Source: Octopus vulgaris (Eukaryota). From it: a DNA stretch of 64,000 nucleotides. The stretch covers positions 111,786,001 through 111,850,000 of the forward strand of contig OX597817.1 of assembly GCA_951406725.2 (NCBI GenBank), in the 5' to 3' direction. The notes beneath the pieces are model-generated. The model was not told the origin of the DNA and ran no database searches. It was given only the letters and a program-made list of their open reading frames with translations. Positions 1 through 64,000 of the stretch are shown piece after piece. The position numbers and the translations under genes are program-made. Within the stretch, counting starts at the first letter, position 1. Each line of letters opens with the position of its first letter.

Positions 1-2451
1 AAAGCTTAAACAAACTTCCATTTTTCTGATTACTCTCCTTCCTGTTCTTAATGATGTTTTCAATTACAAACATTCAGGAGCATCCATAAGTTACACGTAA
101 GGAGAAAAAAATACAGTTTAGTTTAAAGCTGTTGACTATGGTATCTCCTACTAAAAATTAGCATAATGCCTTGTTGATTAGAGACCCATCAAAATAACTA
201 CTTTGATATATTTAGACCTATTCCTTCAACCATGAATATTTATCATATGGAAATAAAGTAAGATCAGCTTAGTAAAAATAATGATAAGGGAAAAAATATT
301 TCTTATATGTTCAAGTTGGTATAATCAATAAGCATAATCCAGAATGTTAACGATACTTGTTTTATAAGTCTTAATGAAATTTAAAATCATAAGCTTAACC
401 ATCTCTGAAATTTTCTTTTGGACTTTCTGATAAAACGTAAACCAATGGACATTTTATGAACCTGTTTTCGTATTAAATTTACTATGTTAAACATAATTTA
501 GAATAAACATATAATTTCTTTTTTAAAAAATCCCATGTAGAAGATTTATTTTATAACAATGGTAAATATAGACATATCTTTAGATTTCTGATAGTGTAGA
601 ACTAGTAAAAAATAAAATAGCTCTTGTGTCAACTTCGATCTTCCATAGTTCTCATAAACTTATCGTTAACACGTGACAGTTATTTTACCATTTGATAAGC
701 ACCTCGTAAGGTTTTCTGTCTCTTCAGGTAAGTAATGTTCCTGAAGATTTTATCTTTTTTTTACTACGATGATCAGCTTCTTGTCAAAAAGAGCGATCTA
801 TGCTGTTATGCACTCTATCGCTTCATTAAGCAAAAGCAACTAACTGATGTAAGAATATCAACTTAATGTTGTGACTTCTGTAAAACTTGTTTATCCAACA
901 CGTTTTCCACTTCATAGGAAAAGTAGAAACAACACTGTTAAAAGTTAAGAAAAGCCTTTCGTGTGTGCACCTTCACTGAATCGAAACATTTGTTTACTCA
1001 TGATCAAACACCATCGTCCATTATACGATCGCTGGTCAGTCGATTTCCCAACATTTCATTTCCACAAAACTATAGAATGTTAGCGTATTTTATCTTATAT
1101 TTTGTTGTTAGCAGTATTTTGACCCGTATATTCAGTTACCTAATGATATTTTGCTTTTGTGTTTATTGTCATTTTATTCTTTACCAATCATTTTTGTTTT
1201 TCGATACACCTCTTTATATTCTTTAGAACATGATGTTAACTTTATCTTATAAACACGTAATGTCTCCAATTATCAAATTTTTAGAATATCATCGTGTTTA
1301 TTTCCTCTATATATAAGTAACAATTTTACAAACCCCGAAGACAAGTGCCTAAGTTCGGTTTATAAAACATTGAGATAATCTCCCTCTTGGTAGGACTCGT
1401 AACTTTTCATAGCTAGTTAAACCAAGTAAAGTAAAATTTTCTGGACAAAAATATAACTGAGTGATTTCAGATCTCTATGAACCAATTATCTAAGTAAGAT
1501 TAGTGCGGTTTTCACTGGGTTACAAGGTTGCACTTCTAGAATGTACCCAAGAAAATAACGCGGACGCGCGGATTGTCGAATTTTTAAAGTACCGGGCAAC
1601 CAGACAAGAAGTTGAGTAATTCATCGCATCTTGACACTAGAAAAAACACATAACCAGTACCGCCGTCTTAAAGCATGGCACACTAGAAAAGTTGCCCGGG
1701 ACACAATTTTGATCCATGTATTTTTGTGGCTTTCGATCATTAAAGGGTCCAGTGCATTGATTTGCCCTGTGACCTATAACGCTTGTCAGACGGCCCTGCA
1801 CCTAACTCTCAAATCCCCAAAGTACATCTCTAGCTATAAATAAGTATTGTAGAGTATAAGTGTAACTTTGGGAAAAAGTTACGAGCGTTTCAATCGATTA
1901 AAATCCGGAGTTCTGCGAGGAAAGGAATGGGTTCCAAGTTTGATTTGCTCCAATCATTATTGCTGTTCTTATGACCCAAGGTAATGACAGTCATTTATTC
2001 TGTCAGATTTCAATAAATAGATAGACATTGTGGGACTAGAGCTACAAAACAACTCCTAGTTTCTTTTGTTTTTCCTCTCAAAACATGATTTCTATTCCAG
2101 TAAAATTTTTTGGAAACTTTTTGTGAGATAAATTGTAGATAGTTGAAATATATTTTAATGTTTACTATAGAAGAGCACAAAAATCTTGTTTTATCATAAT
2201 CTAAGTGGAACATTAGGAAAAGCATTGAGCTACAATGTAATTACACTTTATATATCTTTGATGTGCATATACAGCTTCTATCATTCATTTTAATTTTGCT
2301 TTGCAGGTTATATTTTTTGGAAAATGAAATTACCAGGAACTGTTCGAGATCAATTTAATTGCAATAATCTCAATGATTTCATAATAATTTTCATTGAAGT
2401 TCATCGAGAGAATTAGACCAAATGGGAATTATTTATAGTAATTTATAGGAA

Positions 2452-3678
2452 ATGTTTCTTTCACAAGAGTCTGAATCTTCAGAACCAGATACACAAGCTG
2501 AGAAAAGATTATTTCCTTGTTCAACATGTGGCAAAAGGTTTTTAAACAGAACACATTTTAACATTCATCAAAGGACACATACGGGAGAAAAGCCTTTCAG
2601 TTGCGAAACTTGTGGTAAAAGTTTTTCGCAAAAATGTCATCTAACACAACATATAAGGATTCATACAGGGGAGAGGCCATATCAGTGTGGTGCATGTGAA
2701 AAAACGTTTGTTCAAAGTTCTCACCTTAGAAACCATATTAAGTCCCATTTATTCGAATTTCCTTTTACATGTGAGATGTGTGGTAAAGGGTTTTCAGAAA
2801 AGGAGGTTTTAGATGAACATATAGAAATGCATGAAAGGGAAAAGTGGACCAAACAGAAGATACTCACAAAAAGTTCTCTAACACCTCTTATTAATACAGA
2901 GTATATGAAAGCTTGTCAAGAAGCAAACATTTTATGTTGTGACGTATGTGGGAAAGATTTTCCAACAGTTTCAAAGCTTAAAACTCATAAAAGATTCCAT
3001 GTTAAAGAGAAAAGAGTTTCTTGTGAAATATGTGGGGGGAAATTTTTTAATGGATCTGATTTAAGTATACATTTGAGAACACATACGGGAGAAAAACCAT
3101 TTCATTGTGAGGTTTGTGGGAAAAATTTTTCCCAAAGCCCTCATCTTATACAACACATACGAATACACACTGGGGAAAATCCTTTCCCCTGTGAGATATG
3201 TGGGAAAAACCTTTCTTCTAGATCACACTTAAAAATTCATAAAAGATCGCATACTGGAGAAAGGCCTTTCCATTGTCAAATTTGTGGTGATTCATTTTCA
3301 TGTAGTTCTCATTTAAGTGCACATATAAGGATTCATACTGGGGAAAAACCCTTTAAATGTGAGGTCTGTGGGAAATATTTTTCACAGAATTCTCATCTTA
3401 CACAGCACAGGAGAACACATACTGGGGAAAAGCCTTTTTCTTGTCAAATCTGTGATAAAGGATTTACTTTAAAATCTGGCTTGAAATTTCATCTCCAGAA
3501 ACATTCATGTTCAAAGACTTTTCATTGTGAATTTTGTGAGAGAAAATTTACAAATAATTTCCGTTTTATACAGCATATAAGAACACATACTAAAGAAAGG
3601 CCTTTTCTCTGTGAAATATGTGGGAAGAAATTTTCACAAAGTTGTAACCTTAAACTGCATAAAAAAACACATTCTTGA
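2452..3678 (+). CDS. C2H2 (Kruppel-type) zinc-finger protein, 408 aa, 13 fingers in a 4+9 arrangement, single coding exon
   Basis: Repeated CxxC-x12-HxxxH units with TGEKP/TGERP linkers. A splice acceptor (ttgcag|, 2306/2307) lies upstream. No KRAB/BTB/ZAD domain is visible. Confidence 0.95.
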   Translation: MFLSQESESSEPDTQAEKRLFPCSTCGKRFLNRTHFNIHQRTHTGEKPFSCETCGKSFSQKCHLTQHIRIHTGERPYQCGACEKTFVQSSHLRNHIKSHLFEFPFTCEMCGKGFSEKEVLDEHIEMHEREKWTKQKILTKSSLTPLINTEYMKACQEANILCCDVCGKDFPTVSKLKTHKRFHVKEKRVSCEICGGKFFNGSDLSIHLRTHTGEKPFHCEVCGKNFSQSPHLIQHIRIHTGENPFPCEICGKNLSSRSHLKIHKRSHTGERPFHCQICGDSFSCSSHLSAHIRIHTGEKPFKCEVCGKYFSQNSHLTQHRRTHTGEKPFSCQICDKGFTLKSGLKFHLQKHSCSKTFHCEFCERKFTNNFRFIQHIRTHTKERPFLCEICGKKFSQSCNLKLHKKTHS

Positions 3679-4045
3679 AAGACAATTTTTCTCTCTTTTT
3701 AGAAATCCATTAAATATTTCCTCTTCAAAATTTTTTTTTTTACTTCTTAAATGACAACTACATTTTTAACTAATCTTAAATTACAATGTCAAGATGGTTG
3801 TTGCACTGAATTGGAGAGAAAAGGTTGGATACAGGGTTTACAATGAGATACAATATAGATAATAAAATGATGAGAGGTAAATGCATCAGATGAGCTGAGA
3901 AGAAGATTAATGAATTAGAAAGTTCAAAAGAGCAGATATTATGGGAGAAGTAGGTTTTAGCTTGACTGAGAATTAGGAGTCTAGTACATGTGTAAGTGTA
4001 ATGAATGCATTCTCTTGGATATATGAGCAGTGTACCACTTAGGCA

Positions 4046-4940
4046 TATGTGGTCTGACAAATAAGTATCCGGACTGTTGCTATAGTAACAAAGCTAAAGC
4101 ATGGAGAGTGAAGCTGCTCAACAGAGATTGACCTTGAATTCTCCTGTGCATGTGCACCAAGTTTTAACATTCTAGCTCACTTCCACCGTTTACAGCAGTG
4201 CTTGGAAGGAAGGTGTGTAGCATGTGATCGTCGCATTGACCATGACAGAGAAATTTCTCATGGCAATACCTGCTCAAAGGCCTACACAAAGTTGCAGAAA
4301 GTGTAAGGAGAGGAGTATATGAGCTGCACACAAGTGTACAAGTGGTTCAGACATTTTCAAGAAGCAAAAAAAATGTCCATAGTGACAAACGTTCTAGGAG
4401 ACCCCCAACCAGGAGAACTGAGAAAATCATCACAAATGTGCAAGCAGCTGAGAGAAGAAATCATCAAATCACCATCCATGAGTTATCAGAGGATGTGCAG
4501 ATTAGTTACAGTTCAGTTCAGTCTATTATCACTGAAGATTTGGGTATGAGACACATGTCTGCTAAGTTTGTGCCAAAACTGCTTTCAGCTGACCAAAAAG
4601 ACACTCGCATTTCAGTTGCGTAAGATCTTGATTGTGCTGAGAACAATGGAAACATTTTGAAAATTTTGCATAGGCCTCTGAGCATGTATCACCATGCTTT
4701 TGGCAAAATTTGATGCAGATTTTCTGCTCAACTTTCACTGTCATGGTCAATGCAACAATCACACGCTACACACTTTCCTTCCAAGCACTGCTGTAAACAG
4801 TGGAAGTGAGCTAAAAAGTTAAAACTTAGTGCACATGCACAGCCAAGTACAAGGTCAATCTGTGCCAAGCGGCTTCACTTTGCTTGCTTTAGCTTCGTTT
4901 CTATGGCAACAGTCTGGATATTTATTGTTCAGACTACATA
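4046..4940. mobile_element. Non-autonomous foldback mariner (Tc1/mariner) element
   Basis: TA at both ends. Arms ~4046-4305 and ~4650-4940 are inverted copies. The middle encodes decayed mariner transposase N-terminus (QVYKWFRHFQE; ITIHELSEDVQISYSSVQSIITEDLGMRHMSAKFVPKLLS). The right arm encodes EQKICIKFC on the minus strand. Confidence 0.9.
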
Positions 4941-7648
4941 TATCTGAACCTTGTAGAGTGTTTAAATGATCTGAATTATTTGGGGGAAAAACTTTCCTTT
5001 CTTGACTATATAAGGTTTCCAGGTAGAATAATTACAGATTATTTGTTCTTTCACGAAGAAAAGTGCTATTTTTAGTCTGTAATATTCATTAGTAAGAAAA
5101 ATAGAGTTGTGGTGTGATTACTAGAGATGTCTCTTGAGATCATATAATAGGCAACAGTTAGGAATGTCTGATTTGCAAATTTAATGGGAGATTGTGTGTA
5201 TGTTTTGTCTTTCTCTCTCTCTAATGAGAGTTTAGGGCAAAATATGGTGTGCTTTCTTTAACCTAGTAATTCAGAAACATTGAAATAATAAAGGAAAATG
5301 TAATGGAAGTGACTGTGTCATATGGTTAGATGAGTTTGAAAGAAAGCTTTGTCAATGCATGATGCACTAGAAAGGATTATAAACAATGCTTCAGTTTTGA
5401 ATGCAGTCAGTATGCAGATTGCTTTGCCAGTAGATTGATCTGCTGTTAGACCTTGTGAAAGCCATTGCTCAGGTGGAAAATGATAACTTTGCCTTCATCA
5501 GAATTTAACAGAAGAGAATTTTTGTTAGTGATTTTGTAATGCAGCTTGGTTGTCACTAGGATAATTAATGTCTTCGTGAACATAAAAATGTTGGAATGAA
5601 CATCGTAGATCAGTAGTTAATTGGAGAATTAGTGTGTTTTCGGGTGCTGTGCTGAAACTTCATTTTTCAGGTAGGCTAGTGCATTGAGTCCTTACCCTAC
5701 TTTTCCTCCAGCTGTCACAATATAGATATTCTACTGGGTTGAGGCTGAGAAGATGTCTATGTCTACTCACAACTACACTGGCGTCTTAAACAATTAGCAA
5801 AAGTACTGATTTTGTATAAAGGTCCTCCTGAAGATGGTGGTTGTAGAGTTTTAGTAAGGTTTATGTTGTTGAGATATTGACTCTATTTTAATTCACTTGG
5901 CAGCTATGAGAAAAACAAATGGAATGCAAAATTGGAACATGCTGTATTCACTGAAGAAACAAGTTATTGAGTAATTTTGCATGTAGGAGAAGTGTTCTGA
6001 CGAATTTTAAAATTTGAAAGCATTTAAATTTTACTGTTTTCAGTCATAATTTGCTGGTATTAATATCAAAAAAATAGACAGGGGAATTGCAGAAGAGTCA
6101 ACTTTGTCTTTTTTTTACATGGCACAAGCACAGTTGAGGTCTGTTTAGGCAAGGTTTTTACAGCTGCATACCTTTCCAAATGCCAGCCGCTTTACAGTGT
6201 AGACTGGGTGCTTTTAAGTGGCACCTGCACTGACAGGATCACCAAGTACAGGCATACCTCACCCTACGATGTCAACTCGTTCCAGGAGACATGAATTAAC
6301 TTGTTGCTAGGCTAAACCGATAATAGCCATTCCCAGTTCTGTAGTTCATTTATGAATGCATTTTCAATAATACATGGTTAATAAAAAACTATTTTAAGCA
6401 TACAAACAAATAATTTTTATTTTTTAATACAGTAAAAAAAAAAGTAATCTAAATTTACAAATAGAATTTGGCTGTGTTTACCATATATTGCAGATGCTTT
6501 ATTTATGAATGTAGTTTGTAAAACAAAAACCTTTTTTAAGCTTAAAAAACAAATTCAGTAATTATTATTATTTTGCAATAGTAAAAAAAACCTAAATTAA
6601 TTTAAATTTACCAATATATACATACAATTTCATGATTTCCTTCACTAAGCTACACTTCTTTATGGTGTGTATCTTAACATTTACTATACGTATTTTAATA
6701 TGATTTTACATGCTTTTATTCTTATTTATTGTACAGTAACATGATTTTATGCACTAGTGATTTTACAATTCCAATATTTGTGGCGGACAGATGTAAAGTC
6801 GAGTAAAATAACTTAACTTGATTTTTATTTTTCAATATATTATTTTTGAAACCGATGTATTATTGAGAACAACTTAAGTCAAGGTATTCTTTTCTTTTAT
6901 TCTGTATGCCTGTACTTTCAAGACTAAAAAAAAATACTCTTTTGAGAGGGGAAGGGGCATTTAGTTTTTAAAATTGTTAAAATTTATTTGAGTTGCTGTA
7001 AGGATGGGATTATAGGCTGCTTCCTGAAATTAGTGGACATACTGTAGATGTGAGTGTGTAATTCTGTAAGCAGAATTTTCATAATGATAGGATATCCTGA
7101 TATTCCACTTTAAGGTCCTTCAACATTTCTATAAAATCTGTTATTCAATGTGCCTTTATATGTTAGGAAGTTAATACAGTTTGTTACAATTTTAATCACA
7201 TATTTCATTCTTAGAGAATGTGCATATTTGCATCCTACAGTCTTGCTAATTTCAGCTTTTTATCTACATGAAAAGAGGATACAAAATTTCTTAAAATATT
7301 TTAAGATGAATAGTAGAGATTACCTCTACCATTTAATCGCTACTTTGTTTTACAAGAAAGACCATCCATAGTAATTTTGATTCAGTCCCTCAGCATCACA
7401 CTTAAACAGGTGTCCTCAACTATTGCCTTTAAGCCAACTAATACCATGTGAGCAAAATAGGTAGGCAGAAACTGCATGGAAGCCTATCATTCATTCATGT
7501 ATGTATGCATATATAATACATTTGTGTGCATGTGTAAAAGTTGCTATTTTCACCTTCTGCACAAGACTGAGCAAAAAGTGTTGTATTTACATTTCCTCCT
7601 GTAGTTCTGTGCTCTAGAAAAGTGGAATTAAAATCTCCCCTACATATA

Positions 7649-8018
7649 GGCGCGGGAGTGGCTGTGTGGTAAGTAGCTTGCTAACCAACCACATGGTTCC
7701 GGGTTCAGTCCCACTGCGTGGCATCTTGGGCAAGTGTCTTCTGCTATGGCCCCGGGCCGACCAATGCCTTGTGAGTGGATTTGGTAGACGGAAACTGAAA
7801 GAGGCTGTCGTATATATGTGTGTGTCTGTGTTTGTCCCCCTAGCATTGCTTGACAACCGATGCTGGTGTGTTTACGTCCCCGTCACCTAGCGGTTTGGCA
7901 AAAGAGACCGATAGAATAAGTACTGGGCTTACAAAGAATAAGTCCTGGGGTCGATTTGCTCGACTAAAGGCGGTGCTCCAGCATGGCCGCAGTCGAATGA
8001 CTGAAACAAGTAAAAGAG
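7649..8018 (+). mobile_element. tRNA-derived SINE, family A (near full length)
   Basis: Head ggagtggctgtgtggtaag (A box) and gggttcagtccc (B-box-like), internal (TG)n, tail gactgaaacaagtaaaaga. The same sequence recurs many times in the window. Confidence 0.9.
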
Positions 8019-8613
8019 TATATATAAACAGGTAAGAATTGGAGACAGAAACAGCATCTTGACCATAAAAATACTACCTTGGATAATATCCATCCAACCT
8101 CTGCCAGCATAGAAAAGTGGACATAAAACAAACAAATGAAAGGTTAAACTAAATGAATGGAAATAACTTTTAAACATTTACGAATTTGAAACAAAAAAAT
8201 TTTCAAAATTCTAACTATTTTGGAGATTTAGTTGTGATTTCTAGCAGGCTGATTTATGCTGTAGAGGCAAGCTATTGTATTCAGATGTAAAGCTGAAGCA
8301 AAAGTTTAAAAAGTGGGTGCAGGTAAAGTAAACTAATACCATGTTTTGTTGGTAAATAAGAAATAATGAGTTCTTAGAATCTGAGAGAGAGCTCATCGAT
8401 ATCAATTCATTCCATGAAATTTTTGGAAATACCTGTTTTCTTGGATCTCAGACGTCATTGTATTTGTATCTAGCCGATGAATCACTCTTTCAAAGCAACA
8501 AACTCTTTTTTTGAAGGCTTATTGTAGCTGTTACGCTATTCACAGCCATTTTACTAAGCTTTTGAAAGGCAAATTGAAATCATTTATTGCCGATTTTATC
8601 TCAAAATACTAAT

Positions 8614-8920
8614 CTTCACTTGTTTCACTCATTTGACTGGCCATGCTAGAGCAATGCTTTTAGTCAAACAAATCAACCCCAGGACTTATTCTATCAGTTT
8701 CTTTTGCTGAACTGCTAAGTTACAAGGACGTAAACACACCAACATCGGTTGTCAAGCAATAGTGGGGAACTCATATATATACGCATATACGACGGCCTTC
8801 TTTCAGTTTCCATCTACCAAATCCACTCACAAGGCTATAGTAGAAGACAAATGCCCAAGGTGCCATGCAGTGGGGCTGAACCTGGAACCATGTGGTTGTG
8901 AAGCAAGCTTTTTACCACAC
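8614..8920 (-). mobile_element. SINE family A, decayed, reverse orientation
   Basis: Reverse complement of 7649-8018 with internal deletions. Confidence 0.8.
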
Positions 8921-9061
8921 CAGTTCTTTTTTATTAACCAAATCTTTACAAATAAGATACATCTGCTTTCTATTTACTTCTAAACAATTCAGTGAACTTT
9001 ATATAAGTATTATTGCTGGCAACTCTTTTTTTACTCTTGTTAGTAGTAGTTCTAGCATAAC

Positions 9062-9278
9062 CAACAAGCTAGTAGAATTGTTATTGTGCCATGCAAAATG
9101 CTTAGTGGCATTTCTTCCAGTTTTACGTCTGAGTTCAAATTCAACTGGGGTTGATAATGCTTTTCATCCTTTCGGGATTGATAAAATAAGTACCAGTTGA
9201 GTACTAGGGTCAATAAATTTGAAGTTGACTAACCACTGCCCACAAAATTCCAGGCCTTGTGCCTATAGTTAGAAAGAA
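9062..9278 (+). mobile_element. tRNA-derived SINE, family B, decayed
   Basis: ctgagttcaaattc...gcttttcatcctttcggg..gataaaataagtaccagtt, shared with the copies at 50770, 52846, 54805 and 59635. Confidence 0.75.
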
Positions 9279-9833
9279 TTTATATGTACTAACAAAGAAG
9301 TAGAGGTGCTTAAAATTCAATGTTTTTTTTTTTTGTTCTTGCCTCTCATTCAAAACTATATCAAAAGGTGAAATTTCCTTCCTGATTGAGAGACACGGGT
9401 CTGCCTGCAGACTCAAGTGATTCTTGGGTGACAAAAGAGAACTGAATCTAGATTTATAGAAGTGTCATTGCAAATGGAATGACAGTTTTGTGGTTTTTAT
9501 CTCCTCAGGGTTAAATCTAGATCTACTGAATAATAACGTTCTTTGTGTGCTTTGATATAATAATAATGAATGAAGGGTGTGGGAATTTCTGTTCTGCGTG
9601 GTCACGCAACCTATTGGAAATAATAACCAATCTTCCCTGAAATTACAGCCATCCGTCTTGAAAAACGAAAAGGAGACACAATAGATAATGTAGCCCTAGA
9701 TATACTCTGCCTGAAATAAAAACGGGATAACCCCCAGACGGAATGTCTTCGATTATAATTCCGTTGGGTCAGAGCTGACCAAAAAGACTGAGGAAGGAAA
9801 TCTATGTCATGTGGGGGGGGGGAGTTCTACTTG

Positions 9834-9956
9834 CACGTGTTTGTGCGTGACGTAATTCATAATTACGTTTGAAAAACGTCTTACTTATGACGAAATAAAA
9901 CATTAATGTCATTTTTTCTAATATTATTGGTAATAATATTTATTCTACAGGTAAGC
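9834..9956 (+). promoter_or_regulatory. Candidate promoter and first exon of the FAM47-like gene
   Basis: CpG-enriched patch with an E-box (cacgtg) and CRE/ATF-like sites (tgacgtaa, tgacgaaa), followed by a strong donor CAG|GTAAGC at 9950/9951. Confidence 0.35.
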
Positions 9957-10904
9957 AACTGGATGTTTAAAAAATTTCACATTTCCCTTACAAATAATTG
10001 GCGGGAGGATACAAGTTTAAAAATAAATTGCTCTCACAAATAACATTAAGTTAGCAATGCGGAATTTATTGATATTTAAACTCTGTGTTTATTTTTTATT
10101 ATTTTGAAATTCCCAATGTCTTTATCGATAAATTTTCAACGTGAATATTTAATTTAGAATAAAAGCTACATGAAAAACTTTTAAGTCCTTAAATTTCTCG
10201 TCTCGGATCGATTTTCTTAAAAATTCCTGCTCCATACTAGACGAAATATACAATTTGTTTCCAAAATATATAATACATTTCATACTGAAAACCGGGCGAC
10301 AGGAATGATTCAGTGATTTAGAAAAAAAAAATTTCTGCTTTAATTTTCATTAATGAAAATATAATACAAAAAAATTATGAACGGAATATGAAGAGCAGTA
10401 TGATGGCTCTGAATAGCGTGAAATATTGATAGGAACATTTACAAATACCATTACTGGCAACAAGAAATCTTATAAGAATATTTTTAATTTGCAATTTTAA
10501 AGTACTATCAGATCAAAGCTACATCTGAACTGACAAAAGATCCTATAGACGATCATTAGAAATGGCAGTCAAATATCCGTCAACTCACACACTACCAAGA
10601 AAAAGAAAAATTCATTTAACAATATAATCTTTGGTATTCAAAGGACAAGATATTCATGGTTAGAGCGCCTTTAATCGGGGCTGACCTGGAGATAAACAGC
10701 TACAACCTAGAAGTTCATTATAAACCTCACGCGACCCAACTCTTGACAAAATCTTCTATAATCAAAACTTGGTGAGATCGAGATTTTCGTTGTTGGTTAG
10801 CTCCAAGTCAGCACAGATTAGACAAAAATACGGTCAAATACATTCTGACTGTAACCATTCTGTTCTTTTATATATTTAAACATTATCCTTTTTTTCTTTT
10901 AGAA

Positions 10905-11057
10905 CAGTGATTCCCAACTTTTTCACAGCCAATGAGTTTTCCCATGGACCCATTTTAATATGCTTATCCGTATGTATATACATATAAATGAAATTTTATA
11001 AATTTAGTTCACAGACCCTCAGTATTACTTTTGCGGACCACAGGTTGGGAACCACTG
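10905..11057. mobile_element. hAT (Charlie-like) MITE
   Basis: TIRs cagtgattcccaac / gttgggaaccactg. 8-bp target duplication ttttagaa / ttttagac. Confidence 0.85.
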
Positions 11058-11116
11058 TTTTAGACGGACGTTTGTGAGTTGTTTTTTTGTTTTAGTTTGA
11101 ATTCTGTTTTTAATAG

Positions 11117-11241
11117 GTGCAGCGCATCGAGGCTGTTTCCAACAGAAGACGGTTTACCCCATAGATCAAAGATTGAGTTTACCAGGCTATACAAACTTAC
11201 ATTCGGAATTATTATGCGATAAATTTGAAATACTCAAGAAG
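11117..11241 (+). CDS. Candidate upstream exon of the FAM47-like gene
   Basis: ag| acceptor and |gt donor. Open frame AAHRGCFQQKTVYPIDQRLSLPGYTNLHSELLCDKFEILKK ends in phase 0, matching the phase-0 start of exon 23434. No in-frame ATG was found upstream. Confidence 0.35.
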
Positions 11242-11393
11242 GTAGCTTACTATAAAACGTGCTTTTCGTAAAAGAAAAAGATGAATAGCTACGATCCTAC
11301 AGTTTCACTTTTAAATGTCATTTTGGTCTAGACATATATAGATATTAAAAATGGGGATGGCTGGTTTATGGGATTGCCTTGGATTTCCTTTCA

Positions 11394-11609
11394 TTAACCC
11401 TCTTGTTACTATGTTTCTGCTGAGATGCTCTGTTTCTCTCAATTAATTTTAAATATAACAAAGAATTTAGTAAAATAACTTAGTTATCATTAAGCTAATG
11501 TTAGGAACATAAATTGTGACTAAGGCTTAGTGGAAGATTCTAATTCAGAACTTATGAAAACAAGACATTTGTACGACAGAGCCAGGTGGGTTGGTACCAA
11601 AAGGGTTAA
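11394..11609. mobile_element. piggyBac-type MITE
   Basis: TTAA-CCCT...AGGG-TTAA termini. A related left end starts at 63772. Confidence 0.8.
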
Positions 11610-12009
11610 AGGGTTTAGCTTAATGATGTATCGTCAAATCCCAAGGTGGGCAAGCTGGCAGAAACGTTAGCATGCCGATATATATGTGTGTGTAGAGAGA
11701 GAGAGAGCTGATTTCTCTAAGCATTTTATATGAACGCCTTACAAACTGAAAGCGAAAATGCTACAGAGATTAAAAGTTTTGGTGAAATATGAAGTACATC
11801 TTAATCACCAGCATCTTGCCAGTTGTACATCAAAGAGAAGGACAGTGATTTTTTAAAAAAAATTACCGCTTAAGCATCCGAGGGTCGGATGGTAACAATC
11901 TTAAATTGGGTGACCAATTAAGTGTGATAGTGATAGAACCTCTACAATCTACGTCAAGTACTTTGGCGTGCCGCAAGATGTAGCCAAGTGCAGCTAAACT
12001 TATAATATA

Positions 12010-12394
12010 CTAGCAGTATCGCCCGGCGTTGCTCGGGTTTGTAAGGGAAATAACTATATAAGCATTTTTAGAGAGTTATAGCCAAAATATAGCAAAAAAT
12101 ACATTAAAAATTAAAAAAAATTATGGTAAATTTATTTTTTAATCGTTGACATTTTTAGAGAGTTACTTCCCTTATATAATAGCGAAAAAATGCATTAAAA
12201 ATTGGGAAAAATTTATGGTAAATTTTTTTTTTAATCGTAGACTCATCGTAGACGCGCGTTAATACCCAGAAGGGCTCGATATGAATCACGACTATAAGAT
12301 ACCCGGTTTTGGTTAAACTGCACCGCAAAATGTGGGAGTAGTTAGGAATCTAAATCGTAGGAGACAGACACACAACTTGACTTTTATATAAAGA
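12010..12394 (-). mobile_element. Non-autonomous Helitron
   Basis: On the minus strand it starts TC and ends CTAG, with a subterminal GC hairpin (cccgagcaacgccggg), inserted between A and T. Near-identical to 25119-25577. Confidence 0.88.
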
Positions 12395-14079
12395 TAACTA
12401 GCAAGTACTCGTAGAAATTTTACGGTCATTTTGGAAATTGTGACAGAGGTAAAAAAAAATATGCACACAACCCGTTTTTGGTATGACCCTAACACTAAAC
12501 ATTGGGTGTACGTATTCTTTACCTTTGCCATTTTTGTGAAACATTTGATTCTTGAGAAGATATAAAAATCCACATTGGTAGTATTGAAGGGACTATCTAT
12601 CTATCTACTTATATACCTTCCTATCTACTTACTTACATATATGCATGCATGCATATATACATACATACATACCCACCTACCTTACCTATCTATCTATCAG
12701 CATGTCTCTTATATTCTACTTACATTTCTGTTGATGTACGTATCTGTCTACTCTAACAATATGAACATACATTTAAACCAAATAACTAAAAAAAAAAAAA
12801 GAAAAAAAAATTATTACGGTGCTCCAGCATGGCCTCAGGGCTGCTACACATAAAAAGGTAAAAGTAACAACCACGGCTATTTGCTAAGATTATTTTACTT
12901 TGATTTAACTTATATGTTGATATATATCGTCATCCATCTTTCTATCGACAGACTGAAGATCTGAAAACCTTTAACAGTAACTAAACTTCTATTTTAATAG
13001 TCTGTCACAGTATTCTATTATACTACGTTTAAAATCATATAGCTGCTCTCTATTCCGTAGTTCTTTCCCATCAACACTCACTCTCTTTCTCTGTCTCTCA
13101 CTTCAACTACACCACATGTCCCTACACTTAACATGTTTATGTCTCTACTTTCTACTTCTTTCTTCAACTAACTAACCACAGCATAATAGCAATACCTTTT
13201 CTCTTGCCTCTCAGCACCAACTCTCTCTCTCTCTCAGTCTCTCCTTTAAACAAACCACTTCACAACATCTTAGCATAACTATTACTTTCCGCCTTAATGC
13301 ACATCGATAAAAATTTATCTTCCTCCTCTTTCTCTGTCTTTTTCTTTTGCTCTTGGCCTCTCCTTTCAGCTAACCACATGACAGTGTAAAGCATTTCAGT
13401 CTTAGCATATTAATATTTAGATACTGTCTAGCTGTGATAAAACGTCACCCTTGGGGCCTGAGTAGTACCAGATTATCAAATATATAATGGTATACCACTA
13501 CATATTTGATAATATATAAAAAGGTTTTTTTTTTTTTGCTAACCAAGTCCTCAAATACGTAACTATATTTTTCATCAAGTACCACAATATCTGCTAACTT
13601 CTTTTTGCTGGACAAATTAAGTTTACGAATGTTGTGTTGTATTTTAAAAGTTCTAACCTCAACCTCAACTATAAATACACCAATCTTCACAATATCAGTA
13701 TCTTCTACATATGTGGGAATTCTGTTTGTGGAGTTATTAGCTAACTCCTCCTACATCGTTTAATCGATTTTGATGCAACTTGACACGTGAGTACAACTCA
13801 TGTCTAGAAACCACATGGCATACTCAAATTGTTGAAAAAGTTGATAGTAGGGCCCCTGGAAGGGATCCTTATATATATATATCTAATATATTTCATTTTA
13901 ATAGCCAAGGGAAATAACCCATTCTTTTTCCTAAATCAAATTGAATATGTTTATTTCTTAGTATTTGAACTATTTGAGTTATTTTCACAATTTATCCAGT
14001 ATTTTCCTAAATAATAGATCTACTTACTTCGGTTAGTGACTTATTCACAAATATATCAACACTAGCGCTGCTAAAGGTA

Positions 14080-14430
14080 ATATTTTCTGGAAATGCACAA
14101 AGCCCTTTTCAGGGTTATTTACTTTGAATTATTATTATCTCATATCTGATTAGCCTGTTATTATGTAACATGTTTTACAACTTTGGTATACATACCTTAT
14201 TAGTATTTCCTTCTAAGTTCTATATACTCTGGGAACACATTAAAGCCCTTTTCGGGACTACTTTATTTGAATTCTTACCATCAGGTAACTAATTTCATGT
14301 TATTACATAACTGACTTCATAATTTGGGAATTCCTAAAAACAAGATCGTGTGTAAGACAGTTCCATATTCTCTGTAAATGCACAATAACTGTTTCAAGGG
14401 CTACATACTTTGTATTGTTGTTTTGGGATT
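14080..14430. repeat. Diverged tandem repeat, ~142-bp period, about 2.5 units
   Basis: ctggaaatgcacaaagcccttttcaggg (14087), ctgggaacacattaaagcccttttcggg (14228), ctgtaaatgcacaataactgtttcaaggg (14372). Confidence 0.6.
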
Positions 14431-15041
14431 AGCGAAACAATTATGAGAATAGAACCAAGGGATAAGTCCCGCTTTCCCAGGAATTACCAAGTACATCAGC
14501 GAGTCATCGTATACCTGCTTGGCATTTTTCACAACATTATTTTTGAAATCAATTTATCTTCATATTGCTTTGCTCTAAATTATTTAAATTACACTTTATT
14601 GTTTGTTACAAATCAACACCTTCCCTTGCATTAACTTGCCTTAAATGTCATAAATTGTGGATGAATTAGTTTATATTTGCATCTTTTCAAACAATATTAT
14701 TGTAATTTCTGACTGCAATGTTACAGTTACATGTTTTTTTTTGTTTTTTTTTTTTGTCTTTCCTGAATTGGTTATGCTTGTTAACATCAGACATTATAAC
14801 TGATGGATGGACAATATATAAGAAGAAAAAACTTATGTATTGGCTGCTATTCTTTTCAAGTTCAATGTAATCAATGACAGAGTGACATTGGCACTTTTAC
14901 TCAGTTTAGCTCTTTCAAAACTATCATTAGCACTTCTTTTAACTATACTTTTAGTTCCAGTTTCTTATCCTTCAATATTAATAATCTGCCTTTTTTTCTT
15001 TTCATTTTTCTATACATGTAAGACAATGAAAATTCATGTAA

Positions 15042-15187
15042 ATGTATGGTGTAATATAATAGCACAAAATGAGGCCAAAAGATTGACATTTGAATATATG
15101 GGTCAATTTTTCCTGAAGAACATCCAGTTTTAAGTGGAGAACAAAAGTGCAGGCAAAGATTGGTTTCGTCATTTTCTTAGAAAACAC
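15042..15187 (+). mobile_element. pogo/Tigger-like transposase remnant (CENP-B-type HTH region)
   Basis: Translates to MYGV..EAKRLTFEY...*VENKSAGKDWFRHFLRKH. The AGxDWFxxFLxxH motif is typical of pogo transposases. Contains an in-frame stop. Confidence 0.7.
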
Positions 15188-16226
15188 ATTATGGAAAACT
15201 GCAAGGTACAGTATTGAGTTTTTGTGCATTTTGCAAAGAAGCAAGGGTACACTATTACATTGGTTGATGAAATAAGATGATGGTAGTAATAAGCAAAATC
15301 TTGAAACATGTTCTAAACAAAGATTTTGCACACAATGCCAGATGATGCTAAAATATGAAGACATTGTGTTTATTCTGCCAACTCTACAACAGTGGGACAA
15401 CTAAACTATTGTTGGCAGGAACATGATTCCTGTTTCCTAAGAGCCATAGTAAATTTAAGGACATGTAAACCAGTAAACCAGAGTGACAATCATAATTAGT
15501 TTAAGTTACCCGACAAAATACCTATCTGGAACTGGACGTTGATTAATGCTATCACCCATAACATTTACTTTATCACATCATGAGTCAAGTTGGAATGTTT
15601 AGACTTGGGTCACAAAACGTACTTTTTCAAGAATATCTCTAAGTCTCTGCTGAGTGTAGTTGCTCAGTTTTTGTACACATGTATAATGTCAAATGGAAGC
15701 TGTAATAGTTTTAACAACTGAAGATAAGCATTTGTTTTTATAAATTGCTTTCTGACTAGACTAACCCCACTTTCTATCTTTAACTGTAAAATTTCTTCTA
15801 TATTTTTGTATGTTCTGGGTTACTGTTTCTGTCATCTTAATCAATTTTTTCTGGAATTCTATCATACCATTTTCCTTTTATGCTGTTTTATTGTGCAGTA
15901 TTTATATTTGTAAATATGGCAAACAACAATCCATTTAGACTTTTGGATTGAAAACATGACTGTTATAGTTTTAACTTATTTTTTATAAAGTTATTTTCCC
16001 ATTTCTTTGTGATCTTGCTATTTATTTGGAACTGTAAGCTTTCTAAATCTATCATCAATGCTTCTCAGTCTTCTTGAAGAATTTTGGTGATAAATGGTGA
16101 TGGTTATGAAAGGCAATTATTACTTGTTGTAATCTGACTCCACCATTACTGGTTTCATTATAGAAATGCAAGTATTAATTCTAAAACATATAGTTGGATT
16201 ATGTGATTTATTCATGGTAATATTTA

Positions 16227-17214
16227 CATCTGGTTGGAACAGAAAATTTTATGAGCTAGTCAAATGAGTCTCAATGGACTCCAGGAGTTAATAATATGTC
16301 ATAGAAAGCAGTTCTGATTAAAGATGGCTTCAGACAAGAAATTGAACAATTACAAATAGTGCTAAAAGTTTTTTAAGACCTGCATTAACTTTAAAATGAA
16401 AATATAATATTGCTATGTATAAAATTGCAAATTATGAACTGCAGGCTTGTGGTAACTGAAATATGTTTTACTCAAATAAAAATATACATACTGTTAATAA
16501 TTATATACTAGTATATACACTTTCAACATATATGCAAAGTAAAATGTTGAAGTATGCAGTGTCTCAGAACAGAAGAAAGTCAGCTATTAAATAAACCCTA
16601 CACTGTTTACTTTTAGTGTGTAATGCCACATTATAAACAAAACATATCATATATATGCCAAATGACACAAAAGCTGTTATTAAAAGCACAACTTCTGTTA
16701 ACAACAAGATCATTTAAATCTAATAATGCTTCAGATACAAATAGTAGTTTGAAGTATGAGAAGAAAAATGAATAAAAATAATTACATACTATACTCCACT
16801 CATATGAAGGGTCTTGTCTTGTGATTGTTTGGTGAACTTACCAGTACTGGTGCAATGAAAAAAAAAAGGATCCAGTACATTCAAATGGAATGGTTGGCAT
16901 CAGGAAGGGCATCCAGCAGTAGAATTCATGCCAAAATAGACACTGGAGTTTGGTGCAGCCCTCTGGCTTGTCAGTACATGTTTGAACTGTTGAATTCATG
17001 CAAGTATAGAAAAAGAAATTGCAAATAATGATGACATCTGAATGGAACAGAAAATTCTATTCACAAGTCTCAATGAATTCTAGTTGTTAATAATATTTAA
17101 AAGGAAGGAATTTTTTATTGACTGATGCTTCAGACAAGAAATTGTCTTTTCAAGAAGTGTTAAAAAGTTTAAAATCTGGTTTAACATAAAAATGAAAATA
17201 TAATATTGCTATGT
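16227..17214 (+). repeat. Old local direct duplication (~190 bp; 16227-16418 and 17035-17214)
   Basis: Shared blocks ggaacagaaaatt, gcttcagacaagaaattg and aaaatgaaaatataatattgctatgt in the same order. Confidence 0.75.
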
Positions 17215-17215
17215 G

Positions 17216-17430
17216 TCATCATCATCATCATCATCATCCTTTAACATCCATTTTCAATGCTGGTGTGGGTTGGACACTTTGACAGGAGCTGTACAAAGCT
17301 CCAGTGTCTGTTTTGTCATGGTTTCTACAGCTGGATTCCCTTTGTAATGCCAACTACTTTACAGAGTGTACTGGGTGCGTTTTACATGGCACCATCATGG
17401 AGAGGGTCACCAAGTGCTTTGCAAGATAGA
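17216..17430 (-). mobile_element. RTE-related 3' end / SINE with (ATG)n tail
   Basis: (cat)n-ttaacatccattttc..atgctgg, shared with the copies at ~21870, 50393, 56732 and 61100 and with the plus-strand end at 47560. Confidence 0.7.
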
Positions 17431-20031
17431 AAGGAACAAAAAATCCTCAAGTGGGAGATAGTAGAACTGAGGAGTGGTGGCTTTGCGCCAGTTGAGAGAT
17501 TAACGGTTTAGAGGAATAGAGATGGGTGTCTTGCTGTAGATATATGGATATCCCAGTTGGAAAAGAAAGGAGAGTGAATTAGTAAGATAAGGAGAGCAAT
17601 ATTAAGAGATGAGGGTGAAGATGAGTCGGAACATGCCTGCGAGGGACTTTGAGTGTGATAAGAATAGGTGAAATGATACAGAGCTTTGGACTGAGTGAAT
17701 GGACAGAAGAGGTGATTGCAGCAAATGATGGAGAGAACTATAGGAGAGGTGCAGAGGCAAGAGTTGCTGTAAGTATGTGTGGGCATTGAGGTATTAATGA
17801 TGGAGAACAGCTCAAAGGGGAGAAGGTGCAGAAAGATGATTGGTGGAGACAGTAGGCAGGGGAAGATAATGGGATAATGGAAGTGGTTTTGGGTCAGGAA
17901 GAGGGGTAAATGAGACAGCTAGGGGATGTAGTATGTGCTTGTTCTGCCATCAGGTGATAGAGAAGTGATGGGTGTTAGAGGATCAAATATGGTGGAAATG
18001 TTAATGGGGCAGAGAGGATGAAGGTGGGGAAGAGCTCCTCACAGACAAGCATTACCTAGGTGGTTTTAGGATATCAATTCTACTGTGATGGGTGGGTTTT
18101 CTTGAATACAGCAAGGCACCAAATATCTCGGTCCTTTGTCATCTCCTTTGTTAGGCTCAGCATCAAGCATGCAATAACAGGAATAAATATGTATGTATGT
18201 GTACAGGATATATGAAATTTTTCACATTGGTCGACATTCATAATACATTGGCTGAGTTCAAGCTAAAATTGCATGGTATGAAAGCAAGTTAAAAAATATT
18301 GATGACTGCTTGATCTGTTACTTGATATACCAGTAAACCAACAGTCAAAACTAACCAAATATCACTATATGATTTAATAGTCACACTAACATACATGCAT
18401 CCCCCACTGAAGTGTGTATGTGTGTGTGTATCCCTTATAAAAATTTCCATAGACAAACATCTTCAACAATCAGCTATATCAATTTGTAGAAAGAAAAGTG
18501 TATACACTGGTCCAGTTGGTTGGATAATTTAAACACACTGTCAAGAATTATTTTAATGAGTGAGTTTAGTAATACAAAATTGAGTATTCTCATAATTATA
18601 TAATACATGTATGCACACGTAAATTCTCCCTTAATTTCACTCTCAAGGATAGCTAGATAATACAGTCTTCCCTCTTTCATTGCAATCCTCAAGATGTGCT
18701 TGACAAACTTTAATTGATATTTCAGCAGATGCTATTGGCAATGTGCAGAATATTCACAATCTATTACATACATTTAAAAAAATGTCACTTACGTGTACAC
18801 TTTTATTTTATTTAAAACATAGTGTGGTACCAAATTTTCAACACAGTACATATATATATATACATATATATGTTCTTTCGTTCCCCTTCTCTCACATTTC
18901 ATTGCCTTCTCTTCATGTTTACTGTGTCCGTCATTTTTTCTCGCCCCTTCTTATTTCTTCTGTCCCTTAGCCTTTACCTCTCTCTCTTCTCTCCCCACGT
19001 GACCAGTGTTCAGCCAAGCCTGACCTTTCTTTCTTGGTTTGGCTGTTGTTTGTGCAACATCTATATTCTTCCCTGTGCTTGTGAAATTTTGTATCTCTGC
19101 TGTAAGGCTTTACTTCCACACATGCCAGCTTAATTTAATTTGTCCCTAGTTGAAAGACACCTGTTGTTATGTCCTGTTATTTGTATTTGTGTAACTTTCT
19201 TCGTTTTTTGCCATCCTTGTTGTCTTATACATTCGCTGCTTTCTTCCAAGGAATCTAATGCTCTTAGCTTAGTTTTTCCTTAGGGCTGGCCAAATTGGAG
19301 CAATCTGAAGTATAACCAGCCGAAATTGCAAAGATAATCTGGAACTCAACTGAGGAAAGAAAACTCCGAATGACCCATCCTTGTTTTCTTTGTATTGTCT
19401 ATCTGAATGTTTTTTGTTCTTGTCCCATTTTGTGTACATACATACGTACATGCATATGTACATAAATACATACATACATACACCATTGCTCAGGATTAAA
19501 ATGGCATAGTTTGTATATATAATTCGACTAAGTAACATGTCATGCGGGTGTTTGAAGGATTCCAGGCCCTAACCTGCCATGGAAAATTGGGGGTGGGGTG
19601 TATGTGATTTTTTGAACACACCAAAAAGCTGTCAGTGGATATACTCTCCTTTGTGCCAGTCAGCACTGCATCTAACATGATCCATAGTATGGTTGACAGT
19701 CAAATGAATGTAGGTATAATGGAGATATTGTGTGTAAATGGGTACATTCTTGAAAGGGGCTGCAATGGGAGACAGCAATGGAGAAGTGAACTGTTGAAAT
19801 GCTGCAGAAGGTGAAAGGTTGACATTGGATTGCTGGTGTGACTGTAGAATAAGAAACATAAATTGAGCCTATGCAGTCACATGAGAATATGTAGTAATGA
19901 ATTACTTGAAAAAAATAAGGTGTAATAGCTTACTGTGTGGTTGGTGAGAGTAATTGGAGAATATACTTTGTTACTGAAGTCCATGCAGGAAAGTGCTTTG
20001 ATGATGCAGTCTTTGGGTTTGTTGGTATTAT

Positions 20032-20720
20032 GCCGAAATGGTATCCATCTTCACCATTCACAAAGAGCAATGGGTACTGGAGTGTATCATAGGATGTAGT
20101 AATTCCTACAAAACCTCTTGGTAAACAATATTTTTTTTTGTTTTCCCTTGTGAAACAAATGCAAATAGAATTTTCTTTTTGCTTTCTACTCTAGAGCAGC
20201 TAACATTTAAATGCCTGTGTGAGAAGCATAACTCTTCCAAGTGAAGTCCTACCACAGACAGTGTTTGACCCTGTGATTTATTGATAAACATTGTGAAGCT
20301 GATACGAATAGGAAATTGCACTCTTCTAAATAGAAATAATTTCAGCTCCCAATGGAATGAGAGGAATCCTAGGTGTGAAAACATCCTCTCCTTTTCAACA
20401 TCCAGAGAGAATGGTGGCCTCAATAACATGTAGCATCATCTTCTTTATCACCAGGCGTAGCCCTTTGCAGAGTGTTGGTGGATTCATATTTCTCAATAGC
20501 ATCACTGGAGTGCCCACTTTAAGTTCCAGTCTGTGGGGAGGTAGTCCTGGAGGCTCCAATGAATTGAGAAATTCTGTTAGATAATTTCCTACCTCTTCTG
20601 GATCTGGGATTGTATCAACTGACTTATAGATGTGAGGACTTCCAGGAAGGTACTGCAGCAACTGTTCATTAATTTTACTTACAGTGCTGTTTTTTGGAGC
20701 TAGTATTGCTCTTTCACACA
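20032..20720 (-). mobile_element. Helitron RepHel remnant (PIF1-like helicase C-terminus plus a Rep-region fragment)
   Basis: Helicase motifs EFLNSLEPPGLPPHRLELKVGTPVMLLRN, QFPIRISFTMFINKSQGQTL and TKKNIVYQEVL*. Also SYDTLQYPLLFVNGEDGYHFG at 20032-20094. Frameshifted. Confidence 0.92.
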
Positions 20721-20741
20721 CACACACAAACTCATTTTGAT

Positions 20742-20894
20742 TGGGTGTGTGGTAAGTAGGTTGCTTACCAACCACATGGTTCAGAGATCAGTCCCACTAC
20801 ATGGTACCTTGGGCAAGTGTCTTCTACTATAGCCTCAGGCTGACCAAAGCCTTGTGAGTGGATTTGGTTGACAGAACCAGAAAGAAGCCCATCG

Positions 20895-20953
<59 letters not shown>

Positions 20954-21178
20954 ATGTGTGTGTGTGTATGCTTGTGTATCTGTGTTTGCCTCCCCCCCCC
21001 ACCATCGCTTGACAATCGATGTTGGTGTGTTTACGTCCCCATAACTTAGCAGTTCGGCAAAAGAGACTGATTGAATAAGTACTAAGCTTACAAAGAATAA
21101 GTCCTGGGGTCAATTTGTTTGACTAAAGGTGGTGCTCCAGCATGGCCACAGTCAAATGACTGAAACAAGTAAAAGAAT
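20742..21178 (+). mobile_element. SINE family A with expanded internal (TA)n/(TG)n
   Basis: Matches 7649-8018. It abuts the Helitron helicase remnant. Confidence 0.88.
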
Positions 21179-22406
21179 ATATATATTTGTTTTGGTTGTT
21201 TGTGTGTGTATTTCTGTGTTTTTTTAAACATATAGACAATGCAACACAAACTTTAAAACAGACTTCCACTTTGAACAATTTATGAAGGTATGTATTAACA
21301 AATATTTTTACCGGCAGCGTAGCAATAGGCAACAATCTAGTTTTGTATAAAATTGAATAAAGTTTTCTTATTTTGTGATCAATTTTAATTGAAAATTTTT
21401 ATATTGATACAATTAATAAGATACTGAAACTAACATTTTGGTACATAATTTTGAATTTTATTTAGCAAAATCAGTTAAAAAATTAACAAATGTAGATCTT
21501 ATAATTGACTAGCCATAAGTCGCTGGGCAGGCCATAAAAGTTAAAAGTATTTCAGGTCATTTGCAACATTAAAACAAAGTTACATTGCTTACTAGAACAA
21601 TAACCTAATCAGTGATTAAACTATTACTGTCATTTGTTTGTATTGAACACTTAACACAGAAGCATGTGATAGTTTATGTTAGCCCAAAGTACTCATTTGT
21701 GAGTGTGACAAAATAAAATAGAACAGCTGTTTAAAGCAAGAATCCCCTCAACCCATAAGTTGCAGACCGATACCAGACTGCACAGATAGAATAAGTTTTC
21801 AAATTTTATTTTAACTATCACAGTCTATAAGATATTTTGCATTACATATTTATTATATGTGTAATATATATCATTATCATCATCATTTAGTGTCTATTTT
21901 CCATGCTGTCATGGTTTGACTGAAACTGATAAGCCGGAGAGCTGTACTAGGCTCATCTGATTTTGATTCAATTTCTACAGCCAGATGCCCTTCCTAATGC
22001 TAACTACTCCATGAGTGTAGTAGCTGCCTTTTATGTGTCATCATCACGGGTGCCTTTTCCATGTCACCAGCACAGGTCCCTTTTACATGTTTTATATATA
22101 TAATGTACTTTATTGTGTTTTGTTATGCATGTGATTGTTCTGTGAAAGATTGTCTTGTACGAAACTGGTTTGTTGTGCAAAAACAGTTGTTGGATTCCTT
22201 TTAAATGGTCATGTAGTTCAGCTCTTTTCCATAGGCATCAGTAGGTGGCTGTTTTGGATAATTTTGTGGTTGGTAATATTGCCTATGGTGTTCATTTTTC
22301 TTTACAAGTATTATCAAACAGTTTTGTGGAATTAAATCACATGGTTAGTACTATTGGTAGTGATATCCGCTTCTTTTGACAGGCATCATTTTCTTTTTAT
22401 ATAAAA

Positions 22407-23134
22407 CTAGCAGCATAGCCCGGCGTTGCCCGGGTATGTAAGAGCCCCTAGTAGGCAACGACTAATCCCAATCTAGTCCTTTCCCTCTAGGGAACGAAGG
22501 CGCATGTGTAGGTTGCAATGTCTTCTCTTCATTCCCAAATAACTATCAAGCAGCTATCGATAATTCAACCCAACCAATTCCTACCAGGAAGAAATTACAT
22601 TCGAGACTTTACCCCCAACACTGCCACTTATGCTAATAGCTGCTGCAGCCGCAAGTTATTCGAATCCTTTTTTGTTTAAACTTTCTTTATAACTACCACC
22701 CCAAACGTTTTACCTTAAATTTTTGACGTGTCCTAAGGGTCCTCGGACACTACTTGCAAACTCTTGGTTTATTATAAACCACTTTTGTCGTGTGCACCAA
22801 AAAACCTTTTCCATTCGTTTGTTCAGTTTGGTCACTTTTGACTTTTTTGTTGTTGTCACTCAAATTGCTGCCCGCTTTTTTGCCGTTTTTGTACATTTTT
22901 ATACATTTTGAGGTTGCATATAAAAAGCTTAGATTCTCGACCCCATGTCGAATTTATCAATTTTTTTCAGAACTAGGGGAACCTTTCAAAATTTTCGCTG
23001 CGTTAGTTTTGAATTATGACATTGGGCTATGTGTGTGTCAAGTTTCATCAGAATCGGTTGAAAGCCGTGGTCAGGGTGAGGGTACAACCTGACAGACACA
23101 CAGACAGACAAACTGCCGTTTATATATAGAGAGA
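22407..23134 (-). mobile_element. Non-autonomous Helitron (second subfamily)
   Basis: Minus strand: 5' TC, 3' CTAG, hairpin cccgggcaacgccggg, inserted at an AT site. Internal sequence differs from the 12010 copy. Confidence 0.85.
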
Positions 23135-23433
23135 TTAAAGATGTGTTGAGAATTTTTTTTGTTTTTGTTTTTTTCAAAGTTCCTCAGCAGATTTTTGCAT
23201 AATATGTCAGAACTAGCTCATTTTATGAGGTACCTTGTTCAGGTTCTGTGGTAGAGATCAAGACTGGTCTTGTAACCTAACATAAATTTGAACATTTTTT
23301 AGGTCCTTGAGTACCAGGGTATTTGCTCCTTCTTTTCTTCCCTTTGATGTTAGTTTATGTATGTATGTGTACATGTTTAATACACATAAATATAAACATA
23401 ATATACATTAATAGCATTATTTTCTGTTTACAG

Positions 23434-24339
23434 AGAAAAAAAGATTTAGAAATGTTACTCAAGTCGCAACGGACATATATAAATGGTACTAACTTAAAAG
23501 ACTCAAAATATTACTTGGCATTAACGACTGGTGATTTTAACCCTAGAGAACTGAGACCTTGTACTTCCAAAAATTATCATGTTGGTGGAGTGACTCCTGT
23601 TCTATATCCGGGTAATAACTGCAACTGTAAACATACCAAGCTAACAGAAGAGAAAGTAGAACAGAAGAATCTTAATAAACTCGAATTTAAATCTCTGCCC
23701 CAAGCTTTAAACTTTTCTAGAGATGCTAAAACAAAATACTTAAATAAACCATCTATACTGGAGAGAATTGAAAAAAATGAACTTAATTTGAAAAAGAAAC
23801 TTAGAACAGATTTCAGAATTTGTTACTGTAAAAGTGTTTTGCCAAAATTCGTTATAGATAAAGCAAAGACACAAAAAAGAGAAAATACTTACCTTCTTCC
23901 AGATTTGAAAAGAGACTTAGAAATGAAAGACATTAAGAAAGCAATCTTCAATAAACCTTCAAACAAATTGACTGCTCAGTTTTATAATGATAGTGAGATA
24001 CGATTAGTAGCAAATAACTTTTATAAGTGGATGGAATCCCTTGGTGAAGGTGAACCATATATAACAGTCAGTTCATTATATAGCCTTTTGTTGAACAGTT
24101 TTGAGATAAAACCCTCATTGGCTATAAATCTACAAATAATTGATGAAAAGGAACTGGGCGTTGGCCAACGTAGATATTCTACTGGATTAGAGACTTTTAC
24201 CTTTGGCAATGAAAATCCTTCCTACCTCGAATATTTTAAAAATAATATAAGTAAGAAAGAGTTGTTAAGATTTGAGAAACTATTCTCCGATGATGATAAT
24301 TATGATGATGATAATTTTAACAAAAATGTTAATAAATAA
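23434..24339 (+). CDS. Large terminal coding exon of a diverged FAM47-like protein
   Basis: 301 open codons after acceptor tttctgtttacag| in very AT-rich DNA; first Met at 23452. FYKWMESLGEGEPYITVSSLYSLLLNSFEIKPSL resembles the recalled FAM47 motif FCxWVxSLG..NI.EST.xSLFxSGYETKP. Coding status is well supported; the family call is tentative. Confidence 0.6.
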   Translation, partial: RKKDLEMLLKSQRTYINGTNLKDSKYYLALTTGDFNPRELRPCTSKNYHVGGVTPVLYPGNNCNCKHTKLTEEKVEQKNLNKLEFKSLPQALNFSRDAKTKYLNKPSILERIEKNELNLKKKLRTDFRICYCKSVLPKFVIDKAKTQKRENTYLLPDLKRDLEMKDIKKAIFNKPSNKLTAQFYNDSEIRLVANNFYKWMESLGEGEPYITVSSLYSLLLNSFEIKPSLAINLQIIDEKELGVGQRRYSTGLETFTFGNENPSYLEYFKNNISKKELLRFEKLFSDDDNYDDDNFNKNVNK

Positions 24340-25118
24340 AACAAAAATAATGGCCAAACAGTGAAAATTTATATTGAACCTTTCTAACTACTTCGCAAGT
24401 TACTTTTATATAATGGAACAGAAACTATTATTTAATATAGATTTTAAACTGTATTAAATCTATAAATGAATTTCTGGCATGTAATATATTCTAGTGAAGT
24501 TTGTGGAAAACAAAATTTATTCATAGAATGGAAATCGTGTAATCAAATGAAATTATAAAATAATACACATCATGCAAGTATATTATTTTATTTTATTCTC
24601 CAAAATAACAATAAAGTGTTTATGCCCCATAAAAAAAAATATGTCGTCACACCTTGTCTAGCTGTTTTCTCTTTTTCACCTCATAATTTTACCTTTTCAT
24701 CTTACAAGTAAGTTTAAGGTAATGAATAGGTTAAGGCATAATCTGACCAATAATAATATTAGGAAATTTATGTCTACTCAGAAGTTTGGTGACAAAGCCT
24801 TTTTTTTCAGTTGGAGATGCAGAAGTGTAGACTTTGGAACTTATACTTCATCCCTGATAAATGGGGGTAACTGATTCAAAAGGTGGCATTAGTTTTGAAC
24901 TTCCAGCTCTAATTAATGATCTATTTTGATATAATATAACAATATTAATATATCATATGCTATTAAGACAACCACATATTATTAAATCAGTTTATTTCAC
25001 TACAAAAGCTTAGAGTAAAGGCATTGAACAAAGGTCTATCTTGTGTACTTTTGCAATATGTTCCCTGGGCTGAGGATAGAAAAACTTAAAGCAGTTAATT
25101 AAGAGAGTTTATATAAGA

Positions 25119-26094
25119 CTAGCAGTATCACCCGGCATTGCTCGGGTTTGTAAGGGAAATAACTATATAAGCATTTTTATTGAGTTATAGCAAAAAATGG
25201 AATAAAAAAATGATGGTAATTTTTTTTTTAATCGTTGACTCATCGTAGACATTTTTAGAGAGTTACTTCCCTTATATAATAGCGAAAAATGGAATAAAAA
25301 ATGATGGTAATTTTTTCTTTTAATCGTCGACATTTTTAGAGAGTTACTTCCCTTATATAATAGCGAAAAAATGCATTAAAATGGAATAAAAAATTATGGT
25401 AAATTTTTTTTTAAATCGTAGACTCATCGTAGACGCGCGCTAATACCCAGAAGGGCTCGATATGAATCACAACTATAAGATACCCGGTTTTGGTTACACT
25501 GCACCGCAAAATGTGGGAGTAGTTAGGAATCTAAATCGTAGGAGACAGACACACAACCTTACTTTTATATATAAAGATTTGTGCAACAACTAAAACATTC
25601 GGTTGTGCAAATTGTTTGCACAGGAAACCTGCCCTGTGTGGCGGTAATTGCCGTTTTTGTGGATCTGTTTCAGCTTTTTTAGCGATTTCTGTTTTGGCGA
25701 CTTCAAGCCATGAAGTCGTTATTCTAAAAGAACGCTGGTCTCCTTGACAACGCATTACGACGTTGATTTCCTTACACTCCCTTCCCCACAGCTTCACAAG
25801 GGAGGGAAGAAGGGGGGAAGCAACACAGGTGCAGATGTGAGCGTGGACGCCAACTCTGCTGCCATCGACACACGAAAAAATATGCATTAAAATGGAATAA
25901 AAAAAATGATGTTAAATTATTTTTAAAATCATAGACTCATCGTAGACGCGTGCTAATACCCAGACGGGCTCAATATGAATCACGACTATAAGATACCCGA
26001 ATTTGGTTAAACTGCACCGCAAAATGTGGGAGTAGTTAGGAATCTAAATCGAAGGGGACAGACACTCACACAACTACAGTTTTATATATATAGA
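25119..26094 (-). mobile_element. Composite non-autonomous Helitron with two 5' ends and one 3' end
   Basis: CTAG and hairpin at 25119-25146. 5' TC termini at 25577 and 26094. 25370-25560 is repeated at 25875-26070. Confidence 0.85.
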
Positions 26095-26293
26095 TTTCAT
26101 GTCTTCAATGGGTAACATTGTACCCTGTGCATAGTTGTCAAAATCTCTTTTGGCAACCATTAAAGCAAACAACTACTTTGAATTAGCAGAGAACACTCTC
26201 TCCAATTTTAATAACCATTTTTGAGATATGAATATTAAGGTCTATTATATGCACAATCACTTAGTTGCTTTTAAAGAGCTTGATGATTTAAAT

Positions 26294-26634
26294 CAGGTAT
26301 TCTCAACCATTTTTTATCCAAGGATTCCTTTGATTAATATTTTATTCTGGTGGGCCCCCATAGCTATTTGATGTTTAAAAACTAGATTTACAGAAACTTT
26401 TTTCAAAATTCCTGCTTAGTTTTTCACACGTTAACTTATGTAGATTGAACTATGTAAAATGTTGGAGAGAGAAATCTAGCTGTTTCTTCCAATACAAACC
26501 AATATATACATCTAAAGCAAAATTTTTTCAGGGGCCCTTAAAGTATTATTGTGGATCCCCAATTTATTATGTGGACCCCTGAAAATCTTATATGGACGCT
26601 GAGAAGCCATGAGGACCTTGGTTGAGAATCACTG
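26294..26634. mobile_element. hAT (Charlie-like) MITE
   Basis: TIRs caggtattctcaacca / tggttgagaatcactg, flanked by ttaaat on both sides. Confidence 0.75.
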
Positions 26635-27326
26635 TTAAATGAAGAGCAAAGAGCAAAAATTCATTAGAATATAAAATATAATAATGGTAATAACATCACC
26701 AGTCCTCTAGTTGGCTCTAAAAAATATGTAAATGGAAGTGGATCCTTGCATAATTGTGTTGTCAGCTAAGAATTTTGAATTAATTAAAATTACACCCTTG
26801 AAGAAAACAATCATTATATTTGCAAAAGAAAAATTAATTCTGTTACCTTAAAAGTAAGACTTATTCATGGGTATAATTCATCTATTCTTTTGCTTATTTC
26901 AGTCAGTTAGGGCACTGCCTTGAAAATTTTTACCTGAACAAATTGACTCCAGTACTTTGCTACTTATTCTATCGGTTCCTTTTGCTGAACTGCTAAATTA
27001 TAGGAACATAAACAAACTGATATCTGTTGTCAAGTGGGGAGACATATTTCTCTCTCTCTTTACACAACAACAACAACCTTTCACTCAGTTTCTATCTACC
27101 AAATTCACTCAAAAGTATTGGTTACCACAGGGTTCTAGTAGAAGACACTTACTTGCCCAAGGTGCTGCATAGTGGGAATGTACCTGAAATCAGATGATTG
27201 CAAAATGAACTTCTTAATCAAATAGTATATTTGAACCAATTTAAGGTATTAATTCTAAATGGATCATCAGTTTTGCAGAATCAGCTTTAGTTTTGGGAAA
27301 TACAGCATACTCTTTTACATGCTTCT

Positions 27327-27620
27327 TGTGAAGGCACATGGCTCAGTGGTTAGAGTGTCAGTCTCACAATCATGAGATAGTGAGTTTGATTCCTGGACTG
27401 GGTTATGTGTTGTGTTCTTGAGCAATACACTTTATTTCCCATTGCTTCAGTTTACTCAGTTATAGAAAAGAGTTGCAATGTTACTGGTGCCATGCTGTAT
27501 CAACCTTTGCCTTTCTCTTGGATTACCTCAGTGGCACAAAGAGAGGAAGCTGGTATGTATGGGAGACTTCTGGTCTTAAATAAACGAATTTGTCCAGACT
27601 TGTACCTTGGAAGGGGACTG
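27327..27620 (+). mobile_element. tRNA-derived SINE, family C
   Basis: tggctcagtggttagag (A box) and gagtttgattcc (B box). Related head at 54357-54620. Confidence 0.75.
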
Positions 27621-28145
27621 GATCTATTCAATTTGACGTACAGATTTTTTAATTAATTGTTTTTAACTAACCAGTTTGAAACTTCGGATACTGTTGGAGG
27701 TTTTTCTATTCTGTATATAAAAAAAGTTTGGCTACTTTTTCTAGCCCTAACCCTAACCCAACATACAGTCTCCGTCATTGGTCTGTCTCAGTAATAATTT
27801 TGTTACTATTTAGCTTCAAATCAACCTTGATACTGCAAACCTATCATCAAAGACATTCCAGTCTTCAGCAAACCGTCTTTTTAGGGATAATCTAGGATAT
27901 TATGTACAATGGATGTGTGATCTAGGTAGGGGGATACTTTGGCTGTTATTTTTAGCGTGATGAGCGATCAAGTGGAGGCTCTTTCATTGGTTCAATTGCA
28001 TAATGAGATTTTTTTACACATATGTGTATGTATATATATCATCAGCAGAAGTTAGAAAGTAAGTCAAAAGCTGAGAGTTTTGTGTATTGGCACTTATCAA
28101 GCACGAATTTGGCCATTGTCACTCTGTAACTTTTGCCTACTATTA

Positions 28146-28152
<7 letters not shown>

Positions 28153-28232
<80 letters not shown>
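28153..28232. repeat. (TA)n microsatellite
   Basis: Read directly from the sequence. Confidence 0.95.
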
Positions 28233-28942
<710 letters not shown>

Positions 28943-31900
28943 GATTTTTTTTATTGGCCATGCAGGGCTGAACACAGAAGGGACAAAATACAATGTAGAG
29001 CTTTTCTTTTTGGGAAGAAGAGAAGGAAAAAACAGTGAGTCAAATTCCAATCAAAAGGGATCGGGAAAAAAAAAGTGGGGACGATCAATAGGGATCGTGT
29101 ATCACAGAAATGTCAATGTAAAAAGGGAAAACAGATTAGGTTTCTCCATGGATAGAAAAGCCTATGGAAAAGACCACGGGAACCTTGGGCAATAGTGTCA
29201 TGCCAAAAGAAAACACATTACAGTAAGTGGCTCCCTTTTTTCCTTTGTTTTTTTTGCTTCATAGGATTATGCTCAAGCTGGCTCCGTCATTCACACGTAC
29301 CATCCTTGCTACATTCACCCATCTTTTTTTGAAACATTCACTAGACAAAACTTCCCTCTCTACTCTCACCTTCCTCTTCAAGTGATACTTGAAGAAGTTG
29401 ATGAGAGATTCACCAGAGAGGAAAGTCTTTGTCTCTAGACCTTTCAGACGTGTCCACCATACACATTCTTTTACCATAGCCACAAGTACAATGAAAACAG
29501 CTCTTCCTTCTCGTTTCAAGGAAGGACACGTGACAATATTCACGATAGACTCGGTTGATAAACCGACTCGTCCCACACGTGATAGCAATCGTTTGACATA
29601 GGCCCACAGGTCGGAAATGGTTGGACACTGTACGAGTGCGTGCAGGATTGTTTCGTCACTCTGACTGCATCTCGGACAGGTTGGCCCCATGTTTCTCAAG
29701 CCATGCCTGTAGAGCTTATCCCGAACAGGTAGCACTTCTCAATAGTACTACCAGGCCAGGGGGCCTCTGGAAGTTGACCATAGGTCCTGGCCTGAAAGTC
29801 GTCTTGAACAAGCGGGTCAGGTATTCCTCGTCAATGACCAGCTTCACCCCGAGATCGTTGTTGTATTTTCCCTCCACTAATCCCCTACAGAATGCTTTGG
29901 TTGTGTTGAAGTCACTTAAGGTCAACCCAGAATGGCAGAGTTGCTTGAGAGCAACACAACACTCACGGGGCAATTTGCCCTTCCTCCGCCTTTTTTTGAT
30001 CCACAACTGCAGTTCAGTCATGGAGACGAGCTGCAGGAAAGTGCACCTCACAAACAGTGACCACACCCATTCACTGTCGCCTACATAGAGCCAGAGACGT
30101 TGCAGTATCAGCGTGTGTCTGCGCATCATCAACCACGACATGCCCAGCCCTCCTTTTAATGGGTGTTAGCAGCAAATAGATCACCTGACCATCAGAACGC
30201 ATCCTTTCCACAAGAAGCAGAAGAGAATGCATTCTAGTTTGGTGATGGTAGGGTCAGGACATGGCATGATGGTCAGGTGGTAGTAGATGACGGACGCAAT
30301 GTACGTGCTCGCCACCTCTGCCCGACCTTTTAGGGACAGCTTCCTCTCAGCCCATTGCCGGGCAAGAGTGACCACCCTACTCATTATCTCATCCCAGTTC
30401 TTCTCCATTTGGAGGTCTGGACCAAACCAGACCCCGAACAATTTGACAGGACCGTCAGTCCAGCGTCCCATGACGGAAGTGCTGGTGGATGGCATGGGCT
30501 TGCTTCTCCAGGTACCAAGCTACAAGCCCACTGACTTTTCCTGGTTGATTTTTGCTCGTTACCACTTCGTAGTCTTTCACCGACCAGCTCGATGTGCTTC
30601 TGGCTAGACACTATGACGGTGACGTTGTCTGCGTATATAGACACGCTCATCCTGCATCCCAATTCTTACGGGATGCTCCTCAGTCGCCAGCTTTCACAGT
30701 AGTGGCTTGAGAGTCATGTATAAAAGCGATGAGAGGGGGCATCCCTGATGGACTGAACATGCAATGTCGAAAGGTCTCGATAGATGTCTATTTATGTGAA
30801 ATACTGAATGGATGCCTCTGTACAAAGCAGCTATCTAGCTGCAGAAGATGGGACCGAAACCAGCCGCTATGAGGACAGCCTCCAAGTATCAATGGTCTAC
30901 CCTATCGAAAGCTTTGGATTGATCCAAATTGATCAGGGCCCCACCCATGCCAGGTTCCTTAACTACCCTGTCTATGATGTAGCACATCAGATGAGAGGTT
31001 GTCATGGATGCTCCGGCCCGGCATGGCACATGTTTGCACCTTGTCAACCAGTTTCTCTCAATGACAAGCGCCATCCTCTTGGCTAACACCTTGGCCAAAA
31101 TTTTCAAGTTTGCACTGAGCAGAGTGATGGGCCTAAAGTTATCTATTACGTCCCCCTCATCTAGATCTTTCTTCAGCAGTGTTACAGCTCCTCGGCTCAC
31201 AAAACCGGGGATGCTCCTGTTTTGCTGCCAAGACGTCTCCAAACAAGAATGGCATACAACTGTAAAGCTCGTAGGGTAGACTATCCAAACTCAGTGATTT
31301 GTCCCTTGAGCATTCTGCCGCCATGATGGCAGCAACACCTTGCCTCTCTTGTCGAGAGTTGTGGCAGGCTGTGTAGGTAGGCAATGAAATCCACCTTGCG
31401 TTCTCACCTGCCACTCGTCCCGAACATTCGAGCAAAATGCTGTTGAAAGGCCTCACACATTTTACTTGGCTCGAGTAATTCACGCCCCTGTTCATCTACC
31501 AGAGACTGAATGGTGGCTTTGTTGCCCTGTTGCACCTCCGCCACCCAGGCCTCTCATGTGGGTCCAACACTTTCGTTCCTTAGGGCACACATCCTAGCTC
31601 TGACAACACACCCTTCATGTTTGGCATTGAAGTGTTGGTCTAGGGCCAACCTCGCCGCCAAAACATCAGATATAATGCCGCTTCTAATTACCTCTTCTGG
31701 CTTCTTACCTAGGTCACCCTCTACTCTGTTTCTATCTATGGCTGGTGCTTTGCTATATTTAATTTCTTCTGCTTCTATTGCTCTCTTGAGGGCAAACCAC
31801 CATTTGTTGTTGATGATGGTTCCCGTGAAAGCCCTCTTTACTAGCATGCTAATCCGGTCTCTGAAAACCTGTCTCGATGGGAAAGATGCGTTTAGTTTCC

Positions 31901-33575
31901 AGTACCCGGGACCCTGCCTATGTGTCTTACCTAAGTCTAGCGTACACGTTACAAGTTTGTGATCTGTGTAGCTGACTATGTGGGATTGTGGATACCCTAT
32001 GCTATCTCTATCTACTGTCCTGCACAGTATCCTATCTAGATATGATCTCGACGACCCGATGTGGTTGCTCCATGTCCACGTTGGCGCATTCGGGTGATCG
32101 AGTTGGTACCTGTCAGACAGTGGAAAGTGTCTGGGCAGGTCTCCGAGGCATTTGCATCCCCATCTATTCCTATCTCTGCCCACATAGTCTACATGTGTGG
32201 CCAAGGTAGCATTCTAATCCCCCACTAAAAGTAAAGGATGAGATGTTCCTAGGAATACTTCTAGACATCGAAAGAAATCCGGCTGACCTGTTAAAGGCAG
32301 TGCATAGACTGATACAATTTGAAAAGCGCACCCATTGCTGCTATCGACATCTAGAACGATCAGTCTACCCTCCGGGTCTACGAATATTGTCTTTACTTCA
32401 AGATCCAGACTCTTGCGAAAAAGTACCATGGACTTTAGGGCCCGTGGATTATGGAGTCTGGTCTCACTTATAGCTATGATTTTTAACTAGTGTGTCTGTA
32501 TGTCATTTAAGAGGTACCCTTGTTTCCAAGCCACACAACAAATCTTGATCATAATCCTAGTGAATTAAAACACATACGAAAGGAATAGAGGGTTACTGCT
32601 CAAAAGTTTTTGCTTTCTCTTCCCATGGTTTGTCGTCAAGGAGATCCCAATACAGTTTCTTCATGAGGTATTTTTGGCATTTACCAACCGCACTGGGGAA
32701 AATGCCTTTTAGTGTGTGGTGTAGACTTCTTGAGATGTGTAGTATTTGGATGTGCTCCGGTGGTGTTGTGTATGGGTGGTTGTTTGTTTTTGTTATCTTT
32801 TGTTAGGTTTGTTTTTGATTTGATGTATTCCATCAAATCTATGTTTTTAGTGTCTATAGCTGTGAACATGTTTGCTGTATATATTGTTGTGGTGTTGGTG
32901 TTGCTGTTGTTTGTGGTAGATTTCAAAATGTCTTGAGGAAATGTATATCCCCCTGCTTTGTTTGCATTTGCATTTGGTTTGGTTGTTTTTTTGCTCCTTT
33001 TCTGGCTATTTGCCATTCCTCACTGGTTTCATCTTCCGACGAAATTTCTGAGGAATCGGATGGTGGTAGGGGCATTTTGTAGGCTTCTATGATTGTTTGT
33101 GTAAGTGGTTGTGTTGCTGTTTTCATTGATGTTGGTTGTTGGCTGTTTGTTTGTGCTGTATGTGATATAGGGGAAGGGGTATAAGTTTTTGTGTTTTCTT
33201 TTGTTATTTTTTATTTCTTTAGTTGTTGTTGTTGGTGTTTTTCCAGGTGCTGGTGTATGTTCATTTGTTGGCGTTGGCATATTTGGTTTGTATATTTCTT
33301 TTGTCGTACTCCCTTTGCTTGTCTTCTGTGTTGGTGATAGTGTGGGTAGCAAGGGTTCCTTTATCCTTGTTGTGGTTGATGATCTTTTTCTTGCTGTTTT
33401 TGTTGTTCCATTGCTGTTGGGTACTTAGTTTTGACGTGTTCTTCGCTTCCACACATGTAACATCGAGGCCTCCTACCTCCCAGCACCATGTATAGGTTAT
33501 GGCCATCAACAACAAAACCAAGGTTGCAAGGCCATCCACCATCACCAATGATTCTGCCATTTTCATTTGACACCG
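28943..33575 (-). mobile_element. Decayed L1/Tx1-clade non-LTR retrotransposon (ORF1 zinc knuckle; ORF2 APE-RT-zf)
   Basis: ORF1 knuckle RCYMCGSEEH. APE motifs GRLIVLDV..VSVYA..LVGD, TWTW, SYLDRI, TDHKLV, GPGYWKLN. RT motifs NFRPITLL, LDQSKAFDRVDH, YADN. C-terminal CPRC..ETILHALVQC. 3' AATAAAAAAAA tail at ~28943-28954. Many frameshifts and stops. Confidence 0.93.
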
Positions 33576-34734
33576 CTAGAAAAAAATCTCATTTTCCGTA
33601 GCGGTGTCGTATGAAATTGTCACCCATAATTATAACCCTAGTATCGATCTATTGCATTTCAATTTATTTTAGATTTAGGGGTAGGGTATCTTTTTTCTTC
33701 ACAAATGTAAATAAACCCAATCTGTTTCTTAAAGGAGGGACATATTCATTATGCACAGAATGTTATTTACCTAAATGGACTCCAGTGATTGGTTAAAATT
33801 GCCGAAATATCTTACAACCTAGAGAATTTTCTCAATAAAGCCAAGAGAAAATGATGTTTTATAAACTAATTCTACCAATATACGAAGTTTAAAACTTTTT
33901 AGTTACCTAGAAATTATGTTACAAAGTGCCGTTCAAAAGGAAAAGATCCCAAAAACCCTTTTCTCCCCCCCCCCCCATATATATATATATGATCTGAATG
34001 ATATGATATATATGTAAAAAATGTAATATATAGATAAATATCTGTAAATATGAACCATCTGATCTTCTGATTACCTCATTTCTTCTAATATATATATATA
34101 TATATATAAAAAAACACTTTCTTGAAATGTATCCGGTACTTTCGGTACCTATACCGAAGTTACGCCGCATTTAGATATAATTAGTGAAGAAAGTAAAATG
34201 TAACTGCTAGTCTTCGAAAGGTATGAGCAATAGTTTTCAAAAAGCAACGAAGCTTGATTCACGACCAAGCAGGCCGCATTACTAAAACAATTCAAGGTTA
34301 TTTTTCGTAAGGTGTGCCATTGAGAAAGTCCCGCGAGCCGCAGTTTGCCTCCGAACAAACTATGATAAGTCAAATTTATTTACCTTTGTTTTATATGGAG
34401 CGATCTGTTGTTAGCTAAGTAGTTTGAACTTATAGCCTTTCTTACGTTATGTGAAACTAAATCTTATAACTTTTTTAGTTGTAGCTTTCATGTGTTCTCG
34501 TACTGTTAGCGTTAGAGAGCTGAATGCAAAACTAGGCTACCGCAGAAATACTGATGTTAACACACTGGTACGAGCTAGTTTGGCTGTGACATTTAATAGA
34601 TCTTTTATTTGTAGCAGGAAAATAATATAGTAGACGGAAAACGAAAAAAAAACCCCTATGTATTTACAAAATTATGCTTTTATGGTCAGTGATGCAACAT
34701 AAAATACATGGTAAATCCACGTGCTTCTATGTGT

Positions 34735-34812
34735 AACTTCCGTTTTACCCATAGTTCATTTCACAAAAACGGAAGTTGTTCTTTCTCTTGAATCTGTGAT
34801 CGGGATTGAACG
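34735..34812 (+). promoter_or_regulatory. RPS12: RPS12 core promoter and non-coding exon 1 (TCT/5'TOP start, paired ETS sites)
   Basis: Inverted ETS sites aacttccgtttt (34735-34746) and aaaacggaagtt (34766-34777). Pyrimidine tract ttctttctctt (34779-34789). Donor cg|gtatgt at 34812/34813; next acceptor at 34942/34943. Confidence 0.8.
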
Positions 34813-34958
34813 GTATGTTACATTCTTTCAATCTATTAATGTATTTCATTGTTTATTGAGCATCGTCGTAATATTTAATAATTTATATCTAAAGGACATA
34901 ATCTAATACTTATTTTGTAATTTCTTTTCTAATAAATTTCAGCTAGTAACCCGAGAAA

Positions 34959-36105
34959 ATGTCTGATACTGAAAGGTAGGTACACGTTTATTCCTGTTTT
35001 ACCTCCATCTTCCTCATGCTATAAATGTTAATATTTCGTTTATTTGAATTTTGTATGCTTTTATTTGGTTTGAAAATACTTTTAATACTACATTTACTCA
35101 CTTAAAGGCTGACTAAAAGACTATTGATAGCTAAAAGATTAAAATAAAATATGTAATTTTATTACATATTAAAATATGTAATAAAATAATTATTACATAT
35201 TGATGTTTGTCATAACCTATAATTATGAATTATTACTCTTTACAGGGAAGATGCCCCAGCTCCTGCTGGCTCGCTCGATTTATACTCTGCTTTGCAGGAA
35301 ATTTTAAAGACCTCTCTCATTCACGATGGCTTAGAAAGAGGACTCAGCCAGTGTTGTAAAGCACTAGACAAGTATGTGTTGGTTTTCTTCCTAGTTTAAA
35401 TATTTGTGACGACTAAATTATGATTCCATGGTATTTAATTGCGAAAATAATGATATATGCGGCATTCCTTCAATATAACTCGACAAAATCAAAACATTTC
35501 ACTTGGGTTTTATTTCCGTGGGTTGTGTAGAACAGATATAACGAAATTATGCCAGTAATGTCTCATTTTAAATTTGAAGAAAAAAAAAGCCTTGCATATT
35601 TGTTCTTACCCGTTTCATGTGTATGTAAATTCCGCAAATTTCAAGCAGAAAACAATCGAACTGTCATTTGCTTCCACGGAAATGCCCGAAGTGAAATGTT
35701 TTGATTTTGTCGAGTTATATCGAAAGAATGCTAAGATTATTTTCTTCACTTTCTATTGATAGGTCGATGTGTGTGAGTGCTTCGCGTATGCTATTTAAGT
35801 GTTACGCTATAGTTTCTATGTCTCTAAACTATTTTTGTTTCCTCCCATCTAGACGAAAAGCCCATTTGTGTATCTTGGCAAACAGTGTAGATGAACCCAG
35901 CTATACTAAACTAGTTGAAGCTCTCTGCACTGAACACGGTATCAACCTCCTCAAAGTAAGAGCAATTATTTATTTACTTGGGTTTTAAAATTGATTTTTA
36001 AAATGCTTCTGCTGAATTTTTTTTCTAATTACTCGTGTCAGCTTTTGAAAGTAAAACCTTATGGATTTGTATCAGGTTATATTTTACTTTGGTGTGTATG
36101 CATGG

Positions 36106-36164
<59 letters not shown>

Positions 36165-39100
36165 GAGTCTCTCATGGTCAACCAACACGTTGCAATTTAA
36201 CTCCTTTTTGGAAAATTCTCCCAGTTAACCAGTTTAAATATGAAAATTTAATTTACCTATTTCTCTAATTGACTATGGAAACGGCTGTAGGGATAAGAAT
36301 TTCATATTATATTGATTTAACTATCTTTGAATAACCTGATGTCTATATATCAATTTTTCCATTTTCTTTTTCTCAATCATAAATCATTTAAACACCCATA
36401 TCCATCATTGCAAAATTAACGTATTTAGCTTTTCACGGAACACTTGTAAAAACCGGAAAGCTACGATGCAAACATCCCTTAAAGGATTATAGGCCCTTTG
36501 TATAGTTATATATAGCTGATATTTGCTTTTAACTTGTGATTCCATGTGTTACACAATTGGCTTGTAGCATTTAATACCCCTACATTAGCTGATATTAGTA
36601 CTGCAATTACTTGTCCAGTCATAACTTCTAATTGTTAAATTGCCTGTATAAAAACTCACGTTTTTTGTATTTTAAAGAGATGTCTACTATCGTCATCGTT
36701 ATACTTCCGCTTATCATGTTGGCATGTTATAGTATATCACCCTCGTAATTAGCACACGTCTGTCATTGATAAATCTTACTCTAATCCGACGGTGAAGAAA
36801 TACTTGATCAAAAATTGATATTGTCATGCATGTTAATCAAGGAGTAATTAGCTGCAACAAATGGATGTAAATTTATTCCAAATAACTTATATGTTTCTTA
36901 CTATTTGTCTCATGTAGTAGTCAAGTTAACTCCCTTACTTAAACCGACTGCCTTCAATTAATAACTGGTATGCGATTTTATAATTTTTATAGATGCTTAT
37001 TCAGCAAATATGAATAGTATTCTACAATGCAGCACATCTTGTGAAAGGTCATACCTCTGTATAGGTAATGTTCCTTCCAAGGTGAAAGAATTGAGTATGA
37101 TAATAAATGCTCCCTCTTTCTCAACCTCAAGTAAATTGTCATGGCTTTGCACTGAGCAAACATTTTCTACTATATTAGCCTCGTGAAGATGAAAAAGTAC
37201 TGTTGTTACTGATTATTAGACCAAGCTAGTTGGATATAGCTTCTGATATTGTTTCGCTTTCAGCTTGCACATGTTCATATTTCTGCAATAATCTGTCTAG
37301 ATGTATACGCCTGGAAGCCCGTTGTGTCTGTAGGTGCTCTTGTCTAGTAGAAGTCATGGTTATAAATGAGCAATATTACACAAGACAAGGTTTTTCCATC
37401 TGGCTATGGGGAATGTAACCTTACCTGGAAGCCAGTGTGGAGTTGCAAATAGGAAGAGCATTCAGTTTTAGAAAATACTTCAAATATTCAATCTAACCCA
37501 TGCAGGCATCGTAAGATGGACGTTTAATAACGATAGGCTACTGATTGGGGGGGGGTGTCTTTTATATATGAACAGTTTTTATTTTTACTAGTTATTGAAT
37601 TTTATGTAATGTTTGTTTTACTCAAATTATGGCTTTATTCAAGTGATTGATACTGGTTTCTTTTGCTTTGAATATTCCCATTATTAGTGATAACTTGGAT
37701 TTTTTTTCTTTCCTTAACTATTACTGTAGTGTTGGGTGTGATGATGATGAATGCTCCCTCTACTGATTATAAAATGAGGATTGCAGTGTCTGACCCAATT
37801 GTTGTTGAGAATGGTACAAAATACAAAATGCTTGGAAGTTTGCTTAGCTTCAGGCCAGGCATGATTGACTTATAATCAAAGATGGGTACTACTATAGCGT
37901 GTGATCTGCAGTAGTATCAGTGAAATGGGTTAGGGTTAGTCTGTATGCTAAAGTATAAATGGCCAAGTAGACTGTGGTACCCAAGATGTTTAAACTGTAA
38001 CTCTGGAACATTATTAGAATTAAGAATTGAATTTTATAGTCAAAGGTATTTGCATGGTCTCTCTCTCACTATCAAGTACTTTCTACAATGGCCCCCAGAC
38101 TTGATGATTTTGGGGATGATACTTTGAAAGGTGACATGTCATGTGTGTTGGGTTTGTCACTAGCTTCCCATCCTGTGTTTGCTTGCACCCCTGTAACTTA
38201 GCATTTTTGGCAAAAATAACCAATTCACACTATTCTGTCAAAAGTAATGTTTGTTTATTTACGCTATTGTGGATTACTTGTGCAATATTTTGTAGTTTGA
38301 GATTTTGATGAATTAACTATTAATTTTTAGAATAATATTGTAGGGTTGGCATGAGGTGCCAGGCCTGGCCAAAAGCAGGTAGAATATTTTGGCCAGTTAT
38401 GGCCGGTTTAAATGCAAAAGGGTTAAAGATGATACATTCAGCATTTCCATTTTTGGAGGTTTTGTACCTTGGTTGTTTTGCTTATTTTAAAAAACCTTTT
38501 ATACACTTGTCTAAGTTATGTGTTGGATATGACCGAGGGCTCTCTTTAATGATGTATAATATGGATTGCGACATCTGATCCAGCATAGAAAGTATTTTTA
38601 CCGTGTGGCTGGGGCTGTTTAACCCATGGTCATTCTTCATTAAGTAAATCCATGATCAGAAATCCCCTGTTACTTTTGTTTATGTCTCTTTATTATATAT
38701 GTGACTAATGTATTCTTTATTATAGTGGTAGGATGGGATTTAAAGAAAGTTTTGCTATCCTTAGCAGGTCAAGCAACTACTGAACCTCAACCATTGAGTT
38801 TCATGGTATTGTATAGATAGTTGTCTGAGGTACTAGAATCTTCCAATTTGGTGAAGTTTAAGGCCCAGTTGAGCTAAATGTAGAATGACAAAATCACTTA
38901 TCTTGAGGTATCCATTTCATTGCATTTATGTAAAGTTTATCTAAATTTTCTTTGAATCTGTTACAAAAAATATTTGTCCCAACATGCATAGCTGTTTTCA
39001 CCTTTTATTTTTCTGATATGTAACAATATTGTTTTATACTATGTAATATGGTTGGATATGATGAAGCTAAATGCTCCCTCTTCTGAAATGTCTATTGAGG

Positions 39101-39734
39101 ATTGCAATAACTGACCCAACCGTATTTTGTTACCCCCAAGTTTTCAACCATGAAGTGAAGCATTAAAATATATCACAAGGGGAAAAATATTATTTTGCTT
39201 AGTGAAAAAGGTGGGGAGATTCTCTTTTGCAAAAGAGATAATTTCACTGCAACATAGTTTATTCCATTTAGTGAATTTTTCATAAAGACAATGGTGGTTA
39301 CACTAAGTATCTGAATATTGGGACAGACTAGTAGCTACATGTTGGCTCCACTAACCTTTTGTCATTTTCATCACTGGAAACTTTTTACTTAATTCACATG
39401 CTAAGTCAAACCTCTTTGAACAGATTGCAATGGCAATCAGTCAAGGTTTATAGCTGATTTCATAGGTTGGTTTTTTTCTCTCTCTTATGCCCTCTTTCCA
39501 TTACATCCATAACTTAAAACATCTTGTGATACATCTGAAAGATTTTGCTGTTGCATTGGACAATGCTCTCTCTCTCTCCTAATACATAATGAAGATTGCA
39601 ATGATTCACCTATTAAGAATTTACAAAATATGACCTCAATCTAAACAACCTCTCAAATATACATTGATTTAAGTAGTCCTGTGATGGGACACTTCAGTCA
39701 TGATGCCTAAATTTCAAGTGCATGTAGGACTGCT

Positions 39735-39780
<46 letters not shown>

Positions 39781-42700
39781 GATAGATGGGTGAGTGAAAT
39801 TCAGCTGATGTTTTTAGTAAGTTATGCTTTATTTTCGTACACGTGTTGTGTCTGAAGTACTGAACCAGTGACTCTTGGTTAAATACTTTATTCTTGAAAA
39901 TACTATGGCTTATTTTCTGTTATATTGTTTTATACTATGTAATATGGTTGGATATGATGAAACTAAATGCTCCCTCTTCTGAAATATCTATTGAGGATTG
40001 CAATAACTGACCCAACCGTATTTTGTTACCCCCAAGTTTTCAACCATGAAGTGAAGCATTAAAATATATTACAAGGTGAAAAATATTATTTTCCTTAGTG
40101 GAAAAAGTGGGGAGATTCTCTTTTGCAAAAGAGATAATCTCACTGCAACATAGTTTTTTGTCTCAAATATTGCTTTCTTCTTGAACATAGTTTATTCCAT
40201 TTAGTGAATTTTTCTTAAAGACAATGGTAGTTACACTAGGTATCTGAATATTGGGGCAGGCTAAATTTCAAGTGCATGTAGGACTGCTTGTTTTATTTAT
40301 TTATATATATATAGATAGATGGGTGAGATTCAGCTGATGTTTTTAGTAAGTTATGCTTTATTTTCATACATGTGTTGTGTCTGAAGTACCTGAATGATCC
40401 AATTTTGTGATATTAGTGATCATTAGGTCTAACCTAGCTAAAGCATGCCGTCCTTATATTTTACTCCTTATTTCTAAGGAGTAAGTACACTTGTTTGGTA
40501 ATGTTCTGGTTGTAATGTTATTTTAAACAATGGAGTTGTTTGGTTGGGATAGATGCTCCTCCCTTTCCTGAAATACTTTTTGAGGGTTATAGTAACTAGT
40601 CCAATTGAGGCTAAGAAGTGTACAAAATTGGCATTGCCTGTAGAAACAGTAATACTGTTATTTAACCCGTTATTCAGCTTCAGTGAAATGTAATGCTTAT
40701 TCATGATTTTGAGAATATGATATTGTGATTGTTTTTTTTTTAAATGACATTGTAGGGTAGGTGAGAGAAGCACGATCTTGTCAGTTTGAACATAAAGCAG
40801 AATATTTGGGCTGGAAATAACAGGTTTAAATGCTAAAAGATTGAATCTAAATTGACTTCTGTGAAAATAGTTGTTTATTCATTTTTTTTAACTTTGCTAA
40901 TTTTATAGATATTATCACAGTGAAGTTTTGTCTTTCTTTTCAGGTTGAAGACAGCAAGAAGTTAGGCGAATGGGCTGGTCTTCGTCGTATTGATGTTGAA
41001 GGCAAAGCCAGAAAAGTGAATGGATGTGGCTGTGTTGTTGTAAAGGTAATGCAATCTATTCTATGATATAGTCTATTTTTAGAAATTTCTTTTAAATACT
41101 GTTTTATAAGCAGTGGCTTCATAGGTTATGAAGTTTCAAGGATGTGTTGGATAAATAACAAAGTATTTTTATTTGAAACACTGATCTGTTTGCAACCCCA
41201 GCGTCCTGTGGTTGTGAAGTGAACTCCTTGACTTCAAAGCCATGATTTTGTTCATTTTAATTCAGAGAGAGGGAAAATTTGTTTCTCTCTAGAGAATTGA
41301 ATTTTAGTGAAGAATTGCCTTTGATGTCATGATTGAAATAGTTTGCCCAAAAATGATTGAAAGATGATTTTAGAAAGTAAATGAATTTTCTGGAATTCCT
41401 CAGTTATTAGATATTAAGTTGCTTTTATTGTTTTGTATATAGTCTTGATAGGAATATGTAATGTTGATTTCTAAATTTGGCACAAAGCCATCAATTTCGG
41501 GGGAGGTGGTGAGTGAATTACATTGACCCTCAGTACTCAACTGGTATTTATTTTACCAACTCTGAAGAGATGAGGAGCAAAGTTGATCTTAGTGAAATTT
41601 CAACTCAAAGTGGAGATGGATGAAATCATTTTGCCCAGCATGCTAACAATTCTGCCAGCTCGCCACTTTGTTGGTTATGTAATGTTACTAGAAGTGAAGT
41701 ACTTGAAATATTCAGGGATACGACTTTTCTTTGCAGGTTACGTTTGCAATTCTGTCTTAACATTACTCATCCAATTGTTGAGTATTTTAACTCCCTCTGA
41801 CTTATAGGTTCTTGTATTGTGATTTGAACAACAGACCAGTGACTCTTGGTTAAATACTTTATTCTTGAAAATACTATGGCTTATTTTCTGTTGCATTGTT
41901 TTATACTATGTAATATGGTTGGATATGATGAAACTAAATGCTCCCTCTTCTGAAATATCTATTGAGGATTGCAATAACTGACCCAACCGTATTTTGTTAC
42001 CCCCAAGTTTTCAACCATGAAGTGAGGCATTAAAATATGTCACAAGGTGAAAAATATTGTTTTGCTTAGTGGAAAAAATGGAGAGATTCTCTTTTGCAAA
42101 AGAGATCTTACTGCAACATTAAAAAAAAACTGAAGTTACAAGAAGTTATTCACAACTCCCAACATATTAAACTGCCTTGTTCTCACGTTAAATATGACTT
42201 TACTGTCACAAAGAAATTATCAAGCTTAATAACAATCTATTAAGCAACAACTACCCCATATACATACTATCCACTCCAATTATGAAAAAAAAGAGGGGAT
42301 GGAACCAATAAACTCTCCACTGTCTGTCTACCCTATGTGAAAGGCCTCTCTCAAACGATACAAGTATTCAAGAGTAATACAACACTTCGCAAATATCTCC
42401 TTCGAGTAAAACCACCAATAGAAGAGAATATGACCAAAAACTGCGTACTCCATCCCATGCAGCTGTGGTAGGTTACGCAAAGGTGACACATGCCACCCCA
42501 TCAAAATAAGGGTGGACGAACATGGCAAAGCTGTGACATGAGATATTGATAAATCAGATATAGCTGATCATGTATGGAATAATGGAGACCACTGGAAAAT
42601 ACGAAAACTAAACAGAAGCAGCCCATATGCTAGGACACAACAACCTCCTAAGTGCAGATATGAGTAGCATATGGGAACCAGTATTAAGGAAGGATAGGAA

Positions 42701-43273
42701 AATATTAGATTTATAAGCCTTAAAATTCACTCCATAATTGCCCATGAGCATTGTGGTGAACTCGGGCTACTAACCCCAAGATTCCAAGTTTGATTCCTGG
42801 CAGTGATCTGAATAATAACATCGAAAAATACCTTAGGAATGAGAACCCAGATTCGAAATTTCCTCCAAGATACCTGATGAAGGCTGGAGGGTATATAAGC
42901 CGAAACATGTTAACAACAAAGATGAGAGCAAATATCCATCAAATGCAAATAATGTACATTTCCCATCTCTTAAATATAGGACTGAAAGAAGTAAAGTTAT
43001 ATCACAATTGACTTGGATAAATGAAATTATTTGTATGTGTTTAAAAAAATTTAGGACAAAGTATAATTTGCAGCTTGGTGTAAATTTTGTGTGCTATATC
43101 ATCTTATTGCTCAGCAGGTATGACTATGTTGGTCTTTGATGCAACTAGTGTTTTAAGTACCTAACATTTTGTTCTTCAGAGTTAAATTTTTGCTATTTGT
43201 TTTATTTCAGGACTATGGAAAAGAATCACAAGCACTTGATGTTTTGAATGAATATTTCAAGTCCAAGAAATAA
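34959..43273 (+). CDS. RPS12: 40S ribosomal protein S12 (eS12), 136 aa
   Basis: Exons 34959-34975, 35246-35371, 35853-35955, 40944-41045, 43211-43273; all introns GT-AG with consistent phases (411 nt). Peptide [82 protein letters not shown] at 43308-43313. Confidence 0.97.
35462..35731. repeat. ~60-bp inverted repeat (MITE-like) in an RPS12 intron
   Basis: gcattccttcaatataactcgacaaaatcaaaacatttcactt...tttccgtgg versus ccacggaaat...aagtgaaatgttttgattttgtcgagttatatcgaaagaatgc. Confidence 0.85.
37091..37120 (+). pseudogene. Truncated SNORD100-like copy
   Basis: atgataa (mutated box C) followed by the guide aatgctccctct; no 3' half. Confidence 0.5.
37731..37799 (+). ncRNA. SNORD100: Box C/D snoRNA, SNORD100-like (copy 1)
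   Basis: Box C gtgatga 37738-44; guide atgctccctcta; D' ctga 37763-66; C' atgagga 37774-80; D ctga 37790-93; terminal stem ttggg/cccaa. GCTCCCTCTACTGA..ATGAGGA matches recalled vertebrate SNORD100, which is also hosted in RPS12. Confidence 0.88.
38521..38585 (+). ncRNA. Diverged SNORD100-like copy (possible pseudogene)
   Basis: Terminal stem tgttggat/atccagca, guide-like ggctctcttta, ggattgc and box D ctga are retained. Box C has decayed to atgaccg and D' to atga. Confidence 0.6.
39045..39126 (+). ncRNA. SNORD100: Box C/D snoRNA, SNORD100-like (copy 2)
   Basis: C atgatga 39058-64; guide atgctccctctt; D' ctga; C' ttgagga; D ctga 39111-14; long stem aatatggttgg/ccaaccgtatt. Confidence 0.85.
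39551..39612 (+). pseudogene. Decayed SNORD100-like copy
   Basis: aatgctctctctctctcctaa...atgaagattgcaatgattcacc. The guide has turned into (CT)n and all boxes are mutated. Confidence 0.5.
39941..40022 (+). ncRNA. SNORD100: Box C/D snoRNA, SNORD100-like (copy 3)
   Basis: Differs from copy 2 at about two positions; all boxes and the terminal stem are intact. Confidence 0.85.
41912..41993 (+). ncRNA. SNORD100: Box C/D snoRNA, SNORD100-like (copy 4, last intron)
   Basis: Identical by eye to copy 3; lies in intron 41046-43210. Confidence 0.85.
42121..42980 (+). mobile_element. Penelope-like element remnant (GIY-YIG endonuclease plus terminal repeat with hammerhead motif)
   Basis: From 42328, across frameshifts: [74 protein letters not shown]-ggct..agcc-GAAAC at 42874-42906. 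Confidence 0.85.
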
Positions 43274-45539
43274 CTTCTTATAGCATTCTGTGAGCATATG
43301 CTATGTTAATAAAGTGTTTGTAAAACAGACTTTCACTGTATTGTTTCAGTTCGGCTTGGTATTTTAATAAATGTCCTGATAAATACTTAAGGTGACAAAA
43401 ATTCAAATCACCATAAAATACTTGAGATCTGGGCTACATGTTGAATGTGGCAGTATAGCAGCAGGGTCACTAGCTTAATTGCTGGAATAATAGCAGCTGT
43501 GTGTAAGGAGCATAAAATACTAGAATACTATATTTCTGGACTTAGGTGCTTTTGTTTCTATTCAGTGTAGCAGGCTGTATTTAAATTGGCCAGTTTTGTC
43601 TAATATTGCCATCTGTTTAAAGATAAATATCTGATCTTTGATGTCTAGTTCCTGTTTTGAGTTTTCTTCATGCAAATTCCACTTGCTAGATATCTTCCAA
43701 GATTAGGAGACAATGTGATTATTTTAGCCTGATGACATTGCCAGGCCTTGTGATATTGGGTGGATGGGGGATAAATCTGACTGCCATATTGGAAACTGAA
43801 CTATTTGTAAAGTAATTGTAGAATGCTTTCCTTCCAGATAACTAGCGTTAGTTTTGGTGTAGTCCACCTATTGCCTCCATTTGTTGTTAATGACATATGC
43901 TGACTAAATTTGGTTTGACAGTGTTCTCTCAGCATTCTCTTTTAGTCCAATAACTGAACCATACAAGTTTAAAATCCAGCAGTGAATTAGTTTCGAGGCT
44001 GATTGCTTAGTTCCCTTTCCTTTCACTCAAATTTGACATTTATGCCCCATTTCATTGGATTTGTACTGTTGACGTACATAGCAGATGACTTTGAAGGGAT
44101 CTAAAGGATGAAGTGATTAAAGCAAATGTCAATGCTGGATGACATGGAAGAGGTAAGGAACTACTGCACTAATAAAGTACAGACAGACATGATAAAGGTT
44201 GTTATCCACTGGAATTTTTGGAACAACTTATGTCACAAAATTTCTTTCCTCAATTTTTGCAATTTGATAATGTGGAATGGCACTAATTCCCAATTAAGTG
44301 CTTGCATTAAAACTGATTTAGAATTTGATCTTTGTCCCAGATCTTACTTTAAATCTATATTTTCATGGTGTTTATTCCATCCTTTGTGTGTGCTTTTAAC
44401 CTTGTCACTCTGTACTCCCACTTGAATGGGAATAGGATGTCATCTCTGAATTCTTGATAAAGCTATAACAAACACATAGAAAAAAAATATAGCTGATTTT
44501 GTTCAGTTTGGTTGCAACCATTACCCTTGAGTTGCATATGCAACATTTTTTTTGTTTTGCTCAGGTGGAGGGTTAGGATGGTTGATAGTAAAGTAGGTCA
44601 GATTTGACATTTCTAGCAGGTCACCTATGTAGAAGCTGGGACATTGTTGAATGTCAGTTTACTAGCATACCTGTCATCAAAAAAATGGGAGAAACCACTG
44701 GTAAATGTTAAGTATATACACATTCATATGCAATATTGAATAATATACTAATAAAGACAATCTGTTAATACATGCTCACATGGATCAGACAGATTTTGTA
44801 CTGTTGGATGTAATTCCTGTTGCCAACCTGATCCAGTTAAGGTAATATTTCACCATGTTCAGACATGATTACATGTAAGATTGGAAATGATGCTCTGTAT
44901 GGGTAAATCAAACTTCCATCAAGTCTATCGTTGGTGTAAACTGTCTCGTAGTTCCTGACTATGGTTTATATATGCACATGTAACAACTTAAGGGCAACTG
45001 AATAAATTTGTGACATGCAAAGTCCCTTCTCAACCTAAAGTGACATGGTGGTTTGAATGGCGTAGTTGACAGGGCCAGGAGAGCAGAAATGGAACTCCAT
45101 CTGCCAATAGGTACTTTTATTTCTGGTTGAACAAAGGACCAGCGATTCTTCCTTAAATACTTTGTCCTTGAAAATACTGAGACATTTTCGGTTGTATGAG
45201 CATAAGGCCTGACAGTAAAGTCATATTTAACATGTTGGGAGTTGTTAGTAACGTCTTGTAACTTCAATTTTCTGATCCTTGAGGATTGTACAGCCTAAAT
45301 AATGGTATTGTCGAGCGGATATGTACAATTGATATTATATGTTAGCTCTTAAAACTTGTAGCCTAGTAAGTTCTCCTTAGAACAACACATTGCTTAGTCT
45401 GCCTAATATAGATCCAGCTGTCCAAATGGACAGTAGCTTGGTAGATAAAGCAGTTAATAGGAAAATGGAAAACCTGGCCCATCAGGAATCACCACCAAGA
45501 TCCTTAAAATATCTGGCCTAGTCACCTGCATAGTTAATC

Positions 45540-46210
45540 AGGTTGTCCATAAGGGAGTCATACCCAACTGGTGTAGCAGTACCATAATCTACAGCTACAA
45601 AGGTTCAGGCGATGCCTAACACAAATAATTACAGAGGTATCAAACTGCTGGACTGGGTAATGAAAGTTATAGAAAAGGCTATAGTGCAAATAATTGGGAG
45701 AACCTAGATGAGATGTAGTTTGGTTTTGTATCTCGGAGAATGTGCTACTTTCCTTGTAAGGCAACTGCAGAAGTATTTGGTCAAAAATAAACTTGTACTC
45801 CCTTATCTGGTGGTCAATGCAGAAGCTAGGGATAGAAGAGTGGTTAGTGCAAGTTGCCAGTAAGGTAAAGGTTGGCAACAAGTGTAGTTCTCGGGGGCCC
45901 CCTCTTGTTTATCATAGACCTCCAGGCCATAGCAGGAATTCGAGACTGGGAACACCTCTACATTGATAGCTTTATGGCTGAATCACTACCTGACTTAGAT
46001 TTAAGAGGAAAACTGAATGCAAGAGAGAAGACTGCTGGTTTGGTCATGTGATACTTATGGATGAGGACAGCTTTGTAAAGTGCCAATCTTAAATTGTGGA
46101 AGGGGGTAGACTCAGGATGAAGTGGTTAGAAAGGATATTCAGATGCTGGGCCTCCCTGACAAAGTGACTTGGAGAATGAGAGTTGTGGCAATTTGCTGTA
46201 CCTGGGATGT
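45540..46210 (+). mobile_element. RTE-clade LINE fragments, heavily decayed
   Basis: Contains aattacagaggtatcaaactgctgg (NYRGIKLL) and ctggtttggtcatgtg..atggatgaggacagct, homologous to 61729-61941. Confidence 0.65.
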
Positions 46211-46879
46211 GTCAAGCTTAGTCAAATCACTGTCATCCACACATATAGGCTTGTCTTTCACAAGTTTGGTATGTAAAAAGCACTCTGCAGACTGTAAAGG
46301 GTTTGGGATTAGGATGGGCATCCAGCTACAGCAGACAATAGGAGTCTGGACAGCTGTCAAACTGTCCTTCCCATGCCAGCATGAAAAATGGATGTTAAAT
46401 GATGATATAGAGATGCATATATGGTGGGCTTCTTTCAGTTTCCTGGGCTATAGTTGAAAACACTCAAGGTTCCTATACATGTCTATTTTATTGCCTTTTA
46501 TTTGTTTCAATTAGACTGCGACCATGTAATATAGGGCAGGGCTTTTAGTCACATGAATTGACCCCCAGTATTCATTTTTTTCGGCCTGATACATATCTCA
46601 CTACAGTAACATGTAAACAAACAGCAGTGGTGGGGGCAAGGCACACAGCAGGTTTCTTTCAGCTTCAGTCTACCAATTCCACTCACAAGACAGTCAGCCA
46701 GAGCTAGCACGATTGAGCAGCAAACTTCTATATACATATGCACGTGTCATCCTTTACTTGGGGAAAAATGTCAGGAAAGACACATGGAAAAACGGACTAA
46801 AGCAAAAAAGAGGAATATATATAGATGTTATAGGAGTGATATTTTGAAAATGTGTAAGATTAATTTCATATATTTTTAA

Positions 46880-47565
46880 ATGTGTAATGTCAGTGTGTAC
46901 ACAAGTGTAAGCACCCTGAGAGAAATGTTGGACGTAAGAAGCATCAGATATAGTGTGCAAGTGAGACAACTGCATTGGTATGATCATGTACTGTCTGAAG
47001 AAGTGCCACTCCCTAACAGTGGAAGGAACCCATAGAAGAGGAAGACATGGGATGAGTTGGTGAAGCATAACCTTCAAACATTGAGCCTCACAGAGGCAAT
47101 GACAAAAGACCAAAACCACTGGAGATATGCTGTGATTGAGAAGATCCAGCAAGTAAAGTGAGATTACTGCCGTTGCATAACCAGCCCATTTAAAATGTAC
47201 CTCTGAATTGTTGGGCAACACACCATGCTTGAGACCTATTGAGTCAAGTAATATCAAATCATAATGGAAATTGTAGTTGTGGCTGATGTCAGTGTCACCT
47301 GACTGGCCCCTGTGCATGTGTGGGTCAATGCCAGTGCTGCCTGACTGGTGGCACATATGCCAGCCCCCACCTCAAGACTCGCTCCTGTACCGGTGGCACG
47401 TAAAAAGCACCCACTACACTCAAGAGTGGTTGGTGTTAGGAAGGGCATCCAGCTGTAGAAACCTTGCCAGATCAGATTGGAGTCTAGTGCAGCCTTCTGA
47501 CTGGCCAGTCCCCAGTCAAACTGTCCAACACATGCCAGCATGGGAAACAGACATTAAATGATGAT
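46880..47565 (+). mobile_element. RTE-clade LINE 3' end
   Basis: Homologous in reverse to 61100-61945; ends with acattaaatgatgat. Confidence 0.75.
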
Positions 47566-48243
47566 TTGTGTGTATTAGAGTGAAATTGTTGAAATAAACA
47601 ATTTATGATAAATATTTGCACAGTAACTTCAGAGCAAAACCTTTTACTACAGTTTGCCTGCACTTTGTATCTCTGGCTGTCACTCACTCACACTGTTGTT
47701 TTATTCTCCTACCAGCATAACTGATGAGACACATTCTATTTTATTATATTTAAGATTTTGAGGTGAAGTGCAAGTGGTGCTAATATTTATATGGGACATA
47801 AGTTGTAAAATATGGTGTTGCCAAGAGAAAAGACAGGTGTTCCAAAACTTTAGCCTACAACCCATTCATATATAATAATTTCCATGGAATGTGGAATTCT
47901 GCACATCCCCTGGAAATTATCTTGGTTTAATTTCTATATTCTCCCTAATAAACTTCACTGAATTCAGTATTCTGCAATTTCATGACACCTAACTCCTAGG
48001 ATGAGGTAAATATGACTGGAATATCTTTGACCATGGGACCTCATGCAACTGTAGCACAAGATATGACAACCACAGGTTTGATTTACTAGACTTCATAAGG
48101 AAAGTACAATCTTCTAAAGCCAACTTGATCAGTGGAAATAGGTTTTTTACATGGCCAATTAAAAGCATGTTAAGAAATAAAAATGACAAGGAATATTTAC
48201 AAGTTTTTATCTTCAAAAAAAACCATACATTTTTGAATATCAT

Positions 48244-51200
48244 TCAATCCATGATACTTTGACTCCATTGATTGCCATATTCTGTACCAAATAAACCTCG
48301 GCACTGCATTGAGTATTCTTTCACAAGTTCACGCACTCGTCTTCTGTTAACTCTCTCCCTTAAAAGACAAGCAAAATAGGAATTCAAATTGGTGCTAAAC
48401 TCAAAAGTTGATGTTACTATTAAAAGTAAGGCGTTTTTTTCATTATTACTCTATATTGCATGTCATTTTCTTCATTTGGTCTTTTGAAATGACTAAATAT
48501 AAACTTTCAAATTATAATTTATGGAAAATTCATTTGGAAACTGGGCAATGTCCATACAACAAAATTTGATAAAAATTGATTAGCTTGTTTCCTCATTGAT
48601 CATAAAATGAGTGAATCAAGGCAAAATCAGGAGGATGGTAGATGTCAGTGATGCCATTGCAAAGATTCTCATACAAAAATCCATTTTGTTTTTGGCTGGT
48701 ATGCACCAGGTGAAATTTGAGGCACATTAACCTACACCTGTTTCTAAGTAACATTACATAACCCCTAAATTCTTTGAACACTAACAACACAATGGCTGGA
48801 CATGATTTCATTGATTACTGAGGAATGACTCTGACATTTGTCTATAACTAGCACATGATGTCAAAACAAGGAAACATTAACATATATATATATATATACA
48901 TGCATACATACACAACTGGTTTCAGTTTCTGTGAGCCAAATCAACTCACAATGCTTTGATCATATAATAGAAGATACTTATCCAAAGTGTCATGTCATGT
49001 CATGGGTTGAAAATCATGTGGTTTGTGGCTTTCACATGAACTTCTTACCACACAATTTTGCCTGCACCTTCAGGTGCAAAAGAATATGTTTTTGAAGAAC
49101 AAATTCATAGTTATAATAACTAAAATTCATACAAATGTTTTTTATCCTATTTTTTTTTTTTTTTTGAAACAATGGGTAATAATATAGAAGTCAACCCAAA
49201 AAGAAAAAAAATTATTACCTTAAAACACAAGTATAAAAATGTTTTCTTTGATCTTTAGATTGTTTGGTTAGAGGCCTATCATCTCTGGAAATGACGTTGT
49301 TCATAAATTTTGTCAATTCTTCGATATGTAGTTTATTTAGGGCAAGTAGTACATCAGCATATTGATCAAGAACTGACCTGGGACATTCTCCTTCAATACC
49401 CTGAAATACATCACACCAATTTTTCAGTGCATTTTAATGATGTAATTAGATAATCTGATAAAGTATGATGACTCACATTTGTAAAACAAAAGCAATAAGA
49501 TCTTGTAATGTTCATGCATTTGCAGTAGCAAAAATTTGACATTCTCTGCTAAGCTGGAAAATTGAAACTTGTAAAATAAGCATTTAAATTAAACAAAACT
49601 TTATTTGCATTGAAACTTCTGACTAATTTTTCATTCCTAATTATAAAAGATTACATTATGTTTATAGAATGAATCAGATATAACTAAACTTTATTAAGAA
49701 TGGAACTATCAGGTTAAATCTCACTTCTGGTGTTTCCAAAGAACACTCATATTCATAAGGCTTCACTGGTACATTATGACAATGGTTTATATAGAACTCT
49801 TTTGGCACATTAGTAATTAAATTTGGTATCAATTTACAGTTAGGTGAACTGAGCCATTTTGAAAGTTCTACAGTTCCATAACCATATACTACTAACCTTT
49901 TGACTGGATGTTTGCTCTCCTAAACATTAGACCTCCTTATGGGATTCTACACCGATTCTGACAGACAGGCTTCACTCACAAGATTTTGATTGAGCAAAGG
50001 CTATGATACAAGGAAGTAGCTTATGGAATTGAAAATGGAACCATGCTGTTGTAAAGTATACAGCTTAACCACCATAGTTAACTACCTGGAGATTTTAGAA
50101 TTATTACTTCACTGAATATAAATATGATGGCCAAGAATTTATGAAACTGAAAAGTTATTTTAGCATACAATTGTCATAAGATCAAAGTTAAAAACTGTTT
50201 TCGTATACGAGTTGGAATACATGGTTGTCTTACTTTAAATGGAGATGTATATTTTTTGTCACTCACCTTTAGCAGCTGTCCAATTAAGTTACTGCTATAC
50301 TTTTGTATAACACATTTTACCCAGGGTACTTCACATGCAAAACTAAAGAATTCTTGCTGCAAATGATAAAAAAAAACCTTTTTAGGTAAAGTTCATCATC
50401 ATCATTTAACATCCGTTTCCCATGCTAGCATGGGTTGGATGGTTTGACATGTGCTAATACAAGGATTTATAGGCTGTTTTGGCTTTGTTTCTATAGCTGG
50501 ATGCCCTTTCTAATGCTGACCACTTTACAGAATGTATTGGGTACTTTTTACATGGCACCAGCACCCTTCATGAGAAAGCACTACCAAGGTGGTTTTAGAA
50601 TATCAGTAAAGAAATGATTCCTATTATTTATTTTAGATTTTTCCACCAGTATGATATATATCGTGGACAAAGGTATGTAGCTGGTTCTCTCATAGTGTGT
50701 ATTCACCAGGAGCAAATGTCTTCTAAATTAACCTTGTGCTGACTAAATGATTCAAAAGTGAAATTTAGCAGACAGAAACGTTAGCGGTATTTCGTCTGCC
50801 GTTACGTTCTGAGTTCTGAGTTCAAATTCTGCCGAGGTCGACTTTGCCTTTCATCCTTTCGGGGTCGATAAATTAAGTACCACTTACGCACTGGGGTCGA
50901 TGTAATCGACTTAATCCGTTTGTCTGTACTTGTTTGTCCCCTCTGTGTTTAGCCCATTGTGGGTAATAAAGAAATAGGTATTTCGTTTGCCGTTACGTTC
51001 TGAGTTCAAATTCCACCGAGGTTGACTTTGCCTTTCATCCTTTCAGGGTCAATAAATTAAGAAGCAGTTATGCACTGGGGTTGATGTAATCGACTTAATA
51101 CCTTTGTCTGTCCTTGTTTGTCCCCTTGTGGGCAATAAAGAAATAAGAAACTGTGCAGAAGCCTGTCATCAACTAAATGGTTTCAGGTTCGATCTCACTG

Positions 51201-52814
51201 CTTAGTAAATTAAGCAAATGCTTTCTATTATAGCCTCGGTCCTACCAATGCTTTGTTATTTGGTGAACCAAGACATATTAATATACAAATATGTGTCTGA
51301 ATTGAGACTGCTTGTCCAGAAGTCATGCCTGTGGATTACATAAACAATATGTCCTGTAGTTTGACATGCAAAGATAAGTGAAAGAAAGTACCTTACTTAA
51401 AATTCTACCTGAAGAAATCTCATCCAAACCATGCATTCAATATTTAAAAAATAAAACATTTACAGGATTGGTGACAGGAAGGGCAGCTGGGCATAGAAAG
51501 TTTAACTCAGTGAACTCTGATCCATGCAAGCATGGAAAAGTAAACAATGACGCAGGAGTGGCTGTGTGGTAAGTAGCTTGCTTACCAACCACATGGTTCT
51601 GGGTTCAGTCCCACTGCATGGCATCTTGGGCAAGTGTCTTCTGCTATAGCCCCGGGCTGACCAATGCCTTGTGAGTGGATTTGGTAGACGGAAACTGAAA
51701 GAAGCCTGTCGTATATATGTATGTGTGTGTTTGTGTTTGTGTGTCTGTGTTTGTCCCCCTAGCATTGCCCGACAACCAATGCTGGTGTGTTTACGTCCCT
51801 GTCACTTAGCGGTTCGGCAAAAGAGACCGATAGAATAAGTACTGGGCTTACAAAGAATAAGTCCCGGGGTCGATTTGCTCAAGTAAAGGCGGTGCTCCAG
51901 CATGGCCACAGTCAAATGACTGAAACAAGTAAAAGAGATATATATATGTATGTGTGTGTGTGTGTGTATACATTTGTGTGTCTGTGTTTGTCCCGCCACC
52001 ATCGCTTGACATATGATATTGGTCTGTTTACATCCGGGTAACTTAGCAGTTCAGCGAAAGAGACCAATAGAATAAGTACTATGCTTACAAAGAATAAGTT
52101 CTGGGGTTGATTTGTTTGACTAATGGCGGCGCTCCAGCATGGCCATAGTCAAATAACGGAAACAAGTAAAGAAAAAAAAATGAAATGATGACAGTGATAA
52201 GAGTACTAATCTCTATACATCAGAATGATGCCATGATTCATACTTTTATGCAGGTATAGTATTGGCCATGTGGCTAAAAAGATTGCTTCTCAACCACATG
52301 GTTTCAGGCCCAGCTCCACTATGTGGCACCATGGGTGAGTGCCTTCTACCAATAGCCCCAGGCTGAACAAAGCCTTATGAGTGGCTTCAGTAAGAAACTG
52401 AAAGACGTCTATTGTCTGTATATATATATATATATTTATTCTTTTATACTTTTACTTGTTTCAGTCATTTTTTACTGAAACCATGCTGGAGCACCATCTT
52501 TTTTGGTCAAAGAAATCAAGCCCAGGACGTATTCTTTGTAACCGTAGTGCTTGTTTTATCAGTCATTTTCACTAAACCACTAAGTTATGGGTACTTGAAT
52601 ACACCAATATCGGTCATCAAGTAATGGTGGGAGGCCAAACACAGACACACACATATGACAGGCTTCTCTCAGTTTCTTCTGTCTATTAAATCCACTCACA
52701 AGGCTTTAGTTGGCCCAAGGCCATGGCAGAAGAGACACTTGGCCAATGTGTCATAGTGGGACTGAACCCGGAACCATGTGGTTGAGAAGCTTCTTATCAC
52801 ACAGCCACGCCTAA

Positions 52815-52847
<33 letters not shown>

Positions 52848-55800
52848 TTCTTTATTGCTCACAGGGGGCTAAACATAGAGGGGACAAACAAGGACAATGG
52901 GATGAAGTTGATTACATTGACCCCAGTGCATAACTGGTACTTATTTAATCAACCCCAAAAAGGATGAAAAGCAAAGTCAACCTCAGCGAAATTTGAACTC
53001 AGAACGTAATGGCAGATGAAATACCGCTAAGCATTTCGTCCAGTGTGCTAACAATTCTGCCAGTTTGCTGCCCTTATACATGCATATATATATATATATA
53101 TGGTGGGTGTACATGTACATATATATGAGTATGTGGTTGTGTCTCCGTGTCTTGACACCACACAATGGTCGTAAATGAACATCACCAACATACAAGTGGT
53201 GTCTTTCATTTCCAGTTCTCCATGAAAACATTTTCTGGCATTGGGAAATATTACCCTGCTTAGAAACAGGTGAAAGTTGGTGACAGAAAGGGCATCCAGT
53301 TGTAGAAAATTTATCTCATTGAATTCTGTCTGACCAATGTGAGTATGGAAAAGTAGATGCTAAAATGACAACAATAAGATTATAACAATTGCAGCGTAGA
53401 AGGTGTTTGTAAGCCATTTAAGATTAAACTTAAATATTGAAGTGAATCGAACGGCTTTTGTGTGTTTCTTAAATGGCTTACAAACACCTTCCATGCTGCA
53501 ATTGTTTTCGTTTCAGCACATGATCTCAGATCAAATCACTTGCTATGCAGGTACATCTCCGTAAATAAGATTATAATTTTTCAGTATGTCAATATCATTT
53601 TTAGACATGAAGTGATTTTTTAAAAATATATATATATCTATACATAGTTTTAATTGGTTTGATCTCTACCATCACATGTCATATTCCTGGATGTGTACAT
53701 CTTGATTTCAACGTAGGAACTGTTATTTTTGTAAATTAAGATTATTAACACACTCATGAACTAGCTATTGATGCATTAATAGACATTTAACTGATTTGGT
53801 GGATTTAAAAATTAAAAAAAAAAAAAAAAGGAATGTAAAAATACTTACTAAAAAATAAGATGATGCTTTAACAGTGAAATTTTCAGGAAGACTAAGACCA
53901 AGAACAGCTGAAAATATATGAACAATGGTCAATTTAAAAATAAAATTATAAATTATGTCAAATAACTTTGAATAATAAAAAATAACCTTTGAATGTATTC
54001 AGCTACAAACAAATTCATGATTTATATTATAATCTATAGTTGAAACTGCCATTACAAATTATATTTGCATCCAGCCATAGAAACCTAGCCAAATCAGATG
54101 GGAATCTGATGCAGCTTACCAGTTTCAGTCAAACTGTTCAACCCATGCCAGTATGGAAAGTAGATGCTAAATGTTGATGATGATGCCATTTAGTAGCTCA
54201 AAGTTGGTTTCTTTTGTTTTTTTCTTCACATTTTTCCCAAGTTAATATGAGTGTGTTGGCTTCTGAAAAACTTTGACAGTTGCAAGTTGTTTAAGCAAGT
54301 ATTTTTTTTTTTTATCTTAGATGTTGTTCTTATCATTAATTCATATATGGACAAGAAGTGAGGCCACATGGCCCAGTGGTTAAGATGTTGCACTCACTAT
54401 CACAAGATTGTGGTTTCAGTTCCAAGACCAGCAGTGCATGGTGTTTTTGAGTGGAACACTTCAATTCACGTTGGTCCAGTCCACTCAGCTGTAAATGAGT
54501 AACCCTGCAACAGATTGGCGTTCTGCTCAGAGGTAATGTTGGTAGGGTGGCATCATTCAAAAGTTACAACAATGTAAGGGTGTTGTGACCAGCAGTGTAT
54601 AATAACACCTGATAATCAAATCAATACAATGATATGAACAAGGAGTTGACAATAAAGTCAGATAGGTTGACTCAAGCAGCAAATCACTGGATTTCCCCAA
54701 AATCACTTTCTACTCTGTGAAATCAGCTTCAATACAGTGTAAAAATTATATATATAATAAAAATATGTATTATTATAATAATAATATATAATTTTAAAAA
54801 TATATTCTTTCTGCTATAGACACAAGGCTTGAAATTTGAGGGGAGGGAGATAGTTGATTACATCGACTCCAGTACTGAGCTGGTACTTATTTTATGGACC
54901 CCAAAAGAATGAAAGGCAAAGTCAACCTTGGCGGAATTTGAACTCAGAACACGAAGACAAAATACTGCCAAGCATTTCACTGGATGTGCTAACGATTCTG
55001 CCAGCTTGCTGCCTAACTTTTGCTTTTTTTTCTTCAAAAATCTCAAACTTAGTGAACTAAGTAAAGTACAAGTAGGATTATAATGGCAAACTGTTGTTCA
55101 TGCACTGTATGGATTTTATTGCGTATTCCTTCATAAGTAATATTAACTTTCATAATAATTTCAATAAGATTATTTACCCGTTTGAAATAGACTGTCAATG
55201 TCAAAATTTCCTTGTTCACAAATCAAATGACGAGACTTTTTGATTACCTAAAATGAAGTAAAACAAAATGCGAAATGAAAAAGTATGTTATAATAGTTGA
55301 CAAAAATCTGCCTATTGCTTTTTGTGACAGTTAACATTTTTGAGAATTAAATGGGAAATTAATTGAGGTTTCTCTTCTATTTCAACTTTCTGTCCAAAAC
55401 TACAAGTCAGATGGAATGAGTTTGAGTATGTATTTCCTGGTACATTATGTATTCAAAAACATACTTAATCTTGCTGTAAAGACTGATTCTGGTTAAAGAT
55501 ATTTTTTTACTTTTATACTGGGCCTGAAGATATTCTAAACAAACACAACTGTAATAGTCTGATTTATAATTACATGCTCTCATTGACTTTAATTTTAAAT
55601 AAAAACAACTGTCATAACAAGACTGAGAATATTTACATATATAAAATAAATTATATCACATGCAGTATGGTAAAAGGCATCGCTAACTTAAGTTCTCGTC
55701 AAACTGTTACCAAATTCAAAATAAACAGGTGTCTTGTCTAAATTCAAAAAGCATGTGAATCAAGAATATTAAGCTTGATAAGAATATCAGTAAATTTATA

Positions 55801-56975
55801 TGATAGTCAACACACAGGAATGGCTGTGTGGCTAAGTTTGCTTTCCGACTACATGATTTCAAGCTCTCTTCTGTACAGCATCTTGGGCAAGTGTCTTCAA
55901 CTGTCACCAACCAGAGTGAATGTGTTAAGTGCTAAGTATATTAAACCCTTTATATATATATATATATATAAAACAACACAAAGAAAATGGAGAATGTCTA
56001 CAATAACCAATATATTTATTACTAGCACAGATAACTGGCATTGCTCGGGATTAAAAGAGCATAGTTTTTTATTGTTTTACTTGTTTCGTTCATGTCATTG
56101 CAGACATGCTGGAGCATCCCCTTTAGCTGAAGAAATCGACCCCATGATTTATTCTTTGTAAGCCTAGTACTTACTCTACTGGAGTGTTTTCCTAAACAGC
56201 TAAGTTTTGGGGATGTAAGCACAGCAACATTGGTTGTTAAGTGATGGTGGGAGGGGTGTACAAATACAGACACACACATGGGCCCACAGATTTTTAATAT
56301 TCTCCCAAAGAGCCTGAGGAAGCTGCACAAAGCAAATGTAACCATTTTTAAATCAAGGCTGCATTTCTTCCTGTTGAGAGTCCCAGATGAATCTACCTCA
56401 CAAAAAGAGGTGCAAATGAGGATAGCTCCATGAAACTTCATTCTTCACCAACTACCACATATTAGAGGAGGATCTCAGTAATAACAGTGTAGCAAAACGG
56501 TGGTGCTCCACCATGGCCACAGCTCTGAACAGAAATTACAAAAAAAAACAACAACAAATATATATATATATATCTCATATATATACATATATATAAATAT
56601 ATATATCATATATATATATACATATAAATATATACATCATATACATATATACATATAAATATATACATCATATACAAACAGACACACACACAAACATATA
56701 TATACATATACTATAATATATACATGTATATATCATCATCATCATTTAACATCCGCTTTTCATGCTGGCATGGGTTGGACGATTTGACTGAGGGCTGGCG
56801 AACCAGATGGCTGCACCAGGCTCCAATCTTGATCTGGCAGAGTTTCTACAGCTGGATGCCCTTCCTAACGCCAACCAATCCGAGAGTGTAGTGGGTGCTT
56901 TTACGTACCACTGGCACGGGGGCCAGTCAGGCGGTACTGGCAACGACCTCGCTTGAATGTTTTTACATGTGCCAC

Positions 56976-57010
<35 letters not shown>

Positions 57011-57781
57011 TCTTTTACTTGTTTCAGTCATTTGACTGTGACCATGCTGGAGCACCACCTTTAGTCAAGCAAATCGACCCCAGGACTTAGTCTTTGTAAG
57101 CCTAGTACTTATTCTATAACACATGATGTAATTCTCACTGAACTTTGCACAGGTTATTCTTATTCTAGCCACTACACTCTCAGAGCAACCACCCCCACAA
57201 CAAACTTGGTGGCCTAGGTAGCAGAAGCTATTAACTGCTTCTAGTTTCTTCCCATGACATGTGATGGAATCTGTTTTCTGTACACCTTCAGTGTTTATTG
57301 GCCCTGTGCATCTGCCACACACAAAAACTATCTTCCCGGTTAACTTTCCTTTGATATTGCTGCACCTTTTATGTGTCCATAGCTTACACCAGGTACATCA
57401 TATGGACTTTCCCCCCATGCCTTTTCTACAGATCGAGTAGGGCCATCTACCTGAAGGGGTTTGTGATTTGTCAGCCTTCCTACTTACTAAGACTTTGGTT
57501 TTTGCTAGGTTAACCCTAAGGCCCATCAATTCTAGACCTTGCTTCCAAACCCTAAACTTCATCTCTAGTTCTGGCAGTGACTTGGCTATTAGAGCAAGGT
57601 CATCAGCACAGAGGAGCTCCCAGATCAAAATATGGACAACTTCAAGAGTGTAAGGTACTAATTATCGGAAAAAAACCCAACTGATAAGCACTAGTACATA
57701 TGCACATATGGAATTGATATGGAGCTAAACTTGTGTACACTTGGGTAAATATCCTTAGGAAAGAACAACTTCTTTCCACAG

Positions 57782-57842
<61 letters not shown>

Positions 57843-60800
57843 CACACAGACAGACAGAGGGAGGTTATGAGAGGTAATGGTGTCAATAAGACCCAAAGGT
57901 GTCAGGTAATGCTGAGTAAGTGCTATGGATAGACCATAAATGCTTAACTGTTTCCTACATTGTCTCCAATGAAGGAATATAATAAATATCCTGGATACAG
58001 CTGTAAGACCTCCTATTTACAAATGTTCTAAAATCTTCACAGCCTTGGTTTTTTGATCTCATTCTGAAAATAATTTTTTTAGGAGTGGCTGTGTGGTAAG
58101 TAGCTTGCTTACCAATCACATGGTTCAGGGTTCAGTCCCAGGTTCAGCCTTGTGAGTGGATTTGGTAGACAGAAACTCAAAGAAGCCTGTCGTATATATG
58201 TATATATATATATGCGTGTGTGTGTATGTTTGTGTGTCTGTGTTTGTCCCCCTAGCATTGCTTGACAACCGATGCTGGTGTGTTTATGTCCCCATAATTT
58301 TAGCATTATCATCAGTCATTTTGCATTTAAATGAAAATCCCTTATCTAAATTACAGGTGAGGGTGAGTAACAGGAAGAGCATCTGACTGTAAAATCCATC
58401 CTCAAAACCAATTCCATTTAAGCCTTGATTACATGGAAAATCAGACATAAAACAAACTTCAAACTTTAATCATGACTTCAAACTTTAATCATCTTAATTT
58501 CCAATCCAAAATAATCTTCACAGCAATATTGAATATATTTCATAAGATAAACAACTTTGTTTCATGTCGTTTTCTCTGAGTAGAAATTATTTATGAGTTG
58601 CTAACCACACTAAATGAGATATATAAATTTTACATATTGATTAATATATTTTCAGTTTAATATTTCTAAATAGAAAATTTCAATTATAAATATCTGTAAA
58701 AATAAATTACCTGAGCCCAAAGATTCATAAGACCTTCAACAATATCAGTATGTTCTCGAAATTCTGAAAACAATTCTCAGTAATTACATTTTAAGCTAAA
58801 AATGGAACATCACATTTGACATACAGTAATTTTTGCTTTAAAAATGCTACATTTTTTAAAAGTGTAAAAATTGTTTTGCTCTTAACATTATAGTGCCAAG
58901 ATATTTAAACTGAATATACTCTCGTTAATCCCAAGCATTTAGTCTGTGGTCGTTTTTCTTATGTAACAATATAATATTAGCTTATAGCAGTTTTCAGAGT
59001 AACCTTCCTATATGGATCTGAAAGTTAAGGAAAAGAGGAATCTACTCACAAACAGATGCTACTTAATCAGAATAATTTTTCCCTTACATTTTCTTTGTTA
59101 ATATAGAAAGATGAATTTTTGTTTCAATATATTTGTCAGCGAATTTGGAAGTAATTAAATAAATTAAAATCTTATTAGAAAAAACATCTTTCCATTTGAA
59201 TAAATTACATTGAAGACAAAGCAACAAAATAATTGTACTTACCAATTTGCAATAGTGCCAGGCTTTGGGAAGTAAGAACTGCTAAAAGTTCTTTGACTGA
59301 AGATTTGAGACTTTCATTATGATGGAACATTAAAATTATCTACAACAGAAACAAAATAAGCAACATTTTAAAATGTGTCCAACCATGAGCAAACTGTGAA
59401 AAAAAATTCAGCCAAAAGATGTAAACTTGAGGAAGAAAAAGGCCTCTACTTTTATTCCAGGATTTATTTACATTTTCATAAGATATCTTCCATTAGTTTT
59501 CACTTCTTTTAAAGAAATAGCAGATACATTTGCTTGCTCTATCCATCTTGACCACACCATTATTAAATAGGTGGTGCACATTTTAAGAACCATGGTTATG
59601 TAGTTGTGGAATATTTTTCAACTAAATAAATAATTCTTATTTCTTTACTGCCCACAAGGGGCTACACAGAGGGGAGAAACAAGGAGAGACAAATGGATTA
59701 AGTCGATTATATCGACCCCTGTGCGTACAAGGATGGAAGGCAAAGTTGACCTTGGCGGAATTTGAAATCAGAACGTAACGGCAGATGAAATACCACAAAG
59801 CATTTCGCCCAGCTTGCTAACATTCCTGCCAGCTTGCCGCCTTGCTAAATAATTCTATTACATCAAACATTCAGATAATTCCTATGTCAATATTGAAATC
59901 TGCAAGGGCAAAAAATCCCTGTCCCATCTATGCAATAAAAATAAATAAATAAATATCTATTTGATACATTTTCTAGATTCCATCATGTGAAAGTTTCTTC
60001 AAAATTAAATTAACAATATTTAAACAAATTTATATAAGAAAGTTGTTGATATGAATGGAACTACACAAACACTTACATGTTTTGCCAAGCTAAGGATGCA
60101 AGAATGAGGAAAAGTGTGACATATGTGAATCAATATCTGGAATGTGTCTTGTGCTATTGGAGCAAATCCATCCATGAGAACTCTAAGTGCTTTCCTAAAT
60201 AACTCACAGATTGCCTGAAATAGAAACAGAAAGCAGCAAATTGATGATTAAGTTCATTTACAGAATTTTACTAAATGAATTCTAACAATAAATATGAACT
60301 GGAACTCTTTAGCATTCAGTTTACTCTGTCAAATGTAATGCTTATATATTCACATTGTTGTGAATTAATCATTACCTTGGAGCTTTAAGACTTTGATGAT
60401 GTGATTGTTTATTTTTAGAATGACATTGTAAGGTAGGTGTAAGAAATCAGATATAGACAATTTGAACTTAAAACATGAAGAATATTTGAGCTGGATGTGG
60501 CCAATTTAAATGCTAAAGAGTTCAATTTTGAAGAGAAAGAGCAGTGTACTGGTTTACAAATGAATTGCAATTGTGAATATACTTATTCAAGTGAAAATTT
60601 GTATCCACCAAAAAATTACCAAAATACTAATATATAAATTGTTTTTTAGTTAGTTTTTTTTTTTGTAAGTAATGATGGACAAAAAGTCTGAGCAAGGATT
60701 TAAAACCAAGTATTTTTTAAAAATGTAATAATTTAAGACATAGAGATGGACTTCATGAGATAAAAACTATTGCAAATGATATATTTTTCAAAATGTTTTC

Positions 60801-62547
60801 TGCTATTGCAGAAAAATATTTGTCCCTTAAGTATTTTATAAAATTTGATGGTATAATTATGTATTTCACATTTCGCTTATAGCTAAAAACCAAGTATGAT
60901 TGTAAATGATATTTCAAGTTATTCTTTTACTTGCTTCAGTCATTTAACTGTGGCCATGCTGGAACACAACCTTCAGTTGAACAAATCAACCCCAGGACTT
61001 ATTCTTTGTTCTCTTTTGCCAAACTGCTAAGTTACAGGGACGTAAACACACTAACATCGGTTGCCAAGTGATGTTCGGGGAACAAATAGACACGCAAACA
61101 TATCATCATTTAATGTCTGTTGTCCATGATGGCATGGGTTGGACAGTTTGACTGGGCTGGCATTCTGGAAGGCTGCAAAAGATTCTAGATTGATTTGGCA
61201 TGGTTTTCTACGGTTGGATGCCCTTCCTAACACCAAACATTCCGAGAATGTAATGGGTGCTTTTACATGCCACCAGCACAGATGCCATTTGCGTGACACC
61301 GGGGTGCATTTACATGCCACTGGTACAGGTGCCAGCTTGCATGACACCAGTATCTGTCATGACTGTGAAATTGCTTGGCATGAAGGGTCTTCTCAAGCAT
61401 GACAAAATGCCAAAGGTCTTGGTCATTGCCTCTGTGAGGCTCAACACTCGAAATGAATTCTGTCACTTTGCGTCCATGAGGCCCAACACTCGAAAGGTAC
61501 TCAGCCACTTTGCCACCATGAGGTCTGATGTTCAAAAGACGTTCTTTACATGTCACCAGCACAGGTGCACTTGGCTTGATGAGTCCTCTCAAGCGCAACA
61601 TATTGCCAAAGGTCTCAGTCACCAGTCACAGCCTTTGTGAGGCTCAAAGTTCAGAAATCATGCTTCACCACCTCGTCCCATGTCTTCTTGGGTCTACCTC
61701 TACCACAGCTTCCCTCCACAGTTAGAGATCAGCACTTCTTTACACAGCTGTCCTCGTCCATATGCATCACATGACCATACCAGCACAGTTGTCTCTCTTG
61801 CACACCACATCTAATTCCCCTTATGCCTAACTTTTCTCTCAAGATGCTTACACTCTTTCGAACATGCATACTGACATTGCACATCCAGCGAAGCATACTG
61901 GCTTCATTTCTTTCAAGTCTGCACATGTCCTTGGCTGTCATAGCCCATACTATATATATACACGTTGTGCTTCTTTCAGTTTCCGTCTATCAAGGCTTTG
62001 GTCGGCCCAAGGCTATAGTAGAAGACACTTGCTGAAGGTGCCACACAGTGGAACTGAACCCGGAACCATGAGGTTGGGAAGCAAGCTTCTTACCACACAG
62101 CCATGCATTTTTTTTCTTCTAAATTTGAATGTAGCATTCTCTCACACTCCAGGCCAACATTATCCTAAAAGATCAGGTTTAACTGCTCTAATACATCATA
62201 TATCTACACATAAATACAACTTTTTCAGAATAGAATATTCTTCTTGAGATTACTGCCTATTGCTATTTTTCTTTCTTTTCTGGATAGATAACTTTAAATA
62301 TTGTATTAAACTACAGCTGTTAATTCTCCACTATTTTGTTTTAACTTACCTACTTTTCTAGCTTTATCTTTGTAATATAGTTTCTTTAATTGTAGGAAAA
62401 GAAGATGCACTTATTGTCTATCTTATATAATGTTTATAAAATAAACAAAGATACAATATACATTACCTGAATCACAGTGGCATCTGTAATCCATTTTGTT
62501 AATATACTTTGCAATATTGGTGCAATATGCTGCATTATAACTAGAAC
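48244..62547 (-). CDS. IPO13: Importin-13, last nine coding exons (5' part lies beyond the window)
   Basis: Exons 62467-62547, 60077-60214, 59243-59339, 58711-58763, 55178-55247, 53849-53907, 50267-50356, 49219-49400, 48244-48358; GT-AG introns with consistent phases. Peptides ILTKWITDATVIQ/AICELFRKALRVLMDGFAP, REHTDIVEGLMNL, LPENFTVKASSYF, YADVLLALNK and RERVNRRRVRELVKEYSMQCRGLFGTEY match the recalled IPO13 C-terminus (RERVNKRRVKEMVKEFTLLCRGLHGTDY). Confidence 0.95.
50770..51148 (+). mobile_element. SINE family B, head-to-tail dimer
   Basis: Unit ggtatttcgtctgccgttacgttctgagttcaaattc...aataaagaaata occurs twice (50786 and 50977). Confidence 0.85.
51551..52172 (+). mobile_element. SINE family A with duplicated 3' tail module
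   Basis: Full copy to ~51937, then the tail module repeated at 51975-52172. Confidence 0.88.
52448..52812 (-). mobile_element. SINE family A, reverse orientation
   Basis: Reverse complement of the family A sequence. Confidence 0.8.
52846..53075 (-). mobile_element. SINE family B, reverse orientation
   Basis: Reverse complement of the 50770 unit; further copies at 41465-41665, 54805-55015 and 59635-59842. Confidence 0.8.
53384..53506. repeat. 40-bp inverted repeat within an insertion flanked by a 13-bp direct repeat
   Basis: Arms 53384-53423 and 53467-53506 differ at two positions. aataagattataa occurs at 53373-53385 and 53564-53576. Confidence 0.85.
56560..56725. repeat. TA/CA-rich ~30-bp minisatellite
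   Basis: Repeated atatacatatatacatataaatatatacatc units. Confidence 0.75.
57130..57625 (-). mobile_element. RTE-clade LINE reverse transcriptase fragment
   Basis: WELLCADDLALIA..GLRVNLAKTKVL and LEAVNSFCYLG..VVARIR. Confidence 0.88.
58081..58300 (+). mobile_element. SINE family A, internally deleted and 3'-truncated
   Basis: Head matches 51555 onward. Confidence 0.82.
60303..60523. mobile_element. piggyBac-type MITE, second family (other copies ~38220-38426 and ~40662-40845)
   Basis: Inverted ends aactctttagcatt / aatgctaaagagtt. Shared internal blocks aaatgtaatgcttat and aatgacattgta..gtaggtgt. Confidence 0.7.
61100..61945 (-). mobile_element. RTE-clade LINE 3' end with short internal tandem repeats
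   Basis: RLERNEASMLRWMCNVS..LREKLGIRGI..WYGHVMHMDEDSCVKKC. ~43-bp repeats (tgaggcccaacactcgaaa) at 61434-61530; (atg)n tail. Confidence 0.88.
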
Positions 62548-63771
62548 CTACAAAGAGAACAACAATATTAAAAATAAGTATGATTCTATGATAAATACAT
62601 TAATAATGGTTTCAAAGTTTGGCATAAAGCCAGAAATATTGGAGGATGGGCATAAGCCAATTATATTGACCCTAGTGCTGAACTGGGATTTATATTTCAG
62701 AAACTGAAAGTGGCTGAGTTATGTACCAGATACAACACATTGGCTATTGTAAGGTTTGAACTCATGGCCAGTAATTTTCTACTTTACTCTTTTCTTGAAT
62801 TTTTATCAATTGCAATATGTTAGCTATTTACTTCATCCTGCATGTATCTTTTTTTATTACTATCTAAATTATAAAATGAATGCTATAGAGATTATTTTCT
62901 ATCAAAATGTAAAGCAAAAGAGAATCCATCAAAAGTATGATTTGCCCACATCTTTGACAGACTTGAAAGACCATTCTAAGATACTCTGTAATTTATTGAT
63001 ATCATTCAGAAAGCTCAAAATTATTCAGAAAATATACTACACTATATACGATTCAAATCTAATTATTTTACTGATTAATCCATCCAGGAAAACCCTTATG
63101 TTGATTTGTTTCATATATATATATATCTGTTTAGTCAAAGAGAAGTGGTGGTGCTTCTATGCTAATTTGCCATGATCTATTTGATCCTGACTGATACATT
63201 ATTTTTACATGTTACATCTGGCTGAAATTATATGGTACTAGCTTACTGGCCAAATTATTGACTTAATATTACTCAACTTTCATTTACCACTCTGCCTAAC
63301 TGTAAGTAGTAAAAGATAGTCCACTGTTGTAAGCAGTGAGGGAAATGATATAACTGATGATTGTTAATATGCATCATTACATTAGCTGAAGAAATGCAAT
63401 AGAAAGCCAGGCCAATATATCCAACCTTAAATCATTAGATAATAAAGCCTTTATGTGATACTCAACAGTCATTATGCTCCAGCCTGATAGTGATTCTTGC
63501 TAAGGTATTATCTTTCCATTTGCTCCATTTGTCTGATTAGATAATTTCAGCCAATAGTAATGAGTATAAAAATGATGTAATAAAGTATATTATTACATTC
63601 ATTCAAGAACTATTTTTTCATTCATGTATTTATAACAGCTAAAAAAAAAACAAGTATGGAGATGGGTGTTTCCTGAATATTAAAATTATCAAATAATTGA
63701 ATGTCACAATTATCTACAGATTCAGTAAACTTCATTTCACAACTTCTCAAGTTCAATAGAAAGAGTAAACT

Positions 63772-64000
63772 TTAACCCTTTCGTTACTATATTTCTGACC
63801 AAAATACACCCCTTATGTGTTTCAATTAATTTCTAACATAATCATGAATTTAGTCTGGTTTCATTAAACAACTATAACTTTTTTATTTATCAATATATTA
63901 ATCTGATTTTTGGAAGATAATTTAATGAAATGTTCTCAACCAATTCTATACTATAATTTTTGTCACAAAGTGACTCTAATTGCAGGTAGATACAGGTAAA
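63772..64000. mobile_element. piggyBac-type element, left end (runs off the window)
   Basis: ttaaccctttcgttactatatttctg matches the left end at 11394. Confidence 0.65.

What the first reader, a model, noticed from the sequence alone, without database searches (positions are those of the whole stretch)
37738..37793. snoRNA-host pairing shared with vertebrates, with an apparent compensatory guide change
Seen: the D' guide is ATGCTCCCTCT in all intact copies. Recalled: human SNORD100 sits in an RPS12 intron, has guide GGCUCCCUCU and methylates 18S G436 in GGAGAGGGAGCCUGAG. Many molluscan 18S sequences, as I recall them, read GGAGAGGGAGCAUG. Inference: the host association predates the protostome-deuterostome split, and the guide co-evolved with the rRNA (GCC to GCAU).
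Basis: partly seen in the sequence, partly recalled or inferred. Interest (0 to 1): 0.7.

Follow-up and report, generated by a model that had tools for sequence, protein, structure and literature searches.

The report
Cephalopod RPS12 intron SNORD100-type guide RNA
Two introns of this cephalopod's ribosomal protein gene RPS12 carry four intact copies of a small guide RNA that likely places a methyl mark on the same ribosomal RNA base as human SNORD100, a gene pairing already published for sponges and vertebrates, and its two changed guide letters would fit a one-letter ribosomal RNA change seen in bivalves but unchecked in cephalopods.

Summary
37738-37793 has C, D', C' and D boxes and a terminal stem. 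It lies in intron 4 of a cephalopod RPS12 gene. Four intact copies share the 11-nt guide, and three decayed copies lie nearby. The best Rfam match is SNORD100 (30.2 bits, below the 58-bit cut-off).

The host pairing is already in print and older than claimed: Perina 2012 reports SNORD100 in RPS12 from sponges to vertebrates. I found another non-cephalopod animal case (L063). Drosophila's guides for this site sit in other genes.

The 'compensatory change' is plausible but unproven. The rRNA difference is one base (C to A), not 'GCC to GCAU'. Mussel 18S primers show the A form, which pairs with the guide over 11 bp, against 9 bp for the C form. I could not obtain any cephalopod 18S. The changed positions lie at the duplex's far end, 9 bp suffices in vitro, and sponge guides carry yet another base there.

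Verdict: a new member of a known family, modest interest.

The parts
37738..37793 (+). Intact box C/D snoRNA, SNORD100-type (the finding): C 37738-37744, guide 37751-37761, D' 37763-37766, C' 37775-37781, D 37790-37793; RPS12 intron 4
   Evidence: Rfam RF00609 30.2 bits, E 0.0052 and 0.00069; identical in run X1, covered in all 4 runs
37751..37761 (+). D' guide, positions 12 to 2 upstream of D'. The C at 37758 is position 5 and is predicted to pair with the methylated G. Positions 11 (37752) and 12 (37751) differ from the vertebrate consensus
39058..39114 (+). Intact paralogue, intron 4, within a recently duplicated segment
   Evidence: Rfam SNORD100 E 0.23
39954..40010 (+). Intact paralogue, intron 4, within a recently duplicated segment
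   Evidence: Rfam SNORD100 E 0.035
41925..41981 (+). Intact paralogue, intron 5; 39843-40151 and 41814-42119 are 93.5% identical
   Evidence: spanned by one contig of run X16 (41640-42025) whose 2 differences lie outside the snoRNA
38529..38578 (+). Decayed paralogue: altered C box, non-canonical D' and C', guide with wobble-type changes, terminal stem kept. The window's G at 38538 reads T in 3 of 3 runs covering it
37097..37152 (+). Decayed paralogue: exact guide, altered C box, no D' in register, no terminal stem
40548..40599 (+). Decayed paralogue (ends approximate): no C or D box, 3-nt duplication in the guide
34779..34812 (+). RPS12 exon 1, non-coding, pyrimidine-rich start (5' end inferred)
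   Evidence: sequence and splice donor
34943..34975 (+). RPS12 exon 2, ATG at 34959
35246..35371 (+). RPS12 exon 3
   Evidence: 92% to Acanthosepion RP-S12e
35853..35955 (+). RPS12 exon 4
   Evidence: PF01248 E 1.6e-8; eS12 chains in PDB E 1e-11
40944..41045 (+). RPS12 exon 5
   Evidence: PF01248 E 5.5e-4
43211..43273 (+). RPS12 exon 6, coding part to the stop codon; 136-aa product

Best explanation
The element has all four C/D boxes and a terminal stem, lies in intron 4 of a cephalopod RPS12 gene, and is likely the orthologue of SNORD100, predicted to guide 2'-O-methylation of the 18S rRNA guanosine equivalent to human G436. Inferred mechanism: it is released from the spliced RPS12 intron, binds the fibrillarin C/D proteins, and pairs its D' guide with 18S; the G opposite the fifth guide base upstream of D' is methylated. 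The RPS12 location is likely inherited from early animals, with repeated copying between introns of the same gene. Guide positions 11 and 12 likely track a single C-to-A change in molluscan 18S, restoring the terminal pair and adding one more.
For: Boxes, stem and copy number are far above chance. Between the two diverged intact types the guide is 11 of 11 identical and C' 7 of 7, against 3 of 6, 3 of 9 and 5 of 8 in the spacers. SNORD100 has the lowest E-value of all Rfam matches. Mouse Snord100 is in Rps12 intron 4, with the ATG in exon 2 as here. Perina 2012 reports SNORD100 in RPS12 from basal metazoans to vertebrates, with sponge expression verified. L063 is an independent animal RPS12 gene with a SNORD100 match, E 0.001. 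The site is methylated in fly (Gm393), Arabidopsis (Gm392), Xenopus, mouse and human. Mytilus and dreissenid 18S primers show the A form. The guide pairs positions 2-12 with the A form (-20.7 kcal/mol) but only 2-10 with the C form (-17.7); the L063 guide does the reverse (-18.3 with A, -22.6 with C). The common allele of the decayed 38529 copy also has U at position 11.
Against: No cephalopod 18S sequence was seen, so the match is to bivalves only. The Rfam score (30.2 bits) is far below the 58-bit cut-off, and SNORD11B scores 29.4. In vitro, 9-10 bp duplexes are modified efficiently and longer ones are inhibitory, so the change is not required. Suberites guides have A at position 11 in 6 of 6 copies, although the paper calls the sponge target highly conserved, so this position may drift. 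The occupied intron differs among animals: intron 4 in mouse, the last intron in L063, introns labelled 2 and 3 in Suberites, introns 4 and 5 here. Fly guides for the site are in other genes.
Confidence: 0.72

Rival explanations
1. Same snoRNA and same target, but the changes at guide positions 11-12 are neutral drift at the dispensable far end of the duplex, not compensation. Either cephalopod 18S keeps the C form, or the fit to the A form is coincidental.
For: A 9-bp duplex (positions 2-10) forms with either 18S form and is enough in vitro. Position 11 is G in the Rfam consensus and L063, A in Suberites and U here. All copies here share one ancestor, so they count as one event. Position 13, which does not pair, is also shared between the two intact types.
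Against: Both changed positions are Watson-Crick complementary to the bivalve A form. By my rough estimate a two-base fit would arise by drift about once in ten. L063 and the cephalopod guide show opposite preferences for the two 18S forms.
Confidence: 0.19
2. The snoRNA moved into RPS12 independently in the cephalopod or mollusc lineage, so the shared host is convergence.
For: snoRNAs are mobile, and none keeps its intron position across eukaryotes (PMC3511168). Fly guides for this site are in CG10576 and Uhg5. The occupied intron differs among animals.
Against: The same host gene is used in sponges, vertebrates, L063 and this cephalopod. Intron 4 by count is used in both mouse and this cephalopod. 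Loss in intron-poor lineages is the published and simpler reading.
Confidence: 0.07
3. The motif is a non-functional repeat, carried by segmental duplication among the transposon remains of the intron.
For: Three of the four intact copies lie in 94-97% identical duplicated segments. The intron contains high-copy repeat fragments. Folding z-scores are only -1.6 to -2.0.
Against: The 37738 and 39058 types keep boxes and guide while spacers and flanks diverged. Depth over 37608-37784 is at the background level of the locus, not that of the repeats. It matches a known family in its known host gene.
Confidence: 0.02

Closest known systems
SNORD100 / HBII-429 (Rfam RF00609, clan CL00073), human and mouse
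   Same: Host RPS12, intron 4 by count. Guide core positions 2-10, D', loop length and C' align to the consensus. Predicted target 18S Gm436.
   Different: Guide positions 11-12. The C'-to-D spacer is about 12 nt shorter. Four intact and three decayed copies. Below Rfam's gathering score. No Rfam match to SNORA33 or SNORD101 in 34500-47000 at E up to 10.
Sponge SNORD100 orthologues in RPS12 (Perina et al. 2012, PMC3412847)
   Same: Same host gene, same guide core, duplicated into neighbouring introns.
   Different: Guide position 11 is A and position 12 is G; the body is longer. Expression was verified there and was not tested here.
Arabidopsis snoR30 (RF00046, clan CL00073), 18S Gm390/392
   Same: Same modification site.
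   Different: Plant RNA; its host context was not examined.
Drosophila snoRNA:CD21 and CD53a, 18S Gm393 (PMC11014333)
   Same: Protostome guides for the equivalent, RiboMeth-seq-verified site.
   Different: Hosted by CG10576 and Uhg5, not RpS12. Homology of the RNAs was not tested.

Membership tests
Box C/D methylation-guide snoRNA | Terminal C box and D box closed by a stem | tested here: met
Box C/D methylation-guide snoRNA | Internal D' and C' boxes | tested here: met
Box C/D methylation-guide snoRNA | At least 9-10 nt of complementarity to rRNA upstream of D or D' | tested here: met
   9 bp with a universal 18S primer site and 11 bp with a Mytilus primer site
Box C/D methylation-guide snoRNA | Complementarity to this species' own 18S | not testable with these tools
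   No genome held; no cephalopod 18S found
Box C/D methylation-guide snoRNA | Expressed as a discrete small RNA bound by fibrillarin; target methylated | not testable with these tools
   needs small-RNA sequencing, CLIP or RiboMeth-seq
SNORD100 orthologue (Gm436 guide) | D' guide whose fifth base pairs with the G436-equivalent | tested here: met
   same register as the RF00609 consensus; position 5 pairs with G in both 18S forms
SNORD100 orthologue (Gm436 guide) | Located in an RPS12 intron | tested here: met
SNORD100 orthologue (Gm436 guide) | Intron position strictly homologous to vertebrate intron 4 | tested here: inconclusive
   same number and ATG in exon 2; no vertebrate gene was aligned, so the match of positions and phases is recalled
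Rfam RF00609, operational membership | Score at or above the gathering threshold of 58 bits | tested here: not met
   30.2 bits; L063 scores 32.4. Filed as SNORD100-type by guide and host, not as an RF00609 member
Guide-target compensatory coevolution | Paired changes in guide and rRNA within the same species, repeated in independent lineages | tested here: inconclusive
   fit to bivalve 18S only; one event; Suberites guide differs again and its 18S was not seen

The most novel reading that the evidence does not exclude
This is a protostome record of SNORD100 still in RPS12 intron 4, as in mouse, filling the gap that fly and worm leave in the published sponge-to-vertebrate series. Its guide tracked a mollusc-wide C-to-A change in 18S while a seven-copy birth-and-death array formed in two introns. 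Position 11 could then serve as a pan-animal natural test of whether selection acts on the terminal pair of the 10-bp guide duplex.
Probability: 0.6. Interest if true: 0.32.

Novelty: new member of a known kind. Interest (0 to 1): 0.2.

Why it matters
It adds a cephalopod to a known, very old snoRNA-host pairing that flies have lost. If the species' 18S has the A form, it also gives a clear invertebrate example of a guide adjusting to a one-base rRNA change. Both ideas are established. A specialist would find it a useful annotation that Rfam's cut-off misses, not a surprise.

Tried and rejected
Search for a cephalopod 18S, all without success.
- No genome is held for the window, and Rfam found nothing in the window at gathering score.
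- A pattern joining a published cephalopod 18S primer site to the target gave 1 metagenome match, which is bacterial and not rRNA (L032), and 0 in genome contigs.
- 18S target patterns in viral contigs gave 31 of 31 non-rRNA matches and 0. They gave 0 of 1 and 0 of 401 prokaryote genomes.
- Supplements of four papers held no match; only files held as text were searched.
- Full-text motif searches found bivalve primers, one universal primer and listings that look unrelated.

Survey of other animals. The snoRNA pattern gave 0 in viral contigs and 39 loci in genome contigs, of which 1 of 39 carries RPS12 exons. The other 38 were set aside as chance. No other mollusc or annelid RPS12 intron could be read.

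Expression: no RNA holder listed; this is no evidence either way.

Rejected ideas.
- That the decayed 38529 copy preserves the vertebrate-like guide: 3 of 3 covering runs read the other base.
- A functional D-box guide: the C'-to-D spacer is only 8 nt and is 5 of 8 identical between copy types.
- SNORD11B, snoU18, SNORD36 and archaeal sR matches: generic box similarity with weaker E-values.
- L063 as a sponge: the tree leaves it unplaced.

A stem covariation count was not obtained. Look-ups in earlier scan notes gave nothing on this RNA.

Full report
What is there. The window holds a six-exon RPS12 gene at about 34779-43273, coding 136 residues, with canonical splice sites at the four coding introns. 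Exon 4 matches Pfam Ribosomal_L7Ae and eS12 chains in the PDB. The protein is sister to Acanthosepion pharaonis RPS12 with support 100/100 and 121 of 135 identical residues, in a tree built from 31 of the 120 relatives found plus L063. The organism is therefore a cephalopod. That it is an octopus is my impression from its repeats and was not tested.

The element. 37738-37793 has a C box, an 11-nt guide, D', C' and D boxes and a 7-bp terminal stem. The guide occurs exactly 5 times, and 7 times with up to one mismatch, against 0.76 expected; 0 of 100 shuffles reached 7. Intact copies are at 37738, 39058 and 39954 in intron 4 and 41925 in intron 5. Decayed copies are at 37097, 38529 and about 40548. 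The last three intact copies sit in 94-97% identical duplicated segments. The 37738 type is older: it keeps the guide (11 of 11) and C' (7 of 7) while the spacers match at 3 of 6, 3 of 9 and 5 of 8. That is the pattern expected from selection on boxes and guide.

Independent reads. Contigs of 4 runs under 4 organism labels cover the 37738 copy. Run X1 is identical over 36900-37804. The only listed difference inside the copy is in the D'-C' loop (37772, three runs). Only 40 of 133 difference rows were shown, so guide invariance in the other three runs is not fully shown. One X16 contig spans the intron-5 copy, so that copy is not an assembly artefact.

Family. Rfam finds nothing in the window at gathering scores. 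In E-value mode SNORD100 has the lowest E-value (30.2 bits; E 0.0052 and 0.00069; cut-off 58), with SNORD11B at 29.4 bits. The SNORD100 alignment matches guide positions 1-10, D', loop and C'; the C'-to-D spacer is about 12 nt shorter. I file it as SNORD100-type by guide and host, not as an RF00609 member.

Host pairing. Mouse Snord100 is in Rps12 intron 4 and Snora33 in intron 5, with the ATG in exon 2 (PMC10287158, passages). Perina et al. 2012 (PMC3412847; passages, part 1 of 2 of section 7, and searches of Text S1; Fig. 4 not viewable) found the SNORD100 orthologue in RPS12 of four sponges. My scan of genome contigs gave 39 pattern matches, of which 1 is an animal RPS12 gene (L063) with a SNORD100 match (E 0.001) in its last intron. 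That gene shares window introns 2, 3 and 5 and lacks intron 4; its animal group is unresolved (where my exon boundaries were one base off, so the printed phases are shifted). Against a universal pairing: the Drosophila guides for the equivalent, verified site Gm393 lie in CG10576 and Uhg5 (PMC11014333, passages and rows of Tables S3, S4 and S6). Across eukaryotes no intronic snoRNA keeps its position, though this target site is shared by plants and humans (PMC3511168, passages). Arabidopsis G392 is mapped with SnoR30 (PMC8053127, passages).

The guide change. Counting from D', the Rfam consensus has G at 11 and U at 12; the cephalopod copies have U and A. Published 18S primers for Mytilus galloprovincialis (PMC3625153, passage) and dreissenid mussels (PMC7854713, passages) show A at the base facing position 11. 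A universal primer shows C (PMC9420353, passage). The two forms differ by that one base; the next base, U, is common to both. The cephalopod guide pairs positions 2-12 with the A form (-20.7 kcal/mol) and 2-10 with the C form (-17.7). The L063 guide prefers the C form (-22.6 against -18.3). The decayed 38529 copy seemed to keep the vertebrate-like G, but 3 of 3 runs covering it read T.

Limits on that claim. First, no cephalopod 18S was obtained despite the searches listed under Tried and rejected, and cephalopod 18S is variable in at least the V2 region just upstream (PMC8074623, passages). Second, position 1 does not pair, duplexes of 9-10 bp are modified efficiently and longer ones are inhibitory in vitro (PMC7229835, passages), so the changed positions are at or beyond the edge of the working duplex. 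Third, Suberites guides have A at position 11 in 6 of 6 RPS12 copies (6 of 7 hits of the search term). The paper calls the sponge target highly conserved, and I could not see its sequence. Fourth, all copies here descend from one event. Coevolution of snoRNA guides and targets is an established idea (Kehr et al. 2014, seen only as a reference entry in PMC6984369; content recalled).

Mechanism. Shown: boxes, stem, copies, host gene, and complementarity to bivalve and universal 18S primer sites. From established knowledge of C/D snoRNPs: release from the intron, assembly with Snu13, Nop56, Nop58 and fibrillarin, and methylation opposite the fifth base upstream of D'. Inferred: expression, methylation at the G436-equivalent, inheritance of the host gene, and compensation at positions 11-12.

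What is in print. Among the rows listed by four searches (30 of 40, 30 of 60, 30 of 38, 25 of 148) I saw no title on a molluscan or cephalopod SNORD100. The library lacks most subscription journals, and automated genome annotations were not checked. Figures, supplements not held as text and alignments deposited outside the papers may hold the cephalopod and sponge 18S sequences that would settle the guide question.

Verdict. A real and ordinary intronic C/D snoRNA of a known family in its known host gene. What is new is the cephalopod record, the seven-copy array and a probable one-base guide adjustment. Novelty: new member of a known kind. Interest 0.2.

Noticed in passing
window 39026-39260, 39843-40156, 41814-42119: Recent segmental duplications (94-97% identical) carried the snoRNA with 230-310 bp of flank within intron 4 and into intron 5.
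   Followed up: partly
window 35462-35521 and 35674-35731: Inverted repeat, 88% over 60 bp, in RPS12 intron 3; looks like a MITE.
   Followed up: no
window about 38260-38430, 40720-40830, 41490-41670: Fragments of very high-copy repeats in RPS12 introns 4 and 5; summed contig depth thousands of times the background.
   Followed up: no
window about 29260-32200 (-): Decayed non-LTR retrotransposon upstream of RPS12: RVT_1 E 2.3e-5 and zf-RVT E 1.6e-6.
   Followed up: partly
window 2449-3678 (+): 409-aa open frame with a tandem C2H2 zinc-finger array.
   Followed up: partly
window 23311-24339 (+): 342-aa stop-free frame with no Pfam match.
   Followed up: no
window 17228-17130 (-): One further C box / D box pair with a 5-bp stem; no Rfam match at gathering score, probably chance.
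   Followed up: no
L063 3473-6213: An animal RPS12 gene with an intronic SNORD100-type RNA (5993-6083) inside a bacterial metagenome-assembled genome, apparently host contamination; the gene lacks the intron equivalent to window intron 4.
   Followed up: yes
L032 1930-2050: Chance match to the 18S pattern in a bacterial intergenic stretch; resembles a TPP riboswitch (recalled, not tested).
   Followed up: no

Follow-up and report, generated by a model that had tools for sequence, protein, structure and literature searches.

The RPS12 locus and its snoRNA copies

The window analysed here – the whole 64,000-nt stretch of octopus DNA – contains the ribosomal-protein gene RPS12, two introns of which hold eight copies of a SNORD100-like box C/D snoRNA: seven in an intron of 4,988 nt (three of them intact and four decayed) and one, intact, in the next. 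The identification of the host, proposed in an earlier note on this DNA, is borne out by the translation of the exons as eS12/RPS12, by the match of one of them (35853..35955) to eS12 with an E-value of 1e-11, and by contig joints at 34812/34943, 34975/35246, 35371/35853, 35955/40944 and 41045/43211, all with GT..AG borders. These joints come from assembled contigs of four runs that are presumed to be RNA and that contain spliced joints; the joint across the large intron (35955–40944) is found in three of the four runs, with corresponding loose ends in the fourth. The features of the locus are as follows.

end 34812, +: RPS12 non-coding exon 1 (RNA contig joints)
34943..34975, +: RPS12 exon 2, with the ATG at 34959 (RNA contig joints, translation)
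35246..35371, +: RPS12 exon 3 (translation, RNA contig joints)
35853..35955, +: RPS12 exon 4 (translation, joints, eS12 match)
35956..40943, +: RPS12 intron of 4,988 nt with seven copies, three intact and four decayed (joint 35955-40944, GT..AG)
37091..37160, +: decayed copy that retains its guide but has an altered C box and no D′ (13.0 bits, sequence)
37731..37799, +: intact old-type copy; C at 37738, D′ at 37763, D at 37790 (boxes, stem, guide pairing)
38521..38586, +: decayed copy; keeps the D box and a 10-bp stem, with C box, guide and D′ altered (18.1 bits, fold)
39045..39126, +: intact young-type copy with an 11-bp external stem, within cassette X (39026-39330)
39549..39614, +: decayed copy without C, D′ and D; guide now a CT run (16.9 bits)
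39707..39864, +: segment Y, containing an (AT)n hairpin; second copy at 40261-40394, from the same local duplication
39941..40022, +: intact young-type copy with an 11-bp external stem, within cassette X′ (39922-40263)
about 40538-40607, +: decayed copy with a young-type core and an old-type 3′ flank (20.2 bits)
40944..41045, +: RPS12 exon 5 (translation, RNA contig joints)
41046-43210, +: RPS12 last intron, 2,165 nt, with a single intact copy (joint 41045/43211)
41912..41993, +: intact young-type copy, within cassette X″ (41893-42119), in the last intron
43211..43273, +: RPS12 last coding exon, up to the stop codon (translation, RNA contig joints)

All four intact copies carry boxes C (RUGAUGA) and D (CUGA) as well as internal D′ and C′ boxes, and the C/D motif is closed by a terminal stem of 7 bp in the copy at 37731 and of 11 bp in the three young copies. 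A scan for boxes, stem and complementarity to rRNA over 34801–43300 returned exactly these four candidates, the same ones that the earlier note had described as complete. The decayed copies were scored with a profile trained solely on the large intron’s three intact copies, and reach 13.0–20.2 bits, against a best score of 7.5 bits in 20 shuffled 64-kb windows. This profile recovered the three decayed copies already reported (at 37091, 38521 and 39551) and added the one at about 40538–40607, which had been overlooked; the previous counts of seven copies in total and six in the large intron accordingly rise to eight and seven. The claim that the copies lie far from the 3′ splice site also holds: the intact ones of the large intron are 3150, 1829 and 933 nt away from it, and that of the next intron 1229 nt.

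A custom RNA model run over the window finds the eight copies (by construction) and scores everything else at 8.9 bits or less; a weak match on the reverse strand (18677-18730), which has neither box C nor guide, was dismissed as chance. Genome-wide, a DNA search with a young copy gave three matches, all inside the window, and no dispersed near-identical copies. Tandem Repeats Finder detects two (AT)n runs and nothing else, which means that the array is no satellite.

Identity and predicted target

SNORD100 is described in RPS12 from sponges to vertebrates, with G436 of human 18S rRNA as its target (PMC3412847, partial text). The octopus copies occupy RPS12 introns in the sense orientation, and in all four intact ones the D′ guide pairs over 11–12 nt with positions 633/634–644 of the genome’s own 18S rRNA (in the copy at 37731, guide 37751–37761 with 634–644). 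The +5 rule then gives 18S G637 as the predicted target in four of four copies; the register of the guide is that of the Rfam SNORD100 consensus, and G637 is the equivalent of human G436. The guide score was reached by 10 of 1000 shuffles. Where the consensus has GGCUCCC, the octopus guide reads AUGCUCCC, a change that matches an A in the genome’s 18S rRNA. The D guide of the copy at 37731 pairs, in addition, near the 3′ end of 28S rRNA, with U4850 (in our own 28S numbering) as a candidate target; the target search covered 18S and 28S rRNA.

An Rfam scan of the window at gathering level gave no match, and the check suggested by the earlier note, the SNORD100 covariance model (RF00609), yielded 24.4–30.2 bits (E 0.18–0.0042), falling short of the 58-bit cut-off. 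The family cannot be told from bit scores alone, since other models score alike: SNORD11B gives the old copy 29.4 bits, and U18 gives 27.7 bits (E 0.71) for the young ones. Of the 60 candidates scored, out of 113,389 in the genome, none matches RF00609 better than the copy at 37731. With host, guide register and 18S pairing in agreement, we consider the SNORD100-like identity of the copies, as first proposed, nearly certain. They are likely to represent a functional ortholog outside Rfam membership.

Authenticity of the array

Arrays of near-identical units invite the suspicion, raised in the earlier note itself, of an assembly duplication, the more so here as the copies at 39941 and 41912 are identical across 80 nt and the join upstream of 39941 (about 39843–39925) has no bridging contig among those listed. 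Yet the three cassettes differ at 19 of 230 columns (with 6, 2 and 11 private changes) and in their flanks, and contigs of other runs lead from unique flank into 39045 (run X2) and into 41912 (X16). Contigs of all four DNA runs cover the copy at 37731 and the exit at 41996–42233 or beyond, while the flank particular to the cassette of 39941 is covered by a contig of run X9 (40088–40973); moreover, the older copies are not explicable as such an artefact. An assembly error behind the array is unlikely, and that the three cassettes are a product of assembly is hardly credible. Our cross-organism view of the RPS12 introns consists of contigs of four organisms.

Duplication, divergence and selection

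The eight copies are likely to have arisen by repeated local duplication, and birth and death at several ages, as postulated earlier, is supported: old and young copies have diverged, and decayed copies lie among intact ones that kept boxes and guide. Old and young copies differ at 2 of 33 box and guide columns, as opposed to 12 of 24 other columns (p 2e-4), and their flanks align at only 51–66%, with many gaps. The decayed copy at 40538 agrees in its core with the young type at 26/38 and with the old at 22/38, and in its flank with the old type at 23/35; given this mixture of types, the large intron is the likely birthplace of both lineages. The copy of the last intron (41912) sits between split, partly inverted pieces of older sequence, as would be expected of a later insertion. 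That four of the seven copies in the large intron have decayed implies that extra copies are often dispensable.

Across the three young cassettes, 0/55 functional columns vary compared with 12/145 in the flank (p 0.018). In this and the other comparisons the functional columns were delimited by us, and in copies picked out by their boxes, which tends to keep the counts low. Restricted to the young pair in the large intron, the comparison (0/55 versus 6/148) is not significant (p 0.15), and some 34 nt directly behind their stems are invariant as well; this tract fits gene conversion as well as selection. The 11-bp stems of the young copies are matched by 2.5% of random intron pairs, and the external pairing of the old copy, equalled by 10.5% of random pairs, is unremarkable.

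Could there be just one working copy per intron – 37731 in the large one and 41912 in the last – with 39045 and 39941 as recent neutral duplicates, gene-converted and heading for decay? The non-significant test on that pair, the invariant tract extending beyond the snoRNA, the four decayed neighbours and the polymorphism of the two bases, 39066 and 39090, that distinguish 39045 (runs X2 and X18) would all suit such a state. However, the copy at 40538 dates the presence of a young-type core in the large intron far back, the last-intron copy looks like the later arrival, and the five U18 copies detected in RPL4 share a single intron; we regard a single working copy per intron as unlikely. We judge it quite probable that at least two copies per intron have been functional. 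The earlier claim of several intact copies in one intron stands with three, albeit overstated in that no more than these three are intact and two of them are near-identical recent duplicates.

A U18 array in RPL4 and other snoRNA families

The tandem layout recurs in RPL4 of the same genome and is thus not peculiar to the RPS12 locus, a point that the earlier note missed. All five U18 matches fall within one RPL4 intron of 6,977 nt, whose flanking exons map to uL4 residues 281–307 and 309–360 of PDB 9eho. Variable columns amount to 2/48 in the functional part versus 125/196 in the flank; the spacer columns are conserved too (2/25 vary), a pattern that conversion could also give. The first copy has an unrelated 5′ flank, and the external pairing of two of the five is unremarkable (15–16% of random pairs).

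At least two intact snoRNAs in one spliced intron are thus found in RPS12 (three, in 35956-40943) and in RPL4 (five), from which it follows that the octopus likely departs from the usual layout of one guide per intron. Tight arrays were seen in five of seven other families searched, and arrays of 5–11 copies occur in the genome. The U14, U31, Am982-like, U15, U24 and C3 loci contain no recognisable coding exons, so that copies per intron are not countable there, and splice-matrix scores between their copies are mixed. Three matches to the SNORD33 model (E 0.08–0.24, below the cut-off) were not recovered by the guide scan.

How the copies might be released

We propose that local duplication, through unequal crossing-over or template switching and accompanied by birth and death, would have built the array. 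Since no copy lies near the branch point, the core proteins would load in a splicing-independent mode favoured by long external stems; such stems render C/D assembly independent of splicing (PMC5519232, partial text). The debranched intron would then be cut in its 0.8–1.3 kb spacers by an endonuclease – EndoU/XendoU being a candidate – and exonucleases would trim the pieces back to the individual snoRNPs, in the manner of polycistronic clusters elsewhere. The four intact copies are predicted to guide 2′-O-methylation of 18S rRNA at G637. XendoU frees snoRNAs from their introns in Xenopus, and yeast uses Rnt1 to take polycistronic ones apart (PMC10557570, partial text). The spacers share no common cleavage hairpin, their strongest hairpins being (AT)n runs and a high-copy repeat. 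Intron depth in the contigs is flat; contig depth conveys neither RNA ends nor levels, and speaks neither for a sno-lncRNA nor against one. Taken as a whole, this chain, including the internal cut and the trimming of separate working RNAs, is a tentative proposal whose probability we place slightly below even.

The known debranch-and-trim pathway might suffice without any endonuclease if copies load only now and then: most introns would yield one mature snoRNA, additional copies would increase the yield, and two loaded copies would leave a long RNA with a snoRNA at each end, about 965, 1388 or 2284 nt in length, much as sno-lncRNAs in mammals come from two snoRNAs per intron (PMC11028025, partial text). 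Several conserved copies and the missing common cleavage signal would both be accounted for, but in arrays of 5–11 copies many guides would end up locked inside long RNAs through double loading, unless copies load very rarely, and the strong stems of the young copies should favour loading. We deem this pathway rather improbable as the full account.

The earlier note’s list of possible processing routes is sound; one of them, recursive or alternative splicing, gained no support. By this route, poison or other non-coding exons that escaped notice, or sites of recursive splicing, would split the intron and place each copy in its own lariat. An AG does lie 60–88 nt behind every intact RPS12 copy; three repeat units in RPL4 share a donor-like site with a score of 9.4, behind most U18 copies there is a conserved stretch that ends in AG, and hidden-exon transcripts would be removed by NMD and absent from contigs. 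On a splice-site matrix resting on only 10 introns, however, the AGs behind the RPS12 copies score -2.1 to 3.6, compared with 7.5–15.1 for true acceptors, and 27–90% of random intron positions do as well; these AG-ending stretches, suggestive by eye, were accordingly rejected. The best exon-like pairs between intact RPS12 copies (11.4 and 9.7) stay below the shuffled median of 13.3 and the 16.8–25.8 of true exons. Nor does any internal GT..AG joint occur among the 15 of 26 joints listed, although contigs drop rare isoforms. With neither matrix scores nor listed joints in its favour, splicing of this kind is very unlikely.

Significance and comparison with known systems

The RNA and its host are ordinary, and SNORD100 in RPS12 and intronic clusters as a category were already known; what is new, and of interest, is the layout. 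In the animals reviewed, C/D snoRNAs mostly lie one per intron and close to the branch point, a consequence of the coupling between their assembly and splicing. RPS12 and RPL4 break both habits, with three and five intact copies 0.2–7 kb inside one intron, and both bear signs that several copies have been maintained. If the copies mature separately, an animal would be using a C/D pathway of the plant or yeast polycistronic type, and one could look for its enzyme; otherwise, housekeeping genes in octopus cells would give rise to snoRNA-capped long RNAs. Copy-specific bases make the two outcomes testable. It is conceivable, though doubtful, that octopus methylation-guide snoRNAs have moved genome-wide to arrays within single long introns, served by an endonuclease route uncoupled from splicing or giving abundant snoRNA-capped long RNAs out of ribosomal-protein genes, with dosage set via copy number in arrays still expanding and contracting between close species.

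A literature search, mostly without subscription papers, found no report of intronic snoRNA arrays in cephalopods or other molluscs. The paper on the giant squid genome is limited to snoRNA counts (PMC6962438), and the main text of an octopus ribosome preprint mentions neither ‘methylation’ nor ‘snoRNA’ (PMC13321053).

With SNORD100/HBII-429 (Rfam RF00609), the octopus RNAs share the host gene, C/D anatomy, D′ guide and target register. They differ in scoring below the Rfam cut-off, in a shorter 3′ half, in a guide that changed together with the octopus 18S rRNA, in number (eight copies, seven in one intron) and in the candidate second guide to 28S rRNA, present in the old copy and absent from the young ones.

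Intronic snoRNA clusters reportedly occur in rice and Chlamydomonas, and these, like those of Drosophila, likewise place several snoRNAs in one host intron; the octopus array instead consists of animal C/D RNAs of one family, 0.8–1.3 kb apart and amid decayed copies. Such clusters are a recognised category (PMC11028025, partial text), and Drosophila has many intronic H/ACA clusters, with C/D RNAs reported one per intron (PMC3089462, partial text); the vertebrate rule of one per intron, the baseline of the earlier note, is thus not the sole one.

Mammalian sno-lncRNAs, such as those from the SNORD116 pairs of 15q11-q13 and SLERT (PMC11028025, partial text), likewise involve at least two same-strand C/D snoRNAs per intron, and these could shield the intervening RNA at either end. 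In the octopus, by contrast, the host is a ribosomal-protein gene, the snoRNAs are canonical rRNA guides and the long RNA is hypothetical.

Finally, vertebrate snoRNAs undergo cis-duplication and move from intron to intron (PMC6984369 and PMC11028025, partial texts), and the octopus array shares with them local duplication, family expansion, the decay of spare copies and the divergence of guides. Vertebrate copies, however, predominantly end up one per intron, whereas those of the octopus pile up in a single intron, in at least two coding hosts.

The RPS12 gene and its SNORD100-like copies

RPS12 has five coding exons, which translate into a 136-residue eS12 (one exon is also recovered by a separate eS12 match), and all five of its joints are GT..AG in contigs of four runs taken as RNA. 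The large joint, from 35955 to 40944, is present in three of these runs; the fourth has matching loose ends. An earlier note had counted six snoRNA copies in the large intron and seven in all. Each of these was recovered, but the count was too low: a decayed copy near 40540 had been overlooked, and a profile search brings the large intron to seven copies (three intact) and the gene to eight.

Copies in RPS12 (for intact copies: distance from D box to 3' splice site; relaxed match to the Rfam SNORD100 model)
Large intron, 35956-40943:
37731, intact, old type; 3150 nt; 30.2 bits, E 0.0042
39045, intact, young type; 1829 nt; 24.4 bits at 39051, E 0.18
39941, intact, young type; 933 nt; 27.3 bits at 39947, E 0.028
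37091, 38521, 39549 and 40538, decayed; recovered by the profile at 37094, 38521, 39561 and 40549 with 13.0-20.2 bits
Last intron, 41046-43210:
41912, intact, young type; 1229 nt; 27.3 bits at 41918, E 0.028

The profile for decayed copies drew solely on the three copies that are intact in the large intron, and its background reached at most 7.5 bits over 20 shuffled windows. The Rfam check that the note had proposed gave a divided answer: relaxed searching matches all four intact copies, but the window holds no match at gathering level, and every score lies below the SNORD100 cut-off of 58 bits – for which reason we class the copies as SNORD100-like rather than as SNORD100. The U18 and SNORD11B models give similar scores on them. 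Across the 2.8-Gb assembly (227 contigs), the best RF00609 match is copy 37731, among the 60 of 113,389 candidates that were scored; a scan of the whole gene for boxes, stem and complementarity to the animal's own rRNA returns just the four copies matched by SNORD100.

In these, the element before D' pairs over 11-12 nt with positions 633/634-644 of octopus 18S rRNA (gene length in the assembly about 2,640 nt), placing the fifth base before D' opposite G637 in all four, in the register of the Rfam consensus. The 5' end of the guide departs from that consensus, in step with an A in octopus 18S. The guide score was equalled by 10 of 1000 shuffles, and an 11-nt perfect match anywhere arose in 61 of 2000 whole-copy shuffles. 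Perina et al. (PMC3412847) describe SNORD100 as residing in RPS12 in animals from sponges to vertebrates, and give G436 as its human target. A second element, lying before D (37778-37789), occurs in the old copy but is absent from young copies; it pairs over 12 nt (two G-U) about 40 nt from the 3' end of 28S, a pairing equalled by 4 of 1000 shuffles. This 28S site is a candidate target.

Both snoRNA-bearing introns also contain high-copy repeat fragments (38190-38430, 40700-40850, 41470-41680 and 42250-43000), where contig depth in DNA runs is in the thousands. A small RPS12 intron carries a MITE-like 46-nt inverted repeat (93%; arms 35462-35507 and 35686-35731, 178 nt apart), covered by many contigs in RNA runs.

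Duplication history and conservation

The three young cassettes – repeat units at 39026-39330, 39922-40263 and 41893-42119 – are 92-94% identical, differing in 19 of 230 shared columns (private changes 6, 2 and 11), and segment 39707-39864 was co-duplicated to 40261-40394. That such near-identity is an assembly artefact is extremely unlikely. A search of the genome found only three near-identical copies; contigs link unique flank to 39045 (run X2) and to 41912 (run X16); those of all four DNA runs (four studies, four organisms) cover copy 37731 and lead out of the last cassette; and an RNA contig (run X9, 40088-40973) covers flank unique to the cassette of 39941, although no contig among the pieces listed spans the upstream join of that cassette. 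In run X5, from one organism, two contigs at 37516-38973 have depths of 96 and 90 against 48-56 in their neighbours, which hints at an additional duplication taking in copy 37731, though contig depth is not copy number.

Between old and young copies, the cores share 77% identity and the flanks hardly align; box and guide columns differ at 2 of 33, the other columns at 12 of 24 (p 2e-4). Among the three young copies, variation touches 0 of 55 functional columns versus 12 of 145 in the flanks (p 0.018); for the two in the large intron alone, the contrast is not significant (0/55 versus 6/148, p 0.15). Because of this, and because their invariant tract extends about 34 nt beyond the stem, gene conversion is a live alternative explanation of conservation there.

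In decayed copy 40538 a young-type core is joined to a 3' flank of the old type, whose score of 34 compares with a 99th percentile of 23 and a maximum of 36 for random pairs; this suggests that both lineages originated within the large intron. Copy 41912 is flanked by pieces of sequence also found at 45093-45271, one of them inverted, which would fit a later insertion. The sequence is low-copy and lies downstream of the gene; its other occurrences are at 41789-41896 and 42126-42208, and part of it is also found upstream of copy 39941.

Arrays of other C/D families

Seven further C/D families were searched genome-wide as a control, and five form tight same-strand arrays.

Matches to control families in the assembly (C, contig; arrays on one strand)
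U14: 6 in 4.4 kb (C2:106457186-106461623), accompanied by damaged copies and, upstream, another 18S guide; host apparently non-coding
U18: 5 in 5.2 kb
U31: 9 in 10.7 kb (C6:131056400-131067086); host apparently non-coding
Am982 model: 11 in 17.4 kb (C12:80135254-80152685), one more elsewhere; 13-bp stems, a different guide at C12:80143844; host apparently non-coding
SNORD33 model: 3 in 1.8 kb, weak, missed by the guide scan; adjoined by three C/D candidates (C3:898148-899804, minus strand) whose guides of 12-13 nt are directed to 28S U2506; further along is a reading frame for a LINE-like endonuclease and reverse transcriptase
U15: two 13.9 kb apart, one more elsewhere; the pair (C21:35140543 and 35154394) belongs to a block duplicated at a distance of about 13.8 kb, with a SNORD52-like match beside the second
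U24: one

The U14 and Am982 matches fall under their cut-offs, yet have 12-14 nt rRNA guides. Only for U18 was a host resolved: RPL4, where all five copies lie within one 6,977-nt intron, deduced from the protein. In the octopus protein the surrounding exons correspond to residues 281-307 and 309-360, with a split codon between, and the best match of these uL4 exons is a chain of PDB 9eho, an Octopus bimaculoides ribosome (PMC13321053). In this array the functional columns vary at 2 of 48, those of the spacer at 2 of 25 and those of the flanks at 125 of 196. The intron (2384-9360 of locus L011, on C3) holds five intact copies, a donor-like site in three repeat units (3342, 6006 and 7163) and a conserved AG-ending stretch behind four of the five copies. 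The remaining arrays, at whose loci no recognisable coding exons were found, may have a single copy in each intron of a non-coding host.

Possible maturation of several copies from one intron

Since amplification is repeated and several copies per intron are conserved, the extra copies appear to give product; that they are neutral duplicates is rather unlikely. Human C/D RNAs favour a position about 50 nt upstream of the branch point; C/D assembly becomes independent of splicing when external stems are long (PMC5519232). The stems of the young copies run to 11 bp, and 2.5% of random pairs do as well; for the old copy, flank pairing is unremarkable (10.5% equal it).

Hidden splicing that splits the large intron is unsupported and seems very improbable. 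An AG does lie 60-88 nt downstream of every intact RPS12 copy, but with a matrix derived from 10 true introns these score -2.1 to 3.6, where true acceptors reach 7.5-15.1, and 27-90% of random positions do no worse. The top exon-like pairs between intact copies (11.4 and 9.7) lie below the shuffled median of 13.3, and none of 15 joints listed of 26 is an internal GT..AG joint, an absence that weighs less because contigs lose rare isoforms.

Exonucleases by themselves would halt at the outermost loaded copies, whereas internal cutting of the intron followed by trimming would release separate copies. We tentatively prefer such cutting and trimming, with XendoU and yeast Rnt1 as precedents (PMC10557570); a search for a cleavage signal shared by the spacers found none. 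Stochastic loading of single copies, with occasional sno-lncRNAs, is a more doubtful account.

Comparison with known systems

Both the RNA and the category are already known. Intronic snoRNA clusters are a named class, and animal snoRNAs are described as predominantly one per intron (PMC11028025). In vertebrates, snoRNA genes are known to move and to gain copies by recombination (PMC6984369). The intronic clusters reported from Drosophila are H/ACA, its C/D RNAs being one per intron (PMC3089462), whereas the octopus RPS12 and RPL4 arrays are C/D. Literature searches listed nothing on mollusc snoRNA arrays; what is new here is that homogeneous C/D arrays are seen, twice in one genome, each within a single intron of an animal ribosomal-protein gene.
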